This document shows positions 1-32,000 of a DNA stretch of 32,000 bases, in pieces (position 1 is the stretch's first letter; each line of letters begins with the position of its first letter). This DNA is from an uncultured Bacilli bacterium (GTDB taxonomy: Bacteria > Bacillota_I > Bacilli_A > RF39 > UBA660). The stretch is taken from positions 3,609-35,608 of the forward strand of contig CAKONI010000003.1 of NCBI GenBank assembly GCA_934097105.1, read 5' to 3'. The translations under genes and the position numbers were made by a program. The notes below the pieces were generated by a model. That model saw nothing but the letters and a program-made list of their open reading frames with translations. It did no database searches and was not told where the DNA came from.

Positions 1-75
1 TTTTTTACTTCTAGGATATTAGTCATTTTTATCACCATAGTAATAGTATCATATTTTTTTATTTTAGCAAACTTG

Positions 76-846
76 TTATAGTTGTTTTCTTACTCTTTGG
101 ATGGCACTTTTTTCTAATCTTGATATTTGGGCCTGACTTATTCCTATTTCTTTGGCTATTTCTACTTGGGTTTTTCCTATTATGAATCTTTGATCTAGTA
201 TGAATTTTTCTCTTTCGTTTAGGTTTGATATTGCTTTGTTGACTGCTAAATCGATGTCTAGATCTTGATTGTTTTTTTTGTCTTCTATTTGATCGAATAA
301 GTAGATGGTATCTCCGCCGTCGTTATATATTGGTTCGAATAGGCTTACTGGTGGTATTAGGGCTTCCATTGCTACCATTATGTCTTTTTCGCTTATTTCT
401 AATATGTCTGCTAATTCTTTGAATGTTGGTTCTTTTCCGTTTTTGATAGTTAGTTCATCTTTTAGTTTTAGGACTTTGTAGGCTGTGTCTTTGATGCTTC
501 GGCTTATTCTTATGCTACTGTTGTCTCTTAGGTATCTTCTTACTTCTCCGAGTACCATGGGTACGCAGTAGGTTGAAAATTTTACTCCGTATGATAGATC
601 AAAATTATCGATGGCTTTCATGAGACCGATGCATCCTACTTGGAATAGATCGTCCATGTTTTCTCCTTTTTTGTTGAATCTTTTTAGAATTGATAAGACG
701 AGTTTTAGATTTCCATTTGCTATTTGTTCTTTGCAGGATTTGTCTCCTTCTTTTAGTTTTTTAAAAAGCACTTCCATTTCTTCGCTTGTTAATACTTTGA
801 TATTACTGGTGTTTATTCCTGTAATTTCTACTTTGTGTTTTGCCAT
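76..846 (-). CDS. sigG: Forespore sigma factor SigG (sigma-70 family)
   Basis: 256-aa ORF nearly colinear with B. subtilis SigG as I recall it. Shared blocks: KVEI.G..TS, NGNL(K/R)LVLS, DDLFQVGCIGLMK, VKFSTY.VPM..GE.RRYLRDN, PVSLFEPIYNDGGD, GISQAQ.SRLEK. AAAGGAG Shine-Dalgarno lies 6 nt before the ATG. Confidence 0.9.
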   Translation of the reverse strand: MAKHKVEITGINTSNIKVLTSEEMEVLFKKLKEGDKSCKEQIANGNLKLVLSILKRFNKKGENMDDLFQVGCIGLMKAIDNFDLSYGVKFSTYCVPMVLGEVRRYLRDNSSIRISRSIKDTAYKVLKLKDELTIKNGKEPTFKELADILEISEKDIMVAMEALIPPVSLFEPIYNDGGDTIYLFDQIEDKKNNQDLDIDLAVNKAISNLNEREKFILDQRFIIGKTQVEIAKEIGISQAQISRLEKSAIQRVRKQL

Positions 847-890
847 AAAAAACTCCTTTCGCTTCTATAATGAAGTAAAAGGAGTTTTTT
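847..890 (-). terminator. rsmI intrinsic terminator hairpin whose 3' arm is the sigG Shine-Dalgarno
   Basis: Perfect 13-bp inverted repeat, 847-859 against 878-890 (AAAAAACTCCTTT / AAAGGAGTTTTTT). An inner CTTC/GAAG pairing sits in the 18-nt loop. On the minus strand the stem ends in a T6 run directly before the sigG ATG. Confidence 0.6.
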
Positions 891-895
891 TATTC
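866..895 (-). promoter_or_regulatory. Sigma-G/sigma-F-type forespore promoter for sigG
   Basis: Minus strand reads GAATA (895-891), an 18-nt spacer, then CATTATA (872-866). This fits the published sigma-G consensus GHATR-N18-CATXHTA at every specified position. The -35 overlaps the rsmI stop codon. Confidence 0.45.
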
Positions 896-1739
896 ACTTT
901 AACATATTTTTTAATTTTAAACTTGCTTCGTATATTTCATTTTTGTTGATATTTTTAGTTTCACTTAGGAATTTTATGGCTTCTTTGGTTGTTAAATTTT
1001 CTTTTATCATTACGTCTACTAGTTGAGCGGGGATTGATATTTCTTCTTTTGTTTCTTTTTCGTTTTCTTTTTCAATTATAAATGTATATTCTCCGAGTGA
1101 TGAGTTTTTGTCTTTTTCTATTTCTTTTATCACTTCTTTTAGGTTTCCGAAGTAGTTTGTTTCGAACATTTTTGTAAGTTCTCTGGAGACGCTTATTTTG
1201 ATATTTCCTAGGTTTTCTAGTAAGTAGTTTAGTGTTTTTATTATTCTTTTTGGTGATTCATAGAAGGCATAGGTTGTTATTTTTGATGATTTTATGTCTT
1301 TTATTAAGAGATTTTTTTCTTTTGTTTCTCTTGGGAAGAAGCCGCAAAAGGTAAATTTATCTGATGATAGACCGCTTATACTTATGGCGTTTATAAAGGC
1401 ACACATTCCTCCGATTGGTATTACTTTTAGGTTTTCTTCTTTGGCTTTTTTTACGAGGATATAGCCTGGATCTGATATGCAAGGGGTTCCGGCATCGCTT
1501 ATTAGGGCGATGTTTAGGCCTTTTTTTAGATCTTCGATTACTTTGGTTGTCATGTTTACTTCGTTAAATTTATGATAGGAAATTAGTTTGTTTTTTATTT
1601 CTAAATTTTTAAGAAGTTTTAGACTTACTCTTGTGTCTTCGCAGAGAATTATGTCTACGTTTTCTAAGGTTTCTATGGCTCTTTTTGTTATGTCGTTTAG
1701 GTTACCGATTGGGGTTGCTACGACGTAAAGGTTTCCCAT
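894..1739 (-). CDS. rsmI: 16S rRNA (cytidine1402-2'-O)-methyltransferase RsmI
   Basis: 281 aa. N-terminus LYVVATPIGNLNDIT.RA...L..VD.I.CEDTR and GTPCISDPG are typical of the RsmI / tetrapyrrole-methylase-fold family. The start lies 2 nt after the mutS stop. Confidence 0.85.
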   Translation of the reverse strand: MGNLYVVATPIGNLNDITKRAIETLENVDIILCEDTRVSLKLLKNLEIKNKLISYHKFNEVNMTTKVIEDLKKGLNIALISDAGTPCISDPGYILVKKAKEENLKVIPIGGMCAFINAISISGLSSDKFTFCGFFPRETKEKNLLIKDIKSSKITTYAFYESPKRIIKTLNYLLENLGNIKISVSRELTKMFETNYFGNLKEVIKEIEKDKNSSLGEYTFIIEKENEKETKEEISIPAQLVDVMIKENLTTKEAIKFLSETKNINKNEIYEASLKLKNMLK

Positions 1740-1741
1740 AA

Positions 1742-4300
1742 TTATTCACTTTCTTTCTTTGAATTATCACTGTTTATTATTTCTTCTTTTAGATTCGCAA
1801 GTATGTTTAATGCTTCAAGTGGTGTTATTTGCAAGGGGTCTATTTCTTTTAATTTTTTTAGGACTTTGTCTTCTTTTTTTTCATTAAAGTCTAGGAATAG
1901 ACTTGTTTGGGTGTATGTTTCTTTTTTATTTTCTGTGTTTTCGTAAATGTTTAGTATTTCGTTTGAACGATTGATTATTTCTTTTGGCAAGCCTACTAAA
2001 GAGGCGACGTGGATTCCGTAACTTTTATCGACTGCGCCGTTTTTCACTTTGTGTAGGAAGATTATTTTTCCGTTTTCTTCTTTGGCACTGACGTGGATAT
2101 TTTTTAAGTTTCTTAGGTTGTTTTCTAGTGATGTTAGTTCGTGGTAATGGGTTGAGAATAAGGTTTTGGCTCCGATGTTGTCGTGAATATATTCTAGTAT
2201 TCCTTGGGCTAGGCTCATTCCGTCATAGGTTGCAGTTCCTCTTCCTAATTCGTCAAATAGGATTAAACTGTTTTGGGTGGCATTTTTTATAGCGTAGTTT
2301 GCTTCTTTCATTTCGACCATGAATGTGGATTCTCCGCTTACTAGATCGTCACTTGCACCGATTCTTGTAAATATATTGTCGAAGATGGGTAGAACTGCTT
2401 CGTCACATGGGACAAAACTTCCTATTTGGTTTAGGATTACTATGATTGCTATCATTCTCATGTAGGTTGATTTACCACTCATGTTGGGTCCTGTTATAAG
2501 AAGTATATTGGTTCTTTCGTTCATAATAACGTCGTTTGGAACGTATTCTTTTTTTTGGACGGCTTCTACTACGGGGTGCCTACCATTTTTTATTGATATA
2601 TTTCTTTTGTCGGTTATTTTTGGTTTTATGAAGTTGTTATTTTCTGCGATTACTGTGAAGGATAAAATGACGTCTAGTTCACTTAGTACTTCTGATATTT
2701 TTTGAAGACTTGGAATATATTCTTTTACTTTTTCTCTTATTTTTATGAATAATTCGTATTCTAGGGAGATTTGTTTTTCTAGTGAGTTTAGAATTAGTTC
2801 TTCCATTTCTTTTAGTTTTTTTGTTGTATATCTTTCTGAGTTTGATAGTGTTTGTTTTCTTTCGTAGCCGTATTCTTCTTTTATTAGGTCTTTGTTTCCT
2901 TTAGAAATTTCTATATAGTAACCGAACACTTTATTGAATCCTACTTTTAGGTTTTTGATGCCTGTTTTTTCTTTTTCTTCTTGTTCAAGGGAAATTAGTA
3001 CATCTTTTCCTCCGCTTGATAGTTTTTTTAATTTATCTAGTTCTTCATTGAATCCTTCTTTTATTACTCCGCCTTCTCTTATAGTAAGTGGTGCATTTTC
3101 TTTGATTGAGTTTTCTAGTAGATTATATAGTTCTATTAAGGGGTCGAAGTTTTTGTCGTAGTTTATTTCTTTTAGAATTTTGCATATTTCTGGTAGGTTT
3201 TTTAGGGAGTTTTTTAACTGGATTAGATCTCTTCCGTTGCAGTTTCCATAACTTATTCTTCCTGATAGTCTTTCTAGGTCGTATACACTGTCAAGTAGGT
3301 TTCTTAGTTCTTCTTTATAGATAAATTCTGTTAGAAAGGTTGTTATGTAGTTTTGTCTTCTTTTTATTTCTTGTTTATTTATTAATGGGTTTTCGATGTA
3401 TTCTTTTAATTTACGGGAACCCATTGCGGTTTTTGTTTTGTCTAAGAACCATAGTAGTGAGTATGTTCTTTCTTTTTGTCTTAGGGTTTGGGTAAGTTCT
3501 AGGTTTCTTTTGGTGTGGACATCTAGATGAAGTACGTCTTTTTTATTTTTTATTATTACTTTTTTAAAGTGAGAGAGATTTTTCTTTTTTGTGTCTTCTA
3601 TGTAGAAGAGTAAATGTTTTATTGAGGTTACTAGTCTTATGTCTTTTATGTCTTCGTATATTTCTTTATATGAGTCTGTAAGATCGTTACTTATGGTTAC
3701 TAAAAGTTGGAAGTTTTCTCTTAGTATATTTATAATTTTTCTACTTATTTTTGAGTTTACTAGAATTTCTTTTAGTTCTAGTCTAGCTATTTCGCTTATT
3801 AATGCGTCTTCGTTATAATCGATTAATTCTGTATAGAAGTTTCCTGTTGATATGTCGGCATAACTGATTGCATAGCAGTGGGAAAAGTCGTAGATGCTTC
3901 CTATGTAGTTGTTGCTTTTTTCGTCTAGGGAGCCACTTTCCATTAGGGTTCCTTTGGTTACTACTTGCACTACTCCACGTTTTACCATGCTTTTTTTATC
4001 TGGGGCGGTGAGTTGTTCGCAGATGGCAACTTTGTAGCCACGATTTACTAATTTTTCTAAATAGGATTCGTAGGAATGATGTGGTACTCCGCACATTGGA
4101 ACTTTTTCTTCTAAACCGCTGTTTCTTCCGGTTAGGGCAATTTCTAACTCTTTGCTACATGTAATTGCGTCTTCGAAAAACATTTCGTAAAAATCCCCAA
4201 GTCTATAGAAGATTATTGCATCTTCATACTTGTCTTTTATTTCCATATATTGTAGCATCATTGGGGATAATTTTTCTCTATTAACTTCACTTCTTTTCAT
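1742..4300 (-). CDS. mutS: DNA mismatch repair protein MutS
   Basis: 852 aa. N-terminal LSPMMLQYMEIK and FYRLGDFYEMFFEDA, Walker A GPNMSGKST, Walker B LILFDELGRGT, and STHYHEL. Confidence 0.95.
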   Translation of the reverse strand: MKRSEVNREKLSPMMLQYMEIKDKYEDAIIFYRLGDFYEMFFEDAITCSKELEIALTGRNSGLEEKVPMCGVPHHSYESYLEKLVNRGYKVAICEQLTAPDKKSMVKRGVVQVVTKGTLMESGSLDEKSNNYIGSIYDFSHCYAISYADISTGNFYTELIDYNEDALISEIARLELKEILVNSKISRKIINILRENFQLLVTISNDLTDSYKEIYEDIKDIRLVTSIKHLLFYIEDTKKKNLSHFKKVIIKNKKDVLHLDVHTKRNLELTQTLRQKERTYSLLWFLDKTKTAMGSRKLKEYIENPLINKQEIKRRQNYITTFLTEFIYKEELRNLLDSVYDLERLSGRISYGNCNGRDLIQLKNSLKNLPEICKILKEINYDKNFDPLIELYNLLENSIKENAPLTIREGGVIKEGFNEELDKLKKLSSGGKDVLISLEQEEKEKTGIKNLKVGFNKVFGYYIEISKGNKDLIKEEYGYERKQTLSNSERYTTKKLKEMEELILNSLEKQISLEYELFIKIREKVKEYIPSLQKISEVLSELDVILSFTVIAENNNFIKPKITDKRNISIKNGRHPVVEAVQKKEYVPNDVIMNERTNILLITGPNMSGKSTYMRMIAIIVILNQIGSFVPCDEAVLPIFDNIFTRIGASDDLVSGESTFMVEMKEANYAIKNATQNSLILFDELGRGTATYDGMSLAQGILEYIHDNIGAKTLFSTHYHELTSLENNLRNLKNIHVSAKEENGKIIFLHKVKNGAVDKSYGIHVASLVGLPKEIINRSNEILNIYENTENKKETYTQTSLFLDFNEKKEDKVLKKLKEIDPLQITPLEALNILANLKEEIINSDNSKKESE

Positions 4301-4369
4301 AATACAACACCTAGAATGTATTATACAAAAAATTTAAAGATAAATCTAGTCTAGAAATATTTATTTTTA

Positions 4370-4398
4370 TTTACTTTTTTTTAATTTTGAGGTAGAAT
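4370..4398 (+). promoter_or_regulatory. Sigma-A-type promoter for the adhesin gene
   Basis: TTTACT (4370-4375), 17-nt spacer, TAGAAT (4393-4398). AAAGGAGG Shine-Dalgarno precedes the ATG at 4420. Confidence 0.5.
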
Positions 4399-4419
4399 TA
4401 TACTTGAAAGGAGGATAAA

Positions 4420-5838
4420 ATGAAAAAAGGACTATTAAAATATTTAGTGATACTTGCTGCTTTGGTTATTCCATTTGTTGTTAATGCGGAGGATGTTACT
4501 CAGAATACTACTTTAAAAGGTAATGTAACTGATGGTCTTACTGTTAAAAGTGGAAGTAATGTTACAATTGATTTGGCTGGTTTTGATGTTAGCAATGTTA
4601 GTGGTAAACATACTATTGTAATTGAAAAAGGTGCGACTGCAGTTATTACTGGAAATGGTACTGTTAGTAACAATTCTAATAAGAAGGCACCAATTTATAA
4701 TGATGGTACTTTAACTATTAATAATGGTTTTTACACTCGTAAAGATAGTACTGGAAATAGTTACTATGTAATACTAAATCATGGTGAAATGATTATTAAT
4801 GGCGGAGAATTTTCTATTGCAAATGGGATATCATCATTAATCGATAATGGTTGGTATACACCTTCTGAAAATAAGACTGGTGCGATGGCTTCTTTAACAA
4901 TTAACAATGGTACTTTTAACATGAATAATAATGATAAGTATATCAAAAATGATGACTTTGGTGTTATGACTGTTAATGGTGGCGAATTCAATATGTTAAA
5001 ACCAAGTAGTGCAATTATTGCTAATGTTGGTTTTGCAAGCGGAAAAGAAAAAGTTGTTGTTAATGATGGTACATTTAACTATCAAAGTAGAGAAGATGCT
5101 GATGCTCCTGGGTATGCTATCTGGGATTATGATTGGGCTTCTAAAGGATATAATGACAACTCTACAACTATAGTAAATGGTGGTAAGTTTTACTTAACTG
5201 GTACAACTGTAAAAGGTATTACTAATGGTACTATTTCTGATAACCAAAAGGAATATCCTGTTATTGGTTCTGATGAATATGTTCTTGTTAATGAAGATGA
5301 ATTAACTCAAAAGGCTATTTCTGAAAAGTTAAATGAAAATCAAGTTAATGATTCTGAAAAGAGTTTGATTAATTCTATAATTCAAAATAAGAAGTTATCT
5401 ATTGCAGGACTTTATAACATTGATTTATTCAGTATGTTTAAAAATTTAAAACTTGAACAAATTTCTGAATCTAGCAAACAAATTAATGTAACTTTAAAAA
5501 TTCCATCTGATATATTAAATGTAAAAAATGGATATAAGAGAACTTATTTTGTTGTAAGAGTTCATGATGGTGAAGTTACTGTTTTAGATGCTAAGAACAA
5601 TGGTAATGGTACAGTTTCATTTAATTCTAATCAATTCTCTACTTATGCACTTGCATATAAAGATGAAAAGATTACTAATAATGGAAATGGAACTGAAAAC
5701 GGAAATGTTACAAAAACTAGTAATACTAATATTAAGAATCCACAAACTTATGATAGTGTTTTAACTTATGCTATTTTAGGTGTTGTTTCTTTAGCAGGTA
5801 TTGCTACTATTCTAGTTGTTAGAAAAAGATTTAATTAA
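4420..5838 (+). CDS. Secreted, cell-wall-anchored adhesin-like protein (beta-helix-like NGG.F repeats, NPQT-type sorting signal)
   Basis: 472 aa. Signal peptide MKKGLLKYLVILAALVIPFVVNA. Recurring (I/V)N(G/N/D)G.F turns: INNGFYT, INGGEFSI, INNGTFNM, VNGGEFNM, VNDGTFNY, VNGGKFYL. C-terminus is KNPQTYD, a hydrophobic segment, then RKRFN. Confidence 0.6.
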   Translation: MKKGLLKYLVILAALVIPFVVNAEDVTQNTTLKGNVTDGLTVKSGSNVTIDLAGFDVSNVSGKHTIVIEKGATAVITGNGTVSNNSNKKAPIYNDGTLTINNGFYTRKDSTGNSYYVILNHGEMIINGGEFSIANGISSLIDNGWYTPSENKTGAMASLTINNGTFNMNNNDKYIKNDDFGVMTVNGGEFNMLKPSSAIIANVGFASGKEKVVVNDGTFNYQSREDADAPGYAIWDYDWASKGYNDNSTTIVNGGKFYLTGTTVKGITNGTISDNQKEYPVIGSDEYVLVNEDELTQKAISEKLNENQVNDSEKSLINSIIQNKKLSIAGLYNIDLFSMFKNLKLEQISESSKQINVTLKIPSDILNVKNGYKRTYFVVRVHDGEVTVLDAKNNGNGTVSFNSNQFSTYALAYKDEKITNNGNGTENGNVTKTSNTNIKNPQTYDSVLTYAILGVVSLAGIATILVVRKRFN

Positions 5839-5841
5839 TTA

Positions 5842-5870
5842 AAAGTCATCGTTTGATGGCTTTTTCTTTT
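5842..5870 (+). terminator. Intrinsic terminator of the adhesin gene
   Basis: AAAGTCATC gttt GATGGCTTT stem (one G-U pair) followed by TTTTTCTTTT, 4 nt after the stop codon. Confidence 0.7.
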
Positions 5871-5921
5871 GGTATGAAAGTAAATATTTGTATATATAAA
5901 ATTATTGTAGCAAACATTCAT

Positions 5922-5950
5922 TTGACAATTTACATGAAATGTGGTATTAT
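5922..5950 (+). promoter_or_regulatory. Strong sigma-A promoter with extended -10 for the Fic gene
   Basis: TTGACA (5922-5927), 17-nt spacer, TGg-TATTAT (-10 at 5945-5950). AAGGA/GGTG Shine-Dalgarno region precedes the ATG at 5981. Confidence 0.6.
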
Positions 5951-5980
5951 ATAGCCCAATAAAAAGGATGGTGCGTGTAA

Positions 5981-6904
5981 ATGGAAATAATATTACATGA
6001 TACGGCGAAGAAAATAAATTATTTTAACTTATTTGATTTTTTAAGTAAGATAAAGTTAAATGCTAATGTTTTGGAACATTTGGAAGAAACTAATCAAAAT
6101 TTTGATAATTATTTTAAAAAGTTGGCAAAATATGATGATGAGTTTATACTTTATTTTTGGATAAGTTTGGCTTATGAGGAAATTAAGAATAATAATTATG
6201 TTGAGAATCATACTTTTAGTAATTTAGATTTGGATATTAAAGATGTTTTTTTTGATAATCTTAATATAAGTCATAGTAGGATTCATAATATACATAAGTT
6301 TGTTATGAAAGATTCTGATAAAAAAGAGGATGCTGGTCATTATAGAAAAGATGATGTTAGGGTAAGTTATGTTGGGAAAGATTATGAAGAGATATTTTGG
6401 TATGGCGCGGAGCCTGAGGATATAAAGAAGTTTATGAATGCATTTATTGAAGTTTATAAGACTAATAATATGTCTTTTATTGATTCTAATCCTTTTTTGA
6501 AAAGTTCGCTTATTCATTTGTTATTTTTGAAAATTCATCCTTATTCTGATGGGAATGGGAGAACTTCTAGAATATTACATAATATAAAGTTTACTGAAGC
6601 ACTTAATAAAATATATAAAATGAATTTGAAGATATGTCCGGTTAATTTGTCTAAGAGTATAAATCTTTGTAAACCTACATATGTAGATATATTGGATAGT
6701 ATTTATTTTGATCTTGATCATGATAATAATGAGCAAATAAATAGATGGTTTAACTTTTTGCTTAATATGTATGATGAACAGTTGTTTATGAATTCTAATA
6801 TGATAAATAATATGGATGATGTAATTGAGAGGATTCAAAATATTAAAGATAAATGGGATAATGATAAAATTGTACAATTTAAAAAGCCACGCATTAGGTA
6901 TTAA
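5981..6904 (+). CDS. Fic/DOC family protein (putative AMPylase)
   Basis: 307 aa. Canonical Fic active-site loop HPYSDGNGRTSR (codons 6536-6571) fits HxFx(D/E)GNGRxxR, with Y in place of F. Confidence 0.8.
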   Translation: MEIILHDTAKKINYFNLFDFLSKIKLNANVLEHLEETNQNFDNYFKKLAKYDDEFILYFWISLAYEEIKNNNYVENHTFSNLDLDIKDVFFDNLNISHSRIHNIHKFVMKDSDKKEDAGHYRKDDVRVSYVGKDYEEIFWYGAEPEDIKKFMNAFIEVYKTNNMSFIDSNPFLKSSLIHLLFLKIHPYSDGNGRTSRILHNIKFTEALNKIYKMNLKICPVNLSKSINLCKPTYVDILDSIYFDLDHDNNEQINRWFNFLLNMYDEQLFMNSNMINNMDDVIERIQNIKDKWDNDKIVQFKKPRIRY

Positions 6905-6917
6905 GCGTGACTTTTTT
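6881..6917. terminator. Bidirectional terminator shared by Fic (+) and spoIVA (-)
   Basis: AAGCCACGC (6884-6892) pairs with GCGTGACTT (6905-6913) with one mismatch and a 12-nt loop. An A5 run lies on one side and a T6 run on the other. The hairpin overlaps the 3' end of the Fic gene. Confidence 0.5.
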
Positions 6918-8397
6918 ATATGACAATTGCAATTAAATTATTTGAGCCTTTGTTAACTACTTTGGACATGGTTGTTTGGAATTTATATCTTACATTTTCT
7001 GGCATCATGGCTATTTTTGATTGTATTCCTTCTTGAACGATTTTGTCTAGACTTCTTCCGAATATTTCACTTGACCAAATGCTGTTTGGATCGTCTTTGC
7101 TGTCTTTCATTAGATAGTCAATTAGTTCTTTGCTTTGGGCTTCAGTTCCGATGATTGGTTCGAAACTAGATTCAACGTCTACTCGTATCATGTGTATTGA
7201 AGGTGCGGTGGCTTTTAATTTTATTCCATACCTACTACCCTGCTTGGTTATTTCTGGTTTATCTAGTTTCATGTCTTTAAGTGTTGGGTTGGCTACTCCA
7301 TATCCAGTTGTTTTAACCATTTTTAGGGCTACTTTAAATTGTTCGTAATCGTCTCTTGATTCTTTGTATTCTTGGAACATTGAAAGTAAATTTGCTTTGT
7401 TTGATATATCAACGTCTATCATTTCATTTAGTACTGTTTCGAATAGGTCTTCTGGGGCATCAAGTGTAATTGTAATAATTCCTGTTTTTGGATCTACATC
7501 GGACATATATGAACTTTTGATGTATTCACAGTCTTCAAAATGAGTAATTATTTTGTCAACATCGCGAAGTTTATCGACTTCTACTACACTCTCTTTTATT
7601 TTTTCAATGTATGCTTTTTTTACATAATGATTTGGTTTTAGAACTCCGATCCACTCAGGGATATCTACGTCTACTTCAAGTATTGGAAATTCATATAGGG
7701 CTTCACGTAAAATGTTTGTTACTTCTATTTCGTTCATATTAATAACGTCCATTGGAAGTACTGGTACTTTATATTTTTCTTTCATGTCTGTTACAAGTTT
7801 TGTAGTATCATTTGATGTGGGATTTGTAGTATTAAGTACCATAATGAATGGTTTATTGATACTTTGAAGTTCATTTACTACTTTTTCTTCGGCTTCTATG
7901 TAATCGTTTCTAGTGAATTCTCCGAAGGAACCATCAGTGGTTACAATTATACCGATAGTGGAATGGTCTTTTATTACTTTTTCCGTTCCTATTTCTGCTG
8001 CTTCGACGAAAGGTATTTCTTCATTGTACCAAGGTGTTTTAACCATTCTAGGTCCATTTTCATCTTCATAGCCTTTTGCTTCTTCAATAACGTATCCAAC
8101 ACAATCTACAAGTCTCATGTTACAGGTCATGTCATCAATTTTTATTTTTGCAATATTATTGGGTACAAATTTTGGTTCAATAGTCATAATTGTTTTACCA
8201 CCGCTAGATTGAGGTATTTCATCTAAGGTTCTTTTTCTTTCATATTCATCATCAATATTAGGCACGACTAAGGATTCAACGACTTTTTTTATAAATGTAG
8301 ATTTTCCTGTACGAACTGCTCCGACGACTCCTAAATATATATCCCCACCAGTACGATAAGCAATATTCTTAATTATCTCTTTTTTGTCCACTTGCAT
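6916..8397 (-). CDS. spoIVA: Stage IV sporulation protein A (spore coat morphogenetic ATPase)
   Basis: Colinear with B. subtilis SpoIVA over the full length: RTGGDIYLGVVGAVRTGKSTFIKK, GKTIMT.EPKFVPN, RLVDCVGY, GYEDENGPRM, LREALYEFP.LEV, ALKMVK.TGYG, APSIHMI.VDVES.F.PIIGTE.QS.EL. Start reassigned to MQVDKK (ATG at 8397). The 16 upstream codons of the ORF track have no counterpart in SpoIVA. Confidence 0.95.
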   Translation of the reverse strand: MQVDKKEIIKNIAYRTGGDIYLGVVGAVRTGKSTFIKKVVESLVVPNIDDEYERKRTLDEIPQSSGGKTIMTIEPKFVPNNIAKIKIDDMTCNMRLVDCVGYVIEEAKGYEDENGPRMVKTPWYNEEIPFVEAAEIGTEKVIKDHSTIGIIVTTDGSFGEFTRNDYIEAEEKVVNELQSINKPFIMVLNTTNPTSNDTTKLVTDMKEKYKVPVLPMDVINMNEIEVTNILREALYEFPILEVDVDIPEWIGVLKPNHYVKKAYIEKIKESVVEVDKLRDVDKIITHFEDCEYIKSSYMSDVDPKTGIITITLDAPEDLFETVLNEMIDVDISNKANLLSMFQEYKESRDDYEQFKVALKMVKTTGYGVANPTLKDMKLDKPEITKQGSRYGIKLKATAPSIHMIRVDVESSFEPIIGTEAQSKELIDYLMKDSKDDPNSIWSSEIFGRSLDKIVQEGIQSKIAMMPENVRYKFQTTMSKVVNKGSNNLIAIVI

Positions 8398-8414
8398 CAC
8401 TCTCTTTCTGTTTA

Positions 8415-8443
8415 ATAATATGATAAGTGAAAAATATTTATAC
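8415..8443 (-). promoter_or_regulatory. Sigma-E-type promoter candidate for spoIVA
   Basis: Minus strand reads GTATAAA (8443-8437), 14-nt spacer, CATATTAT (8422-8415). Published sigma-E consensus is ZHATAXX-N14-CATACAHT. The -35 fits and the -10 matches 6 of 8. spoIVA is sigma-E dependent in B. subtilis. Confidence 0.35.
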
Positions 8444-8471
8444 AAAAAAGATGAAAAATTGTTAATGCAAA

Positions 8472-8491
8472 AGAAAAAGGTCTAATGACCT
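8472..8491 (-). terminator. Short intrinsic terminator after the surface-protein (pseudo)gene
   Basis: AGGTC atta GACCT hairpin (8478-8491) overlapping the stop codon, followed on the minus strand by TTTTTCTTTT. Confidence 0.45.
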
Positions 8492-9741
8492 AATTTAATT
8501 TTTTTCTATAAACTATGTATCCTCCGATTGATACTACTGATATGATTTCTAGCATTAAGTAAGTCATAATATTATCACTTGTTTTAGGATTTTTTATTTC
8601 TTCATTTTTATAACTTATGCTAAATTTAGTAGTTGCAGTATTTTTATCATTAAATACAACCTTTAAGGTATGGCTTCCTACTGATAAATTATCTAAATAG
8701 TTTTTCTTAAATGTTAAAATTGTACTACCACTTTTTGAGGTATAATTTTTGTAATCAACTAGTTTTCCGTCTATGTAAACTTTTCCACCTTTAAATAAAT
8801 CATAGTTTGCATTTATTTCAAATGTTAGATTTTTGTCTTTATTGATTACATATTTTTGGTTAACACCTTTGATGAATTTATATTCTTTCTTTATTTTGTT
8901 TTCATTTTCATTTTGATTTTGATTTTCATTTTCGTTTGCGTATTTGAAAGTAAAATTATATGTGCATATAGTGCAATAATCTGTTCTTGTTTCATTAATT
9001 ATATTATCAATTTCACCATCATAAGTAAGTTTTGCACCAGTATATTTGGTATGAGTTCCTGAATAATTAGCACTTTTGTTATTTTTGGCATTAACTACTG
9101 ATATTACTGCTATGTTTTTATCTTTATTACCTGTTATTTTTATAATTGCTTCATCTTTATTGTCAGTTACTAGTAAACCATCATTAACAACTTTATAATA
9201 TAAAGTTTTTGTTAAATCCACGAAGGTTTTTAGGCCATTAGTATTTACTAAAATCAATTACATGATCGCCCTTGCTTAGGTCAATAGTGCCTTCTGAGGT
9301 GATTCTTTCATAAATATTTTCAACTTTTGTATTAACAACAGTATGTGTCCTTTCAAGTTTAATTTTTAATGTTCCATTAAATTTATCTTTATTCAAATTA
9401 AATGAACCATTTCCTATAGCATAACGCCATCTATTTATAGTTATTCTAACTTTTCTAGGGTCTACTACAGAACCTGTACTTTCAGGTGGATATTCTCTTA
9501 TTGAAAATTCATAATTTGCCTCATTTAAGTCAATTTTCATGTTATTACTGATGTCTGATATAAGCGTACCATTTTTAAATAATTGAATATTACCTATTTT
9601 GTCGTAATCAACATATCCGTCATGAATTGTACCTTCTTCAAAATTAAGAGTAACTTCATTTTTAGTATCAGCATTTACATTAATAACAAAGGTGCATAAA
9701 CTAATTAGAAGTACCAATAATAATTTATTAATTTTTTTCAT
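8490..9741 (-). pseudogene. Cell-wall-anchored surface protein split by a frameshift (ORFs 9238..9741 and 8490..9257)
   Basis: The upstream ORF has a signal peptide (MKKINKLLLVLLISLCTFVINVNA) and no anchor. The downstream ORF has no signal peptide, a TTG start immediately after an in-frame TAA, and ends in KNPKTSD, a TM segment and RKKLN. The two reading frames overlap by 20 nt (9238-9257). Confidence 0.55.
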
Positions 9742-9773
9742 AAAATCTCCTTCTTTCTAAAATTTATATACGT

Positions 9774-9801
9774 ATTATAATAGAAAATTTAATAATATCA
9801 A
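9774..9801 (-). promoter_or_regulatory. Sigma-A promoter for the surface-protein (pseudo)gene
   Basis: Minus strand reads TTGATA (9801-9796), 16-nt spacer, TATAAT (9779-9774). GAAGGAG Shine-Dalgarno precedes the ATG at 9741. Confidence 0.5.
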
Positions 9802-9808
9802 TGAAATT

Positions 9809-9830
9809 TCCAAATGATGCATTGTTTGGA
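9809..9830. promoter_or_regulatory. 22-bp imperfect palindrome, candidate operator between divergent promoters
   Basis: TCCAAAtgATG/CATtgTTTGGA pairs at 9 of 11 positions. It sits 8 nt upstream of the -35 of the HTH-regulator promoter. Confidence 0.3.
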
Positions 9831-9837
9831 GTAAAAA

Positions 9838-9866
9838 TTTACAAATTATAGTACCTATAGTATAAT
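9838..9866 (+). promoter_or_regulatory. Sigma-A promoter for the double-HTH regulator
   Basis: TTTACA (9838-9843), 17-nt spacer, TATAAT (9861-9866), then GGTGA Shine-Dalgarno and ATG at 9884. Confidence 0.6.
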
Positions 9867-9883
9867 ATAGTCTGGTGATACAA

Positions 9884-11596
9884 ATGAATTTTAGTGATAA
9901 ATTGAATGAGTACTTAAAAAAATTAAATATTACTTCTAAAAAATTATCTGAAATAACGAATATATCTCAATCTGTTATAAGTAGATATAGGAATGGTGAG
10001 AGGACTCCGCTTAAGGATAGTAAACAATTAGAAATAATAGTAAATAAATTAAATGAAATTAATATTGATCAGAAAATGATAATTAAAGAAGATATAAAAA
10101 GAGAACTTGAAAAAACAATAAAGAAGGATACTTTTGATTATGACTGTCTTAGTAATAATTTGAATATTTTGATAAAAAGTTTAAGTATAAACATAAATAA
10201 GATGTCAAAATATATAAATTTTGATCCTTCGCATATTTCAAGAATAAGATATCAAAAATCGAAGCCATCTGATCCGATAGATTTTCTAACTAAAATTGCT
10301 AATTATGTAGTGGAAAAGCATAATACAGATGATGATAGAGAGATTATTAAAGGGATATTAAATTGTAATGATGATTGTTTTAATGATGAGGTAAAAATTA
10401 AAGAACTTTTATTAAAGTATTTAACTGAGAATACTGGTAGACATGATGATCAAACGAAAAAGTTTTTAATAAATTTTGATAACTTTGATTTAAATGATTA
10501 TATAAAGGCAATAAAATTTGATAAGATTAAGATTCCTAATATTCCTTTTTATAAAGGGAAAACAAGAAATTATTATGGAATTGAGGAAATGAAGAAAGGT
10601 GAAATAGATTTTTTTAAAACTACTGTTCTTTCTAAGCAAAATAAGGATATATTTATGTATAGTAATATGCCTATGGAGGATATGGCAAAGGATATTGATT
10701 TTGGGAAGAAGTGGATGTTTTCGATAGCGTGCTGCTTAAAAAGGGGCTTACATATTAATATAATTCATAATTTAGATAGGCCTTATAATGAAATGATGCT
10801 TGGTCTTCAAAGTTGGGTTCCAATATATATGACTGGTCAGGTTTCTCCGTTTTATTTTAAGAATAATAAAAATAATGTATATAATCAACTTGATTATGTA
10901 TCTGGTTCGGGGGCTCTTACTGGGGAGGCTATAAAGGGATACCATAATTTGGGCAAGTATTATTTGACTACTAATAGTAAGGAAATAAATTATTACAGGG
11001 AAAAGGCTGATCTTTTACTTAAAAAGGCTAATCCTTTAATGGAAATATATAAGGATGATAATAAGAATGAGTTTGAAAAGTTTTTGAGTAATTCAAAGAA
11101 AACAAAAGCAAAAAGAACTAGGATTTTTTCATCTTTACCACTTTTTACTATAGAAAATGATCTTTTAAGGGATATATTAGTGAAAAATAATTTAAGTAAT
11201 GAAGAAATAGAAATGATTTTAAAATATAAAAGTGATGAGGAAAATAGTCTTAATGAGATACTTAAGGAAAATATAATTAATGACACAGTTTATAAGATTG
11301 AGGATAAGGATGAAGAAATAAATCTTTCTCTTGAAAATATATTTTATAGTAATATTACTTATACTTATGAGGATTATTTAAAACATTATGAACAGACTAT
11401 TGCTTATCAAAAAAAATGTAAAAATTATAGAGTGACTGAGACTGATTATAAAACTTTTAATAATATTACAATAACAATATTAGATAATCATTACGTAATA
11501 CTTACTAAGTCTAAGAATCCTACTATTCACTTTGTTATAAGACATCCTAAATTAGTTGATTCAATTAAGAACTTTAATCCAATAATAAAAGAATAA
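9884..11596 (+). CDS. Large transcriptional regulator with two N-terminal XRE-type HTH modules and an uncharacterised ~430-aa C-terminal domain
   Basis: HTH1 is LNITSKKLSEITNISQSVISRYRNGERTP. HTH2 is ININKMSKYINFDPSHISRIRYQKSKPSDP. I do not recognise the remainder. ATG at 9884 is preferred over the GTG at 9875, which lies inside the GGTGA Shine-Dalgarno. Confidence 0.6.
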   Translation: MNFSDKLNEYLKKLNITSKKLSEITNISQSVISRYRNGERTPLKDSKQLEIIVNKLNEINIDQKMIIKEDIKRELEKTIKKDTFDYDCLSNNLNILIKSLSININKMSKYINFDPSHISRIRYQKSKPSDPIDFLTKIANYVVEKHNTDDDREIIKGILNCNDDCFNDEVKIKELLLKYLTENTGRHDDQTKKFLINFDNFDLNDYIKAIKFDKIKIPNIPFYKGKTRNYYGIEEMKKGEIDFFKTTVLSKQNKDIFMYSNMPMEDMAKDIDFGKKWMFSIACCLKRGLHINIIHNLDRPYNEMMLGLQSWVPIYMTGQVSPFYFKNNKNNVYNQLDYVSGSGALTGEAIKGYHNLGKYYLTTNSKEINYYREKADLLLKKANPLMEIYKDDNKNEFEKFLSNSKKTKAKRTRIFSSLPLFTIENDLLRDILVKNNLSNEEIEMILKYKSDEENSLNEILKENIINDTVYKIEDKDEEINLSLENIFYSNITYTYEDYLKHYEQTIAYQKKCKNYRVTETDYKTFNNITITILDNHYVILTKSKNPTIHFVIRHPKLVDSIKNFNPIIKE

Positions 11597-11597
11597 T

Positions 11598-13265
11598 TTA
11601 ATTTCTTTTTTTTAAATTATCCTCTATTTCATCAAAGTATTTATCTAATATATCTATATTGTTATTGAATAGTTCCATAAATTTTAAAATGGTAAATTCT
11701 GCTTTAAAGGTTAGTTTTCCTTCGTAAATATCGCTAAATATTATTTTACTGTCTTGGAATGTTTCTCCTGGCATGACTTTGTAATTACCATGGGAAATGG
11801 AGTTTCTAATTCCTTCGATGATGCTTTTATTTTTTATATATAGTTCTCTGTTATTGTAATATTTAAGTTTATTTTCTAGGTTTTTAATATCCTTTTTTAT
11901 AGTTTCCATGTCATTACATATTTTAATTAAGTTATTTTTAATTGTTGCTTTTGCTTTTTGGTTTTTTGCTTGAGAGATGTTGCAATAGTTATTTAAGTTA
12001 TTGTTATAACGTGCTATAAGAGTTAATAGTCTTTTGTTTAAAGATTTTAGTTTAGTATCTATTTCGGAATAGAAACTGTCATTATTATCATTTTTGATGA
12101 TACTATTATCATCAAATTTTAGTTTGGAGAAATCAAGTCCCTTCCCATCATTGTTTTTATATATTTTTTCTAGAGGAATACTGAAAAGGCTATTAAAGAC
12201 ACTGATAAGGGATGCAACTAGATTATCGTAGTTTATATAAAAACTTCCCCCATATTTTTTTGCTAGGGAATCTACTATAGAATTTAGATTGGTGGAACCA
12301 CTTTTGGAAATTTCTTCAATTATGTAAAGATTGGTAAGATTTGCAAGTAAGGGATTAAATTCATTGTAGGATGATTCTATTTTTCTTTGAACTTCATTTG
12401 TAATGGTTGATACTTGATTGTCGTAGGTGTATCTTTCTTGAGTAAGTATAGTATTTTGGATTAAGGGGATAAGTTCCATAATACTTTTGTACTTGTTCAT
12501 TTTATAATAGTCAGCTTTTAATATATATCCATTTTCTTTATATTCTTTTCTTAAATTTTGTATGCTATTAAAGTCCATATTAGTGGTATTTTTTAATGTA
12601 TTTAGTTTTTTATTGAACTTATCTATTTCATATTTTTCTAGAAAATTGTTATCTTCTCGGGATAAATTAAAGTTAATGTTTGTACAATTGTTTATGACAT
12701 GTTTAATTTCTTCTGTGGATGTGATTTTTTTTGGTTTTTTGTCTTTAGAGATTTCATTTACAGTTATGTTTCTAGAATAGTTTTTAGTTTTTGTATAGAA
12801 AAAGTTATTACGAAGAGATGTGATTATAAATTTGGAAAGTTTATTAATATCGATTGAGATGTTTGTGTTTTCGACGTTAATAATTACTTCTTCTTTATCA
12901 AAATCTATTAAAAAATCTCCATGAGCAATTTTGTTTCTTAAGGTGGCTACGAGAGTTGAGCCATCTTTAAATTCATAGTTATCTATCATATAACCAGATG
13001 CCGTTTTTTCGGAAATTATAGATACACTTTTTTCTAATGAATCATTATATAGTTTGGATTCATAATTTAAGTTTCCGGTATTTTCTACGATATTTTCTTT
13101 AATACTCAAGAATATATTAGAGATTGCTCCCATTTTAGCAGCGCATAAAAACCTTTTTTCTGTTATATAATTTGGATGATTAATTTCATATAGATTATTT
13201 AACATAAAACCTACAAATTCTTTTGTGCCTAAATAATAATTTGCAACAAATTTCAAGTAGTCCAT
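11598..13265 (-). CDS. Single-chain protein with two HEPN-type Rx4H motifs (putative RNase-type toxin or defence effector)
   Basis: 555 aa from the ATG at 13265. Motif 1 is TLRNKIAHGDF (R..H codons at 12921-12938). Motif 2 is GIRNSISHGNY (11790-11807). Both fit R-N-x-I-[AS]-H-G-[DN]-[FY] and lie about 375 residues apart. No signal peptide or TM segment. The TTG at 13310 used by the ORF track is the -35 box of the gene's own promoter. Confidence 0.5.
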   Translation of the reverse strand: MDYLKFVANYYLGTKEFVGFMLNNLYEINHPNYITEKRFLCAAKMGAISNIFLSIKENIVENTGNLNYESKLYNDSLEKSVSIISEKTASGYMIDNYEFKDGSTLVATLRNKIAHGDFLIDFDKEEVIINVENTNISIDINKLSKFIITSLRNNFFYTKTKNYSRNITVNEISKDKKPKKITSTEEIKHVINNCTNINFNLSREDNNFLEKYEIDKFNKKLNTLKNTTNMDFNSIQNLRKEYKENGYILKADYYKMNKYKSIMELIPLIQNTILTQERYTYDNQVSTITNEVQRKIESSYNEFNPLLANLTNLYIIEEISKSGSTNLNSIVDSLAKKYGGSFYINYDNLVASLISVFNSLFSIPLEKIYKNNDGKGLDFSKLKFDDNSIIKNDNNDSFYSEIDTKLKSLNKRLLTLIARYNNNLNNYCNISQAKNQKAKATIKNNLIKICNDMETIKKDIKNLENKLKYYNNRELYIKNKSIIEGIRNSISHGNYKVMPGETFQDSKIIFSDIYEGKLTFKAEFTILKFMELFNNNIDILDKYFDEIEDNLKKRN

Positions 13266-13281
13266 TGATATCACCATCAAG

Positions 13282-13310
13282 ATGATATCATAAAATTGCT
13301 TAGATGACAA
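13282..13310 (-). promoter_or_regulatory. Sigma-A promoter of the dual-HEPN gene
   Basis: Minus strand reads TTGTCA (13310-13305), 17-nt spacer, TATCAT (13287-13282), then GGTGA Shine-Dalgarno (13275-13271) and ATG at 13265. Confidence 0.55.
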
Positions 13311-13330
13311 TCATTTTTCTTTTTTGCATT

Positions 13331-13360
13331 AGAAAAAGTCCAACTTTATTGGACCTTTCT
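13331..13360 (-). terminator. Terminator-like hairpin just upstream of the dual-HEPN promoter
   Basis: Minus strand reads AGAAAGGTCCAA taaag TTGGACTTTTTCT. Core stem is GTCCAA/TTGGAC (13338-13343 with 13349-13354), followed by T5. Confidence 0.45.
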
Positions 13361-13564
13361 AAAACAGTTCTTTCTTGTACTATATAGAAATATATAATAA
13401 ATAAAGAAGTATGAAGATAATATATTTCTTACAGATAAGAAATATAATAAAGAAAGGAGTATCTTAGATGAGAACTAAAAACATCTAAGAACTCAAAATG
13501 AATTATTGTAAACCAAATTGCAAATTTTTTGATTTACATAATAATCATACAACTAAAGATAGTA

Positions 13565-13592
13565 AAAAAATGTCGATATTTGGACATTTTTT
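13565..13592 (-). terminator. Intrinsic terminator of the S8-protease operon
   Basis: Perfect 10-bp inverted repeat AAAAAATGTC / GACATTTTTT with an 8-nt loop. It starts 6 nt after the stop at 13598. Confidence 0.7.
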
Positions 13593-13597
13593 ACTTT

Positions 13598-15262
13598 TTA
13601 TTTTTTTATAAATATTGCTTTTATTTTATGATTTGCTTTTATGTTTTTGAAGGTATATTTTGTAGTTGTTTTTACTTTTTTTCCATCTACGTATAAAGAT
13701 TTTATTTTATATCCTTTGTTAGGTGTAATTTTAATTGTTAAGTTTGTTCCATAATTTACGGTTTTTCCTTTTGTTATATAACCTTTTCCTTCTTTTGTTG
13801 TTGTTATTTTGTATGTGTTAATCATTTTTTTCGCTTTGTTGTAATAGGAATTATATATATTTTTAACTTCTTTTATACTGGTTGCTTTATTTATTTTGTT
13901 AATTCCTTCGTTTACTATTGGTTTTACTTTCTTTTGATTGTATTTTTTATTATTTAAAAATGCTTTTAGATAACCGATATATTTATTTTTAGCGGTTTTT
14001 AGTTCTTGTTTTAAGGTAGGAATGTCTTTGAGTATTCCTTCTAGATTAATAACGAAAAATTCGGAAACTTCAAATTCATAAATGGCATTTTCATAATATT
14101 CTTGGGCTACTTCAAGTATGTATTTAATTCTATAATAATTGTATCCAGAATATTTGCTTGAGTCTAAATAGTTAAGACTTATCTTGTATACTTCATTTTG
14201 AAGTCTTTGTTTGCTGGCATTAGAAAGTTTTTTAAATTTAATACCTGTTACTTTTATTAAATTGTCTTTGGCATTTTCAAATATATTTTCTAATTCACTA
14301 ACGGAATCTGATGAATAAATTTCGGCACAGGCATCATAAAGGATGTCTACTGCTTCTTGGTTTTCTTCTCCTGTTGGTACATAAACACTATAGTAATAAT
14401 AGTCTTGAAGCAAAGAAGTAAAGCTATCTTTTATATCATATACTTCGTTATTGGTATAGATTTTTTTATATAAATCTATATCTCTATATTTATATTCTTT
14501 TCCATTAAGTCTCCATATAATTTCATCATATGTTTCGCTTTCTTCTTGTAGTGTATATTTGTTTTTAGTATTTTTTGGACTAATTCTGTTTGTATGTGCT
14601 TTTGTTTTATCATATTCATAAATAGCGCTATCATAACTAAAATTTAAGTCTACATCAGAAATGTTTTCAGTGAAAATTACAAGTGCTTTGGCATTGGCAT
14701 TTGCTAGGTTTGAATAATCAGAGACGTTATTATAATTATCATAGATTTCTTCTTTTAAACGGTCTATTTTACTTTTGTAATAGTCGTTGTAACCATTAAA
14801 ACTTAAGTTTTCAAAGGCAAGATCTATATTGAGTATTGCTCTTTCTTTTATATCCTCAAAGTTTGTTTTTTCTTTTACAACTTCATAGTTAAAGTCCATT
14901 AGTGATGCTAGGTATAACTGTTTTTGATAAATAGTTTCATTATATTCAATAATTCCGTATGGTAATAGTTCAGTGTCAATTATATCTTCATAAACGACTG
15001 CATTATTTATAGTTTCCATTAATTGATTATAGGAATCATCTATTAGTTTTTTGATTTCATTGGTATATTTGATGTTTTGTGATTCATCATATAGTTCATC
15101 TATTCTTTCACTTAATTTTTGTTTTATATAATCAAGGTTATTATCAACCATAAATGGTCTATAGGTTTTTGATACTAATGGAGTACTTTCTTTGGCGAAG
15201 ACATTAAAGGGAAATATTGTAATTAGAAGTGCAATTACTAGTAATAAACTTAATTTTTTCAT
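13598..15262 (-). CDS. Secreted protein of unknown function with a C-terminal InlB-B-repeat-like beta domain
   Basis: 554 aa. Signal peptide MKKLSLLLVIALLITIFPFNVFA. Long Tyr/Asn/Glu-rich helical region. The last ~70 aa (YKITTTKEGKGYITKGKTVNYGTNLTIKITPNKGYKIKSLYVDGKKV...KIKAIF) resemble Listeria/Bacteroides-type B-repeat domains, judged from memory. The start lies 4 nt after the S8 stop. Confidence 0.5.
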   Translation of the reverse strand: MKKLSLLLVIALLITIFPFNVFAKESTPLVSKTYRPFMVDNNLDYIKQKLSERIDELYDESQNIKYTNEIKKLIDDSYNQLMETINNAVVYEDIIDTELLPYGIIEYNETIYQKQLYLASLMDFNYEVVKEKTNFEDIKERAILNIDLAFENLSFNGYNDYYKSKIDRLKEEIYDNYNNVSDYSNLANANAKALVIFTENISDVDLNFSYDSAIYEYDKTKAHTNRISPKNTKNKYTLQEESETYDEIIWRLNGKEYKYRDIDLYKKIYTNNEVYDIKDSFTSLLQDYYYYSVYVPTGEENQEAVDILYDACAEIYSSDSVSELENIFENAKDNLIKVTGIKFKKLSNASKQRLQNEVYKISLNYLDSSKYSGYNYYRIKYILEVAQEYYENAIYEFEVSEFFVINLEGILKDIPTLKQELKTAKNKYIGYLKAFLNNKKYNQKKVKPIVNEGINKINKATSIKEVKNIYNSYYNKAKKMINTYKITTTKEGKGYITKGKTVNYGTNLTIKITPNKGYKIKSLYVDGKKVKTTTKYTFKNIKANHKIKAIFIKK

Positions 15263-15266
15263 ATTA

Positions 15267-17816
15267 TCACCTGTAAACCTTTCCGCTTATATTTGAATAA
15301 GTTCCTACTAATCTTTTTCCGTTTATTGTTTTGTATCCGGCAACTTTATAATAGTATGTTTTCTTTTTTGTTACTTTTTTGTCATTATAGTATAGTGTTT
15401 TATTAGAACTAATTCTTTTTATTAATTTATATCCAGAATTTTTGCTGGTGGATCTATAGATAAAGTATCCATCTGCACTTGGAATTTTACTATAAGAAAC
15501 TTTGATGTATCCTTTTTTGTTATATAGTGATAAAGTTGTTTTTGGAAGTGTTGGTTTTATGCTTATAACATTAGAATAACCAAATACTTTTTTACTATTA
15601 TATCTTGCTTTTACTCTATAGTAGTAAGTAGTATTCATATTTAATTTTTTATCTGTGTAATAATTATAATTGTCTTTTGTTGTATATATAACTTTGTATG
15701 GTCCATTTTTTGAAGTTGCTCTTTCGATAATATAGTTTTCTGCAACATAAATTTTGCTCCATTTTATGCTGGCTGTATTGTAGGTGTTTCCGTTAGTTTT
15801 AAGACTATATATTGAGCCTTCGTAGTTATTTCTACCTGTGTAAAGTTTAATTGTTTTTGTGGCCTTTACTCCGTTATCTGATGCTTTCACTGTTGCGGTT
15901 ATGTAGGTATAGCCTGCTCTTTTGGCAGTTACTTTTCCGTTTTGATCGATAGAGGCTACTCTTGGATTTGTACTTTCCCAGATAATAGTTGGTTCATAAG
16001 AAAGTTTTTTACCATAGATTCCTGTTACTTTGGTTTTGTAGGTATAACTTTCTCCATTTAGTAATTTACTTATTGGATTTATGAATTCAACTTTTTTAGG
16101 TAGTTCTCTTACTGTAACATCGAAACTATCAGTTAAAGTACCGTCATAATTTTTAACAGTAACTGTTGTTGTCCCTGCATTTTTGGCTACTAGAGCATAA
16201 CCAAGTAGGTTTTCTTCTATGTCTGCAACTTTTCTGTTTGATGATGAGTAGTAAATTTCTGGACTTTTTAATGTTTCTGGTGCGTATGATGCTGAAAGGT
16301 TGAATATATCACCAATGTAAAGTAAATTTTTTGTTTCAGCAAATTTAAGTTTAGTTAATTGTTCAGTGGCTTTTACTGTAACGGTAGTACTTGTTTTTAA
16401 GCCATCACAAGATGCTGTAATTGTGGTTGTCCCTTCGTTTATACCTCTTACGATTCCATTTGAGTCTACTGTGGCAATTCTTGGATTTGCGCTTTCCCAA
16501 GTAACTTCTTTTAGGGCTGTTGCAGGCCTTGTTAAAACTTCAAGTGAAATATCATCATCAAGTGGTACTATTTCTTCTTCTGTTTTCATTTTAATTGATG
16601 TGACTGTGCTATTTTTGCTTGCCATTTTGGCTGCTAAAACGGCATCTTTCGCATTAATGATACCATATGCTGTATAGTTGTTGAATACATTTTGAGATGT
16701 TGTGCCACAAAGGATGTTGTAAACTTGGCTAGGGGTTAAATTTGGATTTGCATCTAGCATTAGGGCTGCAACGGCACTGACAATTGGTGATGCCATAGAA
16801 GTTCCGCTCATTCTTCCGTATATATCTCCTGGAAGTGTGCTATAAATGTTATTTCCAGGTGCAGTTACGTCTTTATATTTACCATAATCTGACCAGTAGT
16901 TTGCTTTATCGTATTCGTTTGAGGAATTAACGCTAATAACTTCTTTAAAATCGCTTGGTGATGTGAAACTATTACTAGCATTGTTTCCTGCTGCTGCAAC
17001 TAAAACAACGCCTTTATTGTATGCATCTTTAACTGCTGCTTCGATTACTCTATCTCTTCCTAGTCCTCCGAAACTCATGTTGATTACTTTTGCACCATTT
17101 TCTGTTGAGTATTTTATTGCATGAGCGATATCAGCACTATATAAAAATCCTTCTTCTGATGTTCCAACTACCATGACTTCAACTAAGTCGTTATTAAATC
17201 CTGAGGCAACTCCAGCACTACCGAGTTTGTTACCGTAGGTTGCACCGATAATTCCTGCTACGTGGGTTCCATGTTCTTCAGTATCACTATCGGATGTAAG
17301 TACTTCTCCCCCACTGGTTATAGGGTAGTTGTCTCTATTTATTAAGTTTTTTTGGAGATCTTCATGGTAAACATCAACGCCAGAGTCAATAACTGCTACC
17401 TTAGTTTTTCTAGGTGTAGTAATAAGTCTCCAAGCGTCTAATGCTCTAAGTTTGTCAAACCAATAACTAGGTTTTGTGTCTATTATGGTGTTTTCTGAAA
17501 GTTTGTATTTATAGTTTGGCCCTGCGTACAAAACTTTACTGCTGTTTGAAAAGTCTTTGATGGCTTCTTTTAAAGTAGTATCATCAGAAATTGTGGCTTG
17601 TACAATTTTACTTTCATCTACTTTTATTATATTTTCTAAAGAGGCATCATTTCCTTCGACTATTTTATTAATAGTTTTATTTGAGGTGTCATCTTTAAAG
17701 ATTACAATAACTTCGTCTTTTTTATACTCCTTTCCTTTTAAGATATCATCTGCAAAAACAATAGGTGTATTAATAGCACATATGGCTATTAATAAAAATA
17801 AAATTTTCTTTCTCAT
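15267..17816 (-). CDS. Secreted subtilisin-family (S8) serine protease with Big_2 and FN3 domains
   Basis: Signal peptide is present. Catalytic triad contexts are VAVIDSGVD, HGTHVAGIIG and GTSMASPIVSA (Ser codon at 16797-16799). Three Big_2-like units follow (ATVDSNGIVRGINEGTTTITA, VADIEEN...AGTTTVTV, ASIDQNGKVTAKRAGYTYITATV). Two FN3-like units end in YYYRVKA and YYYKVAG. The second ATG (17816) is preferred for Shine-Dalgarno spacing; the ORF track starts at 17822. Confidence 0.85.
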   Translation of the reverse strand: MRKKILFLLIAICAINTPIVFADDILKGKEYKKDEVIVIFKDDTSNKTINKIVEGNDASLENIIKVDESKIVQATISDDTTLKEAIKDFSNSSKVLYAGPNYKYKLSENTIIDTKPSYWFDKLRALDAWRLITTPRKTKVAVIDSGVDVYHEDLQKNLINRDNYPITSGGEVLTSDSDTEEHGTHVAGIIGATYGNKLGSAGVASGFNNDLVEVMVVGTSEEGFLYSADIAHAIKYSTENGAKVINMSFGGLGRDRVIEAAVKDAYNKGVVLVAAAGNNASNSFTSPSDFKEVISVNSSNEYDKANYWSDYGKYKDVTAPGNNIYSTLPGDIYGRMSGTSMASPIVSAVAALMLDANPNLTPSQVYNILCGTTSQNVFNNYTAYGIINAKDAVLAAKMASKNSTVTSIKMKTEEEIVPLDDDISLEVLTRPATALKEVTWESANPRIATVDSNGIVRGINEGTTTITASCDGLKTSTTVTVKATEQLTKLKFAETKNLLYIGDIFNLSASYAPETLKSPEIYYSSSNRKVADIEENLLGYALVAKNAGTTTVTVKNYDGTLTDSFDVTVRELPKKVEFINPISKLLNGESYTYKTKVTGIYGKKLSYEPTIIWESTNPRVASIDQNGKVTAKRAGYTYITATVKASDNGVKATKTIKLYTGRNNYEGSIYSLKTNGNTYNTASIKWSKIYVAENYIIERATSKNGPYKVIYTTKDNYNYYTDKKLNMNTTYYYRVKARYNSKKVFGYSNVISIKPTLPKTTLSLYNKKGYIKVSYSKIPSADGYFIYRSTSKNSGYKLIKRISSNKTLYYNDKKVTKKKTYYYKVAGYKTINGKRLVGTYSNISGKVYR

Positions 17817-17843
17817 ATCCATACCTTCTTTCTATCTAAGAAA

Positions 17844-17872
17844 AGAATATCAGAAAAAATGGTCTCAGTCAA
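17844..17872 (-). promoter_or_regulatory. Sigma-A promoter of the S8-protease operon
   Basis: Minus strand reads TTGACT (17872-17867), 17-nt spacer, TATTCT (17849-17844). Confidence 0.5.
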
Positions 17873-17901
17873 GAAGAAATAGAAAAAAGGAAAATTAGTG
17901 C

Positions 17902-17919
17902 AAAAAATAGGATCCTATT
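17902..17919 (-). terminator. Weak terminator candidate after the AAA/VWA operon
   Basis: 14-nt perfect palindrome AATAGGATCCTATT (17906-17919), followed on the minus strand by T6. The effective stem is short. Confidence 0.3.
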
Positions 17920-17958
17920 AATAAATAGAACCCTATAGTAATAATATAATTTATCTTA

Positions 17959-19698
17959 TCATAATCTACTATTTTTCTCAGAGAAACTGGACTTTTGTAA
18001 TTCATTTTCTGGTATATTTATAACCTTGCCACCTCTTGGATATAATTGTTTATCCCCAAAAACAATCCATATTATATCAAGATTTTTATTAGGCACTTTA
18101 CCCCAGCCGTCAGTAAAAATGATTTTATTTTCAGTTCGTCTAGAAAAAGCATCAACCGCAACACTAAAATCAGTGCCACCACCACCTAAAAATTCCATAT
18201 CTTCTATATCTTTTTCACTTCTAATATCATTAAAACCATAAAATTTTGTATCAAAGCAACCGACTTTTAACTTAGAGTGTTTTAATATATTTTTACACTC
18301 CATAAGAAAATTACGTAATAATTCTTCATCAATAGAACCACTAGTGTCAAGAACAATTTCAGTCTCTGCAAAAGGTAACTCTTCCAATCTTGGAACTATA
18401 ACCCCATCTTCAATCTCAGCATTTCTGTAAGACCAATCAAGATCATACTTAGTAGCCTCTTTAAGTAAATATCTCCAGTCTAATAAAGGTTTAGATTTTC
18501 CAGATGAGTCAACATCTCTAGTATCACTACTAGTTAAATCACCATAACTCATTGGTTGTGATTCAATTTCCTTTTTTAAATCTTCAAGGGCTTTTTTCTT
18601 TTCTCTTCTATTTTCAGAGAAAGCACCTTTTTCACCCATTTCTTTTATTTTTTTCTTTAGTTCCTCTATACTACTATTTTCAGAATTTTTATCTTCATTT
18701 GAATTTTTTTCATTTTCTTCAAGTTCTTTTAAAGCATCATCCCATAGACTATGAGTATCGTGACCAACATCTTTTCTTTTGTTATTAGATGATTCGGATA
18801 AGTTTGAATTATCTTTTGATCTATTCTCATTTTTGGTTCCATCTTGTGATTTTGAATCTTTATTTTGTGGATCAGAATTCCCATTTTGCGAATTTGAATC
18901 TTTGTTTTGTGAATCAGAATCTCCATTTTGTGATTTTGAATCTTTATTTTGTGGATCAGAATTCACATTTTGTGATTTTGAATTCTTATTTTGTGAATCA
19001 GAATTTTCATCTTGTGAATTTGAGTCTTTGTTTTGTGGATCAGAATTCCCATTTTGTGATTTTGAATCTTTGTTTTGTGAATCAGAATTTTCATCTTGTG
19101 AATTTGAATCTTTGTTTTGTGAATCAGAATCTCCATCTTGTGAATTTGAGTCTTTGTTTTGTGAATCAGAATCTCCATCTTGTGAATTTGAATCTTTGTT
19201 TTGTGAATCAGAATTTTCATCTTGTGAATTTGAATCGTTGTTTGGTGAATCAAAATTTTCATCTTGATTATCATTTTCATTATTACTTTGATTTTGTTTT
19301 TCTTTCTCTTCTTCTATTAATTTGTCATAAAATTCTTCAGCATCATAATTTATAGCATCAGGCATGTCAACCCCATTTGGCATAATTGGAAGGCCATCCC
19401 TTTTCAAAAGTTGGTTTATAACTGCATCAGTTGCAACATTCCAAAAATACCTATCCTTATCTTTACTTCTAGGAACATGATCAAAAGCAATATGACAAAC
19501 TTCATGTGCGAGTACAAAAACTTGCTCATTGGTGTCCAAACTACTTAGAAAATCAGGATTATAATAAATATTTTTACCATTAGTAGACGCAGTGGATATG
19601 TTGTTATCCTCAATATAATTGGTATTAGCAACTATACTACCAAAGAAAGGATATTTAACAAGCATTTTTCTTTTTAAAGCACCAATATCATAACTCAT
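17959..19698 (-). CDS. HExxH putative metallopeptidase domain, Ser/Asp/Asn/Gln repeat linker, VWA-like domain (DUF2201-type architecture)
   Basis: 579 aa. N-terminus has PFFG, LAHEVCHIAFDH (HEVCH codons at 19492-19506) and NVATDAVIN. The C-terminus has the MIDAS-like motif VLDTSGSI (18334-18348), GGGTDF and IFTDGWG. About 150 aa of 14-aa repeats lie between the two domains. Confidence 0.75.
   Translation of the reverse strand: MSYDIGALKRKMLVKYPFFGSIVANTNYIEDNNISTASTNGKNIYYNPDFLSSLDTNEQVFVLAHEVCHIAFDHVPRSKDKDRYFWNVATDAVINQLLKRDGLPIMPNGVDMPDAINYDAEEFYDKLIEEEKEKQNQSNNENDNQDENFDSPNNDSNSQDENSDSQNKDSNSQDGDSDSQNKDSNSQDGDSDSQNKDSNSQDENSDSQNKDSKSQNGNSDPQNKDSNSQDENSDSQNKNSKSQNVNSDPQNKDSKSQNGDSDSQNKDSNSQNGNSDPQNKDSKSQDGTKNENRSKDNSNLSESSNNKRKDVGHDTHSLWDDALKELEENEKNSNEDKNSENSSIEELKKKIKEMGEKGAFSENRREKKKALEDLKKEIESQPMSYGDLTSSDTRDVDSSGKSKPLLDWRYLLKEATKYDLDWSYRNAEIEDGVIVPRLEELPFAETEIVLDTSGSIDEELLRNFLMECKNILKHSKLKVGCFDTKFYGFNDIRSEKDIEDMEFLGGGGTDFSVAVDAFSRRTENKIIFTDGWGKVPNKNLDIIWIVFGDKQLYPRGGKVINIPENELQKSSFSEKNSRL
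18823..19266 (-). repeat. In-frame 42-nt tandem repeat (21-nt sub-period), about 10.5 copies
   Basis: The unit TTGTGAATCAGAATTTTCATCTTGTGAATTTGAATCTTTGTT recurs with few substitutions. It encodes DS(N/K)SQ(D/N)(E/G)(N/D)SD(S/P)QNK. No stop codons occur in several frames, which explains the stacked ORFs in the track. Confidence 0.9.
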
Positions 19699-19702
19699 AG
19701 TA

Positions 19703-20077
19703 TTATTCCTTTATATGTGCTACTAACGAATAAATTTCTTCATTAATAGTATTTTTGTTTATTTCATTTGCCGTAATGATTATTACACAATTTTTTGGTA
19801 ACTCTAAAGTCCCTACTTTTCTATATTTCAATAATTCTAAAAACTTGACTTGTTCATCCTTTGAAATAGAATCTATTCTATCTATTACTAACAATTTCGC
19901 ATCACTATTACTTTTTATTAGTCTAAACCATTCAGGTTCATTTATATCTAATAACTCTTCACTACTTACATCTGCTGAAATAACAACACTGTCAGGTATA
20001 TCAAAAAGAAAATCTTCCAAAATAGGCGCTACATTATTACTTATATATGTTGATAATAACTCTCTCTTTTCTTTCAT
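19703..20077 (-). CDS. Small P-loop-less AAA+-like protein (Walker-B and sensor-1 half only)
   Basis: 124 aa. KLLVIDRIDSISKDEQVKFLELLKYRKVGTLELPKNCVIIITAN aligns with KLHIVFLDELTNALPSIQGIAFNIVLDKEVNGIWKLPSNARIVAAGN of the upstream ATPase. No GxxxxGK[ST] motif is present, and DE is replaced by DR. The start overlaps the upstream stop (TAATG). The stop lies 4 nt before the next start. Confidence 0.5.
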   Translation of the reverse strand: MKEKRELLSTYISNNVAPILEDFLFDIPDSVVISADVSSEELLDINEPEWFRLIKSNSDAKLLVIDRIDSISKDEQVKFLELLKYRKVGTLELPKNCVIIITANEINKNTINEEIYSLVAHIKE

Positions 20078-22038
20078 TATTTTCTCACTCCATTTTCCAT
20101 ATTAGATTCCAAAATCTTTTCCATTTTTTCTTCATCACCATGACACCACAAAGCATCAAAAATCTTTCTAAACTCTGGCCCCATTTCAAAAGCAAAATTT
20201 CTTGCTTTACTAAGATTTTCATCATCTACTCTAGAAAGACCCATCACTGTAGCATATCTTTCTGAGGTATTAAGCATTTCGATATCTCCCTTACTATAAT
20301 TATCATTTAGCACATCTTCAAGTGTTATAACCCTTTGTCTACAAAATGCTACGAATTCTTTTGTTATCTCTTCTCCAACTAAACTTCTTAACATCTCAGG
20401 ATTCTCTGTACTATAAAGCATTTTTGATGCCATTTCCCATTTCCTAGGATCAGCATTTGGTTTCTCACCATCATACTCACTTCTTAATACTTTATCTCTT
20501 TTAAATGCTATAAATGAATAAATTGCTGGATGTATATTATGCGTACTTGCCCACTTTAGCCAGTTTTCTACTGTTGTTTTTATATAAACATGTGCAAATC
20601 TATTAAACAAAGGCTCTGCCATTTGATTTGCTGCCAAACTATCTTTCATATCATTTCCCGCTGCCACTATTCTAGCGTTTGATGGAAGTTTCCAAATTCC
20701 ATTTACTTCTTTATCTAAAACAATGTTAAATGCTATACCTTGAATACTAGGAAGTGCATTAGTAAGTTCATCTAGAAATACTATATGTAACTTATCGGGT
20801 TCATTCTCACATTTTTCATTTATCTTTTTAAGCCAAGATGGCATAACATCTATCATCTCACCAGTTGTAGCATTATATACACTTTTACCATTTAAACTTT
20901 CTGGTGTAGCATTACGAAGATATATAATTACACAATCAGAATCAAATTGCTTAACTCTAGCACTCTTTCCCTCAGAAGAAGCCCCATGCAAAAATACTGG
21001 AATATCACTGTCAATTGCACCTTTGATCATTTCTTCCTCACTTATCTTATTAAAGTTAAGGTTATATGGATTCCTCATTCTTTCTCTCCTTTTTTCATTT
21101 TCTTTTTTCATTTTTTCATTTTCTTTTTTCATTTTTTCTATTTCTTCTCTTTGCATTTTAAAATTTTCTTTAGCTTGCTCCATTTCTTCATTTGTTAGTT
21201 CTTCATCACCACTCTCTTGTTCTTTTTTCTCTTTTAAATAATCATCAAAAGACATTGTTTCTCCAGAAACTTTTGTTATCTCATTTGAAGGTATTATTTC
21301 ATTAATGAAATATCTATTTAAATACATTTTCACATCACTATTTTGATAGTTGTTTCTGATGCTATCTACTTTTATTCCTGATACTAATACATCTTTGCTT
21401 ATAAAATTATTTTCATTTTCATCGTAAATCCACTTTATTGGTGAAACTGAAAACCATATATAATTATACGAATCAGCAGATTCTCCATTAGAAAAAATAG
21501 CTTTTCTTGATTTAGAATTTGGAACTACTCTTATATACTTTTTACCATCAAATTCATATTCAGAATAATAGTCAGGTAAAAAACCATCACAATCATCAAA
21601 TTGAGTTGAGTCCACTGTATAAGACTTATTTGTTTTTGCCAAGCTACCATTTTGATAAGAAAACTCTAAAAAATCATTCAAATAACCATCAACTATTTCT
21701 TGAGGATATTCTCCATATGAAACTTCCTTAAGACCATCAACCATCGAAATATTAGCCTCATCATCAGGTATATTTGATATGACAGGTCTAATTCCACAAT
21801 AACCTTGATTATCATGAAGATTCGTAAAAGATCCTTCTAAACTATGAACCCAGTCATACTCTTTATTTTTATTCAAAGTAAGATAAAAACTTGTGCGAAA
21901 TTTATCGCCATATGTAAACTCTTTAATACCAAGAAATCTAGCAAAATCAGAAGTATTGCTTTCCTTATTTACCATTTTCCTTATAAAGTCTGACCCTCCT
22001 TGTTTCTCGTTAGGTAAACTAATTTCAATATTATTCAT
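20077..22038 (-). CDS. MoxR-like (AAA_5-type) ATPase with an N-terminal ~250-aa extra domain and a Glu/Lys coiled-coil linker
   Basis: 653 aa. Walker A is HGASSEGKS (20962-20985), Walker B is HIVFLDELT, and sensor-1 is RIVAAGN. The N-terminal region carries YGEYPQ, GIRPV, IKWIYDE and SDVKMYLNRYF, which I recall from DUF6273-type Firmicutes modules (unverified). AAGAGGTG Shine-Dalgarno precedes the start. Confidence 0.7.
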   Translation of the reverse strand: MNNIEISLPNEKQGGSDFIRKMVNKESNTSDFARFLGIKEFTYGDKFRTSFYLTLNKNKEYDWVHSLEGSFTNLHDNQGYCGIRPVISNIPDDEANISMVDGLKEVSYGEYPQEIVDGYLNDFLEFSYQNGSLAKTNKSYTVDSTQFDDCDGFLPDYYSEYEFDGKKYIRVVPNSKSRKAIFSNGESADSYNYIWFSVSPIKWIYDENENNFISKDVLVSGIKVDSIRNNYQNSDVKMYLNRYFINEIIPSNEITKVSGETMSFDDYLKEKKEQESGDEELTNEEMEQAKENFKMQREEIEKMKKENEKMKKENEKRRERMRNPYNLNFNKISEEEMIKGAIDSDIPVFLHGASSEGKSARVKQFDSDCVIIYLRNATPESLNGKSVYNATTGEMIDVMPSWLKKINEKCENEPDKLHIVFLDELTNALPSIQGIAFNIVLDKEVNGIWKLPSNARIVAAGNDMKDSLAANQMAEPLFNRFAHVYIKTTVENWLKWASTHNIHPAIYSFIAFKRDKVLRSEYDGEKPNADPRKWEMASKMLYSTENPEMLRSLVGEEITKEFVAFCRQRVITLEDVLNDNYSKGDIEMLNTSERYATVMGLSRVDDENLSKARNFAFEMGPEFRKIFDALWCHGDEEKMEKILESNMENGVRK

Positions 22039-22118
22039 ACAAACACCTCTTAAGATAATAGTATCATAACTATAGATATTTGTATATTAATTAAAATTTA
22101 TTTTACAGAACTTTACAT

Positions 22119-22160
22119 AAAAAAAGAAATAACTAAGTTAAAATATTCTTAATTATTTCT
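22119..22160 (-). terminator. Intrinsic terminator of ftsY-ylxM
   Basis: 13-bp stem AGAAATAATTAAG / CTTAGTTATTTCT with one mismatch (22148-22160 with 22125-37) and a 10-nt loop. T7 follows on the minus strand. The ylxM stop codon (22133-22135) lies in the 3' arm of the stem. Confidence 0.65.
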
Positions 22161-22423
22161 TTTAGTTTTTCATCTTCGATAATATTTAGTATCTTCTTTT
22201 CCTTTTCATATAATTTGAGTTTGCACTCAAAATCCTTAAGTTCATCACTAACTTTTTTTAATCTTTTATGAATAGCATTCCTAGATATTCCCATATTAGA
22301 TGAAATTTCTCCTAGTGATAAATTATCAAAATAATAACTTTTAAAACAATCTCTATCCTTTTCATCAAGAAGTTCTTCATAATAATCAAAAAGAATAGTT
22401 AAATAAACATTTTCATCCATCAC
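22133..22423 (-). CDS. ylxM: YlxM/UPF0122 SRP-associated HTH protein
   Basis: 96 aa. LFDYYEELL..K.R......YYFDNLSLGEI resembles B. subtilis YlxM (LFDFYQSLLT.KQR...SLYYLDDLSLGEI). It overlaps the ftsY stop. The start is either GTG at 22423 or ATG at 22420 (TGATG overlap). Confidence 0.8.
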   Translation of the reverse strand: MMDENVYLTILFDYYEELLDEKDRDCFKSYYFDNLSLGEISSNMGISRNAIHKRLKKVSDELKDFECKLKLYEKEKKILNIIEDEKLKEIIKNILT

Positions 22424-23424
22424 ATCATATCCTTAAAAAGACCATATATATACTTTTCAATATCAAATGTTTGAAGATCATTATAGGTTTCACCGAAGCC
22501 TACATATTTTACTGGAATGTCGACTTCATCTTTTATAGCAAGTACAATACCACCTTTTGCAGTACCATCTAGTTTAGTAAGAACTATTCCTGTTATGTTT
22601 GTTACTTCTTTAAATGTTTTGGCTTGACTTATACCATTTTGTCCAGTGGTAGCGTCGATTACAAGTAATGTTTCGTGGGGTGCATCACTAATAAAGTTTG
22701 ATGTGACTCTATTGATTTTTTCAAGTTCTTTCATTAAATTAACTTTATTTTGCAAACGTCCAGCAGTATCTATTAAAACGATATCGAAGTTTTCTTCTTT
22801 TGCTTTTTCAAGACCATTATAGACAACTGAAGCTGGATCTTTTAATGATTCATCTCCTACAAAGGAGGCACCGGTTCTATCGGCCCATTCACGTAGTTGA
22901 TTGACAGCGCCTGCTCTAAAGGTGTCTGCTCCAATCATGAGTACTTTTTTACCTTTTTCGATTTCTTTTTTTGCTATTTTGGCAATAGTGGTTGTTTTAC
23001 CAACTCCGTTTACTCCTACGAAGAGGATAACAGTTGGACCTTCTTTTGCGTAATTAATTTTATCTATTAGAATATCGCCATCAACATAAATGATAAAAAG
23101 TTCATCAACTATTATTTCTTTAAGCATTTTTGGATCTTCTATTTTCTCGCTTTTTACTCTATCACGTAAGCGATCCATAAATTTCATAACAGTATTAACA
23201 CCAAGATCTGCCATAATTAATATTTCTTCTAGTTCGTAAAAGAATTCTTCTGTTATTTTATTATATTTATTTGTTATATTAATAAGTTTAGATACGAAGT
23301 TATCTCTTGTTTTAGTAAGACCCTTATCATATACTTTTACTTCATTTTCTAATTTTGAATTGTTACTACTTGTGGTTTCTTTTTCTTTGGAAAAAGCATT
23401 TTTAATTTTATTAAATAATCCCAT
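22420..23424 (-). CDS. ftsY: Signal recognition particle receptor FtsY
   Basis: [32 protein letters not shown]. The MGLFNKIK start at the ATG at 23424 is preferred. The GTG at 23433 lies inside the GGTGA Shine-Dalgarno. A TGA-TATAAT extended -10 lies at 23444-23452. Confidence 0.92.
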
Positions 23425-23451
23425 ATAAATCACCCTATATAAGATTATATC

Positions 23452-23481
23452 AAAAAAAATACAGTATTAAAACTGTATTTT
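23452..23481 (-). terminator. Intrinsic terminator ending the paralogue operon
   Basis: Perfect 10-bp stem AAAATACAGT / ACTGTATTTT (23456-65 with 23472-81) and a 6-nt loop. T8 follows on the minus strand. The hairpin overlaps the stop of the small gene. Confidence 0.75.
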
Positions 23482-23731
23482 ATAAATATTTTTCTAAAAG
23501 TTGTTGGAACTGAGGAAGAAGAACTTGTAATAGATTTGGATCTACTACTTTTTCTAGTGTTCCATCTTCATAGTGAACAACCATTACTTTGTATACATCT
23601 GTAACATCAGATTCATCAGGTAATATTTCATTGACGTAAACGTATTCGTTTCCTTCATATTTTAATGCTTCTAGTACCACAACTTTGTCATTTTCTTCAA
23701 ATGTTATGACATCATATCTTTTAAAAGTCAT
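23480..23731 (-). CDS. Small acidic protein, DUF1292-like
   Basis: 83 aa. The pattern DVITFEENDKVVVLEALKYEGNEYVYVNEI...VMVVHYEDGTLEKV resembles the YrzB/DUF1292 beta-rich layout, but only loosely. GGGGAG Shine-Dalgarno; the start lies 13 nt after the upstream stop. Confidence 0.35.
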   Translation of the reverse strand: MTFKRYDVITFEENDKVVVLEALKYEGNEYVYVNEILPDESDVTDVYKVMVVHYEDGTLEKVVDPNLLQVLLPQFQQLLEKYL

Positions 23732-23744
23732 ATTTCTCCCCTTT

Positions 23745-24902
23745 CTATCTACTATACCCCATAGTTTGATTTTGAATACTTTCGTAAGTTGGTTCTACAA
23801 CTGGATTTACGGTAACTCCTTCATTTAATTCACCTGCTAAAGAATTAATCTCTGCTTCTGAGATTCTTTTTTCTTCATTAATTGTTTCTGTATTACTTGA
23901 ACTAGAAAATTTTGCTTTAATTTTTTCTATTCTATTTTTTAATCCTTCTTTAATTCTGGTTATAAAACTAACTTTTTTTCTTTTTTCAGGAGTTAAATGA
24001 TTCTTTATATAATCCATTTGATACAATACATCTTGCATTTTATTTGGTTCTTGTGTTTGGTTATTTGAAATGTTGTTTGCTCTTAAGTTATCAGATAAAT
24101 TTGGAATGTCTGCTACTTCATTTTCGTTTGTTTTTAATACTATGTTTTCTTGTGGGACAGGACCATTGACTACTCTATAGTTAAATTTATCATTACTAAC
24201 TGTATGAATTCTTGCCTGTCTAAGTTCAGACTTTACTTCTGGACTATTTTCTTTTTCAGTAGGTTTTTGCTCTTCTGGTTTATTTTCTTTTACAACAGGT
24301 TCTTGCTCTTCTGGTGTATTTTCTTTTACAACAGGTTCTTGCTCTTCTGGTTTATTTTCTTTTTCAGTAGGTTTTTGCTCTTCTGGTTTATTTTCTTTTA
24401 CAATAGGTTCTTGCTTTTCTGGTTCGTTTTCTCTTTCAACAGTTTTTTCTTCTTCTGGTGTATTTTCCTTTTCGATGGGTTTTTGTTCTATTTCTAGAAC
24501 TCCTCTTTTTGAAAGCCTTTTCATTGATTTTAGAGCAAAGTTTATACGAAATTCAAGTTGTTCAATGTCAAAAGCAATCCTTTCTTTTTCTCTATCATTA
24601 GCAGGCTCTTTTTCTTTTAGCATTTCTTTTTCAGTATTATATGTATTGTAGTAATCATAGTAATACATAAGTTCAGTTACATAATGGTTTTCTGTTATAT
24701 AGTTATCATATTCCATTTCGCTTTTACCTAAAGCTGCTGAAACTGGTCCGATAACGTCTATTCCTTTTTCCCATTCTTTACTTTTTACTGCGTCAACTGC
24801 TTTTTGTGCATATTCAACCTCAAGTTTTTTTAATCTTTCTTCTACTTTGAATGAAACAATTTCTAAATTAACTAGTTTTAAAAATTCATTAATATTTTCC
24901 AT
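23745..24902 (-). CDS. Paralogue family member P3 (shared N-terminal module, 36-nt acidic repeats, unique C-terminus)
   Basis: 385 aa. N-terminus (INEFLKLVNLEIVSFKV...EVEYAQKAVD...W.KG...KEPANDREK...) is homologous to the N-termini of P1 and P2. No signal peptide or TM segment. Confidence 0.6.
   Translation of the reverse strand: MENINEFLKLVNLEIVSFKVEERLKKLEVEYAQKAVDAVKSKEWEKGIDVIGPVSAALGKSEMEYDNYITENHYVTELMYYYDYYNTYNTEKEMLKEKEPANDREKERIAFDIEQLEFRINFALKSMKRLSKRGVLEIEQKPIEKENTPEEEKTVERENEPEKQEPIVKENKPEEQKPTEKENKPEEQEPVVKENTPEEQEPVVKENKPEEQKPTEKENSPEVKSELRQARIHTVSNDKFNYRVVNGPVPQENIVLKTNENEVADIPNLSDNLRANNISNNQTQEPNKMQDVLYQMDYIKNHLTPEKRKKVSFITRIKEGLKNRIEKIKAKFSSSSNTETINEEKRISEAEINSLAGELNEGVTVNPVVEPTYESIQNQTMGYSR
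24231..24482 (-). repeat. In-frame 36-nt tandem repeat, about 7 copies
   Basis: TTTTCTTTTACAACAGGTTCTTGCTCTTCTGGT(G/T)TA units encode KEN(K/T)PEEQ(K/E)P(T/V)(E/V). Confidence 0.85.
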
Positions 24903-24917
24903 AATTTATCCTCCATC

Positions 24918-25796
24918 TTAAAGTTTTTTTCCAGAACTGTAATGTTTATAGGCTATACCAGCCAATGGTGCTACTACAAATACTGGGTTTGCAATTACAA
25001 GGGCTGCAGTTATAGCCCCTAGCGCTACTATTGCAGCGACTGTTTTTGAATTAATTTTGCTATTTAGGGTTGGTCCTGCTACTCCCATTTTTTTCGCTGT
25101 TTTCTTTTCAGGTTTTAATGTATTGTCCTCTTTTTGTTCTTCTGGTTTAGTAGCAGTTCCTGTAGAAGTATCTTTTTTTTGTTCAGGTTCTTTTTCTTCT
25201 TGATTTTCTTTTTCCTCATCTTGTTTTTCTTCATCCTGTTTTGCTTCGTCTTGTTTCGTTTCATTTTGATTTTCGTTATTTTTTTCTTTGTTTTCTGTTA
25301 TTTCATTATCATCAGTATTACTTATACTATTTGCTTTGTTTTCTTTTTCTTGATCTTTTTTATTTTCTAAATCATCGGTATTGAATCTACTTCTATTTTT
25401 AGTTAATGATTTTAGTCTTTTAATTATGAAATTTTGCCTATTTTTAAGTTCTTCAATACTAAATTCATTTCTTGATTTTTCTCTGTCATTAGCAGGTTCT
25501 TTTGCAAGTAATGCTTTTAGTTTTTTTTCGTGTTCTTGATATTCTGCATAGTATTTTTTCATTTCTTCTACTTCTTTGTTTTGTGTTATATATTCATCTA
25601 AATCTTGTTGTTTCTCTTCAAGTTTTTGTTCAAATATTTTGATAGCCTCTGAGCCTTTATCCCATTTTACATTTTTAACCTGATCTAGGTCTTTTTGTGC
25701 ATATTCAATCTCAACTTCTTTTAGTTTTTTGTCCACTTTGTATGAAGTTATATCTAAATTAACTTTTTTTAAAAATGCTTCTAAGTCGTTATTCAT
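24918..25796 (-). CDS. Paralogue family member P2 (shared N-terminal module, acidic region, C-terminal TM tail anchor)
   Basis: 292 aa from the ATG at 25796 (MNNDLEAFLKKVNLDITSY), chosen by homology to the P1 and P3 starts. KQDE(A/E) repeats. C-terminal hydrophobic stretch TVAAIVALGAITAALVIANPVFVVAPLAGIAY. Confidence 0.6.
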   Translation of the reverse strand: MNNDLEAFLKKVNLDITSYKVDKKLKEVEIEYAQKDLDQVKNVKWDKGSEAIKIFEQKLEEKQQDLDEYITQNKEVEEMKKYYAEYQEHEKKLKALLAKEPANDREKSRNEFSIEELKNRQNFIIKRLKSLTKNRSRFNTDDLENKKDQEKENKANSISNTDDNEITENKEKNNENQNETKQDEAKQDEEKQDEEKENQEEKEPEQKKDTSTGTATKPEEQKEDNTLKPEKKTAKKMGVAGPTLNSKINSKTVAAIVALGAITAALVIANPVFVVAPLAGIAYKHYSSGKKL

Positions 25797-25827
25797 AGGA
25801 TCCATCGCCCCTTTCAATTACTTGCAT

Positions 25828-25856
25828 ATTATATCACAAAATCATAAATTTTACAA
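25828..25856 (-). promoter_or_regulatory. Sigma-A promoter with extended -10 for P2-P3-small gene
   Basis: Minus strand reads TTGTAA (25856-25851), 17-nt spacer, TGa-TATAAT (-10 at 25833-25828). Confidence 0.55.
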
Positions 25857-25912
25857 GTCTAATGTCAAAAAATCATATTGATTCAAAAATTAAGTGAATA
25901 TATTTTTAATTA

Positions 25913-28345
25913 TTACCTTGATCTACCTGTACTTATTTCGTTATCATATAGCATTTCTTCGTATTCTAACATTTTTTCTCTTTCTTTATATGGTACTCTT
26001 GCCATTGTTTTCTTTTTGCCTATTTCTTTGTCAACAACACTGCAATATGCCATTGTAGCACCAGTACTTATTACTGTTGTTAATAGGTCACTGCCAAGTC
26101 CATCAAGTTGAGGAACTTCTGTAGTTTTCAATATTTCGCCATCTTTGTAGACTTCAAGTATTCCATTATTAAATTTGGTTACGGCGTCAGGATTTTTTAT
26201 TATGTAGTCCATTGAATCAACAGTTGAAGATAAGTCAAATTGAGGATTATTTGCTTGGTATTCTCTTAATTGTTCTATTGCGTTTTCATATAATTTAGTT
26301 TGGTTTTTGTTTACTTCACTTGCAACTTCAGCAATTTTATTTAAGTATTCACTATCGCTTATCCTTTTATCTTTTAGGTCATTCACAGCATCAGTAAACT
26401 GTGAATTCATGCTTTCTATTTCATTATGTGAAGTTTGATGATTAATTTTGTCTGCAGCCCAATAATCGGTACTATTCATATCGTAAGTGTGTCCATCTAA
26501 TGTTGCTGCTTGTCTTTCTCTTATATCAACGGCTCCTGCTTGATTAGCATATGAATTTGCTGTCATACCTTTACCAAAGTCATCTCTTTTTGATGTGATA
26601 TCATTTCCTATAGAATGTATTTGATCTTCTACATCATTTAATTTTTGATTTATTTCTGCAACTAAGTTTGGATTGTCTATTAAGTGTGTAACGATTCCGT
26701 GTATAGATGAAACTGCAGCTGTTCCAAGAGCAATTGTACCCATAATGTCTCTGATATGTGTGTCTTGACTATAATCAAGTAATGTTGCCATTGGTGTATA
26801 ACTTCTTTTGCCTGTTGAAACTTCTCCTACAAATCTTTTTTTGTCGTATGATGTGTTTTCTGCTTCAAGTCTTTGTCTTTCAATGAATGAACTTACTGCT
26901 AATTCGTCATTTCCTTCTTCGATTGCTTTTTTAAAGTCTGCTGATAAAATCGCTTCTTGATCCATAAGCTTTTGATCATTTCCATGTTTTACAGCATCAG
27001 CATATCCGACATAGTTCATTCCTTTTCCGATAGTAGTTGCCCTTACTATTTCTTCAAAGCCATGGCTTCCGCCACCTATATAATAATTTGCTTGGTCTTG
27101 ATTACTAGTAAACTCTTTTAAAAGTTCTGCTTTTCCGTCATATAAATTTGCTCTTTCTCCTTCAAGTTGTATTCTTTTTTCTTCAGTTAAATCTCCTTCT
27201 AATTCTTTGTTTATTCCTTCAATAAGTAAGTAATCACCGGCGATTTTAGAGAAAATTTTCTTGTTTGTCATGTTTAAAGCATCTATTTTTTCTTGGCAGT
27301 ATTTTTTCATTCTATTTACAATTGGTGCTGTGAATGCTTCCGGATACATTGATTGTTTGAAGAATGACGCTGTTCCATCTTTTAAAATTGTTTCTAAGTC
27401 TTTTTCTGGTAAATTATTAAGTCTTTCTTTTAAACTATTTATTTTGTCTATTTGTTCTTGTTTTACTGTTAACCCACGTATATTACAGACAATCTTATTC
27501 ATCATTGTTCTAAAACTTTTACTGACCCCTGCAATATTATATTTTAGATTTCCAGTATGAACGTTTTTTTCAAATTCATCCCTTATTTTTATTTTTCTTA
27601 ATGTTAGTTTATTATAAGCCCTTTTATCTTTTACCTTGAAATCAAGTCCTCTATTTAATTCAGCCATGATGACTTCTATTGTCCTAGGTCTTGATTGTAG
27701 ATCTTTTTCAATTTCACTTTCTGGATCTTCTATTTCAGGATCATCTCTTTCTGGATTATCCTTTTCCGGATCATCTCTTTCTGGATTATCCTTTTCCGGA
27801 TCATCTCTTTCTGGATCATCCTTTTCCGGATTATCTCTTTCTGGATCATCCTTTTCTGGATTATCTCTTTTTGGATCATCCTTTTCAGGTTCTTCCTTTT
27901 TTGGATTTTCTTTTTCTAGATCATCAGTGTTAAATAAACTTCTGTTTTTTGTTAATGCCCTTAATCTTTCTATTATAAATTTTTGTTTAAATTTAAGTTC
28001 TTCAATACTAAACTCATTTCTTGATTTTTCATTAGCATTAGCAGGTTCTTTTTCAAGTAATGCTTTTAATTTTTTTTCACATTCTTGATATTCTGCATAG
28101 TACTTCTTTATTTCATCCATTTCTTTATTTTCATATAAGAAATCCTCTAAGTCTTTTTGCTTATTTGCAAGCACCTCTTCTAGTACTTGAACAATGTTTG
28201 ATCCTCTTTCCCATGTGTGCTCTTTTGTGGCGTCTACATCTTTTTGTGCATATTCAATGTCAGCAAGTTTAAGTGTTCTGGTTGTTTCATAAGAAACTAT
28301 GTCTAGATTGACTCTTTTTAAAAATGCTTCTAATTCAGTATTCAT
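25913..28345 (-). CDS. Paralogue family member P1 (shared N-terminal module, pentapeptide acidic repeats, ~590-aa unique C-terminal region)
   Basis: 810 aa. N-terminus MNTELEAFLKRVNLDIVSY...IEYAQKDVD...W.RGS...YYAEYQECEKKLKALLEKEPANANEKSRNEFSIEELK. I do not recognise the C-terminal region. Hydrophobic patches are IMGTIALGTAAVSSIHGIV and LLTTVISTGATMAYCSVV. Confidence 0.6.
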   Translation of the reverse strand: MNTELEAFLKRVNLDIVSYETTRTLKLADIEYAQKDVDATKEHTWERGSNIVQVLEEVLANKQKDLEDFLYENKEMDEIKKYYAEYQECEKKLKALLEKEPANANEKSRNEFSIEELKFKQKFIIERLRALTKNRSLFNTDDLEKENPKKEEPEKDDPKRDNPEKDDPERDNPEKDDPERDDPEKDNPERDDPEKDNPERDDPEIEDPESEIEKDLQSRPRTIEVIMAELNRGLDFKVKDKRAYNKLTLRKIKIRDEFEKNVHTGNLKYNIAGVSKSFRTMMNKIVCNIRGLTVKQEQIDKINSLKERLNNLPEKDLETILKDGTASFFKQSMYPEAFTAPIVNRMKKYCQEKIDALNMTNKKIFSKIAGDYLLIEGINKELEGDLTEEKRIQLEGERANLYDGKAELLKEFTSNQDQANYYIGGGSHGFEEIVRATTIGKGMNYVGYADAVKHGNDQKLMDQEAILSADFKKAIEEGNDELAVSSFIERQRLEAENTSYDKKRFVGEVSTGKRSYTPMATLLDYSQDTHIRDIMGTIALGTAAVSSIHGIVTHLIDNPNLVAEINQKLNDVEDQIHSIGNDITSKRDDFGKGMTANSYANQAGAVDIRERQAATLDGHTYDMNSTDYWAADKINHQTSHNEIESMNSQFTDAVNDLKDKRISDSEYLNKIAEVASEVNKNQTKLYENAIEQLREYQANNPQFDLSSTVDSMDYIIKNPDAVTKFNNGILEVYKDGEILKTTEVPQLDGLGSDLLTTVISTGATMAYCSVVDKEIGKKKTMARVPYKEREKMLEYEEMLYDNEISTGRSR
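27716..27916 (-). repeat. In-frame 15/30-nt tandem repeat, about 13 pentapeptide units
   Basis: GGATCATCTCTTTCT / GGATTATCCTTTTCC alternate and encode (E/K/R)(K/R)D(D/N)P units (PEKDDPERDNPEKDDPERDDPEKDNPERDDP...). Confidence 0.85.
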
Positions 28346-28346
28346 C

Positions 28347-28613
28347 TTACTTTTTTCCGCCTTGGTTTAATATATCTAAAGCACTGTTAGCTAGTTCAAA
28401 TTCTTCAGGTGTTTCAATCATGTATAGTTCTCCTGTGAATTCATTTGTTGGATAACACGCAAAAAGAACTTTTCCTTCATTATTAACTATTTTATCATCT
28501 GTAAATCCTACATATGTTTTTCCATTTTCAGGGCAATCAAATGTTAAAACTACTTTATAAACAATATCTCCTTCATCTGTTTGAATAACTACTCTTTCAT
28601 CTTCTAACTTCAT
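28347..28613 (-). CDS. DUF1292 (YrzB-like) small protein
   Basis: 88 aa. VVIQTDEGDIVYKVVLTFDCPENGKTYVGFTDD...ELYMIETPEEFELANSALD matches my recollection of the DUF1292 pattern (short beta N-terminus, .YV.. core, acidic C-terminal helix). The stop lies 1 nt before the P1 start. Confidence 0.55.
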   Translation of the reverse strand: MKLEDERVVIQTDEGDIVYKVVLTFDCPENGKTYVGFTDDKIVNNEGKVLFACYPTNEFTGELYMIETPEEFELANSALDILNQGGKK

Positions 28614-28635
28614 ATATATTTTTCCTCCTATTTTA

Positions 28636-28664
28636 ATTTTAAGTTAAAAAGAAAAAAATGTCAA
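28636..28664 (-). promoter_or_regulatory. Sigma-A promoter for DUF1292-P1
   Basis: Minus strand reads TTGACA (28664-28659), 17-nt spacer, TAAAAT (28641-28636). TAGGAGGA Shine-Dalgarno precedes the ATG at 28613. The -35 lies in the 3' arm of the uppS terminator. Confidence 0.5.
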
Positions 28665-28712
28665 ATAAAACTCGCCATTTGGCTTGTTTTTCTTTAGTAC
28701 TTGACATTTTTT
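28653..28712 (-). terminator. uppS terminator candidate (long-loop hairpin)
   Basis: 12-bp perfect arms AAAAAATGTCAA (28653-64) and TTGACATTTTTT (28701-12). The 36-nt loop has inner AAAAC/GTTTT and GCC/GGC pairings. A T-run follows on the minus strand. Confidence 0.4.
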
Positions 28713-29415
28713 ATTCGGTTATTCCTCCGAATCTTCTGTTACGTTTGTAGTATTCGTCTAGAATTTTATTAAATTTTGAGGGGGTAAAATCTGGAAACAA
28801 AGTACTTGTAAAGCAAAATTCTGCATAAGATATTTGAAAAAGTAGAAAATTACTTATTCTCATTTCTCCGCTTGTTCTTATAAGAAAATCAACATCAGGA
28901 AGTTTATTATAAAGATTATCTGAGATTAGTTTTTCATTTATGTCATCTATACTTATTTCGCCTTTTAGAAGTGAGGCTCCTATTTTTTTAGTGGCATCTA
29001 CTATTTCACTTTTTCCACCATAATTTAAGCAGAAGTTGGCTACTAAGCCTGTGTTACTACTAGTATCATCTTCAAGGTGTTTCATACTTTTTAGTACTTC
29101 TTCTGATAGGCCTTCTTTTCTTCCTGAAAAGATAATTTTAATATTTTCATTTTTATATTTTTTATTTACTCTTGTGAACATCTTAATAAATAGATTCATT
29201 AAATAGTCTACTTCTTCTTTACTTCTTTTAAAATTTTCTGTTGAGAAGACATATAGACTTAAATATTTTATGTTTGTATTTTTATTTGTGTATAAAATAA
29301 GTTTTTCAAGTGTTTTTGATCCTTTTAGGTGACCGGCACTTCTGGAAAGGCCTCTTTTTTTTGCCCATCTGCCGTTTCCGTCTACTATTATGGCAACGTG
29401 TTTTAGTTCATTCAT
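28711..29415 (-). CDS. uppS: Undecaprenyl pyrophosphate synthase
   Basis: HVAIIVDGNGRWAKKRGL, FSTENF.RS.EEV, RTSGE.R.SNFLL.Q.SYAE, RRFGG. Start reassigned to MNELKH (ATG at 29415, AGGAG Shine-Dalgarno). The 56 upstream codons of the ORF track are read through two tRNA genes. Confidence 0.9.
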   Translation of the reverse strand: MNELKHVAIIVDGNGRWAKKRGLSRSAGHLKGSKTLEKLILYTNKNTNIKYLSLYVFSTENFKRSKEEVDYLMNLFIKMFTRVNKKYKNENIKIIFSGRKEGLSEEVLKSMKHLEDDTSSNTGLVANFCLNYGGKSEIVDATKKIGASLLKGEISIDDINEKLISDNLYNKLPDVDFLIRTSGEMRISNFLLFQISYAEFCFTSTLFPDFTPSKFNKILDEYYKRNRRFGGITE

Positions 29416-29427
29416 AAATTTACTCCT

Positions 29428-29457
29428 AAAAAAAACTCTTAGATAAATCCAAGAGTA
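29428..29457 (-). terminator. Weak terminator between tRNA-Pro and uppS
   Basis: ACTCTT / AAGAGT 6-bp stem (29451-56 with 29435-40) and a 10-nt loop. T8 follows on the minus strand and runs directly into the uppS Shine-Dalgarno. Confidence 0.35.
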
Positions 29458-29467
29458 ATATTCAAAC

Positions 29468-29544
29468 TGGTCGGGAAGACAGGATTTGAACCTGCAACCC
29501 CTTGGTCCCAAACCAAGTGCTCTACCAAGTTGAGCCACTTCCCG
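29468..29544 (-). tRNA. tRNA-Pro (anticodon TGG)
   Basis: 77 nt with encoded CCA. Acceptor stem CGGGAAG/CTTCCCG. Anticodon arm CTTGG-TTTGGGA-CCAAG. T-arm GGTTCAAATCC. Confidence 0.95.
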
Positions 29545-29548
29545 AAGA

Positions 29549-29625
<77 letters not shown>

Positions 29626-29659
29626 AGCGCTTTACACTTTATTAACCAAGTGCTATTTA

Positions 29660-29688
29660 ATTATACAATAAGTAATTACATTTTTCAA
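29660..29688 (-). promoter_or_regulatory. Sigma-A promoter for tRNA-Arg and tRNA-Pro (and possibly uppS)
   Basis: Minus strand reads TTGAAA (29688-29683), 17-nt spacer, TATAAT (29665-29660), about 35 nt upstream of the tRNA-Arg 5' end. Confidence 0.6.
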
Positions 29689-29723
29689 GTATATATAATA
29701 AAATTTCTTAAAAATTTTTCAAA

Positions 29724-30599
29724 TTATTGTCTTTTCACTCCAAATTCTACGTCTTTTACATCATAATTTGCTAGAACTGAGGATTTTATAACTTTTTTTT
29801 CGTTTTCTTCTAGTTCTCTGTTTAGAATAATATAAATGCTTTTTGAGGTTATTTTATAATCTATTAATTCTACATTGTCAACCATTGAAATCAGATTAAG
29901 TCCATAAACCATATTTTCTAAGTTGTCGATAATAATTTCTAATTTTTCTTTTGTTCCGTTAACGTATTTGGTGACTGGAACTTCGTAATATGTTCCTTCA
30001 TTTTTACCATAATAAGTCATAACTATTTTTACAATATCTTTAGTAGAACTGATTTCGTATGTTTTATTAATTCCAAAGTCTGTGGTTAGTAGCGTTGGGA
30101 GGGGTTTATTGGTGTGTGGTACATATTTTAGCATGTCTTTATCTGCATATATTTCTATTCCTAATATATCTTTGTTATCGCTTATTGTATATATTATGGA
30201 TTCGATCATTTTTTCTGATTGTTCTTTATTTATATCATAAAGTTCATGTGAAAAATATAGTTTTACTATAGAATCTTCAATTTTAACATCTAGTATTTTT
30301 GTGTTTTTGGGAAGTATTGGTTTGAAGTAACTAGGAAGTAATGAATTTTTATTGTTTTCTTCGGTCATAATTTCTAGTTTTTCTTTTATTTTGTCTTCTA
30401 AGGAAAGTTCTTTGCTTACATAGACGCTTGCTTTTGATATGTAGTTGTCTTTGTTTAATGTATATATATAAGATGCTTTTACGAATTTTTTTGTATGTGT
30501 TTCTTCTAGTGTTCCTTTCATAAAAGTACATACTATGAATACTATAAAAAAGATAATTGTGGTTAAAAATATTCTATTAAAGGCTTTTCTTTTTAACAT
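29724..30599 (-). CDS. Membrane-anchored GerM-like protein (Germane-type domains)
   Basis: 291 aa. N-terminal TM segment (FLTTIIFFIVFIVCTF). Two units with the Germane-like pattern are present (first: SYIYTLNKDNYISKASVYV...LLPSYFKPILPKNTKILDVKIEDSIVKLYFSHEL; second: KIVMTYYGKNEGTYYEVPVTKYV...). Judged from memory. Confidence 0.5.
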   Translation of the reverse strand: MLKRKAFNRIFLTTIIFFIVFIVCTFMKGTLEETHTKKFVKASYIYTLNKDNYISKASVYVSKELSLEDKIKEKLEIMTEENNKNSLLPSYFKPILPKNTKILDVKIEDSIVKLYFSHELYDINKEQSEKMIESIIYTISDNKDILGIEIYADKDMLKYVPHTNKPLPTLLTTDFGINKTYEISSTKDIVKIVMTYYGKNEGTYYEVPVTKYVNGTKEKLEIIIDNLENMVYGLNLISMVDNVELIDYKITSKSIYIILNRELEENEKKVIKSSVLANYDVKDVEFGVKRQ

Positions 30600-30615
30600 G
30601 TTATCCCCTCATGAA

Positions 30616-30644
30616 AGCATATGAAAAGACATGTAAACTTATAC
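30616..30644 (-). promoter_or_regulatory. Sigma-E-type promoter candidate for the GerM-like gene
   Basis: Minus strand reads GTATAAG (30644-30638), 14-nt spacer, CATATGCT (30623-30616). Consensus is ZHATAXX-N14-CATACAHT. The -35 fits and the -10 matches 6 of 8. The -35 lies inside the gerE terminator hairpin. Confidence 0.35.
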
Positions 30645-30649
30645 ATGTC
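30624..30649 (-). terminator. gerE intrinsic terminator
   Basis: GACATGTA taagtt TACATGTC perfect 8-bp stem (30628-30649). It begins at the last base of the TAG stop. TTTT follows on the minus strand. Confidence 0.6.
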
Positions 30650-30855
30650 TAAAGTGTTATTTCATTTAATTTTAATAGTTCAACGACAGCGCCTGCTCTA
30701 CCTTTAACACCAAGTTTTTGCATTACATTAGAAATATGATTTCTTACAGTCTTTTCACTAATTCCTAAATCATCAGCAATTTCTTTAGTTGATCTATTTT
30801 CCACTAAAAGAAGAAACACTTCTCTTTCTCTTTTTGTTAATATTGATTTTTTAAT
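30649..30855 (-). CDS. gerE: GerE, LuxR-type late mother-cell transcription regulator (not in the ORF track; apparent ATT start)
   Basis: 68 codons: (I)[67 protein letters not shown]. B. subtilis GerE has [57 protein letters not shown]. An in-frame TGA lies at 30865-30867. No ATG, GTG or TTG occurs before codon 13. GAGGG Shine-Dalgarno sits 6 nt before the ATT at 30855. Confidence 0.8.
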   Translation of the reverse strand: [68 protein letters not shown]

Positions 30856-30903
30856 AAATATCCCTCACTTTCTAGATCTGGGTGGTTTTTATATTATTCA
30901 TAT

Positions 30904-30932
30904 TATTCTATGAATAAATGTTTAATATTGTG
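30904..30932 (-). promoter_or_regulatory. Sigma-K-type promoter candidate for gerE
   Basis: Minus strand reads cAC (30932-30930), 17-nt spacer, CATAGAATA (30912-30904). This fits the consensus AC-N17-CATAnnnTA exactly, about 50 nt upstream of the start. gerE is sigma-K dependent in B. subtilis. Confidence 0.4.
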
Positions 30933-30949
30933 AGAGAGCATTGCCTAAT

Positions 30950-31522
30950 TTAGGAAAATTTTATTGATATACTCATTGCTTCATCATATTCATTTTGAAT
31001 TGTTCTCATAATTTTATTGGCTAGTTTTACATCATGTTTATCGCTTTCAATTACTACTTCTATTTTGTTATCATCTTGCTTAACATAGGCATTAAGGGAA
31101 TAATCTTCTTTTATTTTTTTCTCTAAGGAGTCTTCTTGCCCCTTGATTGTATTAATTTCTTTCATTTCTTCATATGCTGTATTTTTTTCTTCACTACTTT
31201 TACTTTTATCGTTAATTACTTTATTTAAGGTATCGAGAATTTCTGCTCTTTCTGAGTCAAGTTTAATTTTTAAAGTTTCTACGTAACTTGTGTTTTCTTT
31301 GTTAACATTTTCTGTTTTTTCATCATTGCCTTTATTTTTTGTGGTATCTTTATTTTCAATATTGTCTTTAGTTGTACTTTCTTTTTTGGTATCAGTGGTA
31401 TTGCTATCGGAGATAGAACTTTTGCTTTCGAAAATTTCATTGGGCATGGTAACATAGTATACACCAAGTACTAGTACTAAACTAAATAAAGTTAAAAACC
31501 ATAATCCTTGTTTATTAATCAT
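30950..31522 (-). CDS. spoIIIAH: Stage III sporulation protein AH
   Basis: 190 aa from the ATG at 31522 (AGGAGG Shine-Dalgarno). MINKQGLWFLTLFSLVLVLGVYYV matches B. subtilis MLKKQTVWLLTMLSLVVVLSVYYI. A polar linker follows. The C-terminal YscJ/FliF-like part has AYEEM, LEKKIK, IEVVIESDKH and ANKIM..I..EY. Confidence 0.85.
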   Translation of the reverse strand: MINKQGLWFLTLFSLVLVLGVYYVTMPNEIFESKSSISDSNTTDTKKESTTKDNIENKDTTKNKGNDEKTENVNKENTSYVETLKIKLDSERAEILDTLNKVINDKSKSSEEKNTAYEEMKEINTIKGQEDSLEKKIKEDYSLNAYVKQDDNKIEVVIESDKHDVKLANKIMRTIQNEYDEAMSISIKFS

Positions 31523-31541
31523 AACATTTTCCTCCTGATAA

Positions 31542-31549
31542 ATTGTATG
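31542..31549 (-). promoter_or_regulatory. Sigma-E-type -10 element upstream of spoIIIAH
   Basis: CATACAAT matches CATACAHT 8 of 8, about 20 nt upstream of the start. I found no convincing -35 (ATT instead of ATA, and spacing off by one or more). Confidence 0.3.
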
Positions 31550-31570
31550 AGAAAAATGAAAAATAATCAC

Positions 31571-31592
31571 AAAAAAAGAGCTTTATGCTCTT
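31571..31592 (-). terminator. efp intrinsic terminator
   Basis: AAGAGC ataaa GCTCTT hairpin (31576-81 with 31587-92) with the stop codon in the loop. T7 follows on the minus strand. Confidence 0.65.
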
Positions 31593-32000
31593 GAAACGTA
31601 TTTACCATCTTTAGTAGATACTATTAATGTTTCTCCTTCATTGATAAATAAAGGTACTCTTATTTCATAACCTGTTTCAAGTGTGGCATCTTTTAATGCG
31701 TTTTGAGATGTGTTTCCTTTAACACCAGGTTCTGTTTTTGTTACTTTAAGTTCTACTTTGTCTGGGAGAATAAGTCCTAGTACTTCTCCTTCGTAGAAGG
31801 TAATATCTAAGTTCAAATTTTCTTTTAGGTACTTAATGTCGTCTCCTAGTACGCTTTTATCAAGTTCTACTTGAGAGTAGTCTTCCATATTCATAAATGT
31901 GTACACGTCGCCTGTGTTATATAAGAATTGCATAGGTTTTCTTTCAATTCTAGCAGTTTCGCATTTGATACCTGAATTGAAGGTATATTCAATTGTAGAA
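31583..32000 (-). CDS. efp: Elongation factor P (5' end beyond the window)
   Basis: C-terminus VELKVTKTEPGVKGNT......KDATLETGYEIRVPLFINEGETLIVSTKDGKYVSRA matches EF-P. The frame stays open upstream of the M at 31933 (..TIEYTFNSGIKCETARIERKPMQFLY) to the window edge. Confidence 0.9.
   Translation of the reverse strand, partial: STIEYTFNSGIKCETARIERKPMQFLYNTGDVYTFMNMEDYSQVELDKSVLGDDIKYLKENLNLDITFYEGEVLGLILPDKVELKVTKTEPGVKGNTSQNALKDATLETGYEIRVPLFINEGETLIVSTKDGKYVSRA

Follow-up and report, generated by a model that had tools for sequence, protein, structure and literature searches.

The window examined here, a 32-kb stretch of DNA from an uncultured Bacilli bacterium, carries on its minus strand a gene for a 555-aa protein with two copies of the R-x4-H motif of HEPN domains. 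The positions of the gene, its upstream signals and the parts of its product are collected in Table 1. The longest reading of the same open reading frame in the ORF listing begins at a TTG and yields 570 aa (11598..13310, minus strand); the ATG start is that of the identical database protein P0001 and agrees with the N-termini of all homologues. The protein has only four histidines, two of which lie inside the HEPN motifs. A first-pass annotation, made from the sequence by itself, had described the protein as cytoplasmic, which is reasonable given that no transmembrane segment is predicted (maximum KD19, 1.32).

The same annotation credited the gene with its own promoter, shielded by an upstream terminator, and a promoter-like site and a hairpin followed by a U-run are indeed present there. 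The orthologous locus L091 keeps the -35 element, the TG-extended -10 element and the Shine-Dalgarno sequence, the rest of the spacer not being conserved. It also retains the stem of the upstream hairpin by compensatory changes (GTCCAA/TTGGAC to GTCTA/TAGAC). A consensus terminator scan did not list this hairpin. The Shine-Dalgarno sequence follows the -10 element by only ~7 nt, and thus the leader of the transcript would be very short.

Table 1. Features of the two-HEPN gene and its product (window coordinates; aa, residues of the 555-aa protein)
Feature	Position	Strand	Basis or remark
CDS of the 555-aa two-HEPN protein	11598..13265	-	ATG at 13265; stop codon included
HEPN1 module, aa 1-160	12786..13265	-	AF2 models of full chain and isolated domain; hhalign match to C-module
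HEPN1 layout: helix 3-26, helix 37-54, beta/short-helix insert 60-99, helix 102-114 with motif at its end, beta-hairpin 119-139, helix 140-156			AF2
K56-E57, end of HEPN1 helix 2	13095..13100	-	Possible counterpart of the acidic residue that HEPN domains conserve in helix 2
HEPN motif 1, core R110-N-K-I-A-H115, then G116	12921..12938	-	End of helix 102-114 (AF2)
Central domain, aa 161-395: alpha/beta part, then helical part	12081..12785	-	AF2 secondary structure
Third conserved island, aa 349-385 (FNSLFSY...GLDYSKLDLS)	12111..12221	-	Conservation peak at 349-385
HEPN2 module, aa 396-555	11601..12080	-	AF2 model; hhalign match to pEK499_p136
HEPN2 layout: long helices 396-433 and 436-472 (coiled-coil hairpin), helix 474-491 with motif at its end, beta-hairpin 495-525, helix 526-554			AF2
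HEPN motif 2, core R487-N-S-I-S-H492, then G493	11790..11807	-	End of helix 474-491 (AF2)
Sigma-70-like promoter TTGTCA-N17-TATCAT with TG extension	13282..13310	-	Top-scoring site of the region (10/12 plus TG); count of promoter-like sites there not above shuffle expectation
Shine-Dalgarno GGTGA	13271..13275	-	5 nt upstream of ATG; TGGTGAT conserved in L091
Terminator-like hairpin with U-run, immediately 5' of the promoter	13329..13362	-	-13.9 kcal/mol, z -4.24

The starting observation of the first-pass annotation was two copies of an extended motif about 375 residues apart. These copies, LRNKIAHGDF (aa 109-118) and IRNSISHGNY (aa 486-495), are indeed present, with 377 residues from R110 to R487; the ranges originally assigned to them, 12921-12938 and 11790-11807, cover the six-residue cores. 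A scan of all six frames of the window for RN.I[AS]HG[DN][FY] finds these two occurrences, both in the two-HEPN reading frame, and no others. The double motif is not a product of chance: in residue shuffles of the protein, at least two RN...H motifs appear with a frequency of 5.5e-5. Both motifs are unchanged across the 34 homologues of alignment A1, in which identity falls as low as 23%, and both are retained in 177 of 186 full-length members. Among 139 non-redundant (nr70) members, the R and H sites are the top-conserved positions of the family (R110, 97%; H115, 98%; R487 and H492, 99% each), and G116 is kept in 96%. The HEPN superfamily (Anantharaman et al. 2013) has an R-x4-6-H motif whose arginine is followed by N, D or H; each motif here likewise has a polar residue directly after the arginine (RNKIAH, 110-115; RNSISH, 487-492), and these positions are 97-99% conserved. 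A few family members have degenerate catalytic residues and lack the histidine, and loss of the histidine in one motif tends to accompany its loss in the other (Fisher p 5e-4).

Profile comparisons suggest what these motifs belong to. With hhalign, whose matches span only 22-53 columns around the motif, the N-module and the C-module match each other at 93-94% (E ~1e-7), and the C-module matches an 87-sequence alignment of the HEPN family pEK499_p136 at about 89-91% (90.7%; E 1-2e-6, with 1.3e-6 for that comparison); controls with the middle domain and with reversed sequences gave 0.1-1.4%. The N-module reaches only 9.7% when set directly against pEK499_p136. Searches of Pfam point to the same family. 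PF18736 (pEK499_p136) is the top Pfam match of the C-module consensus (E 0.0038, 17.4 bits), and the best score of any sequence, that of the homologue P0062 (E 8.5e-5, 22.8 bits), lies below the gathering threshold of 26.6 bits. The window protein itself has no reported Pfam match to PF18736, and HEPN1 has a weak one to HEPN_MAE_28990 (E 0.05). Homology of the two modules to each other and to pEK499_p136 is supported by the hhalign alignments.

Other collections yielded little. There were no significant matches in NCBIfam, PADLOC or PHROGs; the sole match in PADLOC-DB v2, to CARF_HEPN, is below significance (E 0.082, 10 bits). Sequence and profile searches of the PDB with the full alignment, the N-module profile, the C-module consensus and the middle-domain consensus returned nothing meaningful. 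The AF2 models of the full chain (confident, with pLDDT 86.3 and pTM 0.82) and of the isolated HEPN1 domain (pLDDT 87.7) were compared by Foldseek with solved structures, a check proposed at the outset; no solved HEPN structure, and no Cas13 chain, is among the matches listed against the PDB, the best E values being 0.69 for the full model and 1.0 for HEPN1. For the whole chain against the PDB and BFVD, nothing was found at E <=0.001, and only helices 396-472 gave coiled-coil noise.

The models do place the motifs where the literature would have them. In the published definition of HEPN domains, the motif closes the third of the four helices of the module, inserts being allowed between helices 2 and 3, and helix 2 carries a conserved acidic residue (PMC3710099). 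In the AF2 secondary structure, as distinct from three-dimensional packing, each motif of the window protein caps the third helix of a four-helix module, with two helices before it and a hairpin and last helix after it. K56 and E57 are conserved in 94% and 93% of the 139 nr70 members, respectively, and stand opposite the PKE of the pEK499_p136 family in the hhalign alignment. The motif placement, the insert in HEPN1 and the conserved K56-E57 pair all agree with the published description of HEPN domains (PMC3710099). The proposal of a stand-alone two-HEPN RNase is upheld insofar as a single chain holds two conserved modules with homology to one another and to an established HEPN family, but the fold is not confirmed by structure search.

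Between the modules lies the part of the protein that varies most. Mean column identity in the central domain is 0.18-0.22, compared with 0.31-0.36 in the motif regions, and the variability of the family is concentrated in this domain and in the coiled coil. Within the third conserved island, F357 and F361 are invariant in alignment A1. No relatives of the central domain were found in Pfam, PDB or PHROG searches. We presume it to be a sensor or regulatory region.

The family is of some size (~395 clusters at 50% identity), and it occurs at ~100 loci among 185,579 species representatives, on the chromosomes of uncultured gut Bacilli only. Searches of phage and plasmid collections by tblastn and a scan of IMG/VR viral contigs disclosed no relatives. 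The gene is usually single-copy, as 78 of 79 loci come from different genomes. It keeps a syntenic position within sub-lineages, and its chromosomal position differs between them. Two syntenic genomes illustrate its pace of change: their two-HEPN proteins are 53% identical, against 84-95% for MutS, SpoIVA and Fic. Indeed, the gene is consistently more divergent than its syntenic RecG, DUF1848, phosphodiesterase and ArsR neighbours. Fast divergence and a variable centre may be read as the signature of an accessory or arms-race gene, and we have counted them as such. We found no public names for members of the clusters. The family is un-named and un-modelled, and it merits a Pfam or NCBIfam entry.

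No partner gene accompanies the family. The commonest neighbour family appears at no more than 12 of 78 loci, and most neighbours are housekeeping genes (tRNA synthetases, TsaD, NrdD, FtsW, RecG, MutS and similar). Some members adjoin NERD, GmrSD or type I R-M genes. Among 144 neighbour-cluster representatives, matches to defence genes are sporadic (RT, MTase, SspH, PDC-S01, PDC-M48B and mad8), and thus enrichment in defence islands is weak. Gaps to co-oriented neighbours are tight and often overlapping, which suggests operon membership. Because the flanking gaps have medians of 56 and 52 nt, there is no room for a flanking RNA gene. As had been noted for the window, there is no repeat array and there are no cas genes; a survey of 90 related loci likewise found neither cas genes nor, within +/-10 kb, any CRISPR-like array, the only array-like repeats in the window and these loci together being two short coding ones. 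A search of the window at Rfam gathering thresholds found two tRNAs only, and not RF03085, the ncRNA associated with AbiD/AbiF.

The large HTH protein that the gene was said to face does exist. In the window and in the closest relative, a convergent gene for a 573-aa Xre-HTH protein abuts the 3' end of the two-HEPN gene. It is, however, not a component of the system, since it is kept only in that closest relative and no homologue lies near the two-HEPN gene in 79 other loci, and we rejected this convergent neighbour as a partner. A search for presence or absence at strain level, made with the exact HTH protein of the window, returned the same context only. In 7 of 79 loci, an Xre-type HTH gene of another kind (281 aa) lies immediately upstream in the same orientation; the remaining 72 have no HTH neighbour at +/-1, and the 573-aa and 281-aa proteins are unrelated outside the HTH.

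The closest recognisable relative is pEK499_p136 (PF18736; “HEPN family nuclease”, e.g., WP_000528932.1 of E. coli plasmid pEK499), a family that has been predicted to act as a conflict or defence RNase (PMC3710099). The two share RNS[IV]AH at a helix end, after which come a beta-hairpin (..I.F.D..) and a last helix. The founders of that family are single domains of ~160 aa that must dimerise; they come mostly from Proteobacteria and are often plasmid-borne or located near R-M or Pgl genes. The 118 relatives of the founder measure 92-200 aa, whereas the window protein has 555 aa and two modules; its central domain is novel, it has an extension that forms a coiled coil, and its family occurs on gut Bacilli chromosomes alone.

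The presence of two HEPN motifs within a single chain had been taken as the hallmark of Cas13, but it is not unique to Cas13: CnuE of the type III-A CoCoNuTs and eukaryotic Swt1 are also dyads, with two HEPN domains per chain, as in the window protein (PMC11090510, PMC3710099). CnuE is encoded in multi-gene McrBC-type operons with CnuB and CnuC, and its second HEPN has a shortened RxH, whereas both motifs here are full R-x4-H; the genes annotated at the window-type, P0030, P0060, P0009 and P0039 loci include no McrB or McrC. Long coiled coils also occur in CoCoNuT components (PMC11090510). The Swt1 dyad is fused to PIN and inactive. Cas13, including the compact Cas13an and Cas13bt, does share with the window protein two R-x4-H HEPN domains in one polypeptide, presumably forming one composite site, and Cas13an is of similar compact size (PMC12165695). 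Unlike Cas13, the present family has no array, cas genes or flanking RNA gene at any locus, and no Pfam, PADLOC or PDB-sequence match to Cas13 was obtained. The HEPN type also differs, being pEK499_p136-like here and AbiD/F-like in Cas13. AbiD and AbiF (Abi_2, PF07751), single-gene abortive-infection effectors of low-GC Gram-positives with one HEPN per chain, are the proteins from which Cas13 is proposed to have acquired its HEPN domains (PMC12165695). Pfam gave no match to Abi_2/AbiD/AbiF, with the cut-off set at E 10 for the window protein and the module consensus sequences and at E 1 for 16 homologues, nor did PADLOC; it is by these Pfam and PADLOC negatives only that the protein is set apart from AbiD/F. 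A kinship with the HEPN ancestors of Cas13, which the first-pass annotation had floated, is thus unsupported.

Similar in organisation are ApeA and DARNA (PD-T7-3). They too are stand-alone proteins of ~450-600 aa with no partner gene, in which a HEPN RNase is joined to a sensor domain whose fold is unknown, as is presumed for the window protein. PADLOC reports no match to either. Both are single-gene HEPN defence systems that are triggered by a phage-derived nucleic-acid cue and cut tRNA or phage RNA (bioRxiv 10.64898/2026.03.20.713152, 10.64898/2026.02.22.705581). They have one HEPN per chain and form their site by homo-oligomerisation, where the present protein has two per chain. By analogy, we adopt an ApeA/DARNA-style function as the model for how the two-HEPN family might work.

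It is thus somewhat probable, in our estimation, that the gene encodes an autonomous two-HEPN RNase, a single-gene abortive-infection or stress effector whose intramolecular site is gated by its variable region. The protein would be a cytoplasmic endoribonuclease built from two diverged HEPN modules (aa 1-160 and 396-555). These modules would have arisen by internal duplication of a pEK499_p136-like HEPN with a beta-hairpin after the R-x4-H motif, the first two helices of HEPN2 having been stretched into a coiled-coil hairpin, and they would flank a fast-evolving central domain of ~235 aa. R110/H115 and R487/H492 would form a composite, metal-independent site. We assume this site to be intramolecular, most likely a pseudo-dimer as in Cas13 but with no guide RNA. 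The enzyme would be inactive until a phage component, a stress signal or some other cue reaches the variable central or coiled-coil region, which would act as the sensor; once active, it would cut cellular and/or phage RNA and so cause growth arrest, as ApeA or DARNA do. A role in defence is plausible, on indirect evidence. A bolder version of this proposal is possible, and we hold it with corresponding reserve: two pEK499_p136-type HEPN genes may have fused in an independent, non-CRISPR invention of the Cas13 design, with an intramolecular composite site that answers to a protein sensor of hypervariable sequence, made up of the central domain and coiled-coil arms, in place of a guide RNA. The family would then be a new abortive-infection system of one gene, widespread among the uncultured Bacilli of the gut (RF39/“Tenericutes”-type).

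Other readings of the same evidence have to be weighed. Rather unlikely, yet deserving of attention, is that the protein is no immune effector but a lineage-specific cellular RNase of uncultured gut Bacilli, engaged in RNA processing, turnover or stress and either constitutive or substrate-gated (cf. eukaryotic Las1 and Swt1). A cellular enzyme could be expected to look much like this one in its setting: the gene is strictly chromosomal with no phage, plasmid or viral-contig copies, mostly has housekeeping neighbours, is spaced tightly as though in operons, keeps its syntenic position within sub-lineages and is usually single-copy. Against this stand a divergence far faster than that of the syntenic housekeeping genes, a chromosomal position that varies between sub-lineages, the degenerate catalytic residues of some members, and the small number of loci among so many species representatives. 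Further, some copies are found in defence islands, and the sensors of conflict systems typically have such a quickly changing central domain.

Considerably less probable is a toxin-antitoxin-like pair, in which an adjacent HTH protein would neutralise or repress the HEPN toxin. HEPN toxins with protein antitoxins such as HepT/MntA are well known (PMC3710099), and both the upstream 281-aa gene and the abutting 573-aa gene could be cast in the role of antitoxin; yet the latter is convergent and hence not co-transcribed, neither is general in the family, they are unrelated to each other outside the HTH, and no other conserved partner takes their place. Very improbable, too, is an inert HEPN-like scaffold or a nucleic-acid or nucleotide binder, whose conserved R and H would bind a ligand with no RNA cleavage. 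Many HEPN domains are indeed non-catalytic (PMC3710099), Foldseek produced no structural match to an active HEPN, and a few members lack the histidines. However, conservation of the full RN-x3-HG reaches 97-99% in each of the two modules, the polar residue next to R included, and motif-retaining HEPN domains are predicted RNases, those tested being active (PMC3710099). Least credible is a Cas13-like or pre-Cas13 RNA-guided RNase, descended from an AbiD/F-type HEPN fusion and served by a guide RNA or antitoxin RNA whose gene lies elsewhere. A compact chain with two HEPN motifs would suit such an enzyme, and Cas13 has been proposed to stem from two defence-associated HEPN genes that fused (PMC12165695), but the missing arrays, the gaps too short for an RNA gene, the Rfam result, the Pfam, PADLOC and Foldseek outcomes for the Abi_2/AbiD/AbiF and Cas13 families given above, and the closer affinity to pEK499_p136 all tell against it.

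HEPN RNases are the effectors of many immune and toxin systems, among them Cas13, Csm6, RNase L, ApeA and DARNA, and they normally need two chains per site. If the present protein is active, it would supply a second natural intramolecular HEPN site beside that of Cas13, useful for studies of gating, and a compact scaffold for RNase engineering. If the independent fusion is true, the joining of HEPN genes that is postulated to have given rise to Cas13 would have happened more than once. Should the protein prove to be a cellular RNase instead, it would mark a lineage-specific RNA-processing pathway. As an active enzyme, it would be a candidate for a new single-gene defence system in poorly studied gut bacteria, whose immune repertoire is largely unknown.

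The 555-aa two-HEPN protein begins at the ATG at 13265; an ORF search that began at a TTG codon had given 570 aa (11598..13310, minus strand). An equivalent start is present in all homologues aligned, and P0001, a 555-aa protein in the public collection, is identical to ours. On this comparative evidence, ATG 13265 is the correct start. The first-pass annotation had described a 555-aa protein with two extended motifs, and this is confirmed, its motif coordinates spanning only the six-residue cores. The extended pattern occurs twice in the six frames of the window, both times within this ORF. Two of the protein's four histidines lie inside the motifs, and residue shuffles yield at least two RN...H matches with a frequency of 5.5e-5. 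No segment of transmembrane-level hydrophobicity was found in a hydrophobicity scan.

The two-HEPN proteins form a genuine family with no name, in which the motifs are strongly conserved; public sources named none of its members. A k-mer-limited search returned 67 clusters at 90% identity, mostly of 549-572 aa. An exhaustive HMM search of 1.84 billion representatives returned 395 clusters (50% identity) at E <=1e-3, including 308 at E <=1e-10 and 197 at E <=1e-30. Most are full-length (~540-600 aa); the shorter ones are apparently fragments from contig ends. Residues R110, N111, K112, H115 and G116 do not vary across 34 homologues with as little as 23% identity, nor do R487, N488, I490, H492 and G493. 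The arginine and histidine of both motifs proved to be conserved across homologues, with both R-x4-H motifs in place in 177 of the 186 family proteins of at least 500 aa. Among 139 sequences (70% non-redundant), these are the most conserved positions in the whole protein (R487 and H492, 99%; H115, 98%; R110, 97%), followed by G493/G116, N479 and K56/E57. The exceptions among full-length members include four K-for-R substitutions in motif 1. Four proteins have lost histidine, two in a single motif and two in both. Such co-loss is commoner than expected under independence (Fisher p 5e-4; the two double-loss proteins may be related), and thus hints that the two motifs act together.

Direct library scans placed the protein weakly: Pfam returned HEPN_MAE_28990 (E 0.05, aa 65-127), PADLOC returned CARF_HEPN (E 0.082), and NCBIfam gave no match. 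About half of the homologues carry a weak precomputed tag for PF18736 (HEPN pEK499_p136). This family matches the C-terminal module of the homologue P0062 (aa 445-538, E 8.5e-5, 22.8 bits against a 26.6-bit cut-off) and is the best Pfam match to the C-module consensus (E 0.0038). For comparison, 118 relatives of the founding 166-aa "HEPN family nuclease" of plasmid pEK499 were collected, and a pEK499_p136 profile of 87 sequences aligned with the C-module at 90.7% probability (E 1.3e-6, 53 columns), from a helix through RNS[IV]AH and the beta-hairpin (I.F.D) to the start of the last helix. The C-module in turn matched the N-module at 93-94% (E ~1e-7). Directly, pEK499_p136 and the N-module reached only 9.7%, in the right register (RNK.AH on RNS.AH; helix-2 KE on PKE). 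Negative controls (the middle domain and reversed alignments) gave 0.1-1.4%. These matches are short and motif-centred (22-53 columns). PF18736 is the closest family, but its score falls below the Pfam threshold and its architecture differs, so we do not file the two-HEPN protein as a member.

The AlphaFold2 model (34-sequence alignment; pLDDT 86.3, pTM 0.82) places R110..H115 at the end of helix 102-114 and R487..H492 at the end of helix 474-491. In published HEPN domains the motif ends helix 3, helix 2 carries an acidic residue and can be separated from helix 3 by inserts, and a post-motif beta-hairpin is described for Csx1 (PMC3710099). The predicted topology of both modules agrees with this description. 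Foldseek returned only coiled-coil noise for the whole model against the PDB and BFVD, and no match for HEPN1 modelled alone (pLDDT 87.7; best E 1.0); Cas13, Csm6, RnlA and HepT chains were absent among the matches listed in both searches. Sequence searches of the PDB with the family found no matches. The structural check was therefore borne out in topology and not in matches to known HEPN structures, and the HEPN assignment draws on the motif, on the topology of secondary structure and on homology between profiles, not on a fold match.

Coordinates of features in the window and at related loci
Feature	Position	Strand	Remarks
Motif 1, LRNKIAHGDF	aa 109-118; core R110-H115, 12921-12938	-	
Motif 2, IRNSISHGNY	aa 486-495; core R487-H492, 11790-11807	-	
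HEPN1, model	aa 1-160		helices 3-26, 37-54; insert 60-99; helix 102-114; beta-hairpin 119-139; helix 140-156
HEPN2, model	aa 396-555		long helices 396-433, 436-472; helix 474-491; beta-hairpin 495-525; helix 526-554
Fic-domain protein	5981-6904	+	307 aa; adjoins SpoIVA; 84% identity in L091
Overlapping ORFs	8490-9257; 9238-9741	-	255 aa; 167 aa
HTH protein	9875-11596	+	573 aa; N-terminal Xre/Cro-type HTH (Pfam HTH_26/HTH_3; phrog_8)
Hairpin	13455-13500	-	-14 kcal/mol, z -4.6; inside ~330-nt spacer 13266-13597
Flg_new_2-domain protein	13598-15262	-	554 aa; secreted
S8 peptidase	15267-17822	-	851 aa; Big_2 repeats; adjoins Flg_new_2 gene
Gene trio	17959-22038	-	653 aa and 124 aa (both without Pfam hit), 579 aa (DUF2201_N/DUF2201); kept in L001
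18-mer TTTTGTGGATCAGAATTC	18862-19030		three copies ~84 nt apart in ORF 17959-19698 (-), a DUF2201 (VWA-like) gene; coding repeat, not CRISPR array
tRNA genes	29471-29544; 29552-29625	-	adjoining; sole Rfam gathering-level hits
18-mer AACTGGACCAACAGGACC	L035, 9132-9435		seven copies immediately upstream of two-HEPN gene; probably a neighbour gene's coding repeat, not CRISPR array
Defence-gene run	L007-L010 (P0060 loci), 9956-17668		beside member, downstream of RecG-DUF1848; NERD/Zn-ribbon protein, GmrSD (DUF262), type I R-M HsdR/HsdM
281-aa Xre-type HTH gene	-1 at L063, L069, L071, L075, L082, L089, L090		

The window comes from the chromosome of a low-GC spore-former, and genes nearby encode MutS, SpoIVA, Fic and FtsY/SRP54. 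Relatives are encoded at 101 loci in GTDB species representatives, nearly all uncultured gut Bacilli ("Tenericutes" UMGS or CAG MAGs), together with a few short contigs binned as Bacteroidota; none were found in 50,697 phage records, 72,556 plasmids and 2.9 M viral contigs. The MAG CAKPKL01 holds two diverged copies on separate contigs (L028, L079), and every other genome in the set holds one. No neighbour family occurs at more than 12 of 78 loci. The recurrent ones (P-type ATPase, RecG, DUF1848, ArsR, phosphodiesterase, peptidase S41) are housekeeping genes kept by synteny, and 144 neighbour-cluster representatives are mostly core metabolism, with sporadic defence genes (one retron-type RT, a type II MTase, SspH, PDC candidates, mad8). 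The lineage of the homologue P0060 adjoins NERD, GmrSD and a type I R-M system.

P0009, the closest homologue that is not identical, lies in the syntenic locus L091 (GCA_030525225.1) and is 53% identical to the window protein, against 95% for SpoIVA, 86% for MutS, 84% for Fic, 77% for the S8 peptidase and 74% for the HTH protein. The only neighbour as divergent is the Flg_new_2 protein (53%), another fast-evolving gene next door and probably surface-exposed. Across locus pairs sharing a neighbour, identities of neighbour and two-HEPN protein are 55% vs 33% (RecG), 75% vs 38% (DUF1848), 69% vs 40% (phosphodiesterase) and 76% vs 55% (ArsR), and in 80-100% of pairs it is the syntenic neighbour that has changed less. 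The variability is concentrated in aa 161-345 and the coiled-coil arms (396-468), and leaves conserved islands at both motif regions, HEPN1 helix 2 and a third site, 349-385 (FNSLFSY...GLDYSKLDLS). Catalytic residues that stay invariant in a chain that otherwise changes fast are typical of sensor-bearing proteins of conflict systems; relaxed constraint may also explain the pattern.

That the gene faces a large HTH protein holds for the window and L091, which also carries the convergent 573-aa gene (stop codons 1 nt apart in the window; C-terminal ~500 aa without recognisable family); no homologue of it lies within four genes on either side at 79 other loci. A separate 281-aa Xre protein, directly upstream and co-oriented at 7 of the 79 loci in one divergent clade, may be a clade-specific regulator or antitoxin. 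Beyond the HTH gene, the 255-aa and 167-aa ORFs jointly match one 416-aa ORF of L091 (86% and 82.5% identity). The same split occurs in the L001 and L002 contigs from two independent samples, which points to a real frameshift or to a gene in two parts, its product being secreted or membrane-anchored.

The candidate promoter TTGTCA-N17-TATCAT, with its TG extension, is the best sigma-70-like site of an AT-rich region in which such sites do not exceed shuffle expectation. L091 retains the -35, the TG-extended -10 and the TGGTGAT Shine-Dalgarno at the same spacing, not the spacer remainder, and keeps the stem of the hairpin just upstream through compensatory changes. The proposal of a terminator-shielded promoter thereby gains modest phylogenetic support. 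Only ~7 nt separate the -10 from the Shine-Dalgarno, which would make for a very short leader. The upstream spacer is unusually long (~330 nt against a family median gap of 56 nt). Its stable hairpin, possibly a small RNA or a remnant, is not kept in L091, where a 494-aa gene fills the equivalent space.

The best-supported reading, judged from sequence, is that of an RNase acting on its own, in which a variable, sensor-like domain separates two diverged HEPN modules. These would descend from a pEK499_p136-like HEPN through internal duplication or fusion. By analogy with HEPN enzymology (PMC3710099) and the ApeA/DARNA preprints, the two R/H pairs would form one composite, metal-independent site, probably intramolecular, in an enzyme probably latent until triggered. 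In this reading it would work like ApeA and DARNA, single-gene HEPN defence proteins, and we slightly favour an anti-phage or abortive-infection role, at little better than an even chance. A lineage-specific cellular RNase is the less likely alternative. A toxin-antitoxin role is poorly supported. Flanking gaps are small (medians 56 and 52 nt), the gene abuts or overlaps a neighbour in a quarter of loci, and the protein would function with neither a dedicated partner gene nor a guide RNA or RNA antitoxin.

A Cas13-like, RNA-guided role is also poorly supported. The two-HEPN protein shares with Cas13 the principle of two HEPNs in one chain, but lacks its defining adjacent array and sequence or fold similarity. 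The reported lack of CRISPR context extends from the window to related loci: no CRISPR-like array occurs in the window or 90 loci, the two hits being short coding repeats only, and an Rfam scan of the window returned two tRNAs only. Tandem HEPNs are known outside CRISPR, in CnuE of type III-A CoCoNuTs (PMC11090510) and Swt1 (PMC3710099), so calling two motifs per chain the hallmark of Cas13 was an overstatement. Kinship with the proposed ancestors of Cas13, which are AbiD/F-type (PMC12165695), had also been suggested; no link to that type was detected, and nothing found connects the family to Cas13 ancestry. The two-HEPN family is a new variant in the HEPN RNase superfamily, rather than categorically new, and deserves a curated family model as well as tests of its structure and function.

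Follow-up and report, generated by a model that had tools for sequence, protein, structure and literature searches.

A MoxR-type ATPase and zincin-VWA operon of an uncultured Bacilli bacterium, best read as a new variant of DGR-linked MoxR-vWA conflict systems

The VMAP/MoxR-vWA ternary conflict systems associated with diversity-generating retroelements (DGRs) (Kaur et al. 2020, PMC7159879; Doré et al. 2024, PMC10907252) share two features with the operon family analyzed here. One is the pairing of a MoxR-type AAA+ ATPase with a vWA protein and a peptidase; the other is a binding domain that a DGR hypermutates and that is proposed to serve as a cytoplasmic sensor. The placement of this domain differs. 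In the published MoxR-vWA systems, either the vWA protein or a separate target carries a variable C-type-lectin (FGS) domain at its C-terminus, whereas in the present family the variable domain forms the N-terminus of the ATPase itself. Unlike the VMAP systems, the present operon apparently contains no VMAP protein, and it has no trypsin/caspase peptidase, TIR or adaptor domain; a zincin forms its peptidase part, in one protein with the vWA domain (DUF2201 type), and its extra gene, which encodes a 124-aa AAA fragment without a Walker A motif, sets it apart from VMAP as described in those papers. The hosts are also different: gut Bacillota for the present family, and multicellular cyanobacteria, actinobacteria or gammaproteobacteria for the published MoxR-vWA systems. 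On the best reading, the operon belongs to the DGR-linked MoxR-vWA conflict systems as a new variant.

Within the window, i.e. the whole 32-kb stretch of DNA that was analyzed, the operon consists of three ORFs at 20077–22038, 19703–20077 and 17959–19698 (genes 1, 2 and 3; 653, 124 and 579 aa); these and all features described below lie on the minus strand. At the junction of genes 1 and 2 (...AAATAATGAAAG...), the final A of the TAA stop codon is the first A of the ATG at 20077, and genes 2 and 3 are separated by a 4-nt gap (GGAATAA-TACT-ATG, gap at 19699–19702). The downstream boundary is a terminator-like hairpin at 17897–17936 (a 13-bp stem with a T-run at 17936–17907 and a tail to about 17897). 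A sequence-only reading of the window had placed a palindrome with a T-run at 17902–17919, which is roughly the correct position but too short a span. At the upstream boundary, an AU-rich hairpin with a 16-bp stem and a U-run (~22116–22163, folding z = −3.3) overlaps the ylxM stop codon. This hairpin was not called by a GC-requiring terminator scan; it is likely the ftsY-ylxM terminator and the upstream edge of the unit. The ORF coordinates, the junction sequences and the hairpins on both sides bear out the earlier proposal of a translationally coupled, autonomous three-gene unit bracketed by two hairpins. A promoter-like TTAATA-16-TATGAT (22090–22063) and a ribosome-binding site, AAGAGGTG (22051–22044), precede gene 1; both are consensus matches only, and promoter-like sites are no more numerous in this region than in shuffled sequences.

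Gene 1 is composed of an N-terminal binding domain, a coiled-coil linker and a MoxR-like AAA+ ATPase. The N-terminal domain (residues 1–250; 21289–22038) is homologous to the domain that is diversified by DGRs in relatives, with which it aligns at 33–38% identity and with a conserved scaffold. In a subset of the homologous operons, a DGR rewrites the binding surface of this domain. Fifteen of the 53 loci with enough upstream sequence carry an Avd-like gene, a template repeat (TR) and a DGR-type reverse transcriptase (RT, or fragments of the RT) directly upstream, in the order Avd-like gene, TR, RT, gene 1; the other 38 have no RT. The bAvd-like match is weak (1.4e-5, under the cut-off), and the [ILV]GxxxSQ and YMDD motifs are present in all six RTs checked. 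The TR matches an 80–103-nt stretch within the N-terminal domain, the variable region (VR). All 58 TR/VR mismatches in five loci (L008, L020, L021, L022 and L042) fall on TR adenines, which make up a fraction of 0.28–0.34 of the TR in these loci. Among five nearly identical copies of gene 1, each from a different assembly, the differences are almost confined to the VR, and in the three whose available sequence includes the TR, the TR is identical. Loci L004 and L037 show 1/618 differences outside the VR and 8/28 inside it. Where gene 1 paralogues occur in tandem in RT-less loci, their ATPase parts are 92–100% identical and their N-terminal domains only 68–90%, with the changes clustered at the VR equivalent. 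This targeting strongly supports the earlier idea that the operon encodes a sensor, and it changes which systems the operon should be compared with. The DGR link is invisible from a single window.

The fold of the N-terminal domain was approached through a structural model (pLDDT 76, pTM 0.79, with pLDDT below 50 in the VR region), for which no match better than E 0.2 was found in the PDB or BFVD. As no known fold was recovered with the model, the domain is described as a putative lectin-like binder on the strength of the DGR link and of a weak relation to DUF6273 (PF19789). The DUF6273 profile did not match the window domain and matched 2 of 17 homologous domains, at E 0.026 only; in a relative with tandem N-terminal domains (P0121), the match reached 26.3 bits (cut-off 23.5) and spans the junction of the two domains. 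Since this match crosses the domain junction, the N-terminal domain is probably a circular permutant of DUF6273. DUF6273 proteins are known DGR targets of gut phages, namely the tentaclins (PMC10743442) and targets in Faecalibacterium prophages (PMC11792537). They share with the present family both DGR diversification and a VR that ends in ...G[AV]VRP[AV]L. The published targets, however, are extracellular virion receptor-binding proteins in which DUF6273 has the VR at its C-terminal end, whereas the present domain is apparently circularly permuted, has an additional beta-rich insert and forms part of a cytoplasmic ATPase protein. The ligand-binding-like character and DUF6273 affinity suggested by the sequence-only reading were thus strengthened on the first point, through the DGR target in relatives, and not on the second, as the window protein itself does not match the profile. 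So in relatives the domain is a hypermutated, predicted ligand binder.

The ATPase part of gene 1 (residues 331–653; 20080–21048) is joined to this domain by a charged helical linker (residues 251–330; 21049–21288) with a 21-nt repeat (MKKENEK; 21078–21171), of which the window has one unit more than three related contigs (L001–L003). Walker A (GASSEGKS, residues 352–359; 20962–20985), Walker B (IVFLDE, residues 419–424; 20767–20784) and sensor 1 (AAGN, 20653–20664) are intact, and GASSEGKS, DE, AAGN and many other ATPase residues are invariant among 40 homologues. In Foldseek searches with a model of moderate confidence (pLDDT 68), NorQ entries (9qh8, 9qh4 and 9qhg) were matched with a probability of 1.0, followed by dynein AAA and MCM. 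Gene 1 also matches phrog_1297 'ATPase' (9e-48), its plasmid relatives carry a MoxR annotation, and a VWA/MIDAS partner, gene 3, lies adjacent, as is characteristic of the MoxR family. The earlier MoxR/AAA_5 assignment therefore holds for MoxR but not for Pfam AAA_5 (PF07728), to which window gene 1 has no match at E ≤ 0.1 and its homologues match at 1e-7 to 0.008, mostly under the 22-bit cut-off.

NorQ, of the MoxR CGN subfamily, is the best structural match of the ATPase, and some of the matched entries are titled as NorQ-NorD VWA complexes; these solved complexes provide a docking model for gene 3. The same matches would also fit a housekeeping chaperone pair, i.e. a pair like NorQ/NorD, CbbQ/CbbO, CobS/CobT or BchI/BchD that inserts a metal or cofactor into, or remodels, one fixed client enzyme. 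The presence of a VWA domain and an acidic linker together with an AAA piece that is inactive is reminiscent of BchD and CobT, and in the window copy the binding domain is fixed and the neighboring genes are housekeeping genes. We nevertheless regard this explanation as improbable. NorQ lacks an N-terminal binding domain and NorD lacks a peptidase, whereas the present operon has both; the known pairs are without a conserved HExxH peptidase. NorQ and NorD serve nitric-oxide reductase maturation, and the present operon has no such client, nor does any conserved client gene adjoin the trio. Relatives are carried on conjugative or integrative elements, and their binding domain is hypermutated or occurs in expanded paralogue arrays, which would make no sense for a single fixed client.

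Gene 2 (124 aa; 19703–20077) corresponds to a fragment of an AAA core that extends from β2 and the helix-2 insert through sensor 1. It lacks Walker A, and its Walker-B-like motif reads LLVIDRID. The alignment with hhalign places it on residues 375–464 of gene 1 (E 5e-5), and it matches phrog_1297 at 1.7e-5, in agreement with the P-loop-less AAA fragment described from the sequence; by homology, gene 2 is classed as a Walker-A-less paralogue of the gene 1 AAA core. A 6-aa NGHYxG segment that is kept in all 25 other aligned copies is missing from the window gene 2, so the window copy could be partly degenerate.

Gene 3 (579 aa; 17959–19698) encodes a zincin-like peptidase, an acidic linker rich in S, N, D and Q, and a VWA domain. 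The peptidase motif HEVCH (residues 65–69) is located at 19492–19506, the MIDAS motif DTSGS (residues 451–455) at 18334–18348, and the MIDAS T and D of the VWA domain at 18166–18186 and 18106–18123, respectively. Both halves exceed the Pfam cut-offs (DUF2201_N, PF13203, 1.7e-29; DUF2201, PF09967, 1.5e-13), confirming the DUF2201-type peptidase-VWA assignment, and all motifs that had been named for genes 1 and 3 were found with the sequences given. Among 65 homologues, HExxH is present in 59 and DxSxS in all. The long repeat linker noted earlier is real: a 42-nt tandem repeat in 10.2 copies (18837–19266) encodes its 14-aa units, and its length varies by sample, giving products of 567–568, 579 and 665 aa. 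None of the three proteins contains a hydrophobic segment. The peptidase is the sole candidate effector of the system.

The two-domain architecture of gene 3 is the same as in the MoxR + metallopeptidase-vWA pairs of jumbo and N4-like phages (DUF2201_N/DUF2201, COG3864-type; PMC7824862), in which a MoxR-like ATPase gene also adjoins, and a virion-assembly role has been proposed for the jumbo-phage pair (Iyer et al. 2021, PMC7824862). A phage-derived assembly chaperone-protease would agree with the PHROG matches of both gene 1 and gene 3 and with the 600 phage records that encode distant gene 3 relatives, but we consider it very improbable here. The phage matches are ~30% identical over about half of the protein, and with search patterns built on the invariant motifs, a close relative was found in only 1 of 2.9 million viral contigs. 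The phage and plasmid relatives found, at ~25–35% sequence identity, align with gene 1 over its ATPase only and so give no indication of an N-terminal binding domain. No phage structural domains were detected in the 10 large window ORFs scanned, and an assembly chaperone would be an unexpected DGR target.

The trio is conserved well beyond the window, as the sequence-only reading would require: of 78 related loci, 57 carry it complete and in the same gene order, so that it recurs in no fewer than 57 genome loci. Most of these are from gut Bacilli metagenome-assembled genomes (MAGs), and the hosts include at least one MAG of ~1.5 Mb. Genes 1 and 3 are syntenic in 72 loci, and Clostridia-type loci lack gene 2. 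Outside the cassette, any one neighbor family is limited to 9 or fewer of the 78 loci, and the flanking families, many of ordinary cellular function, change from locus to locus. The ATPase is 62–76% identical across very different genome backgrounds, which fits horizontal spread, and mobile-element genes lie beside some RT-bearing cassettes (VirB4-like ATPase, CHAP hydrolase, SSB and serine recombinases in L004 and L037; a nearby serine recombinase in L022 and L042). These two observations would also suit a tool of mobile elements, in which the variable binder, ATPase and peptidase seize and destroy host defense or exclusion proteins, with the window copy as a stranded remnant. We find this unlikely: most of the loci examined upstream are RT-less, the flanks beyond the cassette share no common setting, and the window copy is intact, with conservation across four samples. 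At the sequence level, offence and defense cannot be told apart.

The window copy itself is best read as a member of the family that lacks a DGR and whose specificity is fixed. Neither an RT nor an Avd gene nor a TR occurs within the window. Its VR equivalent (residues 55–88, ...WVHSLEGSFTNLHDNQGYCGIRPVIS; 21775–21876) is AT-rich and without a GC-rich homing (IMH) sequence or any counterpart of GGCGCCGTCCGCCCAGCTTTGC; it is identical in the four samples, with no adenine-specific variation among them. Almost all SNPs that could be placed by codon position are third-position changes, and the copy is still under purifying selection. The suggested association with defense islands or mobile elements did not hold for this copy, which lies between ftsY-ylxM and genes for secreted proteins and has no match in PADLOC.

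We favor, at a probability of roughly 0.55, a cytoplasmic sensor-ATPase-peptidase system of which the window locus is a DGR-less member with fixed specificity, its function being inferred. Gene 1 would form a MoxR-type AAA+ ring in which a helical stalk joins every subunit to its N-terminal ligand-binding domain. The MIDAS-bearing VWA domain of gene 3 would dock on this ring in the manner of NorD on NorQ and bring a zincin-type metallopeptidase tethered by the long, acidic, disordered linker, and the most likely role of gene 2 would be that of a non-catalytic adaptor or of a regulator of the ring. Synteny and the NorQ/NorD analogy suggest that the three proteins may interact physically. The N-terminal domain would capture a specific protein ligand, ATP hydrolysis would then remodel the ligand or switch the complex, and the tethered peptidase would cleave the ligand or a downstream substrate. 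As the DGR rewrites this domain in relatives, the family appears to be built for the recognition of ligands that are unpredictable and change fast, with proteins from phages or other mobile elements as the most plausible candidates.

More tentatively, the family may represent an undescribed programmable machine for intracellular recognition and proteolysis in gut Bacillota, in which a MoxR-type unfoldase ring bears a DGR-rewritable binding domain as a direct fusion and either feeds a tethered zincin or switches it on, and from which the window copy derives as a germline-fixed receptor. If so, immunity based on hypermutated 'antigen sensors' would extend from large multicellular bacteria to gut Bacillota, including small-genome lineages and their conjugative elements.

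Translation of the window gave exactly the three open reading frames (ORFs) described in the sequence-only reading, all on the minus strand: gene 1 (20077–22038, 653 aa), gene 2 (19703–20077, 124 aa) and gene 3 (17959–19698, 579 aa). The last A of the gene 1 TAA stop codon is the first A of the gene 2 ATG, a gap of four bases (TACT) separates gene 2 from gene 3, and all of the motifs quoted in that reading were found in the three proteins. Gene 1 is preceded by a promoter-like site and a strong ribosome-binding site. Gene 3 is followed by a hairpin with a 13-bp stem and a T-run (17936–17907). On the upstream side, an AU-rich hairpin with a 16-bp stem and a U-run overlaps the ylxM stop codon (z = −3.3 relative to shuffled sequences); the terminator scan, which requires GC, did not call it. 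The surrounding genes are of a chromosomal type (MutS, Fic, SpoIVA, ftsY, ylxM, an S8 peptidase and a Flg_new_2 protein). In many Bacillota, ylxM is followed by ffh. In the window (22133–23433 and downstream), ftsY-ylxM is followed by the three genes (the trio) and not by ffh, so the trio may have been inserted after ylxM or the region may have been rearranged. Two likely secreted or surface proteins are encoded directly downstream of the trio (13598–17822): an S8 peptidase of 851 aa, which has Big_2 domains and an N-terminus resembling a signal peptide, and a protein of 554 aa containing a Flg_new_2 (InlB B-repeat) domain. At a threshold of 1e-5, no Pfam domain was matched by large ORFs at 23745–28345, 4420–5838 and 11598–13310 (385, 299, 810, 472 and 570 aa), and their counterparts in L001, a closely related contig, are equally domainless.

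When all three proteins were searched against Pfam, NCBIfam and PADLOC, significant matches were obtained for gene 3 only. The AAA_5 assignment proposed earlier for gene 1 therefore failed as literally set, and sequence and profile searches against PDB sequences returned nothing useful. The MoxR-like character of the protein was nevertheless borne out by four lines of evidence: residues 333–626 match phrog_1297 (‘ATPase’, 9e-48); plasmid relatives with 25–35% identity carry a MoxR annotation; an AlphaFold model (pLDDT 68) matches NorQ in Foldseek with a probability of 1.0, the matches including entries titled NorQ-NorD VWA complexes, with dynein AAA modules and MCM next; and Walker A, Walker B, sensor 1 and many further ATPase residues are invariant across 40 homologues. 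Homology and predicted structure place gene 1 in the MoxR clade despite the missing Pfam match. Gene 2 had been described as a P-loop-less AAA fragment, and indeed it has no P-loop and its Walker B reads D-x-I-D instead of D-E. It aligned profile-profile to gene 1 residues 375–464 (probability 67%, E 5e-5) and also matches phrog_1297 (1.7e-5); by our reading of the model, the matched stretch would start at β2 and the helix-2 insert, include Walker B and end at sensor 1. A six-residue segment, NGHYxG, is missing from the window gene 2 only and is kept in all 25 other aligned copies.

The peptidase and VWA assignment of gene 3 was confirmed by matches to the zincin-like DUF2201_N (1.7e-29) and to the DUF2201 VWA domain (1.5e-13), and its MIDAS site is complete. 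The repeat linker is also present, as 10.2 copies of a 42-nt unit (18837–19266). The copy number of this acidic S/N/D/Q repeat varies among samples of one species, giving products of 567–568, 579 and 665 aa (window 18837–19266; related contigs L001 10320–12026 and L002 9103–11100). Family-wide, gene 3 products range from 369 to 761 aa, with the variation, by eye, mostly in the linker. The phage family that matches gene 3, phrog_1314, bears the label ‘HNH endonuclease’ in PHROGs, as it does in many RefSeq annotations of phages; this looks like a mislabel that has been propagated. Because none of the three proteins contains a hydrophobic segment, the system is cytoplasmic.

Outside the window, the trio is conserved. 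A metagenome protein set contained more than 2200 gene 1 homologues, and 75 loci were recovered when one genome per species was scanned. Among the 78 loci analyzed, genes 1, 2 and 3 occur in the same order in 57, and genes 1 and 3 are both present in 72; gene 2 is absent from the Clostridia-type loci (L061–L082). Most of the loci come from MAGs of gut Bacilli, some of which were deposited as Tenericutes or Mycoplasma, and a further set comes from Clostridia. Identity to the window gene 1 is 62–76% in the ATPase part and only 26–42% in the N-terminal part, and no conserved neighbors were found outside the cassette in the 78 loci. In one complete 1.46-Mb Bacilli MAG chromosome (CP091726.1, L014 3793–11499), all three genes are broken into fragments, and this copy of the system is apparently decaying. 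Jumbo phages have been described as encoding a MoxR and metallopeptidase-vWA pair, for which a chaperone role was proposed (PMC7824862). For the trio, a function as a phage assembly chaperone is argued against by the scan of viral contigs, in which 1 of 2.9 million carried a close relative; on the same scan, a phage origin of the trio was rejected.

Some relatives of the trio carry a diversity-generating retroelement (DGR). In L004, L008, L019–L022, L036, L037, L042 and other loci, a reverse transcriptase (RT) gene of 338–372 aa lies directly upstream of gene 1; upstream of the RT gene is an 80–103-nt repeat and, before that, a weakly bAvd-like gene. A second repeat copy lies within gene 1, at about residues 72–117. 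Across five loci, the two copies mismatch at 58 positions in total, all 58 of which are adenines in the upstream copy; adenine makes up a fraction of only 0.28–0.34 of that copy. Apart from 11 variable columns per 30 nt in the variable region (VR), five copies of gene 1 taken from different assemblies are near-identical; these changes sit at template-adenine positions, and the template repeat (TR) is identical in the three loci whose upstream sequence includes it. Between L004 and L037, gene 1 differs at 1/618 residues outside the VR and 8/28 inside. The DGR signature [ILV]GxxxSQ and YMDD were present in each of the six RTs checked. The 3′ end of the VR is a GC-rich block against a background of roughly 30% GC, and it carries one fixed difference from the template (five aligned genes, three templates), as expected for IMH versus IMH*. 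These sequence patterns are evidence that the RT-bearing relatives hold a working DGR aimed at the gene 1 N-terminal binding domain (N-domain). A housekeeping cofactor chaperone would be hard to square with such hypermutation of its binding domain and with the varied genomic contexts of the trio.

Among the 53 loci with at least 2.5 kb of upstream sequence, an intact RT is present in 10, fragments only in 5 and none in 38, and in the ATPase tree the RT-bearing loci fall mostly within one shallow clade. In several RT-less loci, tandem gene 1 arrays replace the RT, with up to six copies in L038. In most arrays, the ATPase is 92–100% and the N-domain 68–90% identical, the differences concentrating at the VR-equivalent. 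Arrays were located at L038 206–14498, where genes 2 and 3 are interleaved, L049 7695–17157 and L056 5019–11944; the four copies in L049 are 99–100% identical, VR included, and adjoin a decayed TR. Six DGR cassettes (L008 5142–5630; L019 4949–5437; L021, L022, L036 and L042) contain, just upstream of the Avd-like gene, a conserved 162–177-aa protein without a Pfam match, preceded by a pair of small HTH_3 genes in four and a single HTH gene in the other two; it may be an unrecognized DGR accessory or regulator. An apparent second RT upstream in L008 (3237–4133), L019 and L036 was a single-linkage clustering artifact; the ORF of 292–298 aa is unrelated to RT, and its ENV-type motif suggests a DNA (cytosine) methyltransferase. 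The mobile-element association raised in the sequence-only reading holds for some RT-bearing relatives, with a VirB4-like ATPase, a CHAP hydrolase, SSB and serine recombinases beside the L004 and L037 cassettes and a serine recombinase beside those of L022 and L042, but not for the window copy with its chromosomal neighbors.

No RT, Avd, TR or internal repeat of the gene 1 5′ region was found in the 32-kb window beyond chance matches. The VR-equivalent (aa 55–88, nt 21775–21876) is AT-rich, without the GC-rich homing block, and is identical in the window and three other metagenome contigs, from which the whole of gene 1 differs by seven substitutions, almost all at third positions where codon position could be assigned, and one 21-nt repeat unit. 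This unit encodes MKKENEK in the gene 1 stalk (21078–21171), and the window has one more than L001–L003. Since DGR parts are lacking, the VR-equivalent is invariant and the neighbors are chromosomal, the window copy is a fixed, DGR-less, still maintained member, the less striking form of the family. Its lineage clusters with L049, a locus with an RT and a TR/VR pair that has decayed.

The N-domain, modeled separately (pLDDT 76, pTM 0.79, VR region below 50), had no match in PDB or BFVD, and for this reason a C-type-lectin fold is not claimed. DUF6273, which the literature describes as a lectin-like domain targeted by DGRs in receptor-binding proteins of gut phages, had been suggested for this protein; its Pfam profile gives no match to the window protein and only marginal ones to homologues. 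When 1.84 billion representatives were searched with a profile, 2669 clusters with a gene 1-type N-domain were recovered; among them are proteins in which the domain stands alone, is duplicated in tandem or is joined to DUF4116 or ankyrin repeats. P0121 (818 aa) and P0149 (1005 aa) carry tandem domains and such fusions, with DUF4116 or ankyrin repeats in place of the ATPase, and many proteins of about 270–350 aa are the domain alone. In the tandem P0121, DUF6273 matches over positions 5–170 of 172 across the junction of the two copies, with 26.3 bits, above the cut-off and more clearly than in artificially permuted N-domains, whose matches are all sub-threshold. A nearly full-length match that spans the junction is what a circular permutation should produce, and it is probable, but not proven, that the N-domain is a circular permutant of DUF6273. 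This would explain why the VR is near the N-terminus in gene 1 and at the C-terminal end in canonical DUF6273 proteins.

The family thus joins an intact MoxR-like ATPase, in tight synteny and in the cytoplasm, to a partner with an intact zincin motif and MIDAS, and its binding domain is diversified naturally by a DGR or by paralogue arrays. In the mechanism that we propose, the gene 3 VWA domain would dock onto the gene 1 ATPase ring, as NorD does onto NorQ, and the ring would be modulated by gene 2; the N-domain would capture a variable ligand, and the peptidase would act on that ligand or on some downstream substrate. Biologically, the system most likely serves to recognize invader proteins. 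A parallel exists in the MoxR-vWA and STAND systems of multicellular bacteria, for which ‘antigen sensors’ diversified by DGRs have been proposed (PMC7159879, PMC10907252). A weapon of mobile elements against host defenses is not separable from invader recognition here.

Discussion of cytoplasmic sensors diversified by DGRs has so far concerned large multicellular bacteria, in which the vWA or STAND component bears the variable lectin domain. The closest described are the DGR-linked VMAP/MoxR-vWA ternary systems (PMC7159879, PMC10907252), in which the variable domain is at the vWA C-terminus and the partners are VMAP and trypsin or caspase peptidases. In the trio family, by contrast, the variable domain is at the ATPase N-terminus, the partner is a DUF2201 zincin-vWA, an extra AAA fragment (gene 2) is present, and the hosts are gut Bacillota. 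The Ig1/Ig2 ‘N-terminal VR’ targets (Wu et al., Roux et al.) were rejected as a prior description, being phage tail-fiber proteins of a different family; Wu et al. also list CPR ‘UVR4/Midasin’ proteins among DGR targets. Our literature search found no description of a MoxR-like ATPase that has a DUF2201 partner and is the target of a DGR, and large DGR surveys may contain such loci unremarked.

Among Bacillota of the human and animal gut, the trio family is common and is carried in part on conjugative elements. The DUF2201 peptidase-VWA protein is widespread and uncharacterized, and the DUF2201/MoxR pair also occurs in hundreds of phages; action on a specifically recognized ligand is the first strong functional clue for this pair. 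For experimental work, the family provides one system in three matched states that occur in nature (DGR-driven, paralogue-array and fixed), and, if the recognize-remodel-cleave model is true, it would be a natural scaffold for retargetable proteolysis.

Follow-up and report, generated by a model that had tools for sequence, protein, structure and literature searches.

A DUF1292-like gene and three paralogues with a shared N-terminal module form a gene cluster in an uncultured spore-forming Bacillota species

Analysis of a 32-kb stretch of DNA (32,000 nucleotides, here called the window) reveals that five genes, S1-P1-P2-P3-S2, form a chromosomal cluster of an uncultured low-GC, spore-forming Bacillota species. 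The explanation that we favour, at a probability of about 0.4, is that a conserved S1-P1 core has been joined by lineage-specific P2 and P3 heads and that the products would make up a membrane-proximal scaffold, not a toxin or secretion cassette. The cluster is novel in a weak sense only, namely that the C-terminal domain of P1 and the N-terminal module of P1, P2 and P3 (N-module) are, as judged from profile and fold searches, protein families without relatives in Pfam, NCBIfam or PDB. The first-pass annotation had stated that no function is described for the family, and the Pfam, NCBIfam and PDB searches, which gave no match, agree with this.

Organization of the cluster

All five open reading frames (S1, 88 aa; P1, 810 aa; P2, 292 aa; P3, 385 aa; S2, 83 aa) are present on the minus strand at the coordinates at which they were first described, and their paralogy, acidic repeats and differing C-termini were confirmed. 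The intergenic gaps are 1 nt between S1 and P1, 15 nt between P2 and P3 and 13 nt between P3 and S2. The start of P2 was taken as the ATG at 25796; its longest ORF begins at a TTG (25817).

28636..28664, minus strand: sigma-A-type promoter-like site 5' of S1
28347..28613, minus strand: S1, 88 aa, acidic (net charge -10), divergent DUF1292/UPF0473 member and conserved partner gene of P1
25913..28345, minus strand: P1, 810 aa, all-helical, with N-module, acidic Pro-rich repeats and conserved C-terminal domain
25828..25868, minus strand: two overlapping sigma-A-type promoter-like sites 5' of P2 (25868-25841 and 25856-25828)
24918..25796, minus strand: P2, 292 aa, with N-module, acidic K/E/N/Q-rich spacer and predicted C-terminal TM tail anchor
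23745..24902, minus strand: P3, 385 aa, with N-module, 12-aa acidic repeat and polar 157-aa tail
23480..23731, minus strand: S2, 83 aa, acidic (net charge -10), possibly DUF1292-like (sub-threshold)
23452..23481, minus strand: intrinsic terminator, 10-bp AT-rich stem followed by U8

The site upstream of S1 reads TTGACA-17-TAAAAT (11/12 matches), and those upstream of P2 read TTGACA-16-TATGAT and TTGTAA-17-TATAAT, the latter with an upstream TG. A CATA-type sigE/sigK -10 element is absent from both promoter regions, and the P1-P2 intergenic region contains neither a terminator nor a stable fold. The terminator at 23452-23481 was not called in the terminator scan because its stem is AT-rich; its fold has an energy of -11.6 kcal/mol (z = -4.2) and none of 200 shuffled sequences was as stable. 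Promoter scan and fold thus bear out the earlier description of the genes as closely packed, with a pair of sigma-A-like promoters and a single terminator. The gene uppS lies upstream of the cluster, and the window also carries spoIVA, spoIIIAH, gerM and a sigma factor gene.

The shared N-terminal module

P1, P2 and P3 begin with a common module of about 140 aa, which is followed by different acidic repeats and unrelated C-termini. Identity in the module is 63% over 154 aa between P1 and P2 (E 7e-59), 34% between P1 and P3 (E 1e-25) and 37% between P2 and P3 (E 1e-30), far beyond chance, so the three proteins are true paralogues as had been proposed, and all four motif blocks listed in the first-pass annotation were found in the alignment. 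Beyond the module and the acidic spacers, the three C-termini show no significant mutual similarity.

The module of P1 is modelled with confidence by AlphaFold2 (pLDDT 88, pTM 0.75) as a bundle of four helices (residues 3-41, 51-72, 76-98 and 104-133). A W-x-x-G motif sits in the loop joining helices 1 and 2 of this elongated bundle. Fold searches with the model gave no significant match in the PDB (Foldseek, E <= 0.001) or in BFVD. When the module profile was compared with 1.84 billion representative proteins, only the P1, P2 and P3 orthologues of the same species were matched; it had no match in GTDB genomes, and no N-terminal paralogue was found near the P1-like genes of 14 other loci.

C-terminal parts of P2 and P3

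The tail anchor of P2 spans approximately residues 251-281 (24954-25046) and contains the sole hydropathy peak of the protein (KD19 2.29, residues 256-274), a clear TM segment as had been noted before. The N-terminus of P2 is charged and helical, without a signal peptide; the claim that the cluster proteins lack signal peptides was likewise borne out. These features suggest that P2 is a tail-anchored membrane protein. Its acidic spacer contains a weak repeat (25189-25274, period 15 x 5.7). P3 has a stronger periodicity, with a period of 36 repeated 7 times at 24236-24489, and a hydropathy scan found no hydrophobic segment in it, in line with the polar C-terminus first described. By homology, P2 and P3 are assigned as lineage-specific duplicates of the 5' part of P1.

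The P1 C-terminal domain and its partner gene S1

27926..28345, minus strand: N-module of P1, residues 1-140, four-helix bundle in the AlphaFold2 model
27717..27925, minus strand: acidic proline-rich tandem repeat of P1, 30-nt unit x 7, PEKDDPERDN
25913..27700, minus strand: conserved C-terminal domain of P1 (C-domain), residues 216-810, the family-defining part
26678..26746, minus strand: hydrophobic patch 1 of P1, residues 534-556, IMGTIALGTAAVSSIHGIVTHLI, candidate TM helix 1 (KD19 1.58)
26033..26086, minus strand: hydrophobic patch 2 of P1, residues 754-771, candidate TM helix 2 followed by a basic tail (KD19 1.22)

Counterparts of the C-terminal ~590 aa of P1 occur in large proteins from about 10 uncultured lineages of gut Bacilli, and 13 P1-like loci were found in GTDB genomes. 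The homologues are 24-45% identical to P1 over more than 90% of the length of the C-domain, and their alignment (A9) has 18 invariant columns, including PQFD. Distant homologues share the C-domain only; in the orthologue at locus L020, the C-domain is 45% identical to that of P1 and the N-module 25%. The C-domain has no match in Pfam, NCBIfam or PDB, and its structure model is poor (pLDDT 48).

S1 alone has no match in Pfam, and its match to the NCBIfam PRK13678 models (E 2e-4) is below the cut-off. It is, however, homologous to 12 syntenic proteins of ~90 aa encoded directly 5' of P1-like genes (BLASTP E 4e-4 to 3e-9). Eleven of the 12 aligned S1-type sequences, all except S1 itself, match PF06949 (best E 8e-11), and S1 is assigned to DUF1292/UPF0473 by transitive homology only. 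S2 matches PF06949 only below threshold (E 0.067; its score of 14.5 bits falls short of the cut-off, 24, with profile positions 8-75 of 75 aligned), matches nothing in NCBIfam, and has no detectable similarity to S1 or to the S1 subfamily profile. Of the two bracketing DUF1292-like genes first proposed, S1 is thus retained on transitive homology, while S2 stays a sub-threshold candidate.

At all 12 loci with upstream DNA, the DUF1292 gene lies 12-17 nt upstream of the P1-like gene or overlaps it by 4 nt, and it is likewise upstream at L020. This arrangement ties the DUF1292 gene, as far as homology can tell, to the P1 C-domain and not to the shared N-module. A rule by which DUF1292 proteins bind the C-domain fails to explain S2, because S2 follows P3, which lacks the C-domain. 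The first-pass annotation had made its proposal depend on conservation beyond this strain: from the homologous loci, the S1-P1 pair appears as the more widely conserved unit, present in uncultured gut Bacilli, but the three-paralogue arrangement occurs only in its own species.

In other lineages, the neighbours of the S1-P1 pair are genes for division and the cell wall (mraZ-rsmH-ftsL-pbp) or for housekeeping functions; sporulation genes are not among them. As weak context, a class-B PBP gene adjoins P1-like genes of other lineages in two different arrangements, and bitopic membrane proteins with Ig-like or CARDB-like outside domains are encoded upstream of P1-like genes in a MAG clade.

Membrane topology of P1

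The ~590-aa C-terminal region of P1 does contain the two hydrophobic patches first noted, although their hydropathy (KD19 1.58 and 1.22) is borderline and below the usual TM threshold. Patch 1 is conserved among homologues as RDLFTTxAV..., and several homologues have charged residues inside patch 2. The K+R content before, between and after the patches is 15.9%, 5.9% and 14.2%, a pattern present in 14 of 14 homologues, which are not independent of each other. This charge distribution suggests that P1 spans the membrane twice through the two candidate helices. However, P1 could be soluble, given the low hydropathy of both patches and the charges within patch 2 of several homologues.

Variation among alleles

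The whole cluster is kept in further assemblies of the same species, giving four alleles with ~88-100% amino acid identity. P1 is 810 aa long in the window, 800 aa in L018 and L001 and 795 aa in L021, and the P3 alleles measure 385, 373, 361 and 357 aa; repeat numbers differ between strains, a difference which could partly be an artefact of short-read assembly. The dN/dS values are 0.33 for P1 (against allele L021), 0.40 for P2 and 0.30 for P3, as compared with 0.03-0.07 for the neighbouring uppS, ftsY and ylxM. Within the genes, dN/dS is 0.5-0.8 in the spacers of P1-P3 (0.8 in those of P2 and P3), 0.16-0.32 in the N-modules of P2 and P3 and 0.39 in the putative outside loop of P1. The S2 protein is identical across all alleles, with 0 nonsynonymous and 3 synonymous changes against L021.

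In alleles L021 and L001, the N-module of P2 is a mosaic with P1-type sequence. The L021 P2 carries the P1-type stretch IVSYETTKTLK, and dS there is 0.37 as against 0.04-0.06 elsewhere in the gene. From this mosaic pattern, the P1 and P2 modules are judged to be homogenised by gene conversion.

Discussion

In the explanation that we favour, the core would be a two-gene module of the small acidic DUF1292-family protein S1 and the large all-helical P1, probably translationally coupled because only 1 nt separates the genes. The C-terminal ~590 aa of P1 begin with a helical domain of ~320 aa that is rich in K/R. Two weakly hydrophobic helices with many small residues follow, separated by a helical segment of ~200 aa that is poor in K/R, and a short basic tail ends the protein; the charge pattern fits a topology with the N-terminus inside, the loop outside and the C-terminus inside. 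The fast-evolving parts of P1 are the four-helix module and the acidic proline-rich spacer. The 5' part of the gene (module and start of the spacer) was duplicated twice, in this lineage only, to give P2 and P3; P2 ends in a predicted membrane tail anchor and P3 in a polar tail. Gene conversion holds the P1 and P2 modules alike. S2, the second small acidic protein, closes the operon, and the cluster would be expressed from housekeeping-type promoters.

P1, P2 and P3 would in this way hold the same four-helix head in the cytoplasm, each on a flexible acidic tether whose length varies between strains, with two of the three proteins membrane-anchored. The same head on all three would imply a common partner or mutual binding, and hence a membrane-proximal scaffold, and S1 may be a dedicated binding partner or chaperone of the P1 C-domain. 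A membrane-anchored scaffold displaying one shared cytoplasmic head is our best guess, held with low confidence; a membrane-associated scaffold had already been suggested in the first-pass annotation and stays compatible with the data.

MapZ, RodZ and EzrA are scaffolds for division and morphogenesis that are bitopic or tail-anchored and have disordered linkers. The cluster proteins resemble them in combining a helical head in the cytoplasm with a charged linker of low complexity and an anchor in the membrane (predicted for P1 and P2), and in a neighbourhood of envelope genes (uppS in this genome, ftsL and a class-B PBP in other lineages). However, there is no sequence or fold relationship: a match to the MapZ extracellular domain is non-significant (E 0.13), and the Pfam profiles of EzrA, DivIVA, GpsB, MapZ, SepF and the Mycoplasma APR/EAGR families gave no match. 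HMW1, P65 and P200 of Mycoplasma, which belongs to a related bacterial class, are cytoskeletal proteins with acidic proline-rich (APR) domains. Their acidic proline-rich tandem repeats, which lie inside cytoplasmic structural proteins, are a likeness in composition only; no EAGR-box or other profile is matched here.

It is also possible, though we consider it improbable, that P1 serves mainly as a sensor or surface protein that crosses the envelope. Its functional end would then be the ~200-aa outside domain, as a receptor, adhesin or phage-exposed target, and P2 and P3 would be decoys or regulators that compete for whatever the head binds in the cytoplasm. The charge distribution speaks for a helical loop outside the cytoplasm, an interface under diversifying pressure would agree with the fast evolution and the gene conversion, and the MAG-clade neighbours encode bitopic proteins with outside domains. 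However, the putative loop is not the fastest-evolving part (dN/dS 0.39 against 0.5-0.8 in the spacers), the greatest between-species divergence lies in the N-module, and no signalling output domain was found with Pfam. Such a function overlaps with the favoured scaffold rather than excluding it.

That the proteins are lineage-specific, charged and repeat-rich components of the spore coat or surface, which the mother cell would produce for assembly on the forespore, seems quite improbable to us. Sporulation genes do occur in the same window, and orphan-like, acidic, repeat-bearing and fast-evolving proteins without signal peptides and with variable repeat numbers would suit a spore former; coat proteins, CotG and SpoVID among them, typically show such traits. 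In contrast to these, both promoters have near-consensus sigma-A hexamers and no CATA-type -10, P2 has a true TM anchor and P1 a positive-inside charge pattern, and in other lineages the S1-P1 pair lies away from sporulation genes.

A polymorphic-toxin or secretion-substrate cassette, for example of T7SSb/LXG type, with the N-module for trafficking, the C-termini as effectors and S1 and S2 as chaperones or immunity proteins, is very unlikely. Within this genome, a constant helical N-terminus is combined with differing C-termini and small acidic neighbours, a W-x-x-G lies between helices 1 and 2 of an elongated bundle, and the genes evolve fast. However, comparison of species shows a conserved C-domain and a variable N-terminus, whereas a polymorphic toxin would show the opposite; the P2 C-terminus is only a TM anchor, and the DUF1292 gene is found upstream and goes with the C-domain. 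The five proteins matched no trafficking domain (LXG, WXG100, RHS) in Pfam and NCBIfam at E <= 1 and no toxin or immunity profile, and fold searches, including BFVD, gave nothing significant and no toxin fold. PHROGs and PADLOC, covering phage and defence profiles, returned weak low-complexity matches only (best E 6.5e-4, over the P2 acidic spacer), and tblastn against phages and plasmids gave no match. As first noted, no secretion-system gene, including a secretion ATPase, is visible in the 32-kb window or in the 37-kb contig L018, and the analogy to such cassettes, drawn in the first-pass annotation, is not supported.

It is equally unlikely that partial duplications of P1 left P2 and P3 as decaying remnants that have no function, with S1-P1 alone to matter: they are confined to their own lineage, lack the C-domain and have high spacer dN/dS (0.8), but their ORFs are intact in 4/4 alleles, dN/dS is 0.30-0.40 overall and 0.16-0.32 in the N-modules, a strong promoter and ribosome-binding sites of their own precede them, and the P2 anchor is conserved.

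The scaffold that we favour has a bolder form, which we regard as unlikely: S1-P1 might form the centre of a hitherto undescribed apparatus that spans the envelope of gut Bacilli. In it, a two-pass helical membrane protein with a link to cell-wall synthesis or division would have a DUF1292 protein as its obligate partner in the cytoplasm, and in this species P2 and P3 would be extra, interchangeable cytoplasmic heads whose binding specificity is kept identical by gene conversion. If the cluster is an ordinary set of structural proteins, its practical value is limited to better annotation. The locus is also a clean, small case, from uncultured gut bacteria, of a domain-level duplication that evolves in concert and of repeats that are polymorphic in length.

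The small proteins of the DUF1292/UPF0473 family (PF06949; B. subtilis YrzB type) are widespread in Gram-positive bacteria, and we found no known function for the family in the literature and no solved structure by sequence. Its well-known copy sits with ireB and ruvX. S1 resembles the family in size (~90 aa), acidity and an LFTF...Y.GYTD core, but the paralogue seen in this species and in about 10 further lineages is instead coupled to a large helical protein. The apparatus, if real, would give the family its first functional context, and the pairing with P1 offers a concrete candidate partner.

Gene organization of the cluster

The cluster consists of five genes, for which the strand and coordinates proposed in the first-pass annotation are borne out. 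S1 and S2 are the small flanking genes and P1, P2 and P3 are the three paralogues.

Genes of the cluster
28347-28613, minus strand, S1, 88 aa
25913-28345, minus strand, P1, 810 aa
24918-25796, minus strand, P2, 292 aa counted from ATG
23745-24902, minus strand, P3, 385 aa
23480-23731, minus strand, S2, 83 aa

The intergenic gaps are 1 nt (S1-P1), 116 nt (P1-P2), 15 nt (P2-P3) and 13 nt (P3-S2), and base composition of the cluster is that of the flanking DNA. Near-consensus sigma-A-type promoters are located upstream of S1 and of P2, where two promoters had been claimed. The terminator claimed after S2 is a 10-bp hairpin followed by U8, which folds at -11.6 kcal/mol (z = -4.2). Stable structure is absent from the P1-P2 intergenic region. 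Analysis with Tandem Repeats Finder agrees with the presence of a different acidic tandem repeat in each paralogue, the arrays being of 30 nt (7 copies) in P1, 36 nt (7 copies) in P3 and 15 nt in P2, where the array is weak. Long Phe/Leu/Ser-rich ORFs on the plus strand, antisense to these repeats (24150-24497, 25134-25370, 27636-28088 and 27691-27933), are mirror artefacts of the repeats and not genes.

The shared N-terminal module

P1, P2 and P3 begin, as had been noticed, with a common N-terminal module of ~140 aa (N-module). Its identity is 63% between P1 and P2 (E 7e-59), 34% between P1 and P3 (E 1e-25) and 37% between P2 and P3 (E 1e-30), and all of the motif blocks quoted earlier are present in the alignment. 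The C-terminal regions that follow the module and acidic spacer have no significant similarity to each other, in keeping with their description as unrelated. The AlphaFold2 model of the N-module is a confident four-helix bundle (pLDDT 88, pTM 0.75). Foldseek searches of this model against PDB and BFVD gave no match at E <= 0.001, the best matches, at E >= 0.2, being to helical bundles of a generic BAR-like or PA28-like kind.

P1, P2 and P3 have no significant match in Pfam, NCBIfam, PHROGs or PADLOC. Sequence searches of the PDB with P1, the N-module profile, the P1 C-terminal domain and a profile of its family alignment returned chance or coiled-coil matches only, for example MapZ (E 0.13) and coronavirus HR1 (E 0.018). 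The view that the N-module matches no well-characterised family is upheld by the profile and structure searches, and the three proteins belong to none of the described families. Their likeness to MapZ/RodZ-type scaffolds, to Mycoplasma APR proteins and to spore coat proteins is architectural or compositional only. When a profile built from the three modules was run with HMMER on 1.84 billion representative proteins, it matched three of them, the orthologues of P1, P2 and P3 themselves; a word-indexed protein search and a DNA scan of GTDB genomes with this profile gave nothing beyond the species' own genes. In these searches the N-module is confined to this species.

A conserved C-terminal domain and its DUF1292 partner

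Residues 216-810 of P1 (C-domain), when used as query, recover proteins of 864-1016 aa with 24-45% identity over >90% of the query, and a C-domain scan of GTDB genomes gives 13 loci, labelled mostly as uncultured Bacilli, Bacillales or Bacillota MAGs and in several cases only as 'bacterium'. Full-length P1 retrieved only a near-identical orthologue from a word-indexed database of 5.8 billion proteins, whereas the C-domain alone recovered the family; the poor yield may come from acidic-repeat candidates flooding the list. The P1-like proteins vary from 868 to 2297 aa in length, and only their last ~590 aa can be aligned, the N-terminal regions being mutually unrelated and often repetitive. A GGSHG motif in P1 was considered as a GxSxG nucleophile elbow and rejected, as two P1 homologues (P0005 and P0010) conserve neither its Ser nor its His and the fold is all-helical.

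In each of the 12 GTDB loci having upstream DNA, a gene of ~90 aa lies 12-17 nt before the P1-like gene or overlaps it by 4 nt, and the same holds in three metagenome contigs (L002-L004). All of the encoded small proteins are homologues of S1 (E 4e-4 to 3e-9). In an alignment of 12 such small proteins, every sequence except S1 matches PF06949 (DUF1292; best E 8e-11). The DUF1292 identity proposed for the gene abutting P1 at a 1-nt gap is thus reached through its homologues, and S1 is a divergent DUF1292/UPF0473 member. For S2, the second of the two DUF1292-like genes said to bracket the paralogues, the match to PF06949 has E 0.067 and membership is possible. A search for DUF1292 fused within the long P1-like proteins found none. 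A functional study of DUF1292, UPF0473 or yrzB was not found in the searchable literature, nor a solved DUF1292 structure by sequence search. One contig binned as Acidaminococcus fermentans (L007, CAVKYO010000013.1) has the DUF1292, P1-like and ackA arrangement of the 'Bacilli' MAG loci and a DUF1292 protein identical to theirs, and is probably mis-binned.

The closer relative L020 shares the synteny of the window (spoIIIAH, gerE-like, gerM, uppS, an 88-aa gene and an 864-aa gene). Amino-acid identity between the two is 63% for uppS, 55% for gerM, 45% for the P1 C-domain, 34% for S1 and 25% for the P1 N-module (E 0.05). The L020 N-module scores 17.7 bits to the module HMM (hhalign E 0.003) and is recognisable solely through its identical position. 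The C-domain and DUF1292 are old, and it is the N-terminal head that evolves fast. Because conservation is broad for the C-domain/DUF1292 pair and weak for the N-module, the pattern is the inverse of the constant N-terminus with variable C-termini assumed earlier. Conservation beyond this species holds for the pair and not for the three-paralogue arrangement.

Duplication, selection and gene conversion

In none of the 14 other loci does a neighbouring gene carry the N-terminus of the local P1-like protein. P2 and P3 are partial copies, specific to this lineage, that undergo concerted evolution. The cluster, complete or in part, is represented by four alleles in independent same-species assemblies (L018, L001, L019 and L021). 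Over 14 genes L018 is identical to the window except for one substitution in P3, 13 in the DUF2201 gene, which is the most distal and has 98.8% aa identity, and the repeat numbers, P1 being 800 instead of 810 aa and P3 373 instead of 385 aa; in the remaining alleles P1 has 795-800 aa and P3 357-361 aa. Repeat copy number (27717-27925 and 24236-24489) differs from the window in the near-identical assemblies L018, L001 and L021, which reflects either a real polymorphism in length or the collapse of repeats when short reads were assembled.

Divergence between the window and L021 (dN/dS unless stated)
P1, 0.33
P2, 0.40
P3, 0.30
Acidic spacers, 0.5-0.8
S2, 0 nonsynonymous and 3 synonymous changes
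uppS, ftsY and ylxM, 0.03-0.07

The cluster genes are real, and selection on them is purifying but relaxed. That P2 and P3 are decaying duplicates is highly improbable, as their ORFs are intact in four alleles and dN/dS is below 1.

The P2 module of L021 is a mosaic, in which residues ~17-75 are P1-type (including 'IVSYETTKTLK') with dS of 0.37 against 0.04-0.06 in the remaining gene. In L001, P2 carries a P1-identical patch ('NRSLFNTDDLE') in place of the window P2 sequence. The mosaic module indicates gene conversion between P1 and P2, with tracts at 25377-25796 and 27926-28345 in the window, 3486-3900 in L021 and 3692-4147 in L001.

Downstream of the P1 orthologue in L020 (8590-8786), a promoter like that of P2 in the window (TTGTAA...TGTTATAAT) and an RBS precede an ORF starting with 'MNYDISEIREF' (compare 'MDYDFTTINNF' in P1), which has an in-frame stop after 25 codons and is followed by the contig end. 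It may represent a P2-like paralogue or else a pseudogene; its similarity is not significant (E 0.38). P1 and P3 share the ending '...G(R/Y)SR' (25913-25930 and 23745-23760), and the P2 anchor ('IVALGAITAALVIANPVFV') resembles the first hydrophobic patch of P1 and its 'LIDNPNLV' continuation. These short, compositionally simple segments hint at an origin of P2 and P3 by internal deletion within a full-length P1-like gene.

Possible membrane topology of P1

Hydropathy analysis retains the TM tail of P2, which is clearly hydrophobic (KD19 2.29), and finds no such segment in P3, as described earlier; the two patches reported in the P1 C-domain are present but borderline (1.58 and 1.22). In 14 homologues, the K+R content of the C-domain is 15.9% over the ~310 aa before patch 1, 5.9% over the ~200 aa between the patches and 14.2% in the tail after patch 2, while D+E is flat over the three segments. 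The pattern is seen in 14/14 homologues (paired Wilcoxon p about 1e-4, the sequences not being independent), and it is as expected under the positive-inside rule for a two-pass protein with N-in, loop-out, C-in orientation. Both patches are rich in Ala/Thr/Ser/Gly and weakly hydrophobic, and patch 2 contains charged residues in several homologues, so that the two-pass topology is plausible but not established. The C-domain model is all helices and poor (pLDDT 48), and its Foldseek search against the PDB (no match at E <= 0.001) is therefore uninformative.

Chromosomal setting

The window is chromosomal DNA of low GC (about 29%) from a spore former. The gene order is spoIIIAH, gerE-like, gerM, tRNA-Arg and tRNA-Pro, uppS, the cluster, ftsY and ylxM, beyond which lie spoIVA, mutS and a sigma factor. 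No secretion genes are present in the window, as first noted, nor phage or plasmid genes, and tblastn of P1 against phage and plasmid collections gave no match. Rfam detects nothing but the two tRNAs in the window. tRNA-Pro(TGG) and tRNA-Arg(TCT) are located directly upstream of uppS (29468-29625, minus strand). A mechanical 290-aa GTG ORF for uppS (28711-29583, minus strand) crosses both of them; the real uppS, in agreement with the gene calls in L018, L001 and L020, is about 234 aa and begins near 29415.

Downstream of ylxM, a three-gene module (17959-22038, minus strand) that is kept in L018 encodes proteins of 653 aa (Walker-A-like 'GASSEGKS', no Pfam match), 124 aa (no match) and 579 aa (DUF2201, metallopeptidase/VWA-like). 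The module resembles an ATPase-VWA system without annotation. In the region 4420-15262, where spoIVA is interleaved, GC is lower (0.23-0.27) and GC skew shifts. The region encodes a Fic-domain protein (5981-6904), a 573-aa HTH-XRE protein (9875-11596), a Flg_new_2 repeat protein (13598-15262) and uncharacterised proteins of 472 and 570 aa, and may be variable surface or accessory content.

In the MAG clade, bitopic proteins with weak Ig-like, CARDB-like or DUF11-like regions are encoded upstream of the P1-like genes. The conserved genes before the DUF1292 and P1-like pair (L002 6299-9647 and the upstream regions of L005, L006, L009, L011, L012, L014 and L016) specify a protein of ~450 aa anchored at its N-terminus, one of 150-200 aa that has a Lys-rich N-terminus and a TM segment, and an anchored one of ~180 aa in which CARDB, DUF11 or Ig-like matches are weak. 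Homologues of these membrane proteins are absent from the window. Genes for a class-B PBP, ftsL and mraZ adjoin the P1-like gene in L002, and a class-B PBP gene lies downstream of it in L011 and L016.

Possible function of the cluster

Our analysis establishes a conserved gene pair of DUF1292 and P1 C-domain, housekeeping-type promoters, and a species-specific trio in which one four-helix head is placed on length-variable acidic spacers and one member is tail-anchored. It is possible that the three heads share a binding partner, or bind one another, at the cytoplasmic face of the membrane, that S1 acts as a partner or chaperone dedicated to the P1 C-domain, and that the complex has an envelope-related role. 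The link to the envelope comes only from weak context, namely uppS upstream of the cluster here and the class-B PBP, ftsL, mraZ and bitopic proteins near P1-like genes elsewhere. We give this reading as a whole a probability of roughly 0.4; its evolutionary description is well supported and its mechanism is not.

A surface sensor or receptor with decoy paralogues, which overlaps with this explanation, is unlikely. Slightly less likely still are spore coat proteins, which would suit the organism and the repeat-rich orphan character of the proteins. However, the promoters are sigma-A-like and lack CATA-type -10 elements, TM features are present, and the context in other lineages is not one of sporulation, all of which speaks against them. 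The polymorphic-toxin or secretion-substrate cassette suggested by the first-pass annotation is very doubtful, since it lacks profile and fold support, the conservation pattern is inverted and no secretion genes are in view. The cluster is new in the weak sense that it lies outside the described families.
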